Assembly: GCA_030834065.1 (NCBI GenBank) | Contig: JAURFX010000003.1 | Coordinates: forward strand, 1-41,433 | Origin: Gammaproteobacteria bacterium | GTDB lineage: Bacteria; Pseudomonadota; Gammaproteobacteria; Steroidobacterales; Rariloculaceae | Direction: 5' to 3' | Length of the DNA stretch: 41,433 nt | Shown here: positions 1 through 41,433 of the stretch, one piece after another | Layout: each line of letters begins with the position of its first letter | How positions within the stretch are numbered: position 1 is the first letter of the stretch | The notes under the pieces: model-generated | Database searches by the model: none | The model's input: the letters and a program-made list of their open reading frames with translations, nothing else | Told to the model about the DNA's origin: nothing | Made by a program: the position numbers and the translations under genes

Positions 1-841
1 TACTAAGGTTTAAAAAAGGGTTATCGTTCTCTGGAGGTTCTTTTTCATAAACATCAATAGCTAAACCTTGGAATTTGCCTTGTGCCATCATCTCTAAAAT
101 TTCTTTTTCATCTAGCACCCCACCGCGGGAAGCATTGATAATAACGGCATCGTCTTTCATGACGCCTAACTTATCTCTACTAAATAAATTTCTTGTTTCG
201 TCAATTAAAGGCACATGAATACTTAAAATATCAACTAGAGGTAATAACTCATCCAGAGATTTAGCTTTTGCTGAAAAATCTTCTTCAATATAATCGCTTC
301 GAACCATTGGATCATGAAAATAAATATTCGCTCCGAAGAAGCTAAATGCTCTTGCCACTGACTTACCTATATTTCCAAAACCAACTATACCGAGATTCAA
401 ACCGGTTATCTCTTTTCTTCGCTCTCCTAAGATTAGCTTTCTTGCCTGATCATAATTTCCATTGCTTAGCTCTTCATTGCAATAGGGCATGCCTCTTAAC
501 AATGAAATAGCAGCACCTACACAGTACTGTGCAATCGAGTGATTAGATCCACCTTGAACATTTGCAACCGTGATGCCCTGCTTCTCTAACTCAGGCCTAT
601 TTAACCTATCAACTCCCGCACCGGTAACCTGTATAAATTTACAGCTTGAAGAAATAAAAAGCTTTGAATCAATTGGCTTGCCTACCGCGGGTATGACCAG
701 AGCCGAAGCATCCTTAATTTCGATATTCAAAATTGGATCATCAGGACTTAAGTAAAGCACTCTCAAAGAGTCAGGAACATTAACACCTACATTTGTAAAA
801 TCTTCCTCGGGTCTTAAGCAGATTATTTTGTTACTAACCAT
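1..841 (-). CDS. D-isomer-specific 2-hydroxyacid dehydrogenase (SerA/GhrB-like), 3' end truncated by window edge
   Basis: Not in the ORF track. Manual translation from ATG at 841: MVSNKIICLRPEED...QVTGAGVDRL...ITVANVQG...GIVGFGNIG (Rossmann)...SIHVPLIDETRNL...IINASRGGVLDE...AIDVYEKEP. These are family signature motifs. Confidence 0.88.
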   Translation of the reverse strand, partial: MVSNKIICLRPEEDFTNVGVNVPDSLRVLYLSPDDPILNIEIKDASALVIPAVGKPIDSKLFISSSCKFIQVTGAGVDRLNRPELEKQGITVANVQGGSNHSIAQYCVGAAISLLRGMPYCNEELSNGNYDQARKLILGERRKEITGLNLGIVGFGNIGKSVARAFSFFGANIYFHDPMVRSDYIEEDFSAKAKSLDELLPLVDILSIHVPLIDETRNLFSRDKLGVMKDDAVIINASRGGVLDEKEILEMMAQGKFQGLAIDVYEKEPPENDNPFLNLS

Positions 842-1190
842 GAGCAACTAAATCTGCAGTTTCAAAGATACAAAGCAATACCAAGTCCTTTTCACTTTCA
901 TTTGCAGTAAAATGCTTTAAACCTTTTGGAACGAAGATAGTATCTCCAGCTGATACGGGTTTTGATCCCTTCTCTGTAGTAAAGGCACCAATACCACTTA
1001 AAACATGAATATATTCATTTGAGTCAGCATGAAAATGAAATTCACGCTTCTCACCGCTTGTCGGTATGGTTACATGTCTGACTGTCAGGGATGCGCCATC
1101 ATTACTTGATAAAATCTGTCTTGAATCTCTTCCAGGCAAATCAAGAAGTTTGGTGTCTTTTAGCGCCTTTATTATTGCATCCATAGTCAC
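834..1190 (-). CDS. cupin domain protein (cupin_2-like)
   Basis: Cupin motif 1 FHFHADSNEYIHVLSG and motif 2 AGDTIFVPKGLKH. The start may be the ATG at 1184. Confidence 0.85.
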   Translation of the reverse strand: MTMDAIIKALKDTKLLDLPGRDSRQILSSNDGASLTVRHVTIPTSGEKREFHFHADSNEYIHVLSGIGAFTTEKGSKPVSAGDTIFVPKGLKHFTANESEKDLVLLCIFETADLVAHG

Positions 1191-1996
1191 CCAACCTTCT
1201 TAAGAGAAATAATTTCTGCAGTTCCTCCTTGGGCAGCTTGAAGTAGCTTAAAGATCTCCAATGCCTCATCTGCAATAGAATCAGCTATATCTTCAACCAT
1301 TTTTTTACCCTTTTCAGCTGTAGCATTTTCAGGATTACCATACCATCCAGTTGGACAAATTGTCCTAATGTCAGTAAGGACCGGCTGGTAGGACTTAGAT
1401 CTTCGCAACTTATCCATTTTTGCGCCTGGTTCATGATCTGAACTATAATCAACCCTATCCAGATGAACTAATTCTTTCTTATACTCAAGAATTGCTAGTG
1501 TCTCAATTTCTCCTCCATGAGTTAGGCCTCCGCAGTCATGGCCATAAAGCTCTTGAGCCACATAACAAGCTTGAACTGTCAAAACACTCATTCCATGATC
1601 ACGATGCAATTTATCTGCAGCGATAGAAAGCGATGGAATATTACCTTCGTGCCAGTTCACTATCAACAAATGAGTAGCCCCATGAGAAGCAGTCGAAACG
1701 CAAGTTTCCTCAACAACTTTCATATAAGTTTCAGGACTTAAACTGATAGTTCCCTCAAACGGCATATGCATCGGAGTGACTCCAAGTGGACCACCTGGAA
1801 TAACCAAACCATCAAGCTTATGTGCGATAGCATGACAAATGACATAAGCTGCAAAAATATCAGTTCCGGTTGGTAGATGGGGGCCATGCTGCTCAGTACT
1901 TCCCGCAGGCAAAATTACCAATGGGTTTTTCTTTAGCTGAGCCGCAATCTCTGGTTGGGTTAAATCCAAAAAGTTTCTTGTAGGTAAATTACTCAT
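1187..1996 (-). CDS. creatininase/creatinine amidohydrolase family protein
   Basis: GSTEQHGPHLPTGTD metal motif, NWHEGN (family consensus NGHGGN), HGGEIET and G.YGNPENATAEKG. Confidence 0.88.
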   Translation of the reverse strand: MSNLPTRNFLDLTQPEIAAQLKKNPLVILPAGSTEQHGPHLPTGTDIFAAYVICHAIAHKLDGLVIPGGPLGVTPMHMPFEGTISLSPETYMKVVEETCVSTASHGATHLLIVNWHEGNIPSLSIAADKLHRDHGMSVLTVQACYVAQELYGHDCGGLTHGGEIETLAILEYKKELVHLDRVDYSSDHEPGAKMDKLRRSKSYQPVLTDIRTICPTGWYGNPENATAEKGKKMVEDIADSIADEALEIFKLLQAAQGGTAEIISLKKVG

Positions 1997-2008
1997 TTTT
2001 TTCCTAAA

Positions 2009-3074
2009 TTAAATTTTAGCTTTTGCTTCTTCAAACACTTCACGTAATGGAACCATTGTGCCATTTTTATCAACTGACTTAAGAGCAGCATATACAACTG
2101 CTAATGCAACATTAGCACTGCCTGCACTAAGTTCACAAGGCTCGCCTGTCTGACACAGATCTGCAAACATATCGAGTTCATCTAAGAACATATTTGCCTG
2201 GGGCATGACTAAGTCCTCTCTTTTACCATAGCCATCAACACCTCTCTGAATATACAGTGCCGATGTTTTATGGAGGTCATCGGGAGTATCCCAACTACTA
2301 AAGTCTAGCTCATAGTGCATTAATCCCTTCTGACCAAATACCCTGAGCGAAAAGATTCCAGGAGAAGTCCAACAAGAACCGATGTAAGCAAGTTTGCCAT
2401 CCTTAAAACGTACTAAAGTCATCGATTGATCATCTACTTCTGCTCCCACAGGTGAGAGTTTTGATGCTATTGAAGAAACCTCCTCAATTTCACCGCCAAT
2501 ATAATGAATAGTATCAAACTGATGGATTGCAAGTTGTGATAAAGGTCCTCCTGGAGCTCGATCCTTGTACCATCTCCAAGTATCTGGAGTTAGCTCGAGA
2601 GCTCTCTCGTTGGAAAAGTTAGCCTCAATAAATGCAACTTTGCCAAGATCGCCATTATCGATTGCTTCCCTGATCATCCGAGCGCCCTTGAGCAATCTCG
2701 CGCTATGCCCTACCATTATCTGTACACCGTATTTGTCGACGAGTTGCTCAATTAATAAGCCTGACTCCAGTGTATTTGCAATAGGTTTTTGTATAAACAT
2801 GCTTGCCTGCCTTAGCTACTGCCTCGGCTACCGGTAAATGCTGCTCATTAGGTACAGTCAAAATAACTCCTTTGATTTCAGGGTCTGATAAAAGCTCATC
2901 CAGGGTAGCAACAGTTGGAATTCCAAACTCGACTGTATAGGCTTGTCTTTTCTCCTCTGAGCGAGTAAATCCTTTAGATATTTCAAATTTTTCTGATTTT
3001 AATGCGGCAGCAGTTAAAACTTTGGCCCATCTACCTAAACCAACAATTCCTACTTTAATTTTTTCAGATGACAC
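2009..3074 (-). pseudogene. Gfo/Idh/MocA family NAD(P)-dependent oxidoreductase, frameshifted at about 2790 (real lesion or sequence error)
   Basis: N-half: GTG at 3074 after an AAGGAG RBS, VGIVGLGRWA...VPNEQH...AGKHVY. C-half: KPIANTL...VGH...GGPLSQLAIHQFD. The halves are in different frames and break exactly at the conserved EKP motif. The joined length is about 355 aa. Confidence 0.8.
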
Positions 3075-3119
3075 GATAACTCCTTTATTTACATGGTTTT
3101 CTAGTGTTAAGATCGTAAT

Positions 3120-3132
3120 ATTGTAATACAAT
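3120..3132. promoter_or_regulatory. putative GntR/FadR-type operator overlapping divergent -10 boxes
   Basis: Palindrome ATTGTA-A-TACAAT matches the FadR-subfamily consensus TNGT-N3-ACNA. Each arm is a TACAAT -10-like hexamer, one per strand. It lies in the 65-bp divergent gap. Confidence 0.65.
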
Positions 3133-3139
3133 TTATAAC

Positions 3140-3835
3140 ATGGGCGAAATTAAAGTTTTAAATCCTATTCCTCGCGTTTCTTCATTAAAAGAAGTCGTCA
3201 TTAACAGTATTCGTGATGCAATTATCTCGGGCTATTTCAAGCCTGGTGAAAAATTAATTGAGAAGCGTTTAACTGAAGACCTAGGGGTATCAAGAACTAT
3301 TCTGCGTGAGGCGATAAGTCATCTTAGTGCCGAAGGAATAGTCAAAGTAATACCTAATAAAGGTCCAATTGTTAGGAATTTTGAGGAAAAAGATATTTTT
3401 AATCTCTACCAGATTAGGATGGCTCTGCTTGGCTTAGCAACCAGACAATTTACTCAAAATCTCTCCGAGAATACTCTTAATAAATTAGAAAAAAAATTAG
3501 AAAAAATTAAATTTGCCCATAAAAACTTTGATGCTGAAAAGCTAATCAAAGCCAAGAATGATTTTTATCAATACATTGTAGATGAGTCAGGTAATTCAGA
3601 TCTTATTCTTCTTATCCGCTCACTCGAAAGCCAGCTTTCAATGATGCGAAGTCTAGGTATTAAGCACCCAAAACGCTCTAGTACAAGATCAAAAATCAGT
3701 GTCGAAAATCTACAGGCTTCATTTAACATGATTCAAGCAGGTAACTATGCTGAAGCAGAAAGAATGATCAGAGCAGAAACACTGCAAGCTCAAAAGGAAA
3801 TCATTTCACTTTTTAAAGAGCAACAAAAAACCTAA
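3140..3835 (+). CDS. GntR family transcriptional regulator (FCD domain, FadR subfamily)
   Basis: wHTH IRDAIISGYFKPGEKLIEKRLTEDLGVSRTILREAI...EGIV...PNKG, followed by a helical FCD-like C-terminus (SGNSDL). Confidence 0.92.
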   Translation: MGEIKVLNPIPRVSSLKEVVINSIRDAIISGYFKPGEKLIEKRLTEDLGVSRTILREAISHLSAEGIVKVIPNKGPIVRNFEEKDIFNLYQIRMALLGLATRQFTQNLSENTLNKLEKKLEKIKFAHKNFDAEKLIKAKNDFYQYIVDESGNSDLILLIRSLESQLSMMRSLGIKHPKRSSTRSKISVENLQASFNMIQAGNYAEAERMIRAETLQAQKEIISLFKEQQKT

Positions 3836-3843
3836 AGGATATT

Positions 3844-5550
3844 ATGAGCTGGACTGAACTAGAGACGGATGTATTGGTCATTGGTGGTGGAGTAGCAGGA
3901 TGCATGGCTGCGATTCCAGCACTAGAAGAAGGACTACAGGTAACAATACTCGAAAAGGGTAAAGTTTTAGACCATTGCGGAAGCGTAGGTTGTGGAGTGG
4001 ATCACTATCTAACCATTATGGACTCAGGCCCCGAATGGGATACCCCTGAATTCCTTATTAAGCATGTACCCGAATTAACAGATGGAATTGTTGATCTCGA
4101 AGTTACAAGTAAATTAATTCATCAAATGCCAAGGGTACTAAAAAAAATTGAATCCTTTGGTGTTAATTTTAAAGATCCGAGGTTCAATGACTATTACCGT
4201 CTCAAATCATTTGGGTTGCCTGGCACCTATCATATTAATTTTGATGGCACAGAATTTAAAAAACATATAGGACAACAAGTTAGAAAGCTCAAAGGAAAAG
4301 TTCTAACAAGAACGATGGGAATAAATCTCTTAGAAAAAGATAATAAAGTTTATGGTGCCGTTGCGTTTAACTTTAGAAGCGGTGAATGGTATGCCATTAA
4401 GGCAAAGTCAATAGTCATGGCAGCAGGTGAAGTTAATCGCTTATCTAAAAATGCTTCGGGCATGCCCTTTGACAGCTGGCACTGTCCTTTTAATACCGGT
4501 GATGCTCACAGGATGGCATTTAATGCGGGAGCAATTTTGACAAATATGGAATTTGTGGAAACCACCTTAACTCCTAAAGGATTTTCAGCCCAAGGATTAA
4601 ATGCTCTAGTCAGTGAGGGAGCCCACTTTGTCAATAAGCAAGGTGAGCGCTTTATGTTTAAGTATGATGAGAAAGGTGAGAATGCTAGAAGAGCGGTCAT
4701 TGCAGATGCTGTGATTAATGAGTACCTGCTGGGAAACGGTCCAATTTATGCTGACTGCAGGCATCTTCCAAGCGATGTCCTTGACCACATGGAAGCGACA
4801 CTGCAAATTGATAGATACACTATGCCAGCTTTCTATGAGCAAAAGGCTCTTAAGTTCAGAGACGAGCCTGTCGAGGTTTCGATTTCCGAATTAAGTATTC
4901 GCAGAAGCGGAGTCTACTTTAGAGGAAGTGGTCTTGCTGTAGATACCCAAGGTCATTCTTCAAAAGAAAACCTTTTTGCTGCGGGCGACTGCGCTTCCGT
5001 CTCAGGGGGAATTGCAGGTGCAGCTGTCCTTGGACATATTTCTGGCGAGGGAGTGAGCGCTCATGTAAAAAAATTGAATGGGGCAAAATTACCTGATTTT
5101 GACTCAGAAGAAATCAATAGGATAAAAAATGAAAATGAGCATCACTTGGTTGCATCTGGCATGAACTGGAGAGCGTTTGAAGACAAAACAAGAGAGGTAG
5201 TGAGCGACTATATTGGAGTCAGAAGATCCTCAAAATCGCTTGAACTCGCTATGCAAACGCTATCTGCACTCGCAGCTAACGAGCTTGAGATGAAGGCTGA
5301 CGATCTTCATGGTCTAATGAGAGTTAATGAAACGAAAAGCATAAGATTATCTGCCGAGGTAATGGCAAATGCTGCGATGGCGCGAACTGAGTCACGTACT
5401 GGCTCCTCTCACTTCAGAAGTGATTTTCCCGAGACAAATGAAAAGGATTGGAAAAAATTTGTTTTAGTCTCAAAAGAAAAGGATCGAATGAAAATCAATT
5501 TTAGCGATGCTAGCGACTCCCTAGCCTCTACATTTAACAGAGGGAGCTAA
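3844..5550 (+). CDS. AprA-like FAD-binding oxidoreductase (adenylylsulfate reductase / succinate dehydrogenase-fumarate reductase flavoprotein superfamily)
   Basis: DVLVIGGGVAG FAD motif, PFNTGDAHRMAFNAGA.LTNMEF, NLFAAGD, C-terminal RTESR..HFRSDFPE. It lacks the SdhA covalent-FAD motif (RSHT.AAQGG). Confidence 0.8.
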   Translation: MSWTELETDVLVIGGGVAGCMAAIPALEEGLQVTILEKGKVLDHCGSVGCGVDHYLTIMDSGPEWDTPEFLIKHVPELTDGIVDLEVTSKLIHQMPRVLKKIESFGVNFKDPRFNDYYRLKSFGLPGTYHINFDGTEFKKHIGQQVRKLKGKVLTRTMGINLLEKDNKVYGAVAFNFRSGEWYAIKAKSIVMAAGEVNRLSKNASGMPFDSWHCPFNTGDAHRMAFNAGAILTNMEFVETTLTPKGFSAQGLNALVSEGAHFVNKQGERFMFKYDEKGENARRAVIADAVINEYLLGNGPIYADCRHLPSDVLDHMEATLQIDRYTMPAFYEQKALKFRDEPVEVSISELSIRRSGVYFRGSGLAVDTQGHSSKENLFAAGDCASVSGGIAGAAVLGHISGEGVSAHVKKLNGAKLPDFDSEEINRIKNENEHHLVASGMNWRAFEDKTREVVSDYIGVRRSSKSLELAMQTLSALAANELEMKADDLHGLMRVNETKSIRLSAEVMANAAMARTESRTGSSHFRSDFPETNEKDWKKFVLVSKEKDRMKINFSDASDSLASTFNRGS

Positions 5551-5552
5551 TT

Positions 5553-5828
5553 ATGAGCGAAGAAAAAGAAGTTCATAATCCTATAAAGATTGATCCTGAA
5601 GTCTGCGTAAAGTGCAATCTATGCGATTGGATTTGTCCTGGTGATCTGATCTATAAAAAAGAAGATGATAGGACTACCCTACCTGAGGTTAAATATCCAG
5701 ATGAGTGTTGGTACTGTGGGTTATGTCAATCTATCTGTCCAGTTGATGCAATAAAAATTATCTTCCCTGAAGAAATGATAAATTGTAAAACAGACGTTAG
5801 GAGCCTATTAGGTAAAGACGTAGAATAG
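5553..5828 (+). CDS. 2x[4Fe-4S] ferredoxin, AprB-like partner subunit
   Basis: CVKCNLCDWICP and PDECWYCGLCQSICP. The second motif resembles AprB P..CWEC..C...CP. Confidence 0.9.
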   Translation: MSEEKEVHNPIKIDPEVCVKCNLCDWICPGDLIYKKEDDRTTLPEVKYPDECWYCGLCQSICPVDAIKIIFPEEMINCKTDVRSLLGKDVE

Positions 5829-5832
5829 TTCT

Positions 5833-7326
5833 ATGGACATTTTTGATGCTGCCATAAGCTCTCTTACTCTTCTTTTAACCTATGATGTGATGCTCATGCT
5901 TTTCATAGGGGTTATCTACGGTCTTTGCGTCGGTTTAATGCCAGGACTTGGTGGCATTGTAGCAATTGCGCTCTTACTTCCCTTTACTATGGGCTTTGGT
6001 GTGATTCCAACTCTTGCGTTACTTTTAGGCGCTCATATAGCAACAATATGGGGAGGCTCCGTCACAAGCATACTTTTTAATGTTCCTGGGGCAGCTAAAA
6101 GCCTTGCATTAGTTTTTGATGGACACCCAATGACAAGAAACGGAGAAGCAAGTAGAGCTCTAGGAGCCTCTGCCATGGCAGCCTTATTGGGAGGGATTAT
6201 TGGTGCAATCTTTTTAGCATTAAGTATCCCGCTAGTTCGTCCTGTCATGCTTAGTATCGGACCAAGTGAATACCTTATTCTTGCACTTTGGGGTCTTAGC
6301 ATTATTGCAACTTTTAGTGATGGCTCAATGCTCAAAGGAGGAGTAGCAACCTGCCTTGGAATGATGGCGGCATTTGTGGGCATGGACCCGATCACCGGAA
6401 CCCCGAGATTCTGGATGGACTCGATTTATCTGTTGGATGGTATTTATTTTCCAGTAGCTATGATCGGTCTATTTGCAATCTCGGAAATGATAAAGCTTTA
6501 TGTAAAACAGACTTCTTTTGTCGAGAGAGTTGAGGGCCGAGAAACCAGTACCCTTCTATCAGGCTGTAAGGATGCTTTTAAGCATTGGTGGCTTGTCATT
6601 CGTTCAAGTTTGCTCGGACTATGGATTGGAGTCCTTCCTGGAATTGGCGCCAGTGTGGGAGGTATAGCTGCCTATGCACAAGCTGTCCAAACCTCAAAAA
6701 ATCCTGAAAAATTTGGTAAGGGCGCAGTTGAAGGAGTAATCGCTCCGGATGCTACTTTAGGCGCTAATGAAGGTGGTGGATTATTACCAACCCTTGCCTT
6801 TGGCATCCCTGGTGGAGAAAGTATGGCTATACTCCTGGTGGCATTTCTTAGTATGGGTATTGTGCCAGGCCCGCAAATGCTTACAACAGATTTAGATTTA
6901 GTATTTGCAATGGTTTGGATAATCGTTTTTGCCAATATATTTACTGCAATTATTGGGCTAGCAATTTCTCCTAAACTATCAAAACTTCCCAGATTAAACC
7001 CTAATATTATGATCCCCATCGTATTATCCGTATGTCTTTTTGGTGCTTACGTAACTCGAGGGTATTTTGCTGATATGGTATTAGCGTTTTTGTTTGGGAT
7101 TTTTGGCTATTACATGGATAAATATAAATTTTCCAGAGCAAACTTTGTCATTGGCATGGTGCTAGCTGAAATGATAGAGAGAAATTTACATATTTCCCTT
7201 GGGCTATACGGAGATTTTTTTATTTTTACTCAACCCGTCTCCATTATTTTGTTGGTACTTTTATTTATCACAACAGCGCTCTCACTAAAAAGAAAAAATA
7301 ATAGAAGTAAGGAAGTAAATGTTTAA
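5833..7326 (+). CDS. tctA: tripartite tricarboxylate transporter large permease TctA
   Basis: GLMPGLG, GGSVTSILFNVPG, DGHPM, GVLPGIGAS, EGVIAPDA..AN, PTLAFGIPG, GIVPGP; multi-TM. Confidence 0.92.
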   Translation: MDIFDAAISSLTLLLTYDVMLMLFIGVIYGLCVGLMPGLGGIVAIALLLPFTMGFGVIPTLALLLGAHIATIWGGSVTSILFNVPGAAKSLALVFDGHPMTRNGEASRALGASAMAALLGGIIGAIFLALSIPLVRPVMLSIGPSEYLILALWGLSIIATFSDGSMLKGGVATCLGMMAAFVGMDPITGTPRFWMDSIYLLDGIYFPVAMIGLFAISEMIKLYVKQTSFVERVEGRETSTLLSGCKDAFKHWWLVIRSSLLGLWIGVLPGIGASVGGIAAYAQAVQTSKNPEKFGKGAVEGVIAPDATLGANEGGGLLPTLAFGIPGGESMAILLVAFLSMGIVPGPQMLTTDLDLVFAMVWIIVFANIFTAIIGLAISPKLSKLPRLNPNIMIPIVLSVCLFGAYVTRGYFADMVLAFLFGIFGYYMDKYKFSRANFVIGMVLAEMIERNLHISLGLYGDFFIFTQPVSIILLVLLFITTALSLKRKNNRSKEVNV

Positions 7327-7741
7327 ATTAAACGGTGAAAATGTTTTTATCCTATTTTTAATTTTTCTCTCTGCGGGCTATTTCATTGGATCGCTATCCT
7401 TTGGTCCAAATGCTAGGCTTCTACCTCTCCCTATTTCTCTTTTTTCTTTGGCCCTATGTGTTCTGGCTATGTTCTTTAAAGAAGAATCTGAGGCTCAGAC
7501 AGAAACTTTATACAGGGAAATTAAAGCGATCTTGCTCATATTATTTTTTATTTTAATTATAGCATTTATCGGCCCATCCATTGGTTCAGGAATCTTTTGT
7601 ATGTTTTATATGCTAAGAAAGCAAAACTTAAACATATACAGATCTTTAGCAATTTCTTTAAGTGTAGCTTTATTCATTTATTATATTTTTTATCAATTCT
7701 TACAACTAACGCCCGACTCTAATTTTCAATTATTATTTTAA
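7319..7741 (+). CDS. tctB: tripartite tricarboxylate transporter small subunit TctB
   Basis: 140-aa protein with about 4-5 TM segments between tctA and tctC; ARLLP and C-terminal F...LQL.P pattern. Confidence 0.75.
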   Translation: MFKLNGENVFILFLIFLSAGYFIGSLSFGPNARLLPLPISLFSLALCVLAMFFKEESEAQTETLYREIKAILLILFFILIIAFIGPSIGSGIFCMFYMLRKQNLNIYRSLAISLSVALFIYYIFYQFLQLTPDSNFQLLF

Positions 7742-7743
7742 TA

Positions 7744-8727
7744 ATGCGCAAACTCTTTCTCAGTGCAATTTTTATATCTTCGAGCTTATTGGCACAAGAT
7801 AACCCAATAAATAGCAATGCATTAACGATTATTGTGCCCAATGCTGCAGGTGGCTTGATGGCAAGATATGCACGTATGATTGAGCCATATTTAGAAAAAT
7901 ATTTAGAAATGGAAGTTAATATTCGCATCATGACTGGAGGTGGCAACATAAGGGGAACAAATTTTGTATGGTTCGCTGAGCCTGATGGAGCTACTATCGG
8001 CTTTACCTCAATCCCTTCCTTGGTGTTAGCGCAATTTTCAAATAGTCCTGCAGTACAGTTTGATATTGAAGCGTTTAGCTTTCTTGGGAGAGTCTCTACG
8101 GAGCCAAGGGTGCTTACTACAGGAAAACAATCAAATATTCGAGATGCAAACAGTCTTTTAGCTATGGATAGAGAATTTATATATCCATCACAGGGCACTG
8201 ATGAGGATTTTTTTACGATGATTGTTCTTGCAGATGCATTGGACATAAAGCTCAAGCCAATCATGGGATATAACGGAAATCCTGATACTGCTATGGCTAT
8301 AATTAGAGGCGATGGTGATGGACAAATTACGTCTTGGCGAGCCTCGCTTGCCTCAATAAATAACGGAGATCAGATCCCTCTGCTAAATATTGGAAGTGAG
8401 CCCTATGAAGATTTTCCAAATGTCCCATCAGTTCTATCCTATGCTAGAGATGATTCAATAGAAGCAATGACCGCCATTGTTGAAATGCTTGATACTCATA
8501 GGGGTTTTTTTGGGCCCCCAGGCTTAAGCAATGAAACAGTTAATTATTTGCGTGAAAAAATATTTTTAGCACTAAATGATCCGGAATTAAAAGAGATCGC
8601 AAGGCAGAATGCACTCCCGCTTGTTCCCTCACACGGAGAACTGGAAGCTTTAAAAATCAATCAATTAGTCTCCTCTGAAAGCTTGATTATGCCAATACTT
8701 GAGTCTACTCTAGATACATTAAGGTGA
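7744..8727 (+). CDS. tctC: tripartite tricarboxylate transporter substrate-binding protein (TctC/Bug family)
   Basis: Signal peptide, TIIVPNAAGG...AR, GGGNIRG, AEPDGATI, Y.G, FPNVPS, RGFFGPPGL. Confidence 0.88.
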   Translation: MRKLFLSAIFISSSLLAQDNPINSNALTIIVPNAAGGLMARYARMIEPYLEKYLEMEVNIRIMTGGGNIRGTNFVWFAEPDGATIGFTSIPSLVLAQFSNSPAVQFDIEAFSFLGRVSTEPRVLTTGKQSNIRDANSLLAMDREFIYPSQGTDEDFFTMIVLADALDIKLKPIMGYNGNPDTAMAIIRGDGDGQITSWRASLASINNGDQIPLLNIGSEPYEDFPNVPSVLSYARDDSIEAMTAIVEMLDTHRGFFGPPGLSNETVNYLREKIFLALNDPELKEIARQNALPLVPSHGELEALKINQLVSSESLIMPILESTLDTLR

Positions 8728-8731
8728 TACT

Positions 8732-9820
8732 ATGAAAAGAAGAGAAATTTTATCGGGTTTGGCAGCGGCCACAGCACTTACCGCCTGTGGAAATAATCAA
8801 AATAATACAACCACTCAACCATCTACTGAGCAGTTTAACTGGAGGATGGTCACGACATGGTTGCCTAACTTCCCTGGGCTGGGAACAGGTGTTAATACGC
8901 TTGTAAGATACATAAGGGAGTTGAGTCAAGGGAGACTCAACATATCAGTCTATGGTGCAGGTGAACTCGTTCCGGCTTTTGAAGTTTTTGATACTGTGGC
9001 ACAAGGCGCAGTTGAAATGGGCCATGGGGCAGCCTATTATTGGCGAGGCAAAACTGAGGCTACGCAATTTTTTGCTACGATCCCCTTTGGTATGACAGCT
9101 CATGAGATGAATGCTTGGATGTATTATGGGGATGGGCTTGATTTATGGCATGAGCTCTATTCTGAATTTAATCTTATAGGATTCCCCGCAGGTAATACTG
9201 GGGTGCAAATGGGCGGTTGGTTTAACAAAGAGATCAATTCAATAGATGACCTCAGGGGCCTTAAAATGCGAATTCCTGGAATTGGTGGAGAAGTCTTAAG
9301 AAGAGCCGGAGGAACGCCAATCAATCTTCCACAATCTGAAATTTATACCGCGCTTCAAACTGGAAGTATCGATGCTACCGAGTGGGTCGGGCCTTATAAT
9401 GATCTAGCAGCTGGGCTTCATGATGCCGCACAATACTACTACTACCCTGGATGGCATGAACCTGGAACTACCTTGGAGTGCATGATTAATCTAGATGCAT
9501 GGTTAAGCCTGCCTCCTGATTTGCGATCAATTGTAATGATTGCTTGCCAAGCTGCAAATTTAGATATGATGTCCGAATTTAATGCCAGAAATGCGAATGC
9601 ATTATCAACCCTTATGAATCAAGAAGGTATAGATGTTCGACCTTTCCCACAGGAGGTCATGGCGAGGCTAAAAAGTATCACTAATGAGGTCATTAATGAG
9701 CTTGCAACTGAGGATGAAAGGGTCGAAAAAGTATGGAATTCTTACCGAGCATTTCAAAGCGAGGCCAGATCCTGGCAGGAAGTTTCTGAACAAGCATATA
9801 TGGAAAGTACTGAGGAATAA
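8732..9820 (+). CDS. TRAP transporter substrate-binding protein DctP (TakP-like), Tat-exported lipoprotein
   Basis: MKRREIL twin-arginine signal plus LTAC lipobox; WRMVTTW, GELVPAFEVFD, GNTGVQMGGWF, GLKMRIPG, IDATEWVGPYND. Confidence 0.9.
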   Translation: MKRREILSGLAAATALTACGNNQNNTTTQPSTEQFNWRMVTTWLPNFPGLGTGVNTLVRYIRELSQGRLNISVYGAGELVPAFEVFDTVAQGAVEMGHGAAYYWRGKTEATQFFATIPFGMTAHEMNAWMYYGDGLDLWHELYSEFNLIGFPAGNTGVQMGGWFNKEINSIDDLRGLKMRIPGIGGEVLRRAGGTPINLPQSEIYTALQTGSIDATEWVGPYNDLAAGLHDAAQYYYYPGWHEPGTTLECMINLDAWLSLPPDLRSIVMIACQAANLDMMSEFNARNANALSTLMNQEGIDVRPFPQEVMARLKSITNEVINELATEDERVEKVWNSYRAFQSEARSWQEVSEQAYMESTEE

Positions 9821-9823
9821 ATT

Positions 9824-10447
9824 ATGAAAATTTATTTAAAATCAATATTTGTATTTGCTATGTTTGGCTGTGTCTCCAATATTATTGACTCAGAAGATCA
9901 TTCTGATCCAACAAATAATTTATTACCTTCTTATATCGACGAATCATGGACTAGCTTCTTTTCTGGGGAAAATCTCAATCAGTTTACTTTTATTGGTGAC
10001 GCGGAGTGGGAGATTATTGATAATTATGTGGAAGCTGTCGATGGATTGCCAAAATTTTTAGTAACCAATTCCGCATTTAGAGATATTGAGCTGTATGCAG
10101 AATTTTGGACTAGCCCAAATGCTAATAGTGGTATTTTTGTCAGATGCCAAGATATACATAACATTGCAGCTGGCACTTGCTATGAAGTTAATATCTTTGA
10201 CCAAAGACCCGATCAAAGATACAGAACCGGAGGCATTGTAAACTTTGCTGAGCCAATGGGATTTCAAAATGCTGCAAATCAATGGAATCAATTTCTGATA
10301 CGCATCGCGGGGGATCACATTGAGGTTTATCTCAATGATGAACTGATGATTGATATGGAGGACGATACTTTCTTTGCTGGGCCCATTGCCTATCAATGGA
10401 GCGCAGGAACTGTACGATTCAGAAATCTCTGGTTTCGAGTTTTATAA
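9824..10447 (+). CDS. DUF1080 (3-keto-disaccharide hydrolase-like) lipoprotein
   Basis: WTSFFSGENL, ANSGIFVR, YEVNIFD, TGGI, NQWN...I...GDHI.V.LN, GPIAYQ, VRFRNL; lipobox-like MFGC. Confidence 0.85.
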   Translation: MKIYLKSIFVFAMFGCVSNIIDSEDHSDPTNNLLPSYIDESWTSFFSGENLNQFTFIGDAEWEIIDNYVEAVDGLPKFLVTNSAFRDIELYAEFWTSPNANSGIFVRCQDIHNIAAGTCYEVNIFDQRPDQRYRTGGIVNFAEPMGFQNAANQWNQFLIRIAGDHIEVYLNDELMIDMEDDTFFAGPIAYQWSAGTVRFRNLWFRVL

Positions 10448-10458
10448 GGTAGGTACAT

Positions 10459-10983
10459 ATACTCAAAGACCAAAAAAATCAATTTGGTATAGTCTCAATA
10501 GCCCTGCATTGGATTGTAGCGATTGCAATACTTATGATACTCCTCTCAGGTAGAGAATTAGCCAACGGAAACTCTAATCTATCCTATGATGAAATTTTAC
10601 TTGTACATGCTCGAGTAGCATATTTAGTATTGCCTTTTTTTCTTTTCAGGTTCCATTGGAGGCTAAGGCAGGGCTATCCAAAATTTACAATTGCAAAGAA
10701 GTTGAGTCATATTATTCCTCCTTTTCAATACCTTATCTTGATAAGTATATTTTTTAGCTATTTATCCTGCTACTTCATCCTAAATATAGATACAAATTTA
10801 TGGTATTTAGAGCAGGAGAATTTAGCGAGCATGAACTCGGAAATATCGATTCATACCTTTGTTGCGAAGACTGCCTTTTTATTAATAATCATCCATATCA
10901 TAGCTGCAAGCATACAGATCCTATTTGCAAAGAATGTAAATGCACGTAGGATGATATCATTGCCTGATAATGAAAAAACTTAG
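10459..10983 (+). CDS. cytochrome b561 (YceJ/CybB-like) di-heme membrane protein
   Basis: The frame is open upstream of the called ATG (10534) and gives LKDQKNQFGIVSIALHWIVA, a typical N-terminus with the first His. Further His residues in VHARV, IHTF, IHIIAA; C-terminal RRMI. The start appears to be ATA at 10459. Confidence 0.75.
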   Translation: MLKDQKNQFGIVSIALHWIVAIAILMILLSGRELANGNSNLSYDEILLVHARVAYLVLPFFLFRFHWRLRQGYPKFTIAKKLSHIIPPFQYLILISIFFSYLSCYFILNIDTNLWYLEQENLASMNSEISIHTFVAKTAFLLIIIHIIAASIQILFAKNVNARRMISLPDNEKT

Positions 10984-11452
10984 TTATTGCATCACCTATT
11001 TACTTTTACTATTCTCAACCTCTCTTGCGGCTGAGAAATTAAATTACTTTATAGCCTATACCCAGGAGGAAAATGGCATTGTAATTGAAAATTGGGATGG
11101 TTATGAGCCAACGCTAGGATTAAATTTTTCTCAAATCATCGATTATTGCACCTCTAGTCATTCTAATCATTCAATACCTACTTTTGAGGCCTTTGATTTG
11201 TCTAATCTTCAGATCAATTGCTATGACCGTCATGGGAATGAAATCAATGAAGTACCATTAATTCTAAGTGTAGAGAGCCTGGCAGATATTTTTAACCTGA
11301 ATGGGACAGAGATTTATTTTACTGATAAAAACTATCCTTATATCAGATTATGGGCAGAGTGCATTTATGAAAGATCCGATGGATCAAGATTTACTTTTCC
11401 TATAATTTTACTTAATAATAAAGGCTTTATTTCAAAAATTATCCAACCATGA
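10970..11452 (+). CDS. hypothetical secreted protein
   Basis: 160-aa ORF with a Sec signal peptide (MKKLS...SLAA), overlapping both neighbours. No family recognised. Confidence 0.6.
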   Translation: MKKLSYCITYLLLLFSTSLAAEKLNYFIAYTQEENGIVIENWDGYEPTLGLNFSQIIDYCTSSHSNHSIPTFEAFDLSNLQINCYDRHGNEINEVPLILSVESLADIFNLNGTEIYFTDKNYPYIRLWAECIYERSDGSRFTFPIILLNNKGFISKIIQP

Positions 11453-12444
11453 TACCTGAGTCTGTGCTTGAGAGTTATGACCTTGGCCATTGTTCAATAA
11501 AGACAATCAATACAGGATTGATCAATAAAACCTGGAAATTATCTGCAGCGTCGGGTGATTTTATTTTTCAAAAGATAAATCCTATTTTTCCAGAACAAAT
11601 TCACGAATCGATTCATAAAATCACAAAGATACTTTTGCAAGACGACATTGGCTCTGTTGAAATAATAAGGACTAAAAATGGAGAACTGATCCATAAAGAA
11701 AATGATGAAATTTGGAGGGTTACGAAATATATCTCGGGTGATAATTTTGAGATTACCCCAGATGCTGATTATGCGTTTAGTCTTGGGAAGGGATTGGCTA
11801 AAATGCAAAAATGCCTTCGTAATGTAAAGGTTGGAGTTCCTTTAAGAACAATCAAAGAGACCGATAGGTGCTATGAAGATTTAATTTCTCTTATAAAATT
11901 AAGTCAAGATCACTCGCAAATTAAAACTATTCAAAAGTATGCTGAAGAAATAAGTAAAGAGTATGCGGCCCTTGATCAAAAGTTAGAAATTAATAATAGG
12001 CAAATGATCCATGGGGATCCCAAAATATCTAATGCTATATTTATAAACGGATCACCTGACATTAAAGCTTGGATAGATTTTGATACCATCGCTTTTCAAA
12101 ATCCCTATGACGAAGTTGGAGATGCTATTCGGTCTTGGTGTAATCCAGTTCATGAATCTGATACGGAGAGTCAGCTGGATCAAACATTACTTAAAGCTAC
12201 GCTTGAAGGCATTGTATATTTTGATATCTATAAAGAAATAAACAGTAAATCAGTTATTCAATTTTACACAAAAAAAATAACGCTTCGTTTGGCAATGCGT
12301 TTCTTAACAGATGCAATGACAGAGAATTACTTTTTTTGGGATAAAAGCAAATACAATACACTCTCGGAGCAAAATATTGCAAGAACGCGCGCGCAACTCA
12401 ATTTACTCAAATCAATTGAGTCTGCATTTATGACACTTCTGTGA
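11449..12444 (+). CDS. aminoglycoside phosphotransferase / N-acetylhexosamine-1-kinase-like phosphotransferase
   Basis: GLINKTW, FIFQKIN..F, Brenner motif HGDPKISN, WIDFDT, GDAIRSWCN, RFLTD...YF. Confidence 0.85.
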   Translation: MIPESVLESYDLGHCSIKTINTGLINKTWKLSAASGDFIFQKINPIFPEQIHESIHKITKILLQDDIGSVEIIRTKNGELIHKENDEIWRVTKYISGDNFEITPDADYAFSLGKGLAKMQKCLRNVKVGVPLRTIKETDRCYEDLISLIKLSQDHSQIKTIQKYAEEISKEYAALDQKLEINNRQMIHGDPKISNAIFINGSPDIKAWIDFDTIAFQNPYDEVGDAIRSWCNPVHESDTESQLDQTLLKATLEGIVYFDIYKEINSKSVIQFYTKKITLRLAMRFLTDAMTENYFFWDKSKYNTLSEQNIARTRAQLNLLKSIESAFMTLL

Positions 12445-12472
12445 CAGTAAAAAACTAAAATTCTTATATATT
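12431..12472 (+). promoter_or_regulatory. hemA promoter with TGACA-N6-TGACA direct repeat (HemR-box-like)
   Basis: TGACActtctgTGACA at 12431-12446 has an 11-bp period typical of OmpR/PhoB-family boxes. The second repeat reads GTGACA (-35-like), followed by a TATATA/TATATT -10-like element at 12465-12472. Confidence 0.75.
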
Positions 12473-12481
12473 CAGTGCTCT

Positions 12482-13795
12482 ATGATAAACAATTATCAAA
12501 TTGTTGGTATAACTTGGCGCGATCATCTTCAAGAGGAGATTGAAAAGATCTCATTAAACGAAGAACAGGCGCTTAAAGCCCTGCAGTTATTACAAAAAAA
12601 ATATCAAGTTGAAGAGTGTGCGTATCTTAAAACCTGTAACAGAATTGAGCTCTTTATCTATACAGAAGATTTATCTATACATAAAAACATTAGAAAGATT
12701 TGGCGCGAAATCATAGGTCAATTTCGAATAGCAAAATCTGAAAGCATTCAATTTAGATCGTGGAGAGGAGAAGGAGCGTTTGAGCATCTTTTTATGGTTT
12801 CCTCTGGTCTCGATTCTGCCTCTTTAGGAGAAAGTGAAATTTTATATCAGCTAAAGAAAACAAAAGAATTTGCTCAAAAAAATCACTTGATTGCATCAGA
12901 AATTAACTTCCTGTTTGAGGAGTCATTCAAAGTTGCTGCACAGATTAAGAGAAACACATTACTTAACTCGGGAAAGCAATCCTTATCTGAAATCGCAATA
13001 AATATTTTTATAAAACCAAATCTACCTGACAAAGATTTTAAAATAGGTCTGATTGGCACATCCCCTGTAATTATAAATGCACTCAAGTCACTTCTAGAAA
13101 GAGAATTTAAGCCTACTTTAATTAATAGAACGCTCAAAAATATACAAGATCTAAAAGATAAGTACCCTATTAAGATGATCAGCTTAAATGATCTAAATTC
13201 TGGCAATCATCATTTCGATGTAATCTTATCTGCCACAAGTGCAACAGAGAAAATTATCAATGAAAAATCACTAAAAGCCATATTTATCAATCAAACAAAA
13301 ATTTATATCGATTTAGCAAGCACTCCTGACGTCTCATCAGCTGTATGCAAAAGAAATAACATAAAATATTACTCCTTAGATGATGTGATTGAGAAGGCAA
13401 AATACACGCATCAAATACGTCAGGCAGAAGTAGCAAATGCAAGAGAAATTATTGATAGCTATTTGATTAATTTAAATCAAAAGATTAATGATAAGAAATA
13501 CAACTCAATTTATTCTGCAATACAAAAAAGATATCAATACACCGCCTCAGAGGGCATTAAAAGATTAATTAAAAAAAATGCATTAAAACTTGATCAAAAT
13601 GCTATAAATGAAATTGATATTTGGTGTTCAGCCCTTGCAAGAAGATTTGCTCACATTCCAACCTTAGGCATAAAAGGCTTACTGAATAATGGTCCAGACG
13701 GTTCTGTTGAGGCATTCATTGAGGGTCTTGATGAAAAGTTTCAAACTGAACTAAAGCTCGCAATACTAGAAACCAAAGGCGGCAATCTTGATTAA
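12482..13795 (+). CDS. hemA: glutamyl-tRNA reductase (divergent)
   Basis: TCNRIE catalytic Cys, AFEHLF.VSSGLDS..LGESEI..Q, NRT, SATSA, IDLA. First gene of the hem operon. Confidence 0.88.
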   Translation: MINNYQIVGITWRDHLQEEIEKISLNEEQALKALQLLQKKYQVEECAYLKTCNRIELFIYTEDLSIHKNIRKIWREIIGQFRIAKSESIQFRSWRGEGAFEHLFMVSSGLDSASLGESEILYQLKKTKEFAQKNHLIASEINFLFEESFKVAAQIKRNTLLNSGKQSLSEIAINIFIKPNLPDKDFKIGLIGTSPVIINALKSLLEREFKPTLINRTLKNIQDLKDKYPIKMISLNDLNSGNHHFDVILSATSATEKIINEKSLKAIFINQTKIYIDLASTPDVSSAVCKRNNIKYYSLDDVIEKAKYTHQIRQAEVANAREIIDSYLINLNQKINDKKYNSIYSAIQKRYQYTASEGIKRLIKKNALKLDQNAINEIDIWCSALARRFAHIPTLGIKGLLNNGPDGSVEAFIEGLDEKFQTELKLAILETKGGNLD

Positions 13796-14684
13796 GATAG
13801 GAACCAGAGCCTCGCATTTAGCAAGAACTCAAGCACTTTTAGTTGAGAAAAAACTAAATGATCTTGGTATAGAAACTAAAATAGTCATCATCACAACAGA
13901 AGGTGATAAGAATTTAAATAAGAACTTTTCTGAAATAGGTTCTCAGGGAATATTTGTCAAAGAACTAGAACAGTCATTATTAAAACAAGATATTCATATT
14001 GCTGTACATTCAGCCAAAGACCTTCCAATCCAGATAGATAAAAAATTACAAATTGGCGCCTACCTTAAAAGAGAAGATCCTGCAGATATACTACTTAGCT
14101 ATCATGAGATAAATGAAAATGTATTAAAAAGTAAAAAATTAACTATTGGTACTTCATCAATTCGAAGATCTAAATGGATTAGCCATTTTTATCCTCATAT
14201 CATTGTTGAAGGTCTAAGAGGCAATGTACCCACAAGAATAAAAGCATTAGAAAATATTGATGTAATTATATTAGCTAAAGCAGGCTTGAACCGCTTAGAT
14301 AAGTCTCCTCTGTCTGATAAGCCGAATATCGATTTTAATAAATTTCATATGCATCGACTTGATCCTAATCAATTTGTATCTGCACCTGGTCAAGGTGCCA
14401 TAGCTATTGAATGCTTAAAAGCAAGCAAAGATATACTTGATTCCCTCGATAGAATTAACCATAAAGAAACCCAGACTTGTATCGATCATGAAAGGATAAT
14501 GTTAGGTCACTTAAGTGGTGGTTGCAATGTTCCGCTTGGAGTTTATGTCAAAATGATCAATCAAAATAATTCTTTCGAGATGCATATTGCACATGCATTA
14601 AATAACAAATTTATTAAGAAAACGTTTCAATACAATAAGATAAATCAAGTTGAAGAAAAAATATTACAAGAATTAAAATCATGA
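13788..14684 (+). CDS. hemC: hydroxymethylbilane synthase (porphobilinogen deaminase)
   Basis: IKIGTRAS.LA..Q, T.GD, GIFVKELE, AVHSAKDLP, GTSS.RR, LRGNV.TR, APGQGA, GGCNVPLG. TTG start. Confidence 0.95.
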   Translation: MIKIGTRASHLARTQALLVEKKLNDLGIETKIVIITTEGDKNLNKNFSEIGSQGIFVKELEQSLLKQDIHIAVHSAKDLPIQIDKKLQIGAYLKREDPADILLSYHEINENVLKSKKLTIGTSSIRRSKWISHFYPHIIVEGLRGNVPTRIKALENIDVIILAKAGLNRLDKSPLSDKPNIDFNKFHMHRLDPNQFVSAPGQGAIAIECLKASKDILDSLDRINHKETQTCIDHERIMLGHLSGGCNVPLGVYVKMINQNNSFEMHIAHALNNKFIKKTFQYNKINQVEEKILQELKS

Positions 14685-15403
14685 ACATCAGAGGTAAAAA
14701 AATTCTTATCACCAGAGATAACGAAGGAAATAAAGATTGGCAAGAGAAATTGCGCTCTCTGGGCGCCTTAGTAAAGACTTTGGACTGTATTAGTATTCAT
14801 GAATTTGATATGAATAAAGAGGAGTTAGCTGAGATAAGAAGAATAATCGAAGCTTCACAATATGTGATTTGGACTTCTGCGAGAGGCGTTTTGTATTCAA
14901 GAAAATTTTTTAATGGACAGATCGCTTCGAAGCTCTGTGCCGTAGGTATTCCTACCGCTAAGGAGATAAAAAAATACTTTGGTAATCCTTATTTGATTAG
15001 CCAAGAGATGAATGCAAGAGGACTCAGTCAAATTATTATTAAAAATGAAGACCTTAAAAATAAAAAAATCTTATTACTCTTGGCCATAAATGCCTCAGAT
15101 TTTCTAGAAAAGGAGCTTCAAAATGCAGGCGCCAATGTAAAACGAATTAATATTTATGAAACCAGACCGATAATGCTTAATGATCCAATTTTATTAAGCT
15201 CACTAGATGTTAATCATATTTTTGTTGCTAGCCCAAGTGCAGCGAAGGGCCTAAAAAATAATGTAATTTTCGACTGTTCAGTCAACGTTTACCCTATTGG
15301 AATAACTACAAAAAAAACTTTAGATGAGTATCAAATTAAAACTCAGCCTATACCAAAATACACAGGTCTCGAAGGTCTAATAAATCAATTAAATAATAAT
15401 TAA
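14681..15403 (+). CDS. hemD: uroporphyrinogen-III synthase
   Basis: GKKILITR, WTSARGV, AVG..TA, YET, ASPSA, IG.TT; directly after hemC. Confidence 0.88.
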   Translation: MNIRGKKILITRDNEGNKDWQEKLRSLGALVKTLDCISIHEFDMNKEELAEIRRIIEASQYVIWTSARGVLYSRKFFNGQIASKLCAVGIPTAKEIKKYFGNPYLISQEMNARGLSQIIIKNEDLKNKKILLLLAINASDFLEKELQNAGANVKRINIYETRPIMLNDPILLSSLDVNHIFVASPSAAKGLKNNVIFDCSVNVYPIGITTKKTLDEYQIKTQPIPKYTGLEGLINQLNNN

Positions 15404-15405
15404 CT

Positions 15406-16374
15406 ATGGGTAGAGAATATAGAATCAATCAGGAAATCAGGGATAGCTTAGCTGAAACTTCATTATCGCGCTCAGACCTTATCATGCCCTACTTTGTAAA
15501 TGACTCAAGTCATTCTATACAGATTTCTGCAATGCCTGGAATATTAAATCATTCAATTGCTTCTCTAATTCCAGCTGTTCAAGAGCAGTTAAAATTTGGT
15601 ATCGATTCCATACTTCTCTTCGGAAGTACAGAAAATCAAAAAAATAAAACTAATGACGGTAGCTATGCTTATCACGAAAAAGGCATTACACAGGCAGCGG
15701 TACGCGCTTTAAAAAAAGAATTTGGGAATGACCTTACTATTATCACCGATGTGTGTATATGCTCATACACAAATCATGGTCATTGTGGTGTCACTCAGGG
15801 AGAAAATATTCTTAACGATGAGACCCTTCCTATCCTTGCAAAAATTGCAAAAAGTCACGCAGATGCTGGAGCAGATATCATTTCCCCGTCAGATATGATG
15901 GATAGCAGAGTGCAATTTATCTCAGATTATTTAAAAGAAGAGATTAATCAAAAGATTCCATTATTTAGTTATGCCGCAAAATTTGCCTCTTCTTACTATG
16001 GGCCCTTTAGAGAGGCAGCAGATTCATCGCCGAAATTTGGTGATAGAAAGAGCTATCAAATGGATTACAGAAATTCTAATGAGGCCATGAGCGAGATCAA
16101 GGAAGACCTCGATCAAGGTGCTGATGGAATTATTTTTAAACCTGCTTTAGCTTATTTGGATATCTTAGCTAGGGCAAGCAAAAAATTTGATACTAGAAAG
16201 TTGGCTTATAATGTCTCTGGTGAGTATTCAATGGTAAAGGCAGCGGGCATGAAGGGATGGATTAATGAGAAAGAAATTATTATAGAAAATCTTTTTTGCA
16301 TGAAGAGAGCAGGCGCGACTGACATTATTACTTATCATGCATTAGAAGTTGCAAAAAATAATTGGATCGAATAG
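15406..16374 (+). CDS. hemB: porphobilinogen synthase (ALA dehydratase), Zn-type
   Basis: DVCICSYTNHGHCG Cys triad, SPSDMMD, KFASSYYGPFREAA, GDRKSYQMD, FKPAL.YLD, AYNVSGEY. Confidence 0.97.
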   Translation: MGREYRINQEIRDSLAETSLSRSDLIMPYFVNDSSHSIQISAMPGILNHSIASLIPAVQEQLKFGIDSILLFGSTENQKNKTNDGSYAYHEKGITQAAVRALKKEFGNDLTIITDVCICSYTNHGHCGVTQGENILNDETLPILAKIAKSHADAGADIISPSDMMDSRVQFISDYLKEEINQKIPLFSYAAKFASSYYGPFREAADSSPKFGDRKSYQMDYRNSNEAMSEIKEDLDQGADGIIFKPALAYLDILARASKKFDTRKLAYNVSGEYSMVKAAGMKGWINEKEIIIENLFCMKRAGATDIITYHALEVAKNNWIE

Positions 16375-16376
16375 CA

Positions 16377-17666
16377 ATGCAGATAGAAAAATCTAAAAAA
16401 TTATATGAGCAAGCGTGTAAAGTTATTCCTGCAGGTGTCAGCTCACCGGTAAGGGCCTTCAAAGCTGTGGGTGGCAATCCAATCTACATGAGGTCTGGTC
16501 AGGGTCCCTTTATTAATGATGTGGATGGAAATCAATACCTTGACTTTGTTATGTCATGGGGCCCACTTATACATGGTCATGCCAATCAAAAAATTATTCA
16601 AAAAATAATTGAAGCCGCTCATAATGGGACTTCTTTTGGCACACCTTGTGAGGATGAATTAAACCTTGCAAGGTTTATTGTTGATTCATATAAATCCATA
16701 GATCAAGTACGTTTTGTCTCATCGGGGACAGAAGCAGTCATGAGCGCGATAAGACTGGCTAGAGGTTTCACAGGTCGAGATCTTATTATTAAGTTTGATG
16801 GTTGTTATCATGGACATGTCGATCCCTTGTTGGTTTCTGCCGGTTCTGGCTTGGTTACGCTAGGGAATCCTTCATCTCTGGGAATTCCACACGAAGTTTC
16901 TAAGCAAACTATCTCTCTTCCGCTAAATCGTATTGAACAAGTTAAGAGAGCATTTATTGATTTTAAAGGTCAAATTGCAGCTGTAATCATTGAGCCAATT
17001 CCTGCTAATAACGGCTTATTGCTTCAAACAAAAGAATTTATCTCAGGTCTTAGGGAATTATGTGATGAAAATCATGCATTGTTAATATTTGATGAAGTTA
17101 TCAGCGGCTTTAGGGTCGCTCAGGGAGGGTCCCCAGAGATATTTAACATCAATCCTGATCTTGTAACATTTGGCAAAGTAATTGGAGGAGGGCTGCCCGC
17201 CGGCGCATTTGGCGCTAATAGAGAGATAATGAATCACATTGCACCAAATGGAGGAGTTTACCAAGCAGGGACTTTATCTGGAAATCCATTAGCAATGGCT
17301 GCTGGCTTTGCAAGTCTAAAACTCCTTCAGGATGAAAATAGTTGGGAATATCTTGAAAACTTGGGTTCTTATCTAGAGAAAAAAGTTAAACTCCTGGGCT
17401 TTAATGAAAAATTTAATGTTAGTTTTGTCCGACAAGGTTCCATTTTTTGGTTTGCACTTGATACAAATATACCACCGATTAGATCAGAGGATATTAATGC
17501 TAAATCAGAGAAAAAATACGCTTCGATATTTAATGGCTTACTAAAAAATAAAATATATATCGCTCCCAGTATGTATGAAGTTGGATTTCTATCCACATCA
17601 CACAATAAAGAACATGTAGATCACTTTATTCAATCTTTATATCACTCAATGGAATGTATAAGTTAA
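16377..17666 (+). CDS. hemL: glutamate-1-semialdehyde 2,1-aminomutase
   Basis: PAGVSSPVRAF, SWGPLIHGH, SGTEAVMSAIRLARG, FDGCYHGH, FDEVISGFR, FGKVIGGGLP, YQAGTLSGNP. ATG at 16377 is preferred over TTG at 16362. Confidence 0.97.
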   Translation: MQIEKSKKLYEQACKVIPAGVSSPVRAFKAVGGNPIYMRSGQGPFINDVDGNQYLDFVMSWGPLIHGHANQKIIQKIIEAAHNGTSFGTPCEDELNLARFIVDSYKSIDQVRFVSSGTEAVMSAIRLARGFTGRDLIIKFDGCYHGHVDPLLVSAGSGLVTLGNPSSLGIPHEVSKQTISLPLNRIEQVKRAFIDFKGQIAAVIIEPIPANNGLLLQTKEFISGLRELCDENHALLIFDEVISGFRVAQGGSPEIFNINPDLVTFGKVIGGGLPAGAFGANREIMNHIAPNGGVYQAGTLSGNPLAMAAGFASLKLLQDENSWEYLENLGSYLEKKVKLLGFNEKFNVSFVRQGSIFWFALDTNIPPIRSEDINAKSEKKYASIFNGLLKNKIYIAPSMYEVGFLSTSHNKEHVDHFIQSLYHSMECIS

Positions 17667-18733
17667 GCCAGAGAAATACCTTTAGACTGGAAATTACTTT
17701 TGTAGTTCTTCTGGTGCTTACTTTTGGTCAAGTAATTTGGTGGATTTATGACCAGATACAGTACACAGAGAACATCAATAGTAGCTTACTAAGACAATAC
17801 GAAATTGAAGCAGAACTTCTTGAGAGTCAAAATTCCTCGGACCCTTTAAATATTCGAGACTTCCCTTACCTAACCGAGATCAACGGTGAGATTATGATTA
17901 GTGCAGATGCGCTCGCTAATATCGAGGCCGAGAGAAGCTCAAGAATAAACCGTTATTTTTGGGAAGGAAGTTTCTTTATTGTGGTTATATCGCTATGTAT
18001 TTTAATCATATTCAAAACCATCAGTAAGGATCGAGCTTTGAATCGAAGGCAGCAAAACTTTATTGCCTCTATAAGTCATGAATTAAAAACCCCACTCACC
18101 AGTATGCGTCTTGCCGCCGAGACGATTGGAATAAATAATCAGGATGAGAGATCAATCAGAATGGTAAATCGTATCCTCTCCGAGGGTGATAGATTACTTC
18201 ATTTGATCGAGAATCTACTTGATGCTAATAAGCTTGATGAAAAGAAATTCCAAGTTCAAGTCTCTCAATTTGCTATAAATGGCCTTATTGAAAAAGTTTT
18301 AAATGGTCTTTTTCTTAGAGCTGAAGAATGTGGAATTGAAATTCAAACAATGATTAATACTGATAAGACAATTAATAATGATCCTTTAATTGTGTCCATT
18401 ATCTTGAGAAATATTATTGAAAATGCTGTAAAAGCCTGCGAACAGAGCAATCAAAAGCTTATCAGAGTAGTCGCAAATAGGACTGATGACGGAATTGCAG
18501 TAGAAGTGATAGATTCTGGTATTGGTATCCAAAAGGAAGAAAAAGAAAATATCTTTGATAAGTTTTACCGAGTGGGAGATGAAAAATTACGTACAACTTC
18601 AGGTAGCGGACTTGGTCTCTATATTTGCAGAAAATTAGCAAAACTAACAAATATCTCCATAGAAGTTAGTAGTGAGGGTATGAATCAAGGATCTACCTTT
18701 AAAGTTTCAATAAGGGATATTTCTAATGTCTAA
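17654..18733 (+). CDS. membrane sensor histidine kinase (HisKA), HemK(Leptospira HemKR)-like by position
   Basis: Two TM segments flank a short extracytoplasmic region; H-box SHELKTPL, N-box NIIENAVK, D.GIGI, IFDKFYR, GSGLGL. Confidence 0.92.
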   Translation: MYKLSQRNTFRLEITFVVLLVLTFGQVIWWIYDQIQYTENINSSLLRQYEIEAELLESQNSSDPLNIRDFPYLTEINGEIMISADALANIEAERSSRINRYFWEGSFFIVVISLCILIIFKTISKDRALNRRQQNFIASISHELKTPLTSMRLAAETIGINNQDERSIRMVNRILSEGDRLLHLIENLLDANKLDEKKFQVQVSQFAINGLIEKVLNGLFLRAEECGIEIQTMINTDKTINNDPLIVSIILRNIIENAVKACEQSNQKLIRVVANRTDDGIAVEVIDSGIGIQKEEKENIFDKFYRVGDEKLRTTSGSGLGLYICRKLAKLTNISIEVSSEGMNQGSTFKVSIRDISNV

Positions 18734-19439
18734 TATCTTGGTAGTAGATGATGAAAAGGTCTTGGGCGAAAGTATTAAAGATGCTTTAGCCTCAGAGGGA
18801 TATGAAGTCAAGATCGCATCGAATGGACAAATTGGTTTTGACTTGATCTCTTCTGAGCCTTTTGATCTCATCATATTAGATGTCATGATGCCAGAAATAA
18901 ATGGGATTGATCTTTGCAAGAAAGTCAGAGAAATAAATGTACTTACTCCAATTTTATTTTTGACGGTCAATAATGACCCTGAAGATAGAATATTGGGACT
19001 TGAAGCTGGGGGTGACGATTACCTTGGTAAGCCATTTCACTTAAAAGAATTATTACTTAGAACCAGAAAACTAATTCAAAGAACCCAGTGGTATGCTAGA
19101 ACCAACGATAGTTTTGCATTTGAAGACATTTATATTGATTTTTCAAGTTACCAAATTGAATCTTGGGATAAAAAAATATATAACCTGACCCAGAAGGAAG
19201 CCATGATCCTAAAACTTCTTATTGAAAATGAGGGGGCAACGGTATCTCGCGAAGATATCCTAGAGAAAATTTGGGGTTATGAATCTTATCCCTCTACTCG
19301 AACAATAGATAACTTTATCGTTCGCTTAAGAAAAAGAATCGAACGTAATCCAGAGCAACCTACTCATCTTCATACTATAAGAGGCGTTGGTTATAAATTT
19401 ACTAAAAATCCATTAGAGAATAATGATCCTGAACTATGA
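18726..19439 (+). CDS. OmpR/PhoB-family response regulator, HemR-like by position
   Basis: ILVVDDE, LDVMMPEING, GGDDYLGKPF, wHTH LTQKE...TRTIDNFIVRLRK.IE...TIRGVGY. Confidence 0.93.
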   Translation: MSNILVVDDEKVLGESIKDALASEGYEVKIASNGQIGFDLISSEPFDLIILDVMMPEINGIDLCKKVREINVLTPILFLTVNNDPEDRILGLEAGGDDYLGKPFHLKELLLRTRKLIQRTQWYARTNDSFAFEDIYIDFSSYQIESWDKKIYNLTQKEAMILKLLIENEGATVSREDILEKIWGYESYPSTRTIDNFIVRLRKRIERNPEQPTHLHTIRGVGYKFTKNPLENNDPEL

Positions 19440-20449
19440 ATAATAAAAGACTTTTAAATGCCCTTAACCTCAAAGAAAATGATCATAGACCTATTTGGAT
19501 TATGCGACAAGCGGGTAGATACCTACCTGAATACAGGAAGGTAAGGGAAAAGTATAGCTTTAGAGAGGTCTCAGAAACACCCGAACTTGCAGCAGAGGTT
19601 ACTCTTCAGCCACTCAAAAGATTTGAATTCGATGCCTCTATCATATTTGCAGATATCATTACTCCACTTAAGGCTATGAATATAAATTTTGATTTTAGTC
19701 CTGGCCCTATCATTGAAAATCCAATCAATAACCCAAGACAAATTGATGCCCTACCTGATAAATTTTATGAAGTTGCCCCAGAGGTGCAGGCATCTTTAAA
19801 ATTAGTTAAATCTGAATTAAAGTCCCACCAAACACTTATTGGTTTTGGTGGTGCACCCTGGACCTTAGCTGCCTACCTTATCCAAGGAAAAGGACAAAAA
19901 GACTTTCCCGCAATAAGGCGCTTTGCGTCTGAACACCCTGAGTCTCTTCAGAGCCTTTTAACTAAACTCAGCGATCTAAGTATCCAGTACTTTAAAGAAC
20001 AAATTGATTCTGGAGCAGAGGTTATTCAAATTTTTGACTCTTGGGCTGGTTTGCTTTCTATCAAGGATTGGCAAACATGGATACAACCCCATTTACTTCA
20101 TATTGTTAGCGCTCTTAAGGCATCTAATATCCCAGTAATTCTATTTCTACAAAATGCAAATCATTTGGTTGAGTATTACTGCGAACTTCCAATCAGTGGA
20201 ATCGGTGTCGATTGGAGAGTTGATTTATCAAAACTGCAATCAAAATTAAAAGATCATATAGCTGTTCAGGGCAACTTAGACCCAGCTATTCTGCTTGCAG
20301 GACCAGAAATTACAAAAAAGTATGCTATAAATTTACTTAACAGTATCGATCCTAAGGGGCATATCATGAATTTAGGTCATGGTATTTTACCTAACACTCC
20401 CATCGAGAGTGTTCATGCACTAATTGAAGTAATTAAAAATGAGAGATAA
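19436..20449 (+). CDS. hemE: uroporphyrinogen decarboxylase
   Basis: PIWIMRQAGRYLPEY, IIFADI, GFGGAPWTLA.Y, QIFDSW, VQGNLDP, NLGHGI.P. Confidence 0.97.
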   Translation: MNNKRLLNALNLKENDHRPIWIMRQAGRYLPEYRKVREKYSFREVSETPELAAEVTLQPLKRFEFDASIIFADIITPLKAMNINFDFSPGPIIENPINNPRQIDALPDKFYEVAPEVQASLKLVKSELKSHQTLIGFGGAPWTLAAYLIQGKGQKDFPAIRRFASEHPESLQSLLTKLSDLSIQYFKEQIDSGAEVIQIFDSWAGLLSIKDWQTWIQPHLLHIVSALKASNIPVILFLQNANHLVEYYCELPISGIGVDWRVDLSKLQSKLKDHIAVQGNLDPAILLAGPEITKKYAINLLNSIDPKGHIMNLGHGILPNTPIESVHALIEVIKNER

Positions 20450-20452
20450 GAC

Positions 20453-21166
20453 ATGAAAATTTCAGAAACTACAGGACAAGTTGATCTAAGTGAAAAAGGT
20501 CTCAATCAAGGCCAATTGATCTCTCTTGACCGAAGATTATTTATGAAATTTAATGCCTTCTCAGGGCGAATTGACGAAAAAGAAATTATTAAAAAATGTA
20601 GTGAAATTAATGGTGTTATTTATAGAGACATTAATGATCCAAATGGTATCGGTCTTCTTATTCTTAGCGAAGACCCTGCCGAATTTATCAAGATCAATCA
20701 AGAAGTCTTATCTTTGCCACCATTCTCTGATCTTCAGCATAAGCATGAATTTGATATGCTTGGTAGGACTTACTCGATTGGATATGAAAATGATCTCGAG
20801 GAAGTTCTTATAAATAAACCCAAAAATAAAATAAAGGATCCAAATTTTAAATGGTGTGTATGGTACCCACTAAGACGTGAAAAAAAGTTTTATGTACTTC
20901 CAGCTGACAAGCAAAAAAAGATCCTTGGTGAGCATGGCAATCTTGCTAAGCGCTATGGCTATGCTGGTCTTGCCGTGGATATCCGTCTAGCCTGTCATGG
21001 TCTTGATAAACAAGATAATGATTTTGTAATTGGGCTGCTTGGGCCTGATCTCCATCCCTTATCTGCAGTCGTTCAAGAGATGCGACAAACGGAGCAAACA
21101 GCTCACTACCTAGAAAGTTTAGGTCCCTTTTTTATTGGCTTAAAAATTTGGGAGAATATCTCATAA
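20453..21166 (+). CDS. chdC: chlorite dismutase-family protein, probable coproheme decarboxylase (ChdC/HemQ)
   Basis: WYPLRR (YPxxK/R catalytic-Tyr motif), ILGEHG proximal His, GLD..D.DFVI, VQEMR, GPFFIG. Located between hemE and the ferrochelatase. Confidence 0.75.
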   Translation: MKISETTGQVDLSEKGLNQGQLISLDRRLFMKFNAFSGRIDEKEIIKKCSEINGVIYRDINDPNGIGLLILSEDPAEFIKINQEVLSLPPFSDLQHKHEFDMLGRTYSIGYENDLEEVLINKPKNKIKDPNFKWCVWYPLRREKKFYVLPADKQKKILGEHGNLAKRYGYAGLAVDIRLACHGLDKQDNDFVIGLLGPDLHPLSAVVQEMRQTEQTAHYLESLGPFFIGLKIWENIS

Positions 21167-22200
21167 TGCATGAGTATGATTCTCTCTTGATTCTCTCTTT
21201 TGGTGGGCCCGAGGGTAAAGAAGATGTCTTGCCATTTCTAAGAAATGTACTTAAAGGTATTCCCGTCAAAGATGAAACCTATGAAGAAATTCAAGAGCGT
21301 TATGATCTATTTGATGGAGTATCACCTATCAATGCCAATACTAGGCTATTCATCGATACCTTATCAAAAGCCCTCAAATTAAAAAGAATCATGCTCCCCA
21401 TATACTGGGGTAATCGAAATTGGCATCCAATGCTCAGTGATACGATGCAAAAAATGAAAGAGGATGGAAGAAAAAAAACACTTGTATTTGTTACAAGTAT
21501 TTTTAGTTCTTATAGCGGATGCAGAAAATACCGCGAGGATCTCTATGAATCAAGCGCAACCATTGAGCATTCGATAGAGTTCGATAAAATCAGAAATGGG
21601 TATAATCATCCTGGCTTTATTAAGGGAATAGCAAGTTGCATTAATGAAACAATCAAAAATAACAATCTGAGCAAAGAAACCCAAGTATTTTTTACCGCAC
21701 ATAGTTTGCCAATCTCAATGGCAGAAAAAACAGAATACAAAAATCAACTCCTTGATAGCTGTCAATTGGTCGCAAATGAACTTGAGTTAAAAAATTGGAA
21801 GCTATGCTACCAGAGTAACAACGCATCTTATGGAAATAAATGGTTAGAGCCAACGATTGAAGATGAAATAGTAGCTATGGGCCAAGCACCTACAAAAGAT
21901 TGCATTGTAATGCCTATCGGATTTGTATGTGATCATATGGAAGTTGTACTTGATCTTGATATTGATGCAAAAAATATTGCTTTGCAGAATGATGTAAACC
22001 TTTACAGGGCGCCAACACTTGGTATTAACGAAAACTTTATTGATATGGTGGTAGATCTTATTGACGAAAGAATGCAAAAAAGAGAAGAAAAAAAGTTTCT
22101 AGGCGAAAGAGGCCCTAATCACAATCAATGTCCAATAAACTGCTGCCTCTCAGGTAGGCCAGGAAATCCAAAGCCTTCACTATGTGGTGAAGCTAGCTAA
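21166..22200 (+). CDS. hemH: ferrochelatase, actinobacterial-type (probable coproporphyrin ferrochelatase CpfC) with C-terminal Cys cluster
   Basis: YD.LL.LSFGGPEG..DV.PFL.NV, GVSPIN, PIYWGNRNWHP, SSYSGCR.YRED, FTAHSLP, YQS, WLEP, PIGFVCDHMEV..DLD, C-terminal CPINCC. TAATG overlap with the upstream stop; GGAG RBS. Confidence 0.93.
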   Translation: MHEYDSLLILSFGGPEGKEDVLPFLRNVLKGIPVKDETYEEIQERYDLFDGVSPINANTRLFIDTLSKALKLKRIMLPIYWGNRNWHPMLSDTMQKMKEDGRKKTLVFVTSIFSSYSGCRKYREDLYESSATIEHSIEFDKIRNGYNHPGFIKGIASCINETIKNNNLSKETQVFFTAHSLPISMAEKTEYKNQLLDSCQLVANELELKNWKLCYQSNNASYGNKWLEPTIEDEIVAMGQAPTKDCIVMPIGFVCDHMEVVLDLDIDAKNIALQNDVNLYRAPTLGINENFIDMVVDLIDERMQKREEKKFLGERGPNHNQCPINCCLSGRPGNPKPSLCGEAS

Positions 22201-22202
22201 AA

Positions 22203-23555
22203 ATGCCTGAAGTATTTGATGTGATTATCATTGGTGCAGGTTTAAGCGGTCTCACCACAACAAAATATCTAAAAGATGCAAATATAAGTACGTTAACACT
22301 TGAGGCATCTGATGTCCCAGGCGGTCGACTAAGATCTATTGAAAATAAAGATAATTCTTTTGAATTTGGAGGTACTTATATCGGACATCATTATCATCGC
22401 TTTCAAAATTTAGCCAAAGAACTCAATTTAACTACTATCGATGTCACTCCATTGATTAGCTTTTTTAAAAAACAAGATCTAGTCATAAATAAACAATTAA
22501 TTCATCAAGATGACTGGGAGAATCATAAGGAAAATACCTTGGATAAAGATCTAAAATCTATCTTGCCCTGGAATCTACATCGCATAATTTTAGAAAAATA
22601 TAACCCTTATAATTCACCTGAAGCATGTCTTACTGAAGGAACTAATGATCAATCGATGAGAGATTGGCTTCAAAGTCTAGGCTTTGATAGCCAACAAATA
22701 AAATATATTTATGGCATGAATTTAAGTTATGGGACTGATGCCGATTCAATTTCCTCGCTGCAATTAATGCATCGAGCGAGTTTTTCTAAAAGACAAAAAT
22801 CAGAGTCTAAAGTTATAGGTTTCACCTTGCTTGAAGGTATGAATGAGCTAGCCAATCGGTATATCAATCATTTTAATTTAAATATATTATTCAAAAATCG
22901 AGTCAATAAGATCGTTAAAGAAAAAGGTCTTTTTTCAGTATCCTGTGAAAATGGAAATGAGTTTAGTGCAGAAAGACTTGTCCTTACTTGTGCCCCATCT
23001 ACACTTAAAAATATAACATTTGATGATTATTCAAAAGAACAAAGGATTCAGTTTGCCTCAGAATTGCAATCCCAACCCATGTTCCAAATTCATTTTAAGC
23101 ATAAAAAGAATTTCTGGGAGCAAGACGGATTCTCTCCCGCTATATTCTCTAATGAATACCTTGGGATGTGCTATCCAGTTAGAAATAAAGTTGATCCCGA
23201 GGAGATCATTGGTTTTACTGCATGGGTTATGGGAAAAAAGGCATTAGATCTTATCAAGCTCTCTCAAAAAGATGCTTGCTCAGTTATCATAAATAATCTA
23301 CAGGAGATAAGACCAAGCATAAAAAATGCAATTGAATTAACTCATCTTAATGCCTGGTCCCATGAAAAAGATTTTTTAGGAGGGTGGACGTATTTCAAGC
23401 CAAACCAGTTCTTAATGTGGCATAAGCTTTTACAGTCAGAGAAAAGTAATATCTTCTTTTCAGGAGAGCATACTTCTATTAGCTCGAGGGGAATTGAGGG
23501 CGCTATTGAGTCTGGAGAGAAGACTGCTAGAGAACTTTTAAATTCTATTCATTAA
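22203..23555 (+). CDS. flavin monoamine oxidase family FAD-dependent oxidoreductase
   Basis: DVIIIGAGLSGL, LEA.D..GGR, EFGGTYI, IFFSGEHT...GIEGAIESG (MAO/LAAO-type C-terminus). Confidence 0.85.
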   Translation: MPEVFDVIIIGAGLSGLTTTKYLKDANISTLTLEASDVPGGRLRSIENKDNSFEFGGTYIGHHYHRFQNLAKELNLTTIDVTPLISFFKKQDLVINKQLIHQDDWENHKENTLDKDLKSILPWNLHRIILEKYNPYNSPEACLTEGTNDQSMRDWLQSLGFDSQQIKYIYGMNLSYGTDADSISSLQLMHRASFSKRQKSESKVIGFTLLEGMNELANRYINHFNLNILFKNRVNKIVKEKGLFSVSCENGNEFSAERLVLTCAPSTLKNITFDDYSKEQRIQFASELQSQPMFQIHFKHKKNFWEQDGFSPAIFSNEYLGMCYPVRNKVDPEEIIGFTAWVMGKKALDLIKLSQKDACSVIINNLQEIRPSIKNAIELTHLNAWSHEKDFLGGWTYFKPNQFLMWHKLLQSEKSNIFFSGEHTSISSRGIEGAIESGEKTARELLNSIH

Positions 23556-24537
23556 AAAGATATCTCTCCGGTATCGGAAGGTCTTTAATCATATTTAAAT
23601 ATTCGTCTCGATAGTCTAAATCGAATATTTTAGCAATTTCATCTTTTTTTAAGTGCGTAGATAATAAACTAATGAAATCTATAAGGTATGCTCTTGTAAT
23701 TATTGACTGAGGAACACCAATCCAGGTTGTGAGCTCTGGAAATAGTTTTCTAATATCTAACACATAAAGATCATTTAAATCATTTGGCTCTATAGCCATT
23801 GAGGCAACAATGCCAACGCCCATGCCCTTTCTAACATAAGTCTTTATTATGTCGGCATCTCTGGCAGTAAAGGCAATCCTTGGGGTTAATCCCTGGCTCT
23901 CAAAAGCTTGCAAAAAGGATGATTGTCCCTGAACGCTAAAAATATAAGTGACTAATGAATGCTTTGATAAAATTTCTAGGTTAATGTTTCTTTTGTCCTT
24001 AGCTAGGGGGTGGCTTTTGGGGACAATAGCTACTCGACTCCACCTATAGATAGGAATTTGAAGAAGTTCATTGTTAAATGCATTAAGTCCACTCGCAATA
24101 ACACAATTGACTCTTTTTTCTCTGACTAACTCATCAATTTGCTCAGAGGTTCCTTGGTGAAGCTCAAGATCAATCAATGGGAATTTATCTGAAAACTGTC
24201 TAATTATATCGGGAAGGACATATCTTGCCTGAGTGTGAGTTGTGCCAATTGATAAAACTCCCCTCTGTTCGCCTTTTGATTCCAAAGCAAAATTTTCAAT
24301 TTCATAAATATCATTTAAGACCCTCTTTGCTCGCTCGTATACTTCTTGTCCAGCATCAGTCAAGGAGGTCAAGCTTTTACCCTTTTTTAAAAATAACTTT
24401 ATCCCAAGTTCTGATTCTAAAAGTTTCAATTGCTTACTTATTCCTGGCTGACTCGTGAAGAGTAATTCTGAAGCTGCGGTTATATTTAGGCCACAGTCAA
24501 CCGTTTGAATAAAATATCGAAGTTGCTTTAACGTCAT
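23545..24537 (-). CDS. cysB: LysR-type regulator CysB/Cbl
   Basis: MTLKQLRY...LNITAASE.LFTSQPGISKQ..LLE.ELG, TTHTQARYVLP, LHQG, FTARDADIIKTYV..G.GVGI.ASMA. Confidence 0.92.
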   Translation of the reverse strand: MTLKQLRYFIQTVDCGLNITAASELLFTSQPGISKQLKLLESELGIKLFLKKGKSLTSLTDAGQEVYERAKRVLNDIYEIENFALESKGEQRGVLSIGTTHTQARYVLPDIIRQFSDKFPLIDLELHQGTSEQIDELVREKRVNCVIASGLNAFNNELLQIPIYRWSRVAIVPKSHPLAKDKRNINLEILSKHSLVTYIFSVQGQSSFLQAFESQGLTPRIAFTARDADIIKTYVRKGMGVGIVASMAIEPNDLNDLYVLDIRKLFPELTTWIGVPQSIITRAYLIDFISLLSTHLKKDEIAKIFDLDYRDEYLNMIKDLPIPERYLFNE

Positions 24538-24605
24538 ATAAATTTTTAATAACTAAATATTAGTAGGTCAAATTATATATAACTTTTTACTATAAAGGAA
24601 AAATA

Positions 24606-24697
24606 TGGCGGAGAGAGAGGGATTCGAACCCTCGAAGGACGTATATGCCCTTACTCCCTTAGCAGGGGAGCGCTTTCGACCACTCAGCCATCTCTCC
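24606..24697 (-). tRNA. tRNA-Ser (anticodon GCT)
   Basis: Reverse complement GGAGAGATGGCTGAGTGGTCGAAAGCG-CTCCC-CTGCTAA-GGGAG-long variable arm-GAGGGTTCGAATCCCTC-TCTCTCCGCCA; encoded CCA; classic position after csrA. Confidence 0.97.
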
Positions 24698-24721
24698 AAG
24701 TGGATTTAAGTGAAGATTATA

Positions 24722-24877
24722 CTATGACTTTTCTTCGGAACTGACTCTTAAAACTTCATAGGTTTTAGGAGCTTGGATGCCAATCTTAGCTTGCTTACCT
24801 TTAACAGAAATAATAACGACCTCTATATCTTTTCCAATTGTTATTTTTTCGCCTTGCTTTCTTGAAATAACAAGCAT
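24722..24877 (-). CDS. csrA: carbon storage regulator CsrA (short, 51 aa)
   Basis: Below the ORF-track cutoff. Translation MLVISRKQGEKITIGKDIEVVIISVKGKQAKIGIQAPKTYEVLRVSSEEKS; alaS-csrA-tRNA-Ser synteny. Confidence 0.92.
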   Translation of the reverse strand: MLVISRKQGEKITIGKDIEVVIISVKGKQAKIGIQAPKTYEVLRVSSEEKS

Positions 24878-24878
24878 T

Positions 24879-27491
24879 TCAACTTAACCTCTGAATTAGA
24901 TTCGCTTCTAATATTTTCAGCGATTCTGTTAACTTACTAAATTCTCTAGAACCAGATTGTGCAAACGTTGGCTTGCCTCCGCCTCTTCCATTTAAAAGTT
25001 CATTTGCTTTTGTAACTAAATCTCTTGCATCAACTTGTTTTGCTAAGGATTTATGAACAGAGCAAACAAGAGTCAATTGATCCTTATCCTTTGATACAGC
25101 AATAATTGCTGTATCAACATCCAAATCATGAATGTAGTCACAAAGATCTCTTAAGCCATTTAAAGAAAGATTCTCAACCTCAACCAATGCATATGAGCCT
25201 TTTGATAGTTTCTTTTTATTTTTATTTATTGTTTCTGCTAGTTTTTTTAAGCGAACCTGTTCTTCTTTTTTTATTAATTGAATATGTGCCTTATCCGATT
25301 GAACAAGCTGATCAATTTTCGGTAATAGTGCATTAATACCTGTACCTAATTTATTTGAAATTTCTTTCAAAGTAATTTTTGAAAGCTTCAGGTGTTCAAG
25401 CGCTAACTGTCCAGTATATGCTTCAATCCTTCTAACGCCTGATGCAATACTTGATTCATCATAGATTTCAAATAAACCAATTTCACTTGTATTTATCACA
25501 TGCGTACCGCCACATAATTCTTTTGACTCATTGCCAATCTCAAGCACCCTCACTTGATCTTCATATTTCTCATCAAAAAAAGCCAAAGCGCCTGAATTTA
25601 TAGCTTTTTTATAAGGCATTTCGCTTATCTTTGTAGAAACTGCATTAGCAATTTCATCATTTACATACTGGTTGATACTCTCAATTTGGTCTGGTGTTAC
25701 AGGTTTATTATGCGAAAAATCAAATCTAAGCCTGCCCGCCTCGACTAAAGATCCCCTTTGCTGAACATGATCACCTAGTATTTTCCTGAGACCGGCATGA
25801 AGCAGATGAGTGGCAGAATGACTACCGGCGATTGCTGCTCTACGCCGCTTGTCAATTATCAGTGTGGCGTCATCAAATACCTTAATTTGCCCTTTTTTTA
25901 CTTTTCCGATATGAAAAATTGCCTCATTCTTTTTCTGTGTGTCCAAAACTTCAAAAGTACCATTTCCACATTCTATGATGCCGATATCTCCAACTTGTCC
26001 CCCGCTTTCTGCATAAAATGGAGTTTCACTTAGCACAATAACAGCCTCGTCATCTTCTTTGATTGATTGCACTAACTTGCTATCCAAGAAAATCTCTTTA
26101 ATCTCGGAGTTGTGTTGTTTCTTCTCGTATCCAAAAAAAATTGAACTTTGTTCAGAGGATAAATTATCTTTCTCTGCCATATTAAATTTCATAGATTCTC
26201 TGGCTCGTTTCTTTTGTTCAGCCATTGATTTTTTGAATCCTTCTTCATCAATATTTAAATTAAAGCTTCTGGCTAAATCTTTAGTCAAGTCCTCAGGAAA
26301 ACCATATGTATCGTAGAGTTGAAAGACTGTTTCCCCGTCTAGAGTTTTGCCGTTTTGCTTATTTAGCAAATCTACTTGGGCATTAAATATTTTCATCCCA
26401 TGGCTCAGTGTCTGGCCAAATCTCTCCTCCTCTTCCTTAATTGCCAATTTTATATAATCGCTTCTTTCATTCAAAACCTTATAGGCTTCTCCCATATTAT
26501 TTATTAGTGCATCTACTAATTTAAAGAGAAAGGGATCCTTCATCCCTAACAAATATCCATGACGAGCGGCTCTTCTTAAGATTCTTCTTAATACATAACC
26601 CCTACCATCGCTTCCAGGCAATACCCCATCAGCAATTAAAAATGATATTGCTCTTAGGTGATCAGCAATAACATTGAGTGAGCTTGAAAATTCCTTCTGG
26701 CGAGTAATTTTTTTTGCCTCTTCAATAAGTGGTACAAAAAGATCAGTATCATAATTAGAAGTAACTCCGCTCATAATCGCAGATATTCGTTCGAGACCCA
26801 TTCCTGTATCCACAGAGGGAGCAGGTAAATTACTTAGCTGACCCTGTGAATCTCGTTCAAATTGCATGAATACAATGTTCCAAATCTCCACAAACCGGTC
26901 GCCGTCTGCATCTTTTGATCCGGGCGGTCCTCCTTTGATCGCCTCACCATAATCATAAAATATTTCTGAGCATGGTCCGCATGGACCTGTATCGCCCATG
27001 GCCCAAAAATTATCTTTATCATCAAGTACTACCAGTCGTTTAGGGTCTATACCAATTCTATTGAGCCAAATAGATTTTGATTCATGATCGGTTTGATGAG
27101 TGGTAACCCATAGACGTTCTAAAGGGAGCTGAAGCTCTTTGGTCACATACTCCCAGGCATACCCAATAGCCTGTTCTTTAAAATAGTCTCCAAAACTAAA
27201 GTTCCCCAACATTTCAAAAAAAGTATGGTGCCTTGATGTGTAGCCTACATTGTCTAGATCGTTATGCTTTCCCCCAGCTCTTAAGCACTTCTGCGATGAA
27301 GTAGCCCTTCTATAGGTTCTTTTTTCATTACCTAGAAAAGTATCCTTAAACTGCACCATACCAGCATTCGTAAAAAGCAAGGTAGGATCATTGCCTGGCA
27401 CCAAGGAGCTGCTAGACACCTCGGTGTGATTATTTTTGACAAAATAATCCAAAAAGGATTTTCTAATACTTGTAGAGTTATTTTTAGTCAT
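24879..27491 (-). CDS. alaS: alanine--tRNA ligase
   Basis: DPTLLFTNAGMVQFK, HHTFFEMLGNFSFGDYFK, DTGMGLER, editing domain HSATHLLH and ELCGGTH, GGG.P.FAQ. Confidence 0.99.
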   Translation of the reverse strand: MTKNNSTSIRKSFLDYFVKNNHTEVSSSSLVPGNDPTLLFTNAGMVQFKDTFLGNEKRTYRRATSSQKCLRAGGKHNDLDNVGYTSRHHTFFEMLGNFSFGDYFKEQAIGYAWEYVTKELQLPLERLWVTTHQTDHESKSIWLNRIGIDPKRLVVLDDKDNFWAMGDTGPCGPCSEIFYDYGEAIKGGPPGSKDADGDRFVEIWNIVFMQFERDSQGQLSNLPAPSVDTGMGLERISAIMSGVTSNYDTDLFVPLIEEAKKITRQKEFSSSLNVIADHLRAISFLIADGVLPGSDGRGYVLRRILRRAARHGYLLGMKDPFLFKLVDALINNMGEAYKVLNERSDYIKLAIKEEEERFGQTLSHGMKIFNAQVDLLNKQNGKTLDGETVFQLYDTYGFPEDLTKDLARSFNLNIDEEGFKKSMAEQKKRARESMKFNMAEKDNLSSEQSSIFFGYEKKQHNSEIKEIFLDSKLVQSIKEDDEAVIVLSETPFYAESGGQVGDIGIIECGNGTFEVLDTQKKNEAIFHIGKVKKGQIKVFDDATLIIDKRRRAAIAGSHSATHLLHAGLRKILGDHVQQRGSLVEAGRLRFDFSHNKPVTPDQIESINQYVNDEIANAVSTKISEMPYKKAINSGALAFFDEKYEDQVRVLEIGNESKELCGGTHVINTSEIGLFEIYDESSIASGVRRIEAYTGQLALEHLKLSKITLKEISNKLGTGINALLPKIDQLVQSDKAHIQLIKKEEQVRLKKLAETINKNKKKLSKGSYALVEVENLSLNGLRDLCDYIHDLDVDTAIIAVSKDKDQLTLVCSVHKSLAKQVDARDLVTKANELLNGRGGGKPTFAQSGSREFSKLTESLKILEANLIQRLS

Positions 27492-27940
27492 TAAACCATT
27501 TTAATAATTTCTTTTGCATCCTGGTGAGCAAAACCACGTTGCTGTAAAAATTTAAAAGCCTTTAGAAATTGCTCTTTATCTTCAAGTTTTGTATTTTTAA
27601 GTTTTTTATTAAGTACCGTAAGGCCGATCTGTTGCCATGAAGATTTTCTTTTACTAATTTCTTCATCAATAGTTTGGGTATCAATGCCTTTTATCTTTAA
27701 TTCGTAAGCAATTTTTAATGGGCCGTAACCTCTTGAAGATCTAACATTAACAATCATCTCAGCGTATCGTTCATCAGACTGTAGATCTTCTTTCTTTAGC
27801 TTTAAGACTGTCTCATGACTAAGCAGTCCAGAAAAACCTTTTTCTTTTAACTTCGTGACGAGCTCCAAAAATCCATGCTCTCGTCTTGCAAGATAATCCA
27901 TAGCTTTTTTTCTACAATCAACCTCTTCTGATGACATCAA
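27491..27940 (-). CDS. recX: regulatory protein RecX
   Basis: [39 protein letters not shown]; downstream of recA. Confidence 0.93.
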
Positions 27941-28950
27941 CCGGATTCTTTTTCGTCAACTTTGTCAAAAACTAGAGTACGTATGGCAGTTTCTATAGCA
28001 TTTGCGATTTCGCTGTTATCTTTTAGGAAATCTCTCACATTTTCTTTGCCTTGGCCGATCCTATCACCGTTGTAACTGTACCAAGATCCCGATTTTTCAA
28101 TTAGGTTATGTTGCACTCCCAAATCAATGAGCTCCCCCTCTCTTGAAATACCATGCCCATATAAAATCTCAAATTCAGCTTGCTTAAAGGGTGGTGCCAC
28201 CTTGTTTTTTACAACCTTGACCCTTGTCTCATTACCTAAAATCTCATCACCTTTTTTAATGGCACCGATTCGACGAATATCAAGCCTTACGGAGGCATAA
28301 AATTTTAAAGCATTTCCTCCTGTTGTGGTTTCGGGGCTTCCAAACATGACACCAATCTTCATCCTTATCTGGTTAATAAAAATAACCATAGTATTAGATT
28401 TTTTAATATTTCCCGTAAGCTTTCTCAGCGCTTGTGACATTAATCGAGCCTGAAGACCCATATGAGAATCTCCCATTTCGCCATCAATTTCTGCTTTTGG
28501 GGTAAGTGCTGCTACCGAGTCAACAACCACAAGGTCTACTGCACCAGATTTTACAAGCATATCGGTGATTTCCAGCGCCTGCTCGCCTGTATCAGGTTGA
28601 GAAACTAGCAGATCTGATAAATTGACTCCGATTTTCTCAGCATAAACAGGATCAAGTGCATGCTCTGCATCAACAAATGCAGCTGTTCCTCCCGACTTTT
28701 GTATTTCAGAGACCACTTGAAGTGTTAAAGTCGTTTTCCCAGAGGATTCTGGACCATAGATTTCAATGACTCGGCCTTTCGGGAGGCCTCCAATCCCCAA
28801 GGCAATATCAAGTCCAAGAGACCCAGTAGAAACTGCCTCAATATCCCTCATAACAGAGGGATCACCCAGCTTCATGACTGAACCTTTTCCATACTGTCTT
28901 TCTATCTGCGATAACGCCGCATCTAGGGCTTTTTTCTTATTATCATCCAT
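27937..28950 (-). CDS. recA: recombinase RecA
   Basis: GPESSGKTT Walker [48 protein letters not shown]. Confidence 0.99.
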
Positions 28951-29026
28951 AGCTTTTCCTAATTCTTAACTTATCAATAAATTATTTCATAGATGCCAAA
29001 TGATAGACAGCATCTAATGCAAAAGT

Positions 29027-29497
29027 TCAATGGATTATTTGGTTTTGAAACTGGATTACGCTCTCATCTACGGCTTTTTGGCGTATTTCTGTTCGAGTTC
29101 CTAAAAATCTATATTCATTAGTGATTATTTCGCCTTTAAAATAAGTAGATATATATGCAAGGCCGACTGGTTTTTCTTGAGACCCGCCATCAGGGCCAGC
29201 AATGCCGGTTATAGCAATACCTGCGTCTGCCCGCATTAAATGTACAACACCTAAGACCAGTGCTTTGGATACTTCATGACTAACTGCTCCGCACTGATCC
29301 AATATCTCACCGCTTACTTTTAGGACTCTTTGTTTGATTTCGTTTGAATAACAGACGATTCCACCTTTGAACCAGCCAGAGGCACCAGATTTTGAGATAA
29401 GCGTGCTAGCTAATAAACCCCCAGTGCAAGATTCTGCAACGGCAATAAATTGATTACATGAAATCAAATAATTAGCTATTTTATCTATGTCATTCAT
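29027..29497 (-). CDS. pncC: CinA C-terminal / nicotinamide-mononucleotide deamidase PncC
   Basis: AVAESCTGG, SGAS..F.GG.V.YSN..K, GAVS, ITGIAGPDGG..EKPVG; upstream of recA. Confidence 0.9.
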   Translation of the reverse strand: MNDIDKIANYLISCNQFIAVAESCTGGLLASTLISKSGASGWFKGGIVCYSNEIKQRVLKVSGEILDQCGAVSHEVSKALVLGVVHLMRADAGIAITGIAGPDGGSQEKPVGLAYISTYFKGEIITNEYRFLGTRTEIRQKAVDESVIQFQNQIIH

Positions 29498-30549
29498 GCA
29501 ATTAACTTATACAGATCTAAATAGGCATTTAAGTAATTCTGAGAGTTGTAGTTTTTGATAACATGTCGATAAGCCGATTCAACCTTTGCCTCTCTATCTT
29601 CTTTATTATTTAAGTAATGATGAATCTTTTCAATATCATTTTCTTTTATTTGAATCGATACTTGCAAGCCATTCGCTCCATGCATTAAGAGTTCTGATGC
29701 GCCACCCATTCCTGCCGATATAACGGGGAGACGACTTGCCATGGCCTCAATAATTGAGAGACCCAGGCCTTCCTCGCATGCTAAATGAAGAAAAAAATCA
29801 TAATTTAACAATTTTTGAGCAAGGTCCTTTTCATAGTTTTTTAAGAATACTTGTTTATCGAGCCCCATCTTTTTTATTTCTTTTAAAAGATTGTCGTGAT
29901 TTTCTCCATCACCATAGCAATGCAACTCCACATGCAACCCTCTGTCCAATAACCCCCTTATGAGCCTAAAAGCAGCGGAATGATTTTTTCTGACAATCAA
30001 TTGTGCAGGCATGACGCCTTTGATGATCTTGCCTTTTTGAATTGATTGGCCTGAAGATGATGATAATTTTTCTACGTCTATCATGCTGGGAATGTAATAA
30101 AGTTTTTCAGCTTTAATACCCACATTATTTTTTAGGTCTTCGATAATTGCTTGGGAAATGCATGCAATTGCATTTAATTTTTTAAATTGATAATTTAGGT
30201 AAAACTTCGGCTCACTCCGATGCACTCTTCGAGTGATCATTTTAGAAATTCTTTGATTCAAGCGATTAAGGATACGGGTAATACCTCTTCTCGAGTGACC
30301 ATGAACAATATCTGGATTAAGATCATTAATATATTGGATTATTTTGCTTTGAGCGAGAAAATCGAATTCTCCTCGATATTTAAACTTAACAATAGGTAAA
30401 TGAGGGAAATTTTTAGCGATGTAGCTATCATCAGGAACAATCATCGCTGCATCGATTCCAGCTTTATATTGAGATTCTAAGAGGGCAATCGATTGAATTG
30501 CACCTCCGTAATACGATCTTCCTAACTCAAGATGAATTACTTTCATCAA
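29494..30549 (-). CDS. glycosyltransferase family 4 (GT-B)
   Basis: GGAIQ, PDIVH.HS, RK.H, G.GE, EGLGLSIIEAMA..LPVI. Confidence 0.88.
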   Translation of the reverse strand: MMKVIHLELGRSYYGGAIQSIALLESQYKAGIDAAMIVPDDSYIAKNFPHLPIVKFKYRGEFDFLAQSKIIQYINDLNPDIVHGHSRRGITRILNRLNQRISKMITRRVHRSEPKFYLNYQFKKLNAIACISQAIIEDLKNNVGIKAEKLYYIPSMIDVEKLSSSSGQSIQKGKIIKGVMPAQLIVRKNHSAAFRLIRGLLDRGLHVELHCYGDGENHDNLLKEIKKMGLDKQVFLKNYEKDLAQKLLNYDFFLHLACEEGLGLSIIEAMASRLPVISAGMGGASELLMHGANGLQVSIQIKENDIEKIHHYLNNKEDREAKVESAYRHVIKNYNSQNYLNAYLDLYKLIA

Positions 30550-30985
30550 TATAGACTTTACTATTAATGATAGCCGATTGATTTGTTTTCGAAGAGATCA
30601 GTTGGACCGCTATCTCGTGATCAAACCAGGACCATTCACAATGTTCCTTTGGATTGATAGATATGTTTTCTTGATTGGTAACATAATAAAAAACATGCTC
30701 TTTATTTATTTTTGTATCTTGATGGAATTTATTTCTCCATCTTGGGTCAATCGGATACTCATTGATGATATCAGTCTTAATCCATTGCCCTTGACTGATT
30801 GATGTCTCTTCCATTAATTCTCTTAATGCTGCGCCCTCTGGAGTTTCATCCCACTTCAAACTTCCAGTCACAGATTGCCAATAATTGATTGGATCATTTC
30901 TCTTAAGAAGAAGTACTTCGCGCTTATGATTTAAGATGATGATGAGAACAGATTCAGGCCTTTTATAGGATCTCTCGTTACTCAC
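30527..30985 (-). CDS. nudB: dihydroneopterin triphosphate diphosphatase NudB
   Basis: YKRPESVL, WQSVTGSL...ETP..AA.REL.EET Nudix box, N.EHVF, EH..W.W; follows aspS. Confidence 0.92.
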   Translation of the reverse strand: MSNERSYKRPESVLIIILNHKREVLLLKRNDPINYWQSVTGSLKWDETPEGAALRELMEETSISQGQWIKTDIINEYPIDPRWRNKFHQDTKINKEHVFYYVTNQENISINPKEHCEWSWFDHEIAVQLISSKTNQSAIINSKVYIDESNSS

Positions 30986-32753
30986 TGGGTATCGTTTTTA
31001 ATTTCAAATGTAGCTCATTGAGCTGCTCTTGACTGGCATTGCTAGGCGCGCCAGTTAATATATCTGAGGCCGTTTGGGTCTTAGGAAACGCAATAGTTTC
31101 TCGAATCGATTCCAGTCCAAGCATAATCATCACTAATCGATCAAGGCCAAATGCTATGCCACCATGCGGTGGACATCCATAATCCATAGCCTGCAACAAG
31201 AAGCCAAACTTTTCATCTGCCTCTTTTGAATCAATCCCAAGTGCTTCAAGGACTGCTTTTTGAGTTTCTTTATCATATATTCGAAGCGAACCACCGCCAA
31301 TCTCCGTTCCATTAAGAACCATATCATAAGCATGAGATAAAACTTTAGTTGGATCCTTCTTAAGGTCCTCAATATTCTCAATATTAGGTCTTGTGAATGG
31401 GTGATGTGAGGATGTGAGATTGCCATCCGCATCTTTTTCAAACATTGGGAAATCTACCACCCACAATGGCGCCCAATCTTTCTCATAGAGATTAAGATCC
31501 CTTGCAATCTTAAGCCTCAACTGGCTCATACTATCATTCACCACCTTTTTAGTGCCGGCACCAAAAAAGATTAAATCTCCTGTCTCAGCAGACGCGCGGC
31601 CAAGAATTGCAGATATCTCGGTGTCATTGAGGAATTTAAGAATTGGAGACTGCAAACCCTCATTAAGATCATTGATATCATTTACTTTTATGTAGGCAAG
31701 CCCTCTGGCACCAAACTTTGCAACAAATGAAGTATAGTCATCAATTTCTTTTCTACTAAGTTTTGAGCCTTGCTTAAGGTTCATTAGCACAATTCTACTA
31801 TCGCTATTCTTTGCTGGATCTGAAAAAACCTTAAATGCACTCTCTAGAAAGAGATCCTTGATGTCAATCAGTCGCATATCGAATCTTGTATTAGGCGCAT
31901 CAGTACCGTATTGATCTATAGCATCCTGATAGCTAATTACAGGGAAAGGGTCTGGCAATTTAATGTTGATTACAGACTGAAACAGCTCTTTAATAAGGCG
32001 CTCCATCAAAGTTGTAATTGCTTCCTGATCCATAAAGGCGGTTTCAATATCAACCTGTGTAAACTCAGGCTGTCTATCTGCTCTTAGATCCTCATCTCTA
32101 AAACATTTCACAATCTGATAATACCGATCAAAGCCTGAAATCATTAAAAGCTGCTTCATAAGCTGAGGAGATTGCGGTAAAGCAAAAAAGTTACCTGGCT
32201 GTGTTCTGCTTGGAACTAGATAGTCTCGAGCACCTTCCGGAGTAGTTTTTGAAAGAATTGGTGTTTCAATATCAGTAAATCCCTGATTATCAAGAAAATC
32301 TCTAATAAATTTGACAATCTTATGTCTCTTTCTAAGGTTCTTTTGCATTTTCTCCCGTCTTAAATCCAGGTACCTATATTTCAAGCGTGTATCCTCACTT
32401 GAATATGCCTGGTCATCCTGATCAACAGGAGGAGGGAGTGATCGACTTAATACCGTTAAATCTGAAGCGACAAGCTCAATAGTGCCCGTTGGTAGATCTT
32501 TGTTAATGGTCCCCTCTGGTCTTCCTCTAATTGATCCACAAACTTTTAGAACAAATTCATTTCTGCAGCTCTCGGCAATTTTAAAGAGCTTTTCCGTCTC
32601 TGGATTTGCAACAATTTGAATTAAACCTGTGTGATCTCTCAGATCAATAAAGATGACACCTCCATGATCTCTTCTACGATGCACCCAACCACAAACCGTT
32701 ACCTCGCTATCAAGGGAGCTTTTAGTGACTTGTCCGCAATAATGAGTTCTCAT
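30978..32753 (-). CDS. aspS: aspartate--tRNA ligase, probably non-discriminating Asp/Asn type
   Basis: MRTHYCG, RRRDHGGVIFIDLRD, TPEGARDYLVPSR, CFRDEDLRADRQPEFTQ, PPHGGIAFGLDR. Confidence 0.99.
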   Translation of the reverse strand: MRTHYCGQVTKSSLDSEVTVCGWVHRRRDHGGVIFIDLRDHTGLIQIVANPETEKLFKIAESCRNEFVLKVCGSIRGRPEGTINKDLPTGTIELVASDLTVLSRSLPPPVDQDDQAYSSEDTRLKYRYLDLRREKMQKNLRKRHKIVKFIRDFLDNQGFTDIETPILSKTTPEGARDYLVPSRTQPGNFFALPQSPQLMKQLLMISGFDRYYQIVKCFRDEDLRADRQPEFTQVDIETAFMDQEAITTLMERLIKELFQSVINIKLPDPFPVISYQDAIDQYGTDAPNTRFDMRLIDIKDLFLESAFKVFSDPAKNSDSRIVLMNLKQGSKLSRKEIDDYTSFVAKFGARGLAYIKVNDINDLNEGLQSPILKFLNDTEISAILGRASAETGDLIFFGAGTKKVVNDSMSQLRLKIARDLNLYEKDWAPLWVVDFPMFEKDADGNLTSSHHPFTRPNIENIEDLKKDPTKVLSHAYDMVLNGTEIGGGSLRIYDKETQKAVLEALGIDSKEADEKFGFLLQAMDYGCPPHGGIAFGLDRLVMIMLGLESIRETIAFPKTQTASDILTGAPSNASQEQLNELHLKLKTIPSE

Positions 32754-32819
32754 GATTTCATGTTCAGTGATTAGGGCTCTATTGTATCAATGAAATTAAT
32801 TTTAAAGGCAAAAGCTTAA

Positions 32820-33128
32820 TTAATTTTTTGTATCCGAGGTACTTTCTTTTTTTTCAGCTTTGGGAGTGGGACTGGCTGATATTTCGCTTGTATCCGTCTT
32901 AGTCTCTTTGGATTTTATATCCGTTAAATTTTTCTTTTTTTCCTTATCAGACTTAAAATCGGTCTCATACCATCCTGAGCCCTTAAGTCTAAAGCTTGGA
33001 GCTGAAATCATCTTTTTTAAACTATCGGTTTGACACGCATCGCAGTAACGCAAGGGGTCTTCGCTTAACTTTTGTAGCACCTCAACATGGTTCCCACATT
33101 GCGAGCATCGATATTCAAAAATAGGCAT
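32820..33128 (-). CDS. FmdB-family zinc-ribbon protein
   Basis: MPIFEYRCSQCG...CDAC...SAPSFRLKGSGWYETDF; commonly found upstream of aspS. Confidence 0.9.
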   Translation of the reverse strand: MPIFEYRCSQCGNHVEVLQKLSEDPLRYCDACQTDSLKKMISAPSFRLKGSGWYETDFKSDKEKKKNLTDIKSKETKTDTSEISASPTPKAEKKESTSDTKN

Positions 33129-33136
33129 GGATTCTT

Positions 33137-35704
33137 CTAATTACAGATAAATTTTTCATCTTTAAATGTGATAGCTATATTTTTGTCACCATTATCATCA
33201 GCTAATAGCTGATCTGCAACTAAATTTTCAATTTCATGTTCAATCACACGCTTGATCGGTCTTGCTCCAAAAATTGGATCAAAACCTATCTTAGATATTT
33301 GCTTGATTGCAAGATCATCAACCGATAATTTAATTCCAATTTTATCTAACTTTGCTTTTAATTTAGATATCTGTATGGCTGTTATTTTTTTAATCATCTC
33401 CTCAGGTAAGGAATTAAAAATAACAATATCATCCAATCTATTCAAGAATTCAGGTTTAAAATTATTTTTCAAAATCTCTTGAATTGTATTTTCAATTTCC
33501 TCAAATTTATGATTTTGTGCTTTATCTAAGATCTCATGGCTTCCTAGATTTGATGTCATGATGATAATTGTATTTTTAAAGTCAACCGTTCTTCCTTGTC
33601 CGTCTGTGAGCCTTCCATCATCGAGAACTTGAAGAAGAACATTAAAAATATCCTGATGAGCTTTTTCAATTTCATCCAATAGTATTACTGAGAAGGGCTT
33701 TCTCCTGACGGACTCTGTGAGCAGGCCCCCTTCATCATAGCCGACGTATCCAGGTGGAGCTCCAATTAATCTCGCAACGCTATGTTTCTCCATATACTCA
33801 GACATATCTATTCGAATCATTGAATGTTCTGTGTCAAAAAGGAATTCTGCAAGCGCTTTTGATAGTTCTGTTTTGCCAACGCCTGTTGGTCCTAAAAAAA
33901 GAAATGAGCCGTGGGGCCTTGCCTCATCTGAGATTCCCGCCCTTGCTCTTCTAATACAAGAAGATACTGTTTTTACCGCAAGGTCCTGACCAACTACTCT
34001 TTTCGCTAATATCTCTTCAAGGGATAGGAGTTTTTGTTTTTCAGATTGCAACATTTTAGTTACAGGGATACCGGTCCATTTAGATACTATTTCAGCAATT
34101 TCGTCTTCAGTTACCTTGCTTCTCAGTAGCTGATAGGTAATATTTTCTTGGGATGCCGCTGCCTCTAATTCCTTCTCAAGAAGAGGAATCTTGCCGTACT
34201 GAAGCTCAGACATTAACGAGAGATCGCCTTGCCTTTTAGCCCTATCAAAATCTAGTCGGGCCTTTTCAAGCGCTTCACGAATATGCGTCGCTCCCATCAT
34301 TTTAGATTTCTCCGCTTTCCAAAGCTCAGACAAGTCGGCAAATTCTTTTTCAAGATTATTAATTGAGAGATCTAGCTTTGAAAGCCTATCCTTAGATGCT
34401 TTGTCTGATTCTTTAGAAAGAGCCTCTTTTTCAATTTTTAATTGAATGATTTTTCTTTCTAAGATGTCCAGCTTTTCAGGCTTTGAGTCTATCTCAATTC
34501 TAATTCTTGAAGCAGCCTCATCGATCAGATCAATGGCTTTATCTGGAAGTTGTCTGTCTGCGATATATCGACTGGATAAATTAGCCGCACTGATAATGGC
34601 TTGATCTGTAATCTCAATGCCATGATGCAATTCATACCTTTCTTTTAAGCCTCTGAGTATTGCCACTGTATCTTCTATATTTGGTTCTCGCACCATTATC
34701 TTTTGAAACCGCCGTTCGAGTGCTGCATCCTTTTCAAGATTTTTTCGATACTCGTCTATTGTAGTAGCTCCAACACAATGCAGTTCACCTCTGGCAAGTG
34801 CTGGTTTAAGCATATTCCCAGCGTCCATCGCACCCTCGGCTTTTCCTGCGCCCACCATTGTATGAAGTTCATCAATAAAAAGAATGACTTCTCCCTGCAT
34901 AGATTTTAGCTCGCTGAGGACCGCTTTCAGCCTTTCCTCAAAGTCACCCCTAAATTTAGCTCCCGCAATTAATTGACCTAAATCTAATGAAAGTATTTTT
35001 TTTGATCGGAGTGATTCAGGAACTTCTCTGTTAATAATTCTTAATGCCAGCCCTTCGATGATTGCTGTTTTACCAACGCCCGGCTCACCAATGAGGACAG
35101 GATTATTTTTAGTTCTTCTTTGAAGGACCTGAATGGTTCTTCTTATTTCATCGTCTCGGCCAATAACAGGGTCTAATTTTCCTTCCTCAGCAAGTTTGGT
35201 AAGATCAACACAATATTTTTTTAAAGCTTGTCTAAGGTCTTCATCAGATGCATCACTGACTGTCTTATTCATTCTAATTTTTTGAATTGACTGTTCAACT
35301 ATTTTTTCATCTACACCAAATTTATTTAATATGGTCTTTAACTCACCCGCCTCTCTAGATGCTGCAAGCAGGAATGATTCTGTAGAAATATATTGATCGC
35401 CAATTTTTTGCGAAATTATCTGAGACACATTAAGAAGGCTATTTAGCTTATTACTAAAGTGAAGTTCTCCACTACTGCCCTCCACTCTTGGCAGCGCGTC
35501 AATTCTATTTGTTAATTCTTTTTTAAGTTGAAAAATGTCTAACCCACAACTTAAGAGCAGACTTCTTACGCTACCTTCGTTGTCCTCTATAAAAGCCATT
35601 AGTAAATGTAAAGGCTCAATAAATTGCTGATCATTGCTTAGCGCTATCTCTTGAGCATCAGCTAATCCCTGCTTAAATTTATTTGTAAACTTGTCAATTT
35701 TCAT
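33137..35704 (-). CDS. clpB: ATP-dependent disaggregase ClpB
   Basis: Two AAA+ modules ([16 protein letters not shown]), [10 protein letters not shown], coiled-coil middle domain, [15 protein letters not shown]. Confidence 0.99.
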
Positions 35705-35712
35705 ATTTATAA

Positions 35713-35739
35713 TTTTAGGGTAATTATGAAAATTTCAAG
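35713..35739 (-). promoter_or_regulatory. putative sigma-32 (RpoH) promoter of clpB
   Basis: Minus strand reads CTTGAAA-N12-CCCTAAAA immediately before the clpB ATG, resembling CTTGAA-N13-17-CCCCAT with an imperfect -10. Confidence 0.5.
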
Positions 35740-35741
35740 TA

Positions 35742-36470
35742 TTAACTTATCCAAATAATTGAAGCATGTCTGGCCCTAGTCTTATTGCGTCGGTATGAAT
35801 GATACTTATCTTCCAAACAAAATGTACATTCTTTCGAGACCGCTACCTTGGAAGCTTTTTGCATACCTAATAGTTCGACACAAAGACTTCGAATATCAAA
35901 AAAATACTTATCATTACTTGCATGTACAAAGTTAAGATAATCTTCATTGATTAAATTTAAATGATCAATAAAATCCTTTTTGACCTCAAAACAATTTATA
36001 CAAAGTGTTGGTCCTAGCCAAAAGGATAAATTTTTAAAAGATATCTCAACATGCTTATGCAGTGAATTGATGATTCCGTTTACAAGCCCCCTCCATCCGC
36101 AATGTAATATGCCAGCTAACTTTCCATTCTGATCACAAAACATGAGCGGAAGACAATCTGCCGTAAGTACTACGCAGGGATTATCTTTTTGTAAAGAAAA
36201 AGCTCCATCTGCCTCTGGAAAAAAGTCTTTTGACGGCGACTGAATAATATCGATACCATGTACTTGCCTGATAAATGCAGAATCATCCATCAGAGGAAGA
36301 ACCTTATATAGTTCATTGGTACTAACTGAGCAATTAGGAAGGCCCTCTGGACCTCTCGAAAAATCAAGTTCAATTTGCTGAAGATGACTTCTTTTTTTTG
36401 ATATGAATGCTTTGATATTACTTGGCCTATTCCAATCTTCGTAACCGATTTCCTCAAGTATTGTATTCAT
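35742..36470 (-). CDS. pgeF: peptidoglycan editing factor / purine nucleoside phosphorylase PgeF (YfiH)
   Basis: QVHG, EADG, VLTADCLP, HCGWRGL, LGP, CT.C...YHSYRR; rluD-yfiH-clpB synteny. Confidence 0.9.
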   Translation of the reverse strand: MNTILEEIGYEDWNRPSNIKAFISKKRSHLQQIELDFSRGPEGLPNCSVSTNELYKVLPLMDDSAFIRQVHGIDIIQSPSKDFFPEADGAFSLQKDNPCVVLTADCLPLMFCDQNGKLAGILHCGWRGLVNGIINSLHKHVEISFKNLSFWLGPTLCINCFEVKKDFIDHLNLINEDYLNFVHASNDKYFFDIRSLCVELLGMQKASKVAVSKECTFCLEDKYHSYRRNKTRARHASIIWIS

Positions 36471-37419
36471 TTAAAGCACTCAATAAGTGAATCATCTCTT
36501 TAGGGACATCAGCTTGCAATTGCATTTCCTCTTCAAGTCGTGGATGAGAAAAAATTATTTGATGCGCATGTAACATTTGTGATCTCAAGTCTGTGAGAAC
36601 CTCAATAAATTTAGCATCAGCATTTTTAGGAAGTCTAAGTCTTCCTCCATAAATTTTATCTCCCAATAAAGGAAAGCCTAACTGAGCCAAATGAACTCTT
36701 ATCTGATGCGTTCTCCCTGTAATGATTTTTACATCTAATAGCGCATAGTTATTAAATTTCTTTTTAACAGTAAATTCGGTAATTGCCTCCTTCCCATCAT
36801 CTCTAACTTGCATTTTTTTTCTATCTTTATGATGCCTACCAATCGGTAAATTAACTTGCTCACCAGCAATTGGTACCCCTTGTACAACAGCAAGATATTT
36901 CTTTTGAATGTGTCTATTTTTCATTTGCAGGATCAAATGTTGATGTGAAATTAAAGTCTTGGCAATGATTAAAATTCCAGAGGTATCCTTGTCTAGGCGA
37001 TGAACAATACCGGCTCTTGGAATTTGCTCAAGAGTTGAATCGTAAGCTAAGAGTGCATTTTGAAGTGTATTGTCTAAATTACCCGCACCAGGATGAACGA
37101 CTAACCCTACAGGCTTATTAATTGCTAATAAATCATCATCCTCAAAAATAATCTTTAGAGACATAGGCATTGGCTTAATCTCATTGCTTGGATGATTTAC
37201 TTCAGCATTAATAGTGATCATGTCATTTTCCTGAACACTGTAGTCTGAGTCTATAGCACTATCATTAACAAGAATTTGGCCTAGCTTAATCCACTGCTGT
37301 ATTCGATTCCTTGATAGCTCCTCGATAGATTGTGCAAGATACTGGTCAATTCTAGTCCCTACATTTTCAGACTGAACCTTAATTGTTGACGTAAATAAAT
37401 GCTTTTTTTGATTATTCAT
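36454..37419 (-). CDS. rluD: 23S rRNA pseudouridine synthase RluD
   Basis: S4 domain RIDQYLA..SR..IQ.WI, NKP.GLVVHPGAG, GIVHRLDKDTSG, TGRTHQIRVH, LHA. Confidence 0.96.
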   Translation of the reverse strand: MNNQKKHLFTSTIKVQSENVGTRIDQYLAQSIEELSRNRIQQWIKLGQILVNDSAIDSDYSVQENDMITINAEVNHPSNEIKPMPMSLKIIFEDDDLLAINKPVGLVVHPGAGNLDNTLQNALLAYDSTLEQIPRAGIVHRLDKDTSGILIIAKTLISHQHLILQMKNRHIQKKYLAVVQGVPIAGEQVNLPIGRHHKDRKKMQVRDDGKEAITEFTVKKKFNNYALLDVKIITGRTHQIRVHLAQLGFPLLGDKIYGGRLRLPKNADAKFIEVLTDLRSQMLHAHQIIFSHPRLEEEMQLQADVPKEMIHLLSALNEYNT

Positions 37420-37427
37420 AGAAATTT

Positions 37428-38189
37428 ATGTTTTCAAAATGTAATATTACACACATGCCTCGTGCCGTAAAAAATATCTGCCTCATAATAAGTATAATTC
37501 TCTTCTTAAGCGCTTGCGCAACAAGGCGAGACTTTATATTGCCGGGTGAAGGGCCAGAGGTTCTCTATCAAATGGGTTATGACGCGATGGTTGAGGGTGA
37601 TTTTCAAGATGCCATAGCTTATTATCGTGCACTGCAGGGAAGATTCCCATTTAGTACTGCAGCAAGGCAGTCGCAACTAGATACAATATATATTCACTTT
37701 CGATCAGGCGATCGTGAACTTGCAATCAGCTCGTCTGAAGGATTCGAGTCAGAAAATCCAACTCATCCACGAGTTGATTATGCACTTTATATGCGGGGTA
37801 TCTCTTATTTTGATCGAGAAAGGGACTGGCTAGAGAGGCGATTCAATGTTGATTTAAATGTTCGCCCCCCTAGGGATACGATGCTTGCATTTAGTACCTT
37901 TCAAGAATTACTCAGACGATATCCAAATAGTCCTTATGCATCAGATAGCAGAAATAGAATGATCTTTCTAAGGGATAGACTAGCTGCTTATGAAAAAAGT
38001 ATCGCAGACTTTTATTATGATCGTGGTGCTTATGTGGGTGCTATCAATAGAGCCAATGCTTTAATAGAACGCTATCCTGGTGCGCCTGTCATAGAAGATA
38101 GTCTGCTACTAATTCAAAATTCATACTTAGCGCTTGGTTTAAATGATGAAGCCAATGCAGTAAATAGGATATTAGATTTAAATTTCTAG
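37428..38189 (+). CDS. bamD: outer membrane protein assembly lipoprotein BamD
   Basis: Lipobox LSAC, TPR motifs (RFPFS, PTHPRVDYALYMRG, RYPNS.YA.D, LA.YE..IA.FY..RGAYV.A.NRA); divergent from rluD. The start may be the ATG at 37455. Confidence 0.95.
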   Translation: MFSKCNITHMPRAVKNICLIISIILFLSACATRRDFILPGEGPEVLYQMGYDAMVEGDFQDAIAYYRALQGRFPFSTAARQSQLDTIYIHFRSGDRELAISSSEGFESENPTHPRVDYALYMRGISYFDRERDWLERRFNVDLNVRPPRDTMLAFSTFQELLRRYPNSPYASDSRNRMIFLRDRLAAYEKSIADFYYDRGAYVGAINRANALIERYPGAPVIEDSLLLIQNSYLALGLNDEANAVNRILDLNF

Positions 38190-39776
38190 TTAGTATCCTG
38201 AGGTAATAGGATATCGCCAGTCTTTTCCAAAGGCTCTTGATGTAATCTTGACTCCTGGAGGTGCCTGCCTTCTTTTATACTCGTTACGTTTGACTAAATT
38301 TAAGACCTTAATGACTGTATTTCTATCAAATCCATTTTTCTCAATTTGATCGACACTGCAATCATGCTCAATAAATAGCTCAAGTATTGGATCAAGTACA
38401 TCGTAAGGTGGTAGGCTGTCAGTATCTTTTTGGTCTGGAGCAAGTTCTGCCGTAGGTTCACGCTCAATGACCCTATTAGGGATAATCGATTTAATTGAGT
38501 TTACGTATCTTGCAAGCTCGTATACCAATGTTTTGCTGCAGTCCTTAATAGGTGCAAAACCACCGGCCATATCTCCATAAAGTGTAGAGTATCCTACCGC
38601 CATCTCGCTTTTATTTCCGGTCGTCAGAAGCAGTGAATCAAATTTGTTTGATAGTGCCATTAAAATGAGGCCTCTTATTCTGCTTTGGATATTTTCTTCC
38701 GTAACATCTTTTTCGTACCCATGAAATACATCTCTTAACGTATGATCAAAAGTATTCATAACGTCAGAGATTCCAATCACATCAAGTTGAACCCTCAATA
38801 AATCTGCTTGGCTTTTAGCGTCCTCCACTGACATGCTGGAGGTAAACATCGAAGGCATCATTACTGCCCTAACTCCCTCGGCTCCAATAGCATCACAGGC
38901 AATAGCTAAAGTTAATGCCGAATCAATGCCCCCAGATAATCCTAATAAAACCGAAGAAAAATTATTTTTTTGAATATAATCCCTTGTGCCCAAGACCAAT
39001 GCATTATAAATAAGCTCAATATTATTACTTTCTAATCTTTTCTCAGCCTTACACAAATTTTGAGAGGAAAACTCAAAGCTGACTGATCCCTCCTCAAAGG
39101 GCTTTGCTTTAATGATTTCTTCTCCGTCTGCATTTAATACAAAAGAACTTCCATCAAAAATTAATTCATCTTGACCACCAACTAGGTTTACATAAATAAC
39201 AGGAAGTTGGCATTCTTTTGCTCTTTTTATGGCAAGGACTCTCCTACTTTCTATTTTATTATAATCAAAAGGCGAGCCATTAATTACGAGTATGCAGTCT
39301 GTTTTTTCTGAAAAAGATTTAGAAAAAATATTATCATCCCAGAAGTCTTCGCAAATTAGTAATGCAAAATTTACCCCTTCATGATTTATGAAAATAGGCT
39401 CATTACCCTCGCTAAAATATCTTTTTTCATCAAATACTGAATAATTAGGAAGACTTCTTTTTTTATAGATTGATTCGATTTTTCCATCATGGATATAAAG
39501 AGCAGCATTAAAAATTTTTCCCTCTTCATAGTAGGGTGTGCCTAGAATAAGAGAAACTCCTTCTCTGGTTTTATTTTTTAGAATATCTGTGGCTCTACTG
39601 ATTCTTTTTTGAATACCCGAATGAAACAATAGATCCTCTGGAGGATATCCGGATAAAGCCAGCTCAGGGAAAATGCATAATTGCCCTTTAGATGCTGCTA
39701 AATGCCTGATGATTAAATCGCAATTTTTCTCTATATTGCCAACAATTGGATTAAGCTGTATTAAATTGACCCTCAA
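38190..39776 (-). CDS. nadE: glutamine-dependent NAD+ synthetase
   Basis: Nitrilase-like domain ([31 protein letters not shown]) plus synthetase domain ([30 protein letters not shown]). Confidence 0.97.
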
Positions 39777-40642
39777 TCCAAGGCCTTTTTAATAGCTTCG
39801 CCCAATTCAGCTGGAGATCGCACAGTGATAACACCAGCATGCTCGAGCGCCTTATATTTCTCGTCTGCGGTCCCTTTTCCTCCAGAAACTATGGCGCCTG
39901 CATGCCCCATTCTCTTCCCAGGGGGGGCGGTTACACCAGCAATATAAGCCACCACAGGCTTACTTACATGATGTTTAATATAGTCTGCTGCTGCTTCCTC
40001 GTCCGTGCCACCAATTTCGCCGACCATAATGATTCCTTTAGTCTTTGGATCTTGTTCAAAAAGCTCAAGGCAATCTATAAAATTCATTCCTCGTACTGGA
40101 TCTCCACCAATACCGACACAAGTCGTCTGTCCAAGCCCTACATTAGTTGTTTGATGGACAGCCTCATAGGTTAAGGTCCCCGAACGAGAGACAATTCCAA
40201 TAGAGCCTGGCTGATGAATAAATCCTGGCATGATTCCAATTTTTGCCTCTCCAGGCGTAATAATACCCGGACAATTAGGCCCGATTAGTCTACAGTTATA
40301 CCTTTTTAGTGCGGACTTCACTTTTACCATGTCAAGAACAGGTACGCCTTCTGTGATACATACAATTAGTTGTATGCCTGCGTCAGCTGCTTCCAAAATA
40401 GCGTCAGCTGTAAAAGGTGCTGGAACATAAATCATTGAAACATCTGCTCCGGTTGCAACAACAGCATCTTTGGTTGTATTAAATACTGGGACCCCAAGGT
40501 GCTGCGTTCCACCTTTACCGGGTGTCACACCTCCAACAATATTTGTTCCATATTTAATACACTGTTCTGTGTGAAAGCTACCTTGCTTACCAGTAATTCC
40601 CTGACAGATAATTTTAGAATCTTTATTTACAAGAATACTCAT
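39773..40642 (-). CDS. sucD: succinyl-CoA synthetase alpha subunit
   Basis: [35 protein letters not shown] phospho-His motif. Confidence 0.99.
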
Positions 40643-41433
40643 TTGTCCCCCTTGGCAAGTCTGATTGCATCCTCTGCAGCTTTTGTTAAATCTGTGGCAG
40701 CAACAATTGAGAGCCCGCTATTGGCAAGTAATTGTCTTCCTTGGTCAACATTGGTTCCCTCAAGCCTTACAACGACTGGAATAGAGACACCTACTTGTTC
40801 GACCGCTGCAATAATGCCCTCTGCAATGAGATCGCATCTAACGATCCCACCAAAAATATTAACCAGAACAGCTTCAACTTTTTCATTGCTTAATATAATT
40901 TTAAAGGCCTCAGCAACCCTTTCAGCAGTGGCACCTCCGCCTACATCTAAGAAATTTGCCGGCTTCCCGCCTTTGAGCTGGATTAGATCCATGGTTGCCA
41001 TTGCTAGGCCGGCACCATTTACCATGCATGCAATGTTTCCATCCAAGGTTACATAATTAAGATCATGCTTAGCAGCTTCAATCTCATTAGCATCCTCTTG
41101 GGTTAAGTCTCTTAATTCTGCGATAGACTTTTGCCGAAAGAGCGCATTGTCTTCAATATTTATTTTTGCGTCCAGGGCAATTAAATTACCCTGCTTAGTG
41201 ACAATTAAGGGATTAATTTCAATCAGACTGGCGTCTATATCAACAAATAATTTATGTAAATTTTTTAAAATATTTGCGAATTCTTTTGACATAGACCCAT
41301 CTAATCCAAGCGTGTAAGAAATGTTTCTTACTTGATAACCAGATACACCGACAGCAGGATCAATAAGAACTGTGCAAATTTTTTCTGGCTCCTTTTCTGC
41401 AACTTCCTCGATATCCATGCCACCAGCTGCAGA
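40639..41433 (-). CDS. sucC: succinyl-CoA synthetase beta subunit, 5' end truncated by window edge
   Basis: [17 protein letters not shown]...[37 protein letters not shown]. The frame stays open to the window end. Confidence 0.99.

Follow-up and report, generated by a model that had tools for sequence, protein, structure and literature searches.

What is the role of an exact TGACA-N6-TGACA repeat placed directly ahead of hemA in the genome of an uncultured gammaproteobacterium, when the same motif is the binding site of a regulator of heme metabolism in Leptospira? The locus was analysed within a stretch of 41,433 nucleotides, hereafter the window, which belongs to a metagenome-assembled genome (1.17 Mb, 104 contigs, completeness 82.6%, GC content 0.38). 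The hem-box of the window, TGACActtctgTGACA, occupies positions 12431-12446 of the plus strand and forms a direct repeat with an 11-bp period, with half-sites at 12431-12435 and 12442-12446 that are separated by the spacer cttctg. Its 3′ end lies exactly 35 nt (12447-12481) before the ATG of hemA at position 12482. At its other side, the box spans the final four codons (M-T-L-L) and the stop of an upstream gene for an APH-like phosphotransferase (11449-12444, plus strand; Pfam APH), so that the second TGACA includes the TGA stop codon (12442-12444) of this open reading frame. Sequence and open reading frames agree on this point with the preliminary description of the locus, which had reported an exact box 35 nt ahead of hemA overlapping the end of the phosphotransferase gene. 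The comparative data presented here suggest that the hemA promoter very probably has its operator in this box, where the regulator encoded in the same operon would act as a class-II-type activator, which would make of these genes an autoregulated operon of 11 members.

The operon lies entirely on the plus strand and starts with hemA (12482-13795), whose product, a glutamyl-tRNA reductase with the Pfam domains GlutR_N, Shikimate_DH and GlutR_dimer, scores 196 bits against the model TIGR01035, under its cut-off of 209.55. It is followed by hemC (13788-14684; Pfam Porphobil_deam), hemD (14681-15403; HEM4), hemB (15406-16374; ALAD) and hemL (16362-17666; Aminotran_3), and then by the genes of a sensor histidine kinase (17654-18733; HisKA and HATPase_c) and of a response regulator of the OmpR/PhoB type (18726-19439; Response_reg and Trans_reg_C), the proposed binder of the box. 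The cluster continues, as assigned through Pfam and NCBIfam, with hemE (19436-20449), a chlorite-dismutase-like, that is HemQ-like, gene (20453-21166) and hemH (21148-22200), and ends with a HemY-like amine oxidase gene (22203-23555). The 11 genes are tightly packed, their open reading frames mostly overlapping, and a convergent gene follows the HemY-like one.

The non-random features of the box are its placement and, above all, its conservation among relatives. Of 30 hemA loci belonging to the GTDB family of the window, itself and its sister genome included, 29 have an exact box at most 300 nt upstream of hemA, and the thirtieth locus carries a box with one mismatch. A second set comprised 80 hemA loci found with peptide patterns of this HemA clade, out of 488 candidates; two of the 80 had no upstream DNA, and the other 78 showed an exact box in 77 cases and a box with a single mismatch in one. 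These results bear on one of the checks named in the preliminary description, the conservation of the box upstream of hemA in orthologous operons, and they speak clearly in its favour. Both sets overlap, and together they contain 108 loci and 80 unique segments of 101 nt, with GC contents from 0.29 to 0.77; since the loci were picked via a single HemA clade and kin are not independent, such counts overstate the number of independent observations. Column statistics of the 80 unique sequences gave the extended consensus c-G-TGACA-C-t-n-C-c-G-TGACA-a-(a/t), where the information content peaks at both half-sites and the bases directly next to them and is near zero elsewhere. The pentamers are fixed by the anchoring of the alignment, whereas the flanking positions are not, and a G was found before the first half-site in 66 and before the second in 73 of the 80 sequences. 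Each of the 108 loci has its box in the orientation that reads TGACA along transcription.

The region between the box and hemA shows a second conserved element. Among the 80 unique sequences, 44 have a TAnnnT hexamer that begins 19 nt (27 sequences), 20 nt (10) or 21 nt (7) past the box, and no other offset has more than 3 such hexamers, while most of the remaining sequences show TATnnn or TGnTAT at the same place. The window contains both TATATA (12465-12470) and TATATT (12467-12472), of which only the latter, starting 20 nt after the box on the plus strand, falls in the conserved register of the relatives and is the probable -10 hexamer. A simple consensus scan of positions 12200-12700 found neither a canonical sigma-70 promoter with a spacer of 16-18 nt nor a terminator. 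With a start 6-8 nt past TATATT, transcription would begin at about 12478-12480, leaving a leader of 2-4 nt devoid of a Shine-Dalgarno sequence, and the box would span about -48 to -33, with its centre near -40.5. The layout is that of a putative activator-dependent promoter of the class-II type. The preliminary description had placed the second half of the box at the -35 position ahead of TATATA/TATATT; this half does overlap the -35 region, but no properly spaced hexamer is present there, with the conserved -10 lying 19-21 nt after the box. The distance from the box to the start codon was 31-35 nt in 34 loci, the window included, 51-62 nt in 62 and longer in 12, the start codons having been assigned by homology and being possibly off in some loci; distances of 31-35 nt imply an almost leaderless hemA mRNA.

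The regulator of the operon follows the box through the family. Its orthologs were 51-58% identical to that of the window across the genomes examined, and in the family one was found in every one of 24 genomes (53-58% identity). In 18 of them it shares strand and contig with hemA and lies 4.9-5.7 kb downstream of it; the other six are fragmented assemblies or have no hemA match. Five more genomes with the HemA type of the window were searched, and the regulator was found with 52-56% identity in four, while the fifth, G078, has the box and gave no regulator match at E ≤ 1e-45. Regarding the placement of such genomes, the Obg marker showed 48-50% identity for G077-G081 vs 52-55% for the family and other families of the order, a comparison too weakly discriminating to assign them. 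The gene order around the box was found to vary: in one relative the box is followed by hemA, response regulator, hemE, hemQ-like gene and hemH, in another by hemA, histidine kinase, response regulator, hemE, hemQ-like gene and hemH, and a third keeps the layout of the window with a one-mismatch box. A further genome has the kinase, the regulator, hemE, the hemQ-like gene and hemH in an operon 1.4 Mb away from the boxed hemA, and in this split arrangement it is hemA, not the regulator gene, that the box accompanies.

Within the regulator, the fraction of positions identical to the window's protein is 0.69 for the DNA-binding domain and 0.56 for the receiver domain, and the residues P189-S-T-R-T, D195-N-F-I, R200 and R202 are invariant in 23 sequences; this almost invariant stretch is probably the recognition helix. 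The protein falls below every NCBIfam equivalog cut-off, those of named regulators included, and its look-alikes in the ESM Atlas are generic response-regulator clusters only. Its partner kinase, which did not reach any NCBIfam equivalog either, has hydrophobic segments at about residues 10-32 and 100-122, judged by eye as membrane segments from the hydrophobic stretches of the translation, with a loop of about 65 residues between them and the HisKA and HATPase_c domains directly afterwards; no HAMP or PAS domain was detected by Pfam. The genome of the window encodes only three OmpR-type winged-helix regulators: that of the hem operon, a PhoB-like protein encoded beside PhoR, and one that resembles the regulator of a sortase system.

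Genomes from beyond the family served as negative controls. Sixteen from the order's other families, one of them (G039) unpublished, gave no regulator match above 40% identity, and the six that have a HemA match encode a different type (23-26% identity), one of them in the usual hemA-prfA arrangement. None of these six hemA loci has a box with at most one mismatch near hemA. Across the class, no regulator match at E ≤ 1e-60 was found in 400 other sampled genomes, in a search that scored no more than seven candidates in the genomes listed. As to the earlier suggestion that the box is the cognate site of the 18726-19439 regulator, conservation and co-occurrence both support this predicted binding.

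Direct repeats with an 11-bp period are the usual type of site for dimers of the OmpR/PhoB family. In the circuit proposed here, whose binding, activation, signal and transcription start we infer, the phosphorylated regulator would bind the box as a head-to-tail dimer. The box, centred near -40.5, would overlap the -35 region of a promoter without a properly spaced -35 hexamer. Because of this lack, the bound regulator would recruit the RNA polymerase in a class-II, PhoB-like manner, and activation would drive the expression of hemA, hemC, hemD, hemB and hemL, the kinase, the regulator, hemE, the hemQ-like gene, hemH and the hemY-like gene. As the operon includes the genes of kinase and regulator, positive autoregulation would follow, and the membrane kinase would presumably reset the circuit upon a signal from the pathway. 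For Leptospira HemKR this signal is 5-aminolevulinic acid, which turns HemK into a phosphatase; the compound is reported to shut the system down (PMC11426443).

Three other explanations of the box were weighed against an operator for the hem regulator. The bare occurrence of the motif would fit a chance match, since the genome contains two exact copies vs one for a control with the reversed pattern, the other exact copy being on the opposite strand within the coding sequence of obg; a match of this kind is at chance level for a genome of such size, and therefore the argument has to rest on placement and conservation. Within the 41-kb window the exact box is unique, and 100 shuffles of the window gave a mean of 0.11 matches, with at least one match in 9 of them. 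The view of the preliminary description that the placement of the box is unlikely to be random agrees with the conservation data, the mere presence of the motif being at chance level. A related possibility is a constraint from the C-terminus of the APH-like protein, whose last four codons and stop the box overlaps. In the family, 26 of the 30 loci have the APH-like gene ahead of hemA; however, the window and its sister genome are alone in having its end overlap the box. Outside the genus of the window the APH-like homology stops tens to about 150 nt short of the box, in most of the 30 loci 40-150 nt, and in lower-GC loci no open frame of at least 100 aa covers it. The box is thus mostly intergenic in relatives, so that coding constraint does not explain its conservation, and the overlap seen in the window is a local compaction of the spacer and not the cause of that conservation. 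Against chance and coding constraint alike stand the exact boxes carried at this promoter by 29/30 and 77/78 related loci, which are not assembly duplicates of one sequence but include 80 unique ones, and the probability left to either is close to nil. Plain promoter DNA would be another reading, in which GTGACA serves as a near-consensus -35 (five of the six bases of TTGACA, with a spacer of 18 nt to the TATATA at 12465-12470), its upstream copy is fortuitous and no dedicated regulator is involved. This we hold to be highly improbable, as the distal pentamer shows the same invariance as the proximal one 11 bp downstream of it, the conserved -10 at 19-21 nt after the box is too distant for GTGACA to act as its -35, the consensus scan shows no sigma-70 promoter in the region, and several relatives have TGnTAT elements resembling an extended -10, which would need no -35.

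The box could also be a site similar to the pho box, bound by the PhoB-like protein or by another of the three OmpR-type regulators, which would tie heme synthesis to phosphate status. In Escherichia coli the core of the pho box repeats TGTCA every 11 bp; this pentamer is that of the hem-box read on the other strand, and for this reason PhoB is the main rival. Both sites are 11-bp-period direct repeats for a tandem dimer of winged-helix proteins, and the pho box, too, lies over the -35, or in its place, in promoters that depend on an activator. The genome of the window does have a PhoB-like gene, on contig C45 (291.8 bits against TIGR02154, cut-off 296.2), beside a PhoR that passes its own cut-off. 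However, the uniform orientation of TGACA along transcription in the 108 loci is opposite to that of the pho box relative to the -10, and the repeat upstream of pstS in the genus of the window reads TGTAAT-AAAA-ATGTAAC along transcription. The flanking bases differ as well: the hem-box half-sites have the frequent G before and C or A after them described above, whereas a reversed pho box would show A before and G after. In the genomes examined from the order, moreover, the box was accompanied by the regulator of the hem operon and the HemA type belonging to it, and it was missing near hemA in the six loci of other families. The hem-operon regulator scores 162.4 bits against the PhoB model TIGR02154 and is thus no PhoB equivalog, the genome encoding its PhoB-like/PhoR pair separately. 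Binding by PhoB or by another of these regulators is, on this account, unlikely to be the explanation, and the operator of the hem regulator is the reading followed below.

If the box is such an operator, the extent of its regulon can be estimated from its other occurrences. In the genome of the window, 49 boxes with at most one mismatch were counted, and only three of them lie at most 150 nt before the start of an open reading frame, those preceding hemA, a sigma-54 activator gene and mraZ, the last two carrying one mismatch each. Five family genomes contained 2-5 exact boxes each vs 0-4 in the reversed controls, and no heme or iron gene was recognized by Pfam beside another exact box in any of the five, which also gave no match to heme oxygenases of the HmuO type (PF01126). 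The further boxes at genes of heme uptake or heme oxygenase that the preliminary description had suggested looking for did not appear in the window's genome or in these five. The hem operon looks like the sole conserved target of the regulator, to judge from these scans. Apart from this, one of the control regions of other families has an exact box at a distance of 5 kb from hemA, where an unrelated kinase-regulator pair has its divergent promoter.

The closest known system is that of Leptospira. A search of the literature on the hem-box and HemKR, done without Morero et al. 2014, which is said to be the primary paper on the motif, returned only Leptospira among its relevant matches. Phosphorylated HemR of Leptospira biflexa binds the hem-box TGACA[N6]TGACA upstream of genes of heme metabolism, and it is proposed to activate heme biosynthesis genes and to repress hmuO (PMC11426443). 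The motif that the preliminary description had named for HemR is the published one, and the operator core upstream of hemA is identical in Leptospira and in the window (PMC11426443). The L. biflexa box, TGACAGTACTGTGACA, likewise has a G ahead of its second half in the one sequence printed there (PMC11426443). Both systems combine a regulator of the OmpR/PhoB type with a small membrane kinase lacking a cytoplasmic sensor domain (PMC11426443). In L. interrogans, the genes of kinase and regulator are reported to sit between hemL and hemE within hemACDBLENYH, the position that the pair has here too, whereas the operon ends with hemE, hemQ-like, hemH and hemY-like in the window and with hemE-N-Y-H in L. 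interrogans (PMC2266917).

There are other differences between both systems. The host is here a gammaproteobacterium, not a spirochaete, and the DHp domain of its kinase is preceded by an N-terminus of about 122 residues vs 80 in HemK. The dual regulon of Leptospira, which comprises the activation of hem genes, the repression of hmuO and the control of exbBD/TonB-dependent uptake, is not matched here: with neither an oxygenase of the HmuO type nor a box before uptake genes, its repressor and uptake arms were not found in the genomes searched. On the Leptospira side, the deletion of hemKR in L. biflexa is described as leaving the hemA operon not significantly changed, with other controls acting too (PMC11426443). 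At the protein level, the receiver domain of the window's regulator shows no special similarity to PDB 4q7e, which we take to be the receiver domain of Leptospira HemR. The comparison with 4q7e gave 77 bits, the 43rd among the matches listed, and a profile of the family against PDB chains did not have 4q7e among the best 60 listed, the comparison being limited in both cases to the receiver domain. The operator shared with Leptospira may reflect either common descent with transfer or convergence. Among heme-responsive systems of Gram-positive bacteria, HssRS and ChrSA also employ an OmpR-type regulator on direct repeats for the control of heme-related genes; unlike the system described here, they control efflux or detoxification instead of a biosynthesis operon, and their operators differ.

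The present data would extend the heme-synthesis switch of Leptospira to an unrelated and uncultured bacterial family. The 80 natural variants of the promoter define an operator consensus (cGTGACAc, with an 11-bp period) and a fixed spacing between the operator and the -10, information that could guide footprinting and mutagenesis in Leptospira too. The data also describe a genome of about 1.2 Mb that keeps a complete and regulated heme pathway as one operon with a single putative operator, and they raise the question of how this family gained a heme cluster so unlike that of its gammaproteobacterial neighbours. A broader reading would regard HemKR and the hem-box, viewed until now as peculiar to Leptospira, as a transferable module for the control of heme biosynthesis, common to spirochaetes and to an uncultured family of aquatic and soil gammaproteobacteria, to which we would give an even chance. 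If true, the module would travel together with a non-gammaproteobacterial HemA and a set of the coproporphyrin type (hemQ-like, hemH and hemY-like genes). In the streamlined genus with genomes of 1.2 Mb, compaction would have gone so far as to place the operator within the last codons and stop of the gene before it, and HemA would be made from an almost leaderless mRNA, with the box as the only genomic target of the regulator, which would result in a minimal, self-contained and autoregulated pathway operon.

A last observation concerns the occurrence of this locus in the environment. In three metatranscriptome runs, six short pieces of RNA contigs were found inside the APH-like gene and hemA, which leave positions 12367-13154 uncovered and are too sparse to show the transcript start of the promoter or its expression. 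DNA near-identical to that of the window was detected in estuary, marine, lagoon and freshwater metagenome runs from several studies, and run X1 covers the box with zero differences there.

The last part of the hem operon (window 19436-23555, plus strand) comprises hemE, a gene for a chlorite-dismutase-like, HemQ-like protein, hemH and a gene for a HemY-like amine oxidase. Together they correspond to the genes of the coproporphyrin-dependent heme route. This route is typical of Gram-positive bacteria and unusual for a gammaproteobacterium. The match of the HemQ-like gene is partial (Pfam residues 128-230), and its NCBIfam score lies far under the cut-off. At the other end of the operon, the HemA encoded at 12482-13795 scores 196 bits against TIGR01035, whose cut-off is 209.55, and the HemA proteins of the family share only 23-26% identity with HemA from different families within the order (loci L130-L135). 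This divergence, together with the usual hemA-prfA arrangement kept in one of those loci (L133), suggests that the hem cluster of the family was acquired or replaced as a whole.

The hemA ATG follows the probable -10 element after just 9 nt (window 12473-12484), with no recognizable Shine-Dalgarno sequence. The short spacing before the start codon is common to 34 of the 108 related loci, which suggests a leaderless or near-leaderless hemA mRNA. On the 5′ side, an APH-like phosphotransferase gene precedes hemA in 26 of the 30 family loci. In the window this gene (11449-12444, plus strand) is preceded by two that overlap: one encodes a cytochrome b561-like protein (10534-10983), the other an unknown protein (10970-11452). 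A scan of positions 12200-12700 found no terminator before hemA, so transcriptional read-through from the upstream genes into the hem operon is possible.

The genome carrying the window is streamlined, with 1.17 Mb and a GC content of 0.38, as compared to up to 5.9 Mb and 0.77 in other family members. Its OmpR-type regulators are three only: a PhoB-like protein adjoining PhoR, the regulator of the hem operon and one that resembles a sortase-system regulator (contigs C45, C61 and C66). In this genome (contig C45, L169) and in the sister genome (contig C29, L168), a direct repeat, TGTAATAAAAATGTAAC, lies immediately 5′ of the phosphate-binding-protein gene pstS; it is probably an AT-rich pho box, and its orientation is opposite to that of the hem-box. 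An exact TGACA-N6-TGACA also occurs in another family of the order (genome G033, L133, 3196-3211), within a TTTCCTGACA repeat that has a different kinase-regulator pair on one side and a small ORF, transcribed divergently, on the other. The regulator of that pair is 35% identical to the hem regulator; half-sites resembling those of the hem-box may serve a related regulator.

Follow-up and report, generated by a model that had tools for sequence, protein, structure and literature searches.

An 11-gene heme operon in the gammaproteobacterial family Rariloculaceae, with a predicted coproporphyrin-type late branch and a candidate non-orthologous coproporphyrinogen III oxidase

The window analysed here is the whole 41,433-nucleotide stretch of contig JAURFX010000003.1, from a genome (G000) of the gammaproteobacterial family Rariloculaceae. 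Positions 12482–23555 contain 11 ORFs, all in the same (+) orientation, in the order hemA-C-D-B-L, sensor kinase, response regulator, hemE, chdC-like gene, cpfC-type ferrochelatase gene and flavoprotein gene, i.e. nine enzymes or candidate enzymes and two regulators. With ATG 16377 as the start of hemL and ATG 21166 as the start of the ferrochelatase gene, the 10 junctions from 5′ to 3′ are overlaps of 8 and 4 nt, two gaps of 2 nt, overlaps of 13, 8 and 4 nt, a gap of 3 nt, an overlap of 1 nt and a gap of 2 nt. Every junction is therefore an overlap or a gap of no more than 3 nt, and the ORF coordinates agree with an earlier note on this DNA, which described 11 co-oriented genes joined in this way. 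The last gene is not hemY; it encodes a PF01593 flavoprotein.

The first gene, hemA (12482–13795), encodes a divergent glutamyl-tRNA reductase with three Pfam GlutR domains, which scores 196 bits against TIGR01035, below the cut-off of 209.55. It is followed by hemC (13788–14684; hydroxymethylbilane synthase, TIGR00212 over cut-off), hemD (14681–15403; uroporphyrinogen-III synthase, PF02602), hemB (15406–16374; porphobilinogen synthase, NF006762 over cut-off) and hemL (16377–17666; glutamate-1-semialdehyde aminomutase, TIGR00713 over cut-off), for which the ORF finder gave the start as 16362. The early order hemA-C-D-B-L matches that of B. subtilis hemAXCDBL, as given in a title cited in PMC10991733. 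Next come the genes for a HemK-like sensor histidine kinase (17654–18733; HisKA and HATPase) and a HemR-like OmpR/PhoB response regulator (18726–19439; Pfam domains, with a conserved C-terminal DNA-binding region), and then hemE (19436–20449; uroporphyrinogen decarboxylase, TIGR01464 over cut-off).

The kinase-regulator pair lies between hemL and hemE in the family loci, the slot that such a pair occupies in L. interrogans (PMC2266917). A predicted HemR-type operator, TGACA-N6-TGACA, is located at 12431–12446 (+), 51 nt before the hemA ATG, and matches the hem-box motif of Leptospira (PMC11426443). Of 18 family loci, 17 carry an exact copy before hemA and the 18th a copy with one mismatch; in f105, another family of the same order, 12 of 13 loci have a one-mismatch variant at −50 to −53. 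As two copies were found genome-wide in G000 against 1.7 expected, the motif is not rare and it is the conserved position that carries the evidence. Orthologs of the kinase were found in 67 of 70 family genomes, 16 of 69 f105 genomes and none of 261 from elsewhere in the order. Besides Leptospira, the HemKR/hem-box system has been noted for Bdellovibrio. The Leptospira operon hemACDBL-hemKR-hemENYH shares the upstream gene order, the position of the pair and the exact hem-box, and differs in its tail, which is hemN-hemY-hemH rather than chdC-cpfC-flavoprotein. By gene slot and hem-box, the pair can be described as HemKR-like.

The chdC (hemQ)-like gene (20453–21166; PF06778 over cut-off) encodes a predicted coproheme decarboxylase of a divergent subfamily. 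Nine of 10 PDB matches are named ChdC/HemQ or lmo2113, all weak (E 3.5e-7 to 1e-3) and confined to the C-terminal half, and the score against HemQ_actino NF042928, an exclusively actinobacterial model, is 42 bits against a cut-off of 235. Y138 and H161 are invariant and correspond in alignment to the YPFVR and EHG motifs of 6xub (C. diphtheriae ChdC); we take them to be the catalytic Tyr of the Y-P-x-x-R/K motif and the proximal His, respectively. PDB entry 7q4g names Y135A. Homologs of 52–54 % are found in a Chloroflexota hem operon that includes a true HemY.

The ferrochelatase (21166–22200) was assigned as CpfC-type by similarity. Its best PDB match is 28wn, ‘Coproporphyrin III ferrochelatase’ (E 8e-94, versus 1e-40 for the human enzyme), and in the tree it clusters with enzymes of actinobacterial and acidobacterial origin (SH-aLRT 99). 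C119, C322, C326, C327, H178 and E259 are invariant, with all four Cys present in 17 of 17 sequences, and the tail, with its Cys and CX3CC, matches the C-terminal motif of [2Fe-2S] ferrochelatases, pointing to a putative cluster. CX(3)CC groupings of ferrochelatases have been discussed previously (PMC8529089).

The last gene (22203–23555; PF01593), in the HemY slot, encodes a flavoprotein with a monoamine oxidase (MAO) fold and is the candidate for coproporphyrinogen III oxidase. In trees it is nested among exported Tat-type oxidases, with which it shares the fold and the C-terminal FAD motif of the flavin monoamine oxidase/NicA2/L-amino-acid oxidase family, but it differs from them in lacking an N-terminal signal, in being a single copy within a heme operon and in having its own invariant residues (T58, Y59, F87, F88, W123, R127, R191, R327, W395 and R429, all variable in 140 Tat-type relatives). 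The signal-less form is restricted to family clusters among 1.84 billion representatives, the next matches being longer Tat-type proteins, and the ESM Atlas returned only generic monoamine-oxidase clusters. Whether compared by sequence or by fold, its top PDB matches are without exception amine, nicotine or amino-acid oxidases. Structurally it lies nearer to monoamine/nicotine oxidases (8p84, with Z 33.0, rmsd 3.8 and 425 residues aligned) than to CgoX of B. subtilis (3i6d, with Z 27.6, rmsd 4.2 and 393 residues aligned). With CgoX/HemY it shares FAD, the fold superfamily, the proposed reaction and the slot, as in the hemE-hemH-hemY order of five of 20 Acidobacteriota loci, including those with the two closest ferrochelatases. 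However, the G000 protein has no match to TIGR00562 at E 1e-8, similarity being confined to the dinucleotide-binding start; hhalign against one Chloroflexota HemY gave E 1.6e-9 over 280 columns only, and HemY and the family flavoprotein form separate clades (SH-aLRT 100). CgoN (YtpQ, DUF1444) shares the proposed reaction, and the flavoprotein is unrelated to it. Gln295 and Gly430 occupy the positions that align with MAO-B K296 and Y435, and both residues are also common in Tat-type relatives.

Upstream, an APH-family phosphotransferase gene (11449–12444, +; PF01636) is found in 16 of 24 Rariloculaceae loci, several others being broken by contig ends, and was not observed in front of the f105 sister operon. 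It is probably host flank, with the predicted operator at its 3′ end. A search of 12300–12600 revealed neither a sigma-70 promoter nor a terminator. Downstream, the convergent cysB (23545–24537, −; NF009326 best match) overlaps the flavoprotein gene by 11 nt. It lies downstream in 15 of the 24 Rariloculaceae loci, where a PAPS reductase gene often separates it from the operon. The core flanking genes listed in the earlier note were recovered by profile search (cysB, alaS, recX, recA, rluD and bamD) or by eye (csrA). Contigs from two public DNA runs, either of which may be the source sample itself, bridge both operon junctions at flat depth (X1, 12301–15365 and 21833–23994; X4, 11487–12534 and 22597–24018). 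Contigs from RNA runs X15 and X16 cover parts of the operon, and are not evidence of transcription.

ChdC was detected in 81 of 85 Rariloculaceae genomes and the flavoprotein in 79, each in 47 of the 48 of high quality, and ChdC in none of 400 other Pseudomonadota and none of 16 further families within the order. HemF was absent from all 24 family genomes searched, whereas 14 of 16 such further families have it. HemN exceeded its cut-off in two of 24 genomes (not in G000) and HemY (TIGR00562) in two of 85; HemG-like flavodoxins were found in two of five, weak HemJ-like matches in three of 24 and CgoN (PF07285) in none of five. A search of the rest of G000, which is 82.6 % complete, turned up no duplicate of a hem gene. 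Six ORFs with radical-SAM motifs in G000 look like housekeeping enzymes by eye. No gamma-type HemA was found in the family (best E 1e-64, versus 1e-91 to 1e-135 for the order's native HemA), and in a quick tree the family HemA forms a clade apart from the native one, with no close outside relative; tree building was by quick searches and drew on few outside phyla, only two of which were sampled as genomes. AU tests rejected a clade uniting the family with native orthologs, at p=9e-6 for HemL and, weakly, at p=0.038 for HemE. Of the earlier proposal that the whole pathway, with its own regulator, had been replaced or added, replacement thus holds and addition does not.

The single high-quality exception is G017, in which hemE is followed by a flavoprotein relic of 59–63 codons (58–61 % identity to G004 and G014) and then cysH-cysB; chdC, cpfC and most of the flavoprotein gene are deleted, and a hemH-hemN-hemY cassette lies elsewhere in the genome. 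G008 has both gene sets. G073, G074 and G087 are uninformative on loss because HemE is missing there too, and the flavoprotein is retained in the 1.2-Mb genomes G000, G001 and G022.

Gene order is identical in all full-length Rariloculaceae loci, including that of the congeneric G001, and installation of the operon predates the divergence of the family. The earlier observation that hemA-hemD is AT-rich was correct (hemA, hemC and hemD have GC of 0.327, 0.314 and 0.333, the 6th, 2nd and 8th percentiles of 947 G000 ORFs), and GC3 of the block is 0.280 versus 0.322 (p=0.003). This is not a signature of transfer, because block GC3 tracks that of cysB over a range of 0.20 to 0.90 in 13 loci; codon fit of the block to G000 is better than average (p=0.011). 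Identities of hem genes and CysB are correlated (rho 0.75–0.92), falling to 0.14–0.73 after removal of low-GC genomes, and this correlation is therefore weak support for vertical descent.

We conclude that the operon is very probably an ancient, and probably mosaic, replacement of coproporphyrin type. It would be the sole heme b pathway of the family, inherited vertically since the common ancestor. The AT-richness of hemA-hemD could suggest a recent island in G000, or the contig could be chimeric. This has next to no probability, as G001 and one-contig genomes have the same operon and flanks, GC3 follows each host genome and the bridged junctions have flat depth; synteny across the whole family rules it out. 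Arrival as one block from one distant phylum was not supported. The family ferrochelatase is closest to Acidobacteriota sequences; the early hem genes have a sister operon in f105, which ends at hemE, with HemF following in some genomes (two confirmed), and four f105 genomes with this operon lack ChdC and a flavoprotein ortholog; and the order itself carries Tat-type oxidases related to the flavoprotein, from which it seems to have been recruited. The operon is probably mosaic, its early module being of HemKR type, its chdC-cpfC tail Acidobacteriota-like and its oxidase recruited locally. Family, plasmid and metagenome searches found no single donor: plasmids gave only distant matches, the named sequences among the 120 ferrochelatase profile matches listed were from Gammaproteobacteria or Ca. 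Rariloculus, a metagenome scan with the regulator gave at least five hem-linked loci among 40 mapped of 80 (one a family member), and a scan of genome contigs gave five loci. Joint arrival of all 11 genes from a single donor outside the sampled diversity, in which recruitment of the flavoprotein had taken place beforehand, is a question of origin only and is unlikely. It would fit the invariant gene order, the occurrence of hemA-C-D-B-L-kinase-regulator-hemE in L. interrogans and metagenome contig L157, and the sampling of outside genomes from only two phyla, but the confinement of the signal-less flavoprotein to family clusters argues against it, and so does HemE, which in those Acidobacteriota whose ferrochelatases are closest does not join family HemE.

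Judged from its genes, the late branch is coproporphyrin-dependent and without any known coproporphyrinogen oxidase. Position, absent alternatives and co-loss make the flavoprotein a good candidate for a non-orthologous coproporphyrinogen III oxidase, and we think this assignment probable; against it, the informative loss is one event (G017), and one deletion can take out a bystander. The flavoprotein might instead oxidise a small amine or amino acid, supplying H2O2 to ChdC, which needs peroxide (PMC7242693), or have another helper role, with coproporphyrinogen oxidised by an unrecognised enzyme or by air, in which it oxidises spontaneously (PMC10965808). A helper of ChdC would also have been lost with it in G017, and all of the top PDB matches are oxidases of this kind. 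We regard this as rather improbable, given the HemY position in the nearest outside cassettes, the 83 of 85 genomes without a known oxidase by the HemY model, and Gln295/Gly430 at the K296/Y435 positions, common as these are in Tat-type relatives. A hybrid route is less probable still: the flavoprotein would be a protoporphyrinogen oxidase, or the ferrochelatase would use protoporphyrin, and the PF06778 protein would have some other heme-binding job. HemY-fold enzymes accept both porphyrinogens (PMC13564367), the ChdC match is weak, and the AU test did not reject grouping of the family ferrochelatases with the second ferrochelatase of G008 (p=0.26, one long outgroup). However, HemF in none of 24 genomes and HemN in two mean that there is no known maker of protoporphyrinogen, the ferrochelatase is on the CpfC branch, and the Tyr and His that align with C. 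diphtheriae ChdC are conserved in the PF06778 protein.

In the favoured coproporphyrin pathway, the operon would have been installed in the family's common ancestor between the APH kinase and cysH-cysB genes. The HemKR-type pair would control hemA via the hem-box, the signal being ALA or a porphyrin by analogy with Leptospira. HemA, L, B, C, D and E, assigned to families by sequence, would convert glutamyl-tRNA to coproporphyrinogen III, and the flavoprotein, an exported-type amine oxidase that may have lost its Tat signal and taken over from HemY/CgoX, would yield coproporphyrin III. The CpfC-type ferrochelatase would then insert iron, and the ChdC-like protein would perform the peroxide-driven decarboxylation to heme b, perhaps with H2O2 from the flavoprotein step. 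The Bacillota/Actinomycetota coproporphyrin pathway (UroD, CgoX/HemY, CpfC, ChdC) likewise has HemE, a CpfC-branch ferrochelatase and ChdC, and no HemF or HemN; here the host is gammaproteobacterial, the genes form one operon, HemY and CgoN are lacking and the ChdC subfamily is divergent.

No published description of this operon was found in the literature, and older surveys may list sporadic proteobacterial ChdC. Reviews assign the protoporphyrin-dependent route to Gram-negatives, and Planctomycetota and Acidobacteria are the only diderms in which they report ChdC to be common. A 2026 review states that the reported PPD, AHB and CPD enzymes account for all known heme-synthesising organisms (PMC13564367, section 16); in contrast, 83 of 85 family genomes lack HemY and 81 have ChdC, and one obvious candidate fills the gap. 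Calls of heme auxotrophy from genomes are affected, as HemF/HemN/HemJ/HemY marker sets would score the family as pathway-negative, and so would curated cut-offs, missed here by HemA and ChdC. On balance, we favour the view that heme synthesis throughout a gammaproteobacterial family follows the coproporphyrin route, controlled by a HemKR circuit, with a third, independent coproporphyrinogen III oxidase derived from a periplasmic-type amine oxidase that displaced HemY after losing its Tat signal. If true, the coproporphyrinogen oxidases would number three, the coproporphyrin route would extend to Gammaproteobacteria, and the enzyme would be a clear example of recruitment into a pathway through loss of an export signal; this operon may have been how the family returned to prototrophy after an auxotrophic stage.

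Genome G000 (1.17 Mb in 104 contigs, GC 0.384, 82.6 % complete), of which the window is contig C66, carries at 12482-23555 eleven ORFs in one orientation, and every junction is an overlap or a gap of 3 nt or less, as the earlier note had described. In order, the products are HemA, HemC, HemD, HemB, HemL, a HisKA kinase, an OmpR-type regulator, HemE, a PF06778 protein (20453-21166), a ferrochelatase (21166-22200) and a PF01593 flavoprotein (22203-23555). Contigs from two public DNA runs, either of which may be the source sample, span both ends of the block at flat depth. No second copy of a hem gene for any step was found in this incomplete genome, and searches for HemY, HemN, HemF, HemJ and a second ferrochelatase type gave no additional candidate; native hem genes elsewhere, for which the earlier note had proposed a search, did not turn up.

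Elsewhere in the window, a tRNA-Ser(GCT) gene (24606-24697, minus strand) has csrA and cysB on either side; it is some 1 kb distant from the heme block and away from its junction. A Gfo/Idh/MocA-type oxidoreductase gene (2009-3131, minus strand) is broken into two ORFs (127 and 263 aa) that overlap, with an A-run near 2790, reflecting either a frameshift or an assembly slip. A putative catabolic module (3140-8727, plus strand), divergent from a creatininase-like/cupin/dehydrogenase cluster, includes genes for a GntR regulator, an AprA/SdhA-like flavoprotein (568 aa), a ferredoxin and three transporter-like proteins that by eye resemble a tripartite tricarboxylate transporter.

The heme block is family-wide and old. 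The PF06778 gene was found in 81 of 85 Rariloculaceae genomes and the flavoprotein gene in 79, each being present in 47 of the 48 high-quality genomes. Among 24 loci from the family, 17 contain all eleven genes in identical order, as does one further locus that has an additional match; the other six are ended by contig or fetch limits, and the genes left are in order. The PF06778 subfamily was not detected in the 16 other families of the order and the 400 other Pseudomonadota genomes searched. In locus L279 (5255-14652, genome G090), an insert of approximately 9 kb, made up of unrelated ORFs, interrupts the operon after chdC and before the ferrochelatase gene. The block in G000 is indeed AT-rich (GC3 0.280 versus 0.322), as had been noticed by eye for its hemA-hemD part. 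However, this dates no transfer, as block GC3 tracks that of the adjacent cysB from 0.20 to 0.90 across 13 loci, and the fit of block codon usage to the G000 genome is above average.

The block replaced the native heme genes rather than adding to them, so only the first of the two options proposed earlier stands. HemF was detected in none of 24 family genomes; of 16 other families in the order, 14 had it (12 strongly). In the HemA search, the best family match reached only E 1e-64, while 12 of the 16 other families reached 1e-91 to 1e-135, and in a quick tree the HemAs of the family make up a clade on a long stem, separate from those better-matching sequences (SH-aLRT 99). HemN was above the cut-off in 2 of the 24 family genomes, and the three HemJ matches were all weak. 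With four native sequences included for each protein, AU tests rejected a clade of family and native orthologs, at p=9e-6 for HemL and p=0.038 for HemE.

Judged from sequence, the late branch of the family pathway is predicted to be of the coproporphyrin type, a route described in reviews as nearly restricted to Gram-positives (PMC10991733, PMC10427985, PMC7242693). E-values of the ferrochelatase profile against the PDB were 8e-94 for 28wn (a coproporphyrin III ferrochelatase), 1e-44 to 1e-48 for CpfCs from Bacillota and 1e-38 to 1e-40 for the human enzyme. The enzyme has four invariant Cys, among them a CX3CC tail; such tails are treated in PMC8529089, and a C-terminal [2Fe-2S] is recorded for actinobacterial CpfCs in PMC7340540 and PMC10427985. 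The PF06778 protein matched ChdC/HemQ structures weakly and over its C-terminal half only, with the aligned Tyr and His of ChdC retained. Its assignment as ChdC is supported by context, because homologs (52-54 % identity) sit in Caldilineaceae operons ordered hemA-C-B-chdC-hemE-hemH-hemY-hemL.

The last gene of the block is not a hemY. Both sequence and fold place its product nearest to the monoamine and nicotine oxidases. The model (pLDDT 89.3) gave Z 33.0 against 8p84 and Z 27.6 against Bacillus subtilis CgoX (3i6d). In a quick tree of 90 rows, the family flavoproteins form one clade (100) inside Tat-type relatives and distant from ten HemYs. Among the best 150 representatives, 139 relatives are full length; a loose twin-arginine pattern fits 121 of these, and 131 are extended at the N terminus, which the family proteins are not. 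Named relatives come from Gammaproteobacteria, Steroidobacteraceae and Rhodospirillaceae, and Tat-type-like paralogs occur in G013, a family member, and in G980, from family f105 of the same order. Residues invariant and specific to the family include Y59 (in 0 of 140 relatives), F87, F88, R127, R191, R327 and R429. In G013 (L023, 15200-15300 region) and other genomes of genus g13, some 30 residues rich in Pro and Ala are inserted in the flavoprotein after position 198.

This flavoprotein is the candidate coproporphyrinogen oxidase of the family, on the basis of its slot, its retention with ChdC and its loss in one genome, G017. HemY was above the cut-off in 2 of 85 family genomes. CgoN, identified as DUF1444 in PMC10965808, was found in none of five family genomes tested, and HemG-like flavodoxins were found in two of the five, with G000, G012 and G013 lacking them. 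Of 20 Acidobacteriota loci, five have HemY in the slot after the ferrochelatase, and the two closest are among them; the flavoprotein fills the same slot in the family operon. It is present wherever ChdC is, except in G011 and G016, where contigs break. In G017 (95 % complete), the operon ends at hemE and is followed by a flavoprotein relic of about 60 codons and then cysH-cysB, and a separate hemH-hemN-hemY cassette is present; G008 carries both systems. The cassettes (L077, 1357-5206, G017; L078, 10763-14800, G008) come from two genera of the family and share 55-65 % identity; each may stem from a second import or be a tail left as a relic.

G017 is a natural experiment for the role of the flavoprotein, but this is a single loss event, and one deletion can remove a bystander; G073, G074 and G087 are simply incomplete and carry no weight here. 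A flavoprotein supplying peroxide to ChdC, instead of oxidizing the porphyrinogen, would give the same pattern of retention and loss. Coproporphyrinogen is also oxidized by air, according to PMC10965808. The slot shared with HemY, together with that pattern, is why we take the flavoprotein as the candidate oxidase.

The kinase-regulator pair appears HemKR-like by analogy of gene slot and predicted box. In Leptospira interrogans, hemL and hemE flank such a pair in hemACDBL...ENYH; similar linkage in Bdellovibrio is pointed out in the same paper (PMC2266917). PMC11426443 gives TGACA[N6]TGACA as the site bound by phospho-HemR and reports that ALA turns the system off. As in Leptospira, this box precedes hemA (12431-12446, 51 nt upstream); of 18 family regions, 17 hold it without a mismatch and the last with one, and it was found in two additional loci. 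In L031 and L033 (genus g5), an inverted-repeat element between box and hemA shifts the box to -139 and -149. G000 has one more box (contig C19, at 1082), and G018 has four more exact boxes within 48 kb (C1, 858897-906574; none in the reversed control), a possible wider HemR regulon.

Within the family, 67 of the 70 genomes searched have a kinase ortholog, as do 16 of 69 from f105 but none of 261 further genomes in the order. A sister operon, hemA-L-kinase-regulator-C-D-B-E, is present at thirteen f105 loci, in some of them followed by HemF, and 12 of the thirteen have a one-mismatch box. In four such genomes examined, the sister-operon HemA is the only HemA, and neither ChdC nor a flavoprotein ortholog was found. 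Two other f105 loci, L273 (8489-19901, G980) and L274 (G862), have the pair without hem genes and with an exact box directly upstream. Facing the pair in G980 are a nitrogenase-component-1-type gene, read as bchN, and a gene with a rubrerythrin domain, read as acsF. A metagenome contig (L157, 2847-11772) carries hemA-hemC(D)-hemB-hemL-kinase-regulator-orf-hemE-hemJ, sharing the early gene order of the family operon but with a protoporphyrin-type tail.

Parts of the operon differ in affinity. The early genes group with the f105 sister operon in the HemL tree, the ferrochelatase is sister to those of two Acidobacteriota genomes (33-row tree, SH-aLRT 93), whose HemE does not group with that of the family, and the flavoprotein points to local Tat-type oxidases. 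A mosaic origin is more likely than one block, with few phyla sampled. Replacement by a pathway with its own regulator, as the earlier note proposed, stands, and acquisition in one piece from a distant phylum is the less likely course. HemA had no match in 4 of 16 other genomes of the order searched, and HemA, HemE and HemL had none in the complete genome G980, in which five flavoprotein-family paralogs nonetheless occur. As some genomes of the order lack these matches, heme auxotrophy may have preceded gain of the operon.

Searches on the family, on ChdC in Gammaproteobacteria and on ChdC with an amine oxidase, within sources open without subscription, found no published account of this operon, nor do the parts examined of bioRxiv 2021.12.08.471835 contain it. 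A 2026 review regards the known heme enzymes as sufficient (PMC13564367). The coproporphyrin pathway is itself known; what the family adds is its flavoprotein, a candidate new enzyme whose role can be tested.

Follow-up and report, generated by a model that had tools for sequence, protein, structure and literature searches.

The window, by which we mean the whole 41,433-nt stretch of DNA analysed here, contains a run of heme biosynthesis genes in the order hemA-C-D-B-L-[kinase-regulator]-hemE-hemQ-hemH-hemY (Table 1). From the ORF coordinates, all on the plus strand, hemL overlaps the kinase gene by 13 nt, the kinase gene overlaps the regulator gene by 8 nt, and the regulator gene overlaps hemE by 4 nt in an ATGA stop/start, in agreement with the original prediction that the pair is coupled to hemL and hemE. 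The product of hemL is 53-61% identical to its counterparts in other loci of the window's family, except that of the same-genus locus L120 (93%), and 44-46% identical to those of the spirochaete loci. At the end of the operon, NCBIfam HemQ models score far under their cut-offs against the hemQ-like protein, and NCBIfam protoporphyrinogen oxidase models give weak, sub-cut-off matches to the hemY-like protein. Heme synthesis in this family apparently runs through the coproporphyrin branch, a provisional pathway claim, HemN, HemG and HemJ having been outside the search.

Table 1. Features of the hem operon and its upstream region (window coordinates)
Feature	Position	Strand	Basis
hem-box operator TGACACTTCTGTGACA (direct repeat TGACA-N6-TGACA)	12431..12446	+	Exact match to published HemR site
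Candidate -10 region (TATATA / TATATT)	12465..12472	+	Read from the sequence, inference only
hemA (glutamyl-tRNA reductase); opens the operon	12482..13795	+	Pfam GlutR_N, Shikimate_DH, GlutR_dimer
hemC (porphobilinogen deaminase)	13788..14684	+	Pfam Porphobil_deam, Porphobil_deamC
hemD (uroporphyrinogen-III synthase)	14681..15403	+	Pfam HEM4
hemB (ALA dehydratase)	15406..16374	+	Pfam ALAD, E 8e-122
hemL (glutamate-1-semialdehyde aminomutase)	16362..17666	+	Pfam Aminotran_3
HemK-type sensor histidine kinase, 359 aa	17654..18733	+	Pfam HisKA, HATPase_c
HemR-type OmpR/PhoB response regulator, 237 aa	18726..19439	+	Pfam Response_reg, Trans_reg_C
hemE (uroporphyrinogen decarboxylase)	19436..20449	+	Pfam URO-D, E 1e-111
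hemQ-like protein (chlorite-dismutase family; putative coproheme decarboxylase)	20453..21166	+	Pfam Chlor_dismutase, 61.7 bits, above cut-off
hemH (ferrochelatase)	21148..22200	+	Pfam Ferrochelatase
hemY-like FAD amine oxidase (of copro- or protoporphyrinogen oxidase type); closes the operon	22203..23555	+	Pfam Amino_oxidase

As a membrane sensor the kinase is minimal: two transmembrane (TM) helices enclose an outer loop that varies, a cytoplasmic sensor domain is lacking, and the catalytic boxes are intact. A Kyte-Doolittle scan (window 19, threshold 1.6) gives two hydrophobic segments and no more, at residues 9-33 and at residues 100-126, and therefore leaves about 66 residues outside the membrane. 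W29-W30 close TM1, and W103-E-G-S-F-F108 open TM2 as part of the motif R97-I-N-R100-Y-F-W103-E104-G105-S-F107-F108, which runs into that helix. Translation and hydrophobicity thus reproduce the description given originally, in which TM1 ends in WW, the extracytoplasmic region is short and TM2 begins with WEGSFF. HisKA and HATPase_c are the only Pfam matches, with no HAMP or PAS, and the His box follows about 16 residues past the second hydrophobic segment. SHELKT contains H142 and T146 in the pattern H-E-x-x-T; N, G1 and G2 boxes come further on. Invariant alignment columns are W30, E104, G105, F107, H142, N253, N257, D287, G289, G291 and G317-L322. Across 26 gammaproteobacterial and 5 spirochaete kinases, W30, R97, E104, G105, F107 and F108 are conserved at 90% or more. 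The outer loop varies from about 25 to 70 residues across the family, and the sensor features conserved family-wide sit only at the outer ends of the two TM helices (W30; R97, R100, E104, G105, F107, F108). Because of this distribution, signal perception would in our reading occur at the membrane edge rather than within the outer loop. In the regulator, D52 aligns with the phospho-acceptor, and the recognition helix reads R192-TIDNFIVRL-R202.

The arrangement resembles that of HemKR in Leptospira. There, HemK phosphorylates HemR, and HemR-P binds TGACA[N6]TGACA; phosphorylated HemR activates hemA in the published reading, and in L. biflexa ALA triggers the phosphatase activity of HemK via T102 (PMC11426443). 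In L. interrogans its genes, hklep and rrlep, occupy the slot between hemL and hemE, just as the pair does in the window, and they are unlinked in L. biflexa (PMC2266917). The original prediction had likewise named this shared position, the control of heme genes and a link to ALA sensing as known for Leptospira. Both systems have a HisKA kinase with two TM helices, no cytoplasmic sensor domain and H-E-x-x-T; an OmpR/PhoB-type regulator with the same recognition helix; TGACA-N6-TGACA before hemA, at 35 nt in the window and 37 nt in the spirochaete; and WW and RxNR..EGxFF at the membrane edges. They differ in the outer loop (32 residues reported for Leptospira, about 66 in the window kinase) and in the numbering of the phospho-His and Thr (H98 and T102 reported, against H142 and T146). 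The Hklep periplasmic loop is reported to be dispensable, and the membrane part to be needed (PMC2266917). The host here is gammaproteobacterial, and identity to the spirochaete hem-linked proteins is only 23% for the kinase, in a BLASTP alignment that covers both TM helices with a 32-residue loop gap, and 35% for the regulator. The spirochaete locus ends hemN-hemH-hemY, whereas the window operon ends hemQ-hemH-hemY, and the second targets of Leptospira HemR (hmuO, exbBD) have no counterpart among the exact boxes of the window's assembly.

The original prediction also included an upstream box. The exact published HemR site ends 35 nt ahead of the hemA ATG, and the TGA stop of an upstream APH-like ORF (12442-12444) falls inside its second half-site. 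Exact TGACA-N6-TGACA occurs once in the 41,433 nt and twice in the 1.17-Mb assembly; the other copy lies inside an Obg-like ORF, so only the hemA box is extragenic. Two copies are not above chance expectation (1.7-2.7), and the case for an operator rests on position and conservation. An exact box precedes hemA in 17 of the 18 family loci that cover the region, and in those 17 it is the sole box per approximately 14-kb locus. A box with one mismatch is found in the 18th (L132) and in L012. In L011 (a Ca. Rariloculaceae MAG) and in the spirochaete loci L116 and L117, an exact box one base off the window's lies 37 nt before hemA. Among Acidobacteriota-phylum genomes with the pair more than 0.1 Mb from hemA, three of five have an exact box 54-57 nt before hemA, with only 1-3 exact boxes per genome in those three. 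A search for further targets such as hmuO, exbB/exbD or a TonB-dependent receptor, by exact boxes in the 1.17-Mb, 82.6%-complete assembly, returned none, a result that bears on how large the regulon is and not on what makes a HemKR system.

Reciprocal searches and phylogeny against HemKR, which the original prediction had proposed, gave a supportive result for the regulator and a mixed one for the kinase. Gammaproteobacterial and spirochaete hem-linked regulators group together against 35 paralogues, sampled from the gammaproteobacterial and spirochaete lineages only, with support of 97/94. The grouping holds without one long row (99/99) and with 20 acidobacterial members added (100/97), and each domain recovers it singly, the receiver with an SH-aLRT of 96 and the DNA-binding domain with 98. 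All 25 gammaproteobacterial and all 11 Leptospira-type sequences carry the recognition helix RT[IV]DN.[IV].RLR, as do 19 of 20 acidobacterial ones, against 0/35 paralogues; its narrower form RTIDN[FSA]IVRLR is shared by the window and 11/11 Leptospira-type sequences, again with no paralogue. With the window regulator as query, the hemE-adjacent regulator is the best match in 3/3 genomes with the L. interrogans-type layout, and the HemR-like regulator ranks third in 2/2 genomes with an unlinked, L. biflexa-type pair. With the spirochaete regulator as query, the hem-linked regulator is the best match in 5/5 family genomes, among up to 97 candidates. Against the solved receiver 4q7e, which we take to be HemR, the window regulator scores 77 bits, below its scores against CpxR and DrrD receivers. 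These sequence comparisons support a closer kinship of the regulator with HemR than with its paralogues in those genomes, and a recognition helix compatible with the same DNA specificity.

As for the kinase, the spirochaete kinase as query finds the hem-linked kinase as best match in 5/5 family genomes (up to 75 candidates); the window kinase as query, run against five spirochaete-phylum genomes, does not list the spirochaete hem-linked kinase at E <= 1e-18, and in that search many kinases come closer to its core than Leptospira-type HemK does. The kinase core tree has a grouping at 89/89 that joins the gammaproteobacterial kinases, the spirochaete ones and a single further row. The extra row is a Nitrospina MAG kinase without hem neighbours, and the free tree does not cleanly unite the two groups; a tree constrained to unite them is not rejected (p-AU 0.55). 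Alignment of the sensor region alone with hhalign gives E 3e-4 over 19 columns at a probability of only 40%, the reversed control giving E 0.23. Searching the whole library with the sensor region alone returned 141 representatives, none close to the Leptospira type, the best being 31% identical to P0146. What the window kinase shares with the spirochaete kinase is confined to the membrane-edge motifs, WW and RxNR..EGxFF. NCBIfam and PDB searches name both proteins only generically, and the ESM Atlas returns generic kinase clusters only, those of 362-364 aa labelled 'commonest Pseudomonadota'. Taken by itself, the kinase is a weak match to Leptospira-type HemK; its evidence is weaker than that of the regulator, and its tree is compatible with kinship, not decisive.

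These results bear on whether an ordinary OmpR-type pair, for example one resembling PhoR/PhoB, was recruited independently, its likeness to HemKR being convergence or a long-branch artefact. The spirochaete regulator group does sit on a long branch, and treekit flags long-branch joins. The nearness of the kinase core to many other kinases points the same way. So do the named NCBIfam models that match best (kinase, PnpS/PhoR; regulator, RpaB/MtrA/PhoB), each of which scores far under its cut-off. Against this, four independent characters agree across the groups: the slot between hemL and hemE, the same 16-nt operator at the same distance from hemA, the common recognition helix absent from all 35 paralogues, and the receiver-only tree, which also groups the regulators. 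The last is independent of the operator, because the DNA site cannot drive a tree of the receiver. Together with the reverse searches, best in five of five genomes, these characters make independent recruitment improbable in our judgement.

The pair is present in 23/24 genomes of the window's own family, in 0/400 other genomes of its phylum and in 33/301 Acidobacteriota-phylum genomes. Of 23 loci from other family genomes, 21 have the hemL-kinase-regulator-hemE arrangement, and this recurrence makes the arrangement more than chance; the remaining two end at contig edges, and their sequenced side agrees. A search of genome contigs for related loci found at least two true family members (L011, L012) among at least 80 loci, the rest being outgroups. 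The closest named kin records, among the matches listed, are gammaproteobacterial. These, with the Acidobacteriota-phylum genomes, support the central claim of the original prediction, a HemKR-like pair outside spirochetes. It had added that no such proteobacterial system was known to be described; the literature searched, which did not cover the 2014 hem-box-defining paper (Morero et al.), likewise reports HemKR in Leptospira only. In the regulator tree the gammaproteobacterial clade falls within an acidobacterial grade, with unstarred supports of 92/89 and 90/81, whereas in a quick kinase tree the two groups are sisters (97). Because the trees disagree, we draw no direction of transfer.

The same genomes speak to the notion that the pair is a decaying or silent insert without a present role. 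Small genomes often shed regulators, and the host assembly is 1.17 Mb (82.6% complete); we found no evidence of such decay. Both frames are open, the catalytic and phospho-acceptor residues are intact, and the family retains the pair nearly throughout, also in two further genomes, which measure 1.2-1.6 Mb. In four metatranscriptome studies there are contigs that cover the pair and span the hemL/kinase, kinase/regulator and regulator/hemE junctions, some without mismatch. Such RNA-library contigs hint at expression without proving transcription or a single transcript, carry no start site, strand or level, and are uninformative where they have gaps; word shares are small (0.06-0.10), and we draw no habitat claim from them. 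On this evidence a silent insert is very improbable.

Other known systems share some of these features. HssRS of Staphylococcus and Bacillus is also a membrane HisKA kinase with an OmpR-type regulator for heme homeostasis, and HssS is reported to sense heme at the membrane (PMC11237747). However, HssRS switches on the HrtAB efflux pump upon external heme and does not target synthesis genes, and it has another operator and lies outside the hem operon. We saw no specific sequence kinship with the window pair, and HssS and HssR models are absent among the best 25 NCBIfam matches per protein. ChrSA and HrrSA of Corynebacterium are described as heme-responsive two-component systems that adjust heme genes, with regulators of NarL type. 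Unlike the window pair, they belong to another regulator class and kinase family, sense heme and not a precursor, and are not embedded in a hem operon; we set them apart by description, not by sequence. PhoB is an OmpR/PhoB-family regulator that binds a direct repeat with 11-bp periodicity standing in place of the -35 element, and the PhoR/PhoB system regulates its own genes. It serves here as a model of promoter geometry. Identity with PhoR/PhoB was rejected on score (kinase TIGR02966, 153 bits against a cut-off of 334; regulator TIGR02154, 162 against 296), and the recognition helix (TIDNFIVRLR in the window, TVDVHIRRLR in PhoB-like paralogues), operator and regulon differ as well.

Our preferred reading, to which we give a probability of about 0.75, is that kinase and regulator form a HemKR-family system built into the hem operon that it controls. 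The sequence evidence supports the view that a heme feedback circuit of HemKR type is not confined to spirochaetes; sensor, regulator and operator are all present in a proteobacterium, and the computationally testable parts of that earlier claim were upheld, more weakly for the kinase than for the regulator and the operator. By homology, the kinase would phosphorylate D52 of the regulator, and the phosphorylated regulator would bind both TGACA half-sites as a tandem dimer and so set transcription of the whole operon, its own genes included. Build-up of ALA or a later tetrapyrrole would turn the kinase to a phosphatase via T146, and operon expression would go down. Both the signal (ALA or porphyrin) and the sign of regulation are what we infer from these comparisons.

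As to the sign, the GTGACA half-site occupies the position of a would-be -35 hexamer, with the candidate -10 region 18-20 nt past it. Most aligned loci have a TAnnnT hexamer about 17-20 nt after the box, including L116 (TTGACA-N17-TATAGT). Scanning for consensus promoters turned up neither a promoter at the hem-box nor a terminator in 10300-12600, so that the -10 region is a candidate only. We consider activation somewhat likelier than repression, because hemA activation is reported in Leptospira and the geometry is like that of PhoB. The same family and operator could also follow another logic, in which the regulator represses at -35, and/or the signal for the kinase is heme in the membrane, iron, oxygen or redox state in place of ALA or porphyrin; we regard this as possible, and clearly less probable than the preferred reading. 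The second half-site, lying exactly at the would-be -35 hexamer, could equally repress, and the spirochaete loci, with TTGACA and then TATAGT 17 nt on, look promoter-like without need of an activator. The conserved sensor residues are arginines and aromatics at the membrane edge, and from work on HssS, residues of this kind would reportedly suit a membrane-dissolved tetrapyrrole. Other published findings complicate the sign as well: HemR represses hmuO, and knockout of the system in Leptospira leads to induction of the hem operon when iron is limiting, so that the sign at hemA is not simple (PMC11426443). On the other side stands the published reading of hemA itself, activation by phosphorylated HemR with an ALA-triggered phosphatase (PMC11426443). 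The window sequence, with GTGACA, a spacer of 18-20 nt and a weak -10 that the scan does not call, likewise fits dependence on an activator.

A broader picture, which we offer tentatively and think rather doubtful as a whole, would make HemKR an old feedback module for heme synthesis across several phyla, with its home range in Acidobacteriota. One marine-type gammaproteobacterial family would have taken over a whole acidobacterial-style, coproporphyrin-type hem operon together with sensor, regulator and operator, replacing the classical proteobacterial terminal steps. The membrane-edge residues W30, R97, R100, E104-G105 and F107-F108, conserved from Acidobacteriota to Leptospira, would then bind the signalling tetrapyrrole or ALA.

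Work on HemKR has so far treated it as peculiar to Leptospira; a 2024 study terms it 'a distinct TCS' of that genus and does not identify its signal-binding site (PMC11426443). It is now found in a gammaproteobacterial family and in about one tenth of the sampled Acidobacteriota-phylum genomes, with a hemA operator that persists across phyla, both where the pair is hem-linked and where it is not. A single-genus system thereby becomes a comparative data set, in which the loop can be discounted and a few membrane-edge residues can be named for mutagenesis. It also supplies harmless counterparts, perhaps open to cultivation or to tests in a heterologous host, of a system whose study has otherwise centred on a genus of pathogens, and it flags a proteobacterial family that apparently uses the coproporphyrin branch of heme synthesis.

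Eleven closely packed genes make up the hem operon of the window in the ORF list, and nine of them were named by Pfam: hemA, hemC, hemD, hemB, hemL, hemE, a hemQ-like gene of the chlorite-dismutase family, ferrochelatase, and a hemY-like FAD amine oxidase. The original prediction placed a HemKR-like kinase and regulator in this operon, with overlaps of 13, 8 and 4 nt across hemL, kinase, regulator and hemE; the ORF list gives the same values. The motifs claimed for the kinase are present in the translation as well, W29-W30 closing the first hydrophobic segment and W103-EGSFF-108 opening the second. By hydropathy scan the segments span residues 9-33 and 100-126, and H142 lies about 16 residues past the second. 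Pfam returned zero further domain matches in the kinase beyond HisKA and HATPase_c. The two proteins are a catalytically intact, conserved pair within the hem operon. Elsewhere the window holds ordinary chromosomal genes (alaS, recX, recA, aspS, clpB, bamD, nadE, sucCD and a TctABC transporter), in an assembly of 1.17 Mb, 104 contigs and 82.6% completeness.

Features of the hem operon and its flanks
Feature	Position	Strand	Remarks
Cytochrome b561-family ORF	10534-10983	+	upstream of APH-like gene
ORF without Pfam match	10970-11452	+	between cytochrome b561-family ORF and APH-like gene
APH-family phosphotransferase-like gene	11449-12444	+	Pfam APH; 3' end inside hem-box
Exact hem-box	12431-12446	+	ends 35 nt before hemA ATG
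hem operon, eleven genes	12482-23555	+
Sensor kinase, 359 aa	17654-18733	+	Pfam HisKA, HATPase_c; between hemL and hemE
Response regulator, 237 aa	18726-19439	+	Pfam Response_reg, Trans_reg_C; between kinase and hemE
Operon end	20453-23555		hemQ-like chlorite-dismutase-family gene, hemH, hemY-like oxidase
LysR-type regulator gene	23545-24537	-	convergent with operon; 11-nt overlap with end of hemY-like gene

Several neighbouring features vary among relatives. In 17 of 23 family loci hemA is immediately preceded by a homologue of the APH-like gene, 26-36% identical in general and 86% in the same-genus locus L120, which alone among the compared loci has counterparts of the two ORFs further upstream. 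LysR homologues (54-55% identical) adjoin the operon in the fetched loci L125, L132 and L139; the LysR gene may be a second heme-gene regulator or else unrelated. In two studies, RNA-library contigs belonging to relatives of about 93-96% identity have one additional T after 18719, close to the 3' end of the kinase gene. P0003, at 92% identity the nearest database relative of the kinase, is two residues shorter and differs at its end. The tail of the kinase therefore varies among strains.

For comparison, 301 genomes were searched for hemE in the phylum of the genome behind a locus titled 'uncultured Spirochaetaceae bacterium'. A match was found in 96, and 9 of the 20 best hemE loci fetched from these have a kinase and a regulator directly upstream of hemE. 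In one of them, L116, the gene order is hemA-hemCD-hemB-hemL-kinase (303 aa)-regulator (231 aa)-hemE-hemN-hemH-hemY, with TGACACTTCTTTGACA 37 nt before hemA. The published layout of L. interrogans (PMC2266917) is the same. In two further genomes, G143 and G344, the pair is unlinked, with 57-60% identity at the regulator; their kinase histidine falls at residue 98 if the first start codon is taken, like that of Hklep (PMC2266917). Sequences of the L116, G143 and G344 kind were treated as Leptospira-type comparators. The sample also contains L146 (G236:C28:14929-18552, from a 2.4-Mb genome), which has hemL-kinase-regulator-hemE, a kinase with a long outer loop and LWW and ERNRR...SE motifs, and a regulator with the recognition helix RNIDNFLVKFR. 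L146 sits on a very long branch and appears to be an intermediate form.

The regulators of the window and L116 share 35% identity (E 5e-51). In the reverse direction, the best match of the L116 regulator was the hem-linked regulator in all five family genomes searched. The forward direction was mixed: the best match was hemE-adjacent in 3/3 genomes of the linked type, but the HemR-like protein came only third in 2/2 of the unlinked type. A regulator tree was built from 25 gammaproteobacterial hem-linked sequences, 12 spirochaete sequences and 35 paralogues of the same genomes, which were drawn from these two lineages only. The gammaproteobacterial and spirochaete hem-linked groups stand together, apart from all 35 paralogues, with support of 97/94, rising to 99/99 after removal of one very long row and 100/97 with 20 acidobacterial members added. 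A point against is the long spirochaete branch; long-branch joins are possible according to treekit. In quick trees the joint group had SH-aLRT values of 96 for the receiver alone and 98 for the DNA-binding domain alone; because the receiver also groups the regulators by itself, the kinship signal extends beyond the DNA-binding domain. The recognition helix is RTIDNFIVRLR in the window regulator and RTIDN[SA]IVRLR in the Leptospira type. This helix is present in 25/25 gammaproteobacterial, 11/11 Leptospira-type and 19/20 acidobacterial sequences and in 0/35 paralogues, most of which have the D[VT]H pattern of the regulator family at large. Against kinship, the window receiver scores below several unrelated receivers when compared with 4q7e, which we take to be the HemR receiver domain and which is the best solved-structure match of the L116 regulator (E 9e-40). 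Judged by its sequence, the window regulator belongs to the HemR group and has that group's recognition helix.

The kinase is the weaker half of the case. It is 23% identical to the L116 kinase (E 2e-17), in an alignment that includes both membrane helices and leaves a gap of 32 residues at the loop. Reciprocal searches bore out the proposed relationship in one direction: the L116 kinase had a hem-linked best match in 5/5 family genomes, but the forward search gave no Leptospira-type kinase at E <= 1e-18. A search of 1.84 billion representatives with just the sensor region matched 141 proteins (53 at E <= 1e-10), nearly all kinases of 350-390 aa or fragments, with none close to the Leptospira type among the 141. 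A catalytic-core tree groups the gammaproteobacterial and spirochaete kinases with one kinase from a Nitrospina MAG, itself without hem neighbours (89/89), and a tree holding both kinase groups together had a likelihood slightly above that of the free tree (p-AU 0.55). When the sensor regions were compared as profiles, RINRYF-WEGSFF...G aligned with RQSRMIKMEGHFF...G (E 3e-4, against 0.23 for the reversed control; probability 40%). Across 26 gammaproteobacterial and 5 spirochaete kinases, the only sensor residues at least 90% conserved are W30, R97, E104, G105, F107 and F108, while loop length varies between about 25 and 70 residues, even inside one family. A variable loop with conserved flanking residues fits the published Hklep result (PMC2266917), where the loop could be replaced and the membrane part could not be removed.

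The binding site of phosphorylated HemR is TGACA[N6]TGACA (PMC11426443). The window contains a single exact copy of this hem-box, TGACACTTCTGTGACA. Assembly-wide there are two, where chance predicts 1.7-2.7, the second lying within an Obg-like reading frame on contig 19; the number is therefore uninformative, and the case is carried by position and conservation. The region around the kinase was compared in 23 other genomes of the GTDB family. The pair lies between hemL and hemE in 21 of 23 loci; the remaining two are cut at contig ends, and the retained side agrees with this order. In 17 of the 18 loci that cover the DNA upstream of hemA, an exact hem-box precedes the gene and is the sole one of its roughly 14-kb locus; in the remaining one, L132, the box has one mismatch. 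Between genomes the spacers vary freely and the half-sites are preserved, the pattern that a protein-binding site would show. The second half-site, GTGACA (TTGACA in the spirochaete loci), occupies the position of a would-be -35 hexamer, and in most loci a TAnnnT hexamer follows about 17-20 nt after it. A consensus scan called no promoter at the hem-box, so the promoter reading is our inference. Position and conservation place a predicted HemR operator at the putative hemA promoter, preserved in three phyla.

Four metatranscriptome studies yielded contigs that match stretches of 12300-19500, some mismatch-free, and that jointly bridge the three gene junctions around the pair. They are only a hint that the pair is expressed, as such contigs may include DNA and establish neither co-transcription nor where transcription begins. 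By analogy with Leptospira, the kinase would transfer phosphate to the regulator, which when phosphorylated would bind the hem-box as a tandem dimer and control the whole operon, including the genes of the pair. The box overlaps the -35 position of the putative hemA promoter. Build-up of ALA or tetrapyrroles may switch the kinase to a phosphatase and shut the operon down.

The terminal genes bear on the origin of the operon. Among 31 genomes of the family (G000-G024 and G1050-G1055), the chlorite-dismutase family is present in 29 and HemF in none, which suggests that the family uses the coproporphyrin-dependent branch of heme synthesis. A review (PMC10740692) assigns the coproporphyrin pathway to Acidobacteria and mainly the classical pathway to Proteobacteria. 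The gammaproteobacterial regulator clade (100/99) is nested among acidobacterial sequences that form a grade (92/89 and 90/81, not starred), and a quick kinase tree gives a sister relationship between the two groups (97). On these grounds it is plausible that the whole operon was transferred, in either direction, between the gammaproteobacterial family and Acidobacteriota. In L125, from genome G017, hemE is the last operon gene, with a LysR gene after it. G017 and G016, 95% and 77% complete, have zero chlorite-dismutase matches; their terminal heme genes may be located elsewhere or be missing from the assemblies.

Taken together, the pair in the hem operon is real, and its reading as a HemKR-like system with an upstream box in a proteobacterium is supported by the operon slot, regulator kinship, recognition helix and conserved hem-box. 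The view that a non-spirochaete HemKR is undescribed holds within the searchable open literature, where the system features in Leptospira papers alone.

The distribution of the kinase was scored at E <= 1e-38 (<= 1e-55 within the family). It was found in 23 of 24 other family genomes, the one lacking it being 73% complete, in 0/16 genomes representing as many other families of the order (a tally including the unpublished G039), and in 0/400 further genomes of the phylum, with at most five candidates scored per genome. Kin among the matches listed include records titled Ca. Rariloculaceae bacterium and uncultured Pseudomonadales bacterium, Gammaproteobacteria by NCBI taxonomy, and these sequences fall within the family's clade in the regulator trees. 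The kinase is also present in 33/301 genomes of the phylum of a Vicinamibacteria MAG. In this acidobacterial sample the pair is mostly not beside hem genes (15 of 16 long loci have none nearby). The complete order hemA...hemL-kinase-regulator-hemE, with an exact hem-box before hemA, occurs in L210, and L184 and L191 have partial versions. In L194 (G924:C70), without hem neighbours, an exact hem-box at locus position 1234 lies 264 nt upstream of the kinase gene and may reflect autoregulation. In five genomes of the sample with large contigs and a pair apart from hem genes, we located hemA and all exact hem-boxes; a reversed control pattern had 0-2 matches per genome. In three of them (G751:C1:1368037, G985:C1:4185741 and G935:C1:496034), one of 1-3 exact boxes lies 54-57 nt upstream of the unlinked hemA, 0.14 to over 1 Mb away from the pair; an exact box is absent before hemA in the other two. 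HemKR-type systems thus range much wider than their name suggests.

Follow-up and report, generated by a model that had tools for sequence, protein, structure and literature searches.

How would a diderm gammaproteobacterium complete heme b with a Cld-family protein and an actinobacterial-looking ferrochelatase? Two adjacent genes raise this question in the window analyzed here, a stretch of 41,433 nucleotides from a metagenome-assembled genome (MAG) of a small marine member of the family Ca. Rariloculaceae. According to the available portions of PMC10427985, the coproporphyrin-dependent (CPD) route is almost confined to Gram-positive bacteria and is being promoted as a target for selective antibiotics. 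A sequence-only reading of the two genes had proposed that the organism uses this route. It missed the 11-gene operon around both genes and the third gene after them.

Organization of the heme operon

The operon, complete in the window with its 11 genes, runs along the + strand in the order hemA-C-D-B-L, a two-component pair, hemE, chdC, cpfC and a gene for a monoamine oxidase (MAO)-like flavoprotein. Its first gene, hemA (glutamyl-tRNA reductase, 12482..13795; Pfam GlutR_N 104.5 bits, Shikimate_DH 62 bits), overlaps hemC (porphobilinogen deaminase, 13788..14684; Porphobil_deam 214.7 bits) by 8 nt. There follow hemD (uroporphyrinogen III synthase, 14681..15403; HEM4 92.9 bits), hemB (ALA dehydratase, 15406..16374; ALAD 406.7 bits) and hemL (glutamate-1-semialdehyde aminomutase, 16362..17666; TIGR00713 539.9 bits, cut-off 527.3). 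A sensor histidine kinase (17654..18733; HisKA, HATPase_c) and an OmpR-type response regulator (18726..19439; Response_reg, Trans_reg_C) come next, both in the same place in 16/16 family loci, and then hemE (uroporphyrinogen decarboxylase, 19436..20449; TIGR01464 380.6 bits, cut-off 303), at whose product, coproporphyrinogen III, the routes diverge. The last three genes are the chdC-like gene (20453..21166), a coproheme decarboxylase candidate from a divergent clade; cpfC (21166..22200), a coproporphyrin ferrochelatase candidate; and the MAO-like gene (22203..23555), whose FAD flavoprotein product is a candidate non-orthologous coproporphyrinogen III oxidase. A convergent gene on the - strand for a CysB-like LysR regulator (23545..24537; NF009326 349.7 bits, under the cut-off of 436) marks the 3' boundary. 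Source names for such genes already read 'chlorite dismutase' and 'monoamine oxidase'.

The junctions are tight. Three nucleotides lie between the hemE stop and the chdC ATG and two between the cpfC stop and the MAO-like ATG, and the chdC stop and cpfC start overlap as TAATG; hemE, chdC and cpfC are translationally coupled. From hemB through hemL, the kinase, the regulator, hemE, chdC and cpfC to the MAO-like gene, the order is identical in 16/16 family loci. In RNA libraries of four studies, which may contain DNA, assembled contigs of a 92-97% identical relative cover the genes and span the hemE/chdC and chdC/cpfC junctions. None of the RNA-library contigs listed bridges the cpfC/MAO-like junction, and several bins of the MAO-like gene lack RNA-contig cover in some runs, to which we attach no weight.

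Heme genes across the family

We then asked how the terminal genes are distributed. The ChdC-like profile matched 20 of the 21 other genomes sampled from the organism's own family, none of 179 genomes from the order's 23 other families, and one of 400 genomes of the class, that one being the window's own; a scan of genome contigs for ChdC gave five loci. The MAO-like gene was present in 55/60 family genomes and, with G000 counted, in 41/42 of high quality, always downstream of cpfC. Family genomes range from 1.2-Mb streamlined marine forms to 5.9 Mb. Having the terminal trio characterizes the family to which the organism belongs, of Ca. Rariloculaceae type.

The protoporphyrin-dependent genes showed the reverse pattern. 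hemF was found in 0/21 family genomes and not in G000, against 134/179 genomes in the order's other families. HemN scored above its cut-off in only 2/41 family genomes and canonical HemY in only 2/61; hemN-hemY is carried by 2/61. Consistent with the coproheme route proposed in the sequence-only reading, hemF, hemN and hemJ, together with canonical hemY, gave no match in the window's MAG or in a 96%-complete congener. Since the MAG is only 82.6% complete, absence from it alone proves little. The HemJ family model PF03653 exceeded the Pfam cut-off in 4/21 family genomes, weakly (34-67 bits versus 120-174 elsewhere). Flavodoxin_5, the HemG family model, did so in 4/41, and these matches decide nothing, since it also matched 10/14 reference genomes used as controls and is unspecific. 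Read with the incompleteness of the MAG and these PF03653 and Flavodoxin_5 matches in mind, the organism has hemE, cpfC, chdC and a candidate oxidase, and neither hemF/hemN nor a protoporphyrinogen oxidase was matched. Two other candidates for the missing oxidase were rejected, CgoN because DUF1444 occurs in 0/61 family genomes and a DyP/YfeX-type porphyrinogen oxidase because PF04261 occurs in 0/5 genomes.

One family member, G495, has exchanged the module. It retains hemA through hemE and the cysB-like neighbor after the operon, with chdC, cpfC and the MAO-like gene deleted down to a 59-aa MAO-like relic (61% identity, E 1e-17). On a separate contig it carries hemH-hemN-hemY. Mis-binning of that contig was ruled out by its flanks, which match two congeners at 72-81% and so mark it as native.

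A MAO-like flavoprotein as the candidate oxidase

What, then, might oxidize coproporphyrinogen III? The gene after cpfC encodes a member of Pfam Amino_oxidase (PF01593, 156 bits) with the N-terminal GxGxxG FAD motif. Flavin amine oxidases are its best relatives in sequence and in fold: MAO-B is the best profile match in the PDB (E 2.4e-56), and the nearest folds are MAO (MAO-A/B), putrescine oxidase and L-amino-acid oxidase (LAAO), at TM 0.73-0.78. TIGR00562 (HemY) gave 19.1-34.8 bits against a cut-off of 97.85, BLASTP against the HemY of Chloroflexi Caldilineaceae was not significant (E 0.3), and protoporphyrinogen oxidase was absent from the 60 best PDB profile matches and from ranks 1-50 of the Foldseek matches listed. 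For these reasons we do not file the protein as HemY and only propose it for the job of CgoX. With CgoX (HemY-type, B. subtilis) and PgoX it shares the FAD superfamily of Pfam Amino_oxidase, the slot after the ferrochelatase gene and a step that is otherwise missing; its clade differs.

The position is strongly conserved. In 20/20 genomes with a located ChdC, the MAO-like gene lies 1045-1495 bp downstream of chdC on the same strand. On metagenome contigs, cpfC is directly upstream of it in 47/58 relatives with enough upstream DNA, and chdC is upstream in 37/45. Matches occur in 7/401 class genomes, its own included; the six outside the family are 23-29% identical, come from genomes without ChdC and are treated as paralogues.

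We compared the protein with MAO-B at the residues of the amine oxidase active site. By alignment, MAO-B K296, which we take to lie near flavin N5, corresponds to Q295, a Gln in 17/17 sequences, while Lys stands there in 4/4 proteins named as members of the flavin monoamine oxidase family. Tyr435, presumably forming the aromatic cage with Y398, aligns with Ile, Met or Val, and the alignment has a gap at C397 and Y398. A further difference from flavin amine oxidases is the constant place of the gene at the end of a heme operon. The nearest MAO-like paralogues have lost the flavin-N5 Lys as well, which means that this loss does not set the heme-linked clade apart. Arg127, Arg327, Arg370 and Arg429 are invariant, and W123 and R127 are invariant in the heme-linked clade only.

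We lean slightly towards the view that the MAO-like protein performs the coproporphyrinogen oxidase step. An unlikely but serious alternative leaves the CPD reading of chdC and cpfC in place and gives the flavoprotein another role, as an amine or amino-acid oxidase serving ChdC as its source of H2O2, or as some other accessory; coproporphyrinogen III would then be oxidized by an unrecognized enzyme or by slow autoxidation. Kinship in sequence and fold with MAO, LAAO and putrescine oxidases speaks for it, as does the occurrence of the nearest paralogues (29-32% identity) away from heme genes, where their neighbors are unrelated genes for CN-hydrolase, SDR and transporter proteins, and the joint loss with chdC and cpfC in G495 suits an H2O2 supplier as well as it suits a pathway oxidase. 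Oxygen-dependent CgoX is known to produce H2O2, however, so a CgoX-type reaction would yield the peroxide itself; that ChdC requires it, as the available text of PMC10427985 states, is the remaining point in favor of a separate supplier. The residue comparison also argues against an amine oxidase, through the Gln at the flavin-N5 position, the replacement of Tyr435 and the W123 and R127 restricted to the heme-linked clade, and the searches gave no competing enzyme for the step (HemY 2/61, CgoN 0/61, DyP 0/5). Gene order in Caldilineaceae weighs on the same side. There, a chdC of the same ChdC clade sits among hemB, hemE, hemH, hemY and hemL, and a canonical HemY (TIGR00562 277-300 bits) occupies the exact slot held here by the MAO-like gene. 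A non-HemY flavoprotein for the coproporphyrinogen oxidase step would have a precedent in CgoN (YtpQ, DUF1444), the oxygen-independent coproporphyrinogen oxidase of Priestia megaterium, which according to the accessible sections of PMC10965808 was likewise found via its gene neighborhood; its 270-aa fold is unrelated to the MAO-like one.

The decarboxylase and ferrochelatase candidates

The chdC-like ORF encodes a divergent Cld-family protein of 237 aa. Pfam Chlor_dismutase (PF06778) matches only its C-terminal half (residues 128-230; 61.7 bits, cut-off 25). The YPxRR tyrosine motif and proximal histidine on which the sequence-only reading relied are present, as YPLRR (residues 138-142, nt 20864-20878) and as EHG with His161 (nt 20930-20938). 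An AF2 model (pLDDT 91.3) has two alpha+beta halves, and ChdCs fill ranks 1-11 among the Foldseek matches listed (TM 0.64-0.73), sharing the two ferredoxin-like domains of ChdC/HemQ from Firmicutes and Actinobacteria. The solved ChdCs compared were those of Listeria (4wws/5loq/6fxj), Corynebacterium diphtheriae (6xub/7q4f), Streptomyces coelicolor (9miq) and Geobacillus (5t2k), at 13-18% identity. In profile alignments, Y138 falls on the Tyr of 'FYPM' in Listeria and 'VYPF' in C. diphtheriae, H161 on the His of 'DHG' and 'EHG', respectively, R142 on Listeria Lys151 and R211 on the conserved 'EMR' Arg. The catalytic Tyr, the proximal His, the basic residue at Tyr+4 and the 'MR' Arg are all kept, Y138, R142, H161 and R211 aligning with the residues that serve catalysis and propionate binding in solved ChdCs. 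An alignment of 20 family sequences shows no variation at Y138, P139, R142, H161, D176, R178, G183 or D188. With the Pfam scores of both proteins, such conservation speaks against a chance occurrence of the motifs.

The distal side is different. Within VDIRLACHGLD (residues 175-185, nt 20975-21007), D176 aligns with the second Gln of Listeria 'VQQII', that is Q187 with a +1 offset of chain numbering, which we take to be the counterpart of the distal Arg in chlorite dismutases. This profile alignment to Listeria ChdC reproduces an assignment first made by eye, and the Arg noted two residues later is the invariant Arg178; the position of the distal Arg in functional chlorite dismutases itself holds no Arg. 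Known ChdCs have Gln there (Firmicutes) or a loop His (Actinobacteria), going by the part of PMC7611857 at hand.

The label 'Gram-positive', given to the pathway, needs a qualification as regards the clade of the protein. Scores fell far under the curated HemQ equivalog models, which are built on actinobacterial and Firmicutes clades (NF042928, 42.1 bits versus a cut-off of 235; NF008913, 39.2 versus 253). The protein belongs to a clade shared with Chloroflexi and Acidobacteria, not to those of Firmicutes or Actinobacteria; four ChdC clades have been published. Two Caldilineaceae loci and a Vicinamibacterales acidobacterium have ChdCs of the same clade with 49-54% identity and the same invariant residues, and in the acidobacterium the gene stands alone. 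Location in a heme operon is shared with Firmicutes and Actinobacteria; the host here differs in being a diderm gammaproteobacterium.

The ferrochelatase ORF is open from a TTG (21148-22200). Its true start is likely the ATG at 21166, because of the TAATG overlap with the chdC stop and because the resulting 344 aa equal the length of P0360, a cluster representative 94% identical to it. Membership in the family is clear from Pfam Ferrochelatase (PF00762, 247 bits, cut-off 27) and TIGR00109 (140.2 bits, cut-off 124.6); the best NCBIfam model, NF000689, gave 344 bits, under its curated cut-off of 408. The nearest solved relative is 28wn_A, 'Coproporphyrin III ferrochelatase' (E 2.4e-63; 217 bits over residues 8-333), followed by other CpfCs (E 4e-30 to 1e-23) and the human protoporphyrin ferrochelatase (about 1e-19). 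We take 28wn_A to be of actinobacterial type with a C-terminal [2Fe-2S] motif. The signatures listed in the sequence-only reading are where it placed them (numbering of ORF 21148-22200): YWGNRNWHP at residues 86-94, SYSGCRKYRED at 121-131 with Cys125, and CxxxCC as CPINCC at 328-333, and their NRNWHP, SGCR.Y.ED and CxxxCC segments align with 28wn_A. F18 and the four cysteines C125, C328, C332 and C333 are invariant in 17/17 family orthologues, and a further Cys346, extra relative to 28wn_A, is conserved in 16/17. Firmicutes CpfC has its Tyr at the position aligned with F18, and a proximal Phe, as also in 28wn_A, is an actinobacterial signature, compared with Tyr in Firmicutes and Met in human PpfC (PMC10427985, as far as available). 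One internal and three C-terminal cysteines fit the spacing CX(1,11)CX(1,11)C of PMC8529089, and the protein probably carries a [2Fe-2S] site. Given the solved relative and the Phe and Cys signatures, we tentatively call it actinobacterial in type and a candidate coproporphyrin ferrochelatase, with a substrate preference predicted from its sequence. No second ferrochelatase match turned up in the genome. Among the best 120 relatives listed, those with names are all gammaproteobacterial. The Caldilineaceae enzyme, for which PRK12435 is the best model, differs from the family's cpfC product in belonging to the short type, at 312 aa, and in lacking the Cys tail.

We regard the ChdC-like protein, from its sequence and model, as a candidate for H2O2-dependent conversion of coproheme to heme b. 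That it is instead a chlorite dismutase, a DyP-like peroxidase working through Asp176/Arg178 or a heme chaperone, beside a ferrochelatase making protoheme from protoporphyrin supplied by unrecognized enzymes, is improbable. The scores far under the HemQ models could be taken that way, and so could the Arg two residues from the distal position; we also know of no enzyme assay for this clade. The Asp and Arg on the distal side are reminiscent of the DyP active site, but the catalytic Tyr, invariant here, is replaced by Ile in chlorite dismutases (both points in the consulted part of PMC7611857). In 16/16 loci the gene shows coupling to hemE and cpfC, and in Chloroflexi it lies with hemB, hemE, hemH and hemY; where hemH-hemN-hemY occurs, both it and cpfC are missing. 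Such a scheme also needs two unrecognized enzymes, for coproporphyrinogen decarboxylation and protoporphyrinogen oxidation, against one for the CPD route. That the operon is foreign, a mis-binned contig from an actinobacterium or a member of the Chloroflexi, for example, is very hard to credit even in a MAG of 104 contigs with 2.4% estimated contamination, since the 41-kb contig has an even G+C (0.33-0.41) and also encodes BamD, recA, alaS, aspS, clpB, TRAP/Tct transporters and the CysB-like regulator, near-identical operons lie on 117-kb and 51-kb contigs of other assemblies, and the same operon in four single-contig family chromosomes (G560, G595, G504 and G532) already contradicts it.

ChdC fold and residues, similarity to CpfC, gene order and the search for missing genes together support the earlier proposal that heme b is made via coproheme. 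Very probably, the last three genes of the operon are a CPD terminal module that replaced the protoporphyrin-dependent genes at the root of the family. In this pathway HemE would deliver coproporphyrinogen III; a flavoprotein, for which the MAO-like protein is the candidate, would oxidize it to coproporphyrin III with release of H2O2; the CpfC-type ferrochelatase with its probable [2Fe-2S] site would insert iron to give coproheme; and the Cld-family ChdC, using H2O2 and Tyr138, would decarboxylate propionates 2 and 4 to yield heme b. The module would have displaced hemF/hemN, hemJ/hemG/hemY and PpfC at the root of Ca. Rariloculaceae and been inherited vertically there.

New relative to the sequence-only reading is the candidate non-orthologous coproporphyrinogen oxidase. 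On a fuller version we are evenly divided: the MAO-like protein would be a third such oxidase beside HemY-type CgoX and YtpQ-type CgoN, recruited from an amine-oxidase subfamily already without the flavin-N5 lysine, and its H2O2 would feed the adjacent ChdC with its DyP-like distal Asp/Arg. The trio would then be a mosaic, self-sufficient cassette that displaced the protoporphyrin route at the family root and was itself displaced in at least one lineage by hemH-hemN-hemY.

Automatic annotation would score such organisms as heme-incomplete or attach the labels 'chlorite dismutase' and 'monoamine oxidase' to the genes. The known enzymes of the PPD, AHB and CPD routes appear to cover all known heme-synthesizing organisms according to a 2026 review (PMC13564367, in the part available). 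For coproporphyrinogen oxidation, no known enzyme covers the step in 59/61 genomes of this family, and a candidate gene at a fixed position is available. With its altered distal pair, this ChdC clade is relevant to the mechanism of H2O2 activation, and the locus offers a natural three-for-three exchange of the terminal heme module along with a two-component system conserved within the heme operon. A whole family of diderm Gammaproteobacteria appears to depend on the CPD route.

The heme operon and its terminal enzymes

In the ORF table, with genes named by Pfam and NCBIfam, an unbroken same-strand run extends from 12482 to 23555. It opens with hemA, hemC, hemD, hemB and hemL, continues with a histidine kinase and an OmpR-type response regulator (17654-19439) and hemE, and then carries a Chlor_dismutase-family gene by Pfam (chdC-like, 20453-21166), a ferrochelatase gene (cpfC, ORF 21148-22200) and a gene for a 450-aa flavin amine-oxidase-family protein (MAO-like, 22203-23555; Pfam, 156 bits); a convergent CysB-like LysR gene ends the block. 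The hemE stop and the chdC ATG are 3 nt apart, the chdC TAA overlaps the ATG at 21166 as TAATG, with GGGAG about 10 nt upstream, and 2 nt separate the cpfC TAA from the oxidase ATG. Read from 21166, cpfC encodes 344 aa, the same length as a 94%-identical cluster representative. We also placed on the window contigs from four metatranscriptomic libraries, from four studies and labelled salt marsh or seawater metagenome. At 92-97% identity they cover hemE, chdC and cpfC, and the oxidase gene in part, bridging the hemE/chdC junction (X4 record 24, X3 record 17, X1 record 3) and the chdC/cpfC junction (X4 record 26, X1 record 5); since RNA libraries can hold DNA, these contigs lend weak support to expression. 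One relative's contig (X4) has a +1/-1 indel pair three bases apart in cpfC (21886-21889), which most probably reflects variation between strains or an error of assembly.

The kinase, by eye, apparently has two predicted membrane spans flanking a short external loop. The kinase/regulator pair is kept between hemL and hemE in 16/16 fetched family loci (L031-L046) and is also retained in genome G495 (L050), where the trio of chdC, cpfC and the MAO-like gene has been lost. It may sense heme, iron or oxygen; heme-responsive two-component systems exist in Corynebacterium. The three genes directly upstream of hemA, on its strand (10534-12444), are one resembling cytochrome b561 (Ni_hydr_CYTB), a 160-aa ORF that no Pfam model matches, and one for an APH-family phosphotransferase.

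The sequence-only reading had proposed that heme b is made here via coproheme, by a ChdC-like protein and an actinobacterial-type ferrochelatase, and every motif it quoted was recovered in place when the sequence was re-checked. The Pfam match of the ChdC-like protein (61.7 bits) is confined to the C-terminal half, and its scores of 42 and 39 bits against curated HemQ models with cut-offs of 235 and 253 put it outside the Firmicutes and actinobacterial ChdC clades. Judged from sequence searches, it is a member of a large, tight family: a word-indexed search scored 8000 candidates, of which 7697 reached E ≤ 0.001. The best of these are 58-69% identical, some named 'chlorite dismutase family protein' and assigned to Gammaproteobacteria or Ca. 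Rariloculaceae, the window's own family. When 50%-identity representatives were searched exhaustively, 515 matched, many of them fragments; genome loci of one Vicinamibacterales acidobacterium and two Caldilineaceae (Chloroflexi) encode relatives at 51-54% identity.

Among the residues invariant across a 20-sequence alignment, from which four frameshifted-looking rows of a first version had been removed, are Y138, P139, R142, H161, D176, R178, G183, D188 and R211. An AF2 model built from this alignment (pLDDT 91.3) matched best the solved coproheme decarboxylases of S. coelicolor, Listeria, C. diphtheriae and Geobacillus (TM 0.64-0.73, 13-18% identity), with chlorite dismutases ranking below them. 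In a profile alignment to solved ChdCs, Y138 coincides with the catalytic Tyr and R142 with the Lys four positions after it; H161 coincides with the proximal His, R211 with the 'EMR' Arg and D176 with Listeria Q187. This reproduces the distal Asp that had earlier been placed by eye. According to the available text of PMC7611857, chlorite dismutases have a conserved Ile at the site of the ChdC catalytic Tyr, and distal residues vary among ChdC clades. Asp176 and Arg178 are invariant and share a beta strand of the AF2 model (E175-180); the pair is a hallmark of this ChdC clade. In residue identity it resembles the distal Asp/Arg of DyP peroxidases (available text of PMC7611857).

For the ferrochelatase, the closest solved relative is 28wn_A, a 'Coproporphyrin III ferrochelatase' (E 2.4e-63), followed among the relatives listed by other CpfCs (4e-30 to about 1e-23) and human ferrochelatase (about 1e-19). 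The motifs on which the actinobacterial assignment had been based pair with GNRNWHP, SGCRQYDED and CEVNCC of 28wn_A. We take Cys-tailed CpfCs like 28wn_A to be the actinobacterial type, in part from the available text of PMC10427985. By the same text, Firmicutes have Tyr as the proximal residue, Actinobacteria have Phe and human PpfC has Met (PMC10427985); the window's protein aligns Phe18 at this position. Phe18, C125, C328, C332 and C333 are invariant in 17/17 family orthologues, and C346 is kept in 16 of the 17. This is the sole ferrochelatase match in its genome, and it scores under the cut-off of the best NCBIfam model (344 vs 408).

Terminal heme genes in the family and around it

The window comes from a MAG of 1.17 Mb (82.6% complete), where it is contig 66; it also carries BamD, recA, alaS and similar genes and has even G+C. 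NCBI places Ca. Rariloculaceae in the Gammaproteobacteria. When the ChdC profile was run class-wide on 400 scored genomes (321 genera), the sole match was the window's own genome. Order-wide (201 genomes), 20/21 other members of the family matched, as did 0/179 genomes across 23 other families.

Genes of the protoporphyrin-dependent route showed the reverse distribution. The sequence-only reading had named hemF, hemN and hemJ as the genes to look for: hemF (PF01218) and hemJ (PF03653) were not found in the window's own genome, and none of the three was found in congener G459 (96% complete), which is also without HemY and Flavodoxin_5 matches. Within the family, hemF matched 0/21 genomes and hemJ 4/21, all weakly (34-67 bits). 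Elsewhere in the order, 134/179 genomes had hemF, 122 of the matches exceeding the curated cut-off, and 78/179 had hemJ, typically at 120-174 bits. The 179 include a flagged, unpublished genome (G414), without which the counts are 0/178 for ChdC, 133/178 for hemF and 77/178 for hemJ. Canonical HemY (TIGR00562) exceeded its cut-off in 2/61 family genomes and HemN in 2/41, the same two, where hemN adjoins hemY; Flavodoxin_5 (HemG family), an unspecific model, did so in 4/41. On gene content, then, the protoporphyrin route is missing in this family and present around it.

Other families of the order also stood out. Family f258 (20 genomes) was without hemF, hemJ or ChdC-clade matches, and families f4 and f259 had weak hemF-like matches only; all three may have unusual terminal heme steps too, or no heme synthesis. 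Within Ca. Rariloculaceae, genome sizes lie between 1.2 Mb and 5.9 Mb, those of the window, G459 and G605 being the smallest, and heme-locus G+C lies between 0.34 and 0.72. The genus of the window appears to be a streamlined marine offshoot in which the whole 11-gene heme operon is retained.

An amine-oxidase-family protein in the heme module

The MAO-like protein is a candidate for the oxidation of coproporphyrinogen III to coproporphyrin III. It is not HemY, scoring 19-35 bits against TIGR00562 (cut-off 97.85) and E 0.3 in BLASTP against Caldilineaceae HemY, nor is it CgoN, an unrelated DUF1444 protein, YtpQ, in the available text of PMC10965808. Among solved structures it is closest to MAO-B, MAO-A, L-amino-acid oxidases and putrescine oxidase, the best E value being 1.8e-23 with the single sequence and 2.4e-56 with a family profile; no protoporphyrinogen oxidase is among the best 60 profile matches shown. 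A model (pLDDT 88.3) has its nearest folds in the same MAO/LAAO/putrescine oxidase group (TM 0.73-0.78). MAO-B Lys296 aligns with Gln295, and this position is Gln in 17/17 heme-linked proteins and Lys in 4/4 named flavin monoamine oxidase family proteins; the Lys is also missing from non-heme paralogues. At the position of MAO-B Tyr435 stands Ile, Met or Val. The invariant residues include Arg127, Arg327, Arg370 and Arg429, and the heme-linked clade alone has W123 and R127 as fixed residues. This residue pattern is suggestive, not decisive. In genus g330, a low-complexity insertion of 31-42 residues, with much Ala, Ser, Pro and Gly, follows a conserved 'FS..Q' segment of the orthologues (L031 7663-9153, L032 7396-8910; alignment columns about 240-282) and splits the search match in two.

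The gene occurs in 55/60 other family genomes and, counting the window's own, in 41/42 of high quality. In 20/20 genomes with a located ChdC, tables compared by eye put a MAO-like match 1045-1495 bp past chdC, sharing its contig and strand. The order hemB-hemL-kinase-regulator-hemE-chdC-cpfC-MAO-like held in 16/16 fetched loci from 11 genera, whose MAO-like proteins have diverged to 30-38% identity. With the oxidase alignment as query, a scan of metagenomes retained 80 loci (G+C 0.34 to 0.72): cpfC lay directly upstream in 47 of the 58 whose upstream sequence reaches at least 900 bp, and chdC upstream in 37 of the 45 where it reaches at least 1900 bp. Where cpfC is missing, in 11 loci, the proteins are paralogues, 29-32% identical, and those examined had N-terminal extensions and unrelated neighbourhoods. 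The MAO-like protein thus behaves as part of the heme module. Searches for another enzyme of this step, covering HemY (over cut-off in 2/61 family genomes), CgoN (0/61) and DyP (0/5 genomes), found no other candidate. In the operons of Caldilineaceae, canonical HemY (277-300 bits) follows the ferrochelatase, in the slot that the MAO-like gene occupies in the window.

The closest paralogues (L125 2479-5479; L102, L112, L129, L126, L120) are extended by 30-55 residues ahead of the FAD motif, and these may be export signals. Two copies stand in tandem at one paralogue locus, and genes nearby encode, among others, CN-hydrolase, SDR, MFS transporter, cytochrome c and FG-GAP/ASPIC proteins.

Module exchange and a probable gammaproteobacterial coproheme route

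G495 (95% complete) is the sole sampled family genome without ChdC, and it also is without the MAO-like protein and a CpfC-type ferrochelatase. Its heme operon runs hemA-C-D-B-L-kinase-regulator-hemE, then a 1.2-kb gap, then the window's cysB-like gene; the deletion (L050, G495:C31, 8398-9633) has left a 59-aa relic of the oxidase gene, 61% identical to congener G485 (E 1e-17). Elsewhere in the genome lie hemY, hemN and a ferrochelatase gene whose product is just 21% identical to that of the window (L047, G495:C13, 1375-5005). The flanks of this contig match congeners (G588 at 74-81%, G485 at 72%), and by such comparison the hemH-hemN-hemY contig is native. The three genes were therefore lost as a set in a genome that has a three-gene protoporphyrin module; this is a single event, seen in a draft assembly. 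Another family genome, G598, has both modules, on C193 and C288.

The coproporphyrin-dependent pathway is itself of an already known kind. The available text of PMC10740692, PMC7611857 and PMC10427985 describes it as the route of Firmicutes, Actinobacteria, many Chloroflexi, Acidobacteria and 'some diderm bacteria', with Proteobacteria other than Deltaproteobacteria using mainly the protoporphyrin route. The full-text literature searched, as far as available, describes neither a gammaproteobacterial version nor an amine-oxidase-type coproporphyrinogen oxidase; earlier mention of either in Dailey 2015/2017, Pfanzagl 2018 or Michlits 2020 is possible. Homology, operon and phyletic pattern together support the proposal that heme b is made via coproheme, and we hold this coproporphyrin-dependent reading with high confidence, all its enzyme activities being predicted. 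What is new is the host, a whole gammaproteobacterial family; a ChdC clade with a distal Asp/Arg pair; and an oxidase that, on a balance tipping slightly in its favour, would be a MAO-like protein replacing HemY.
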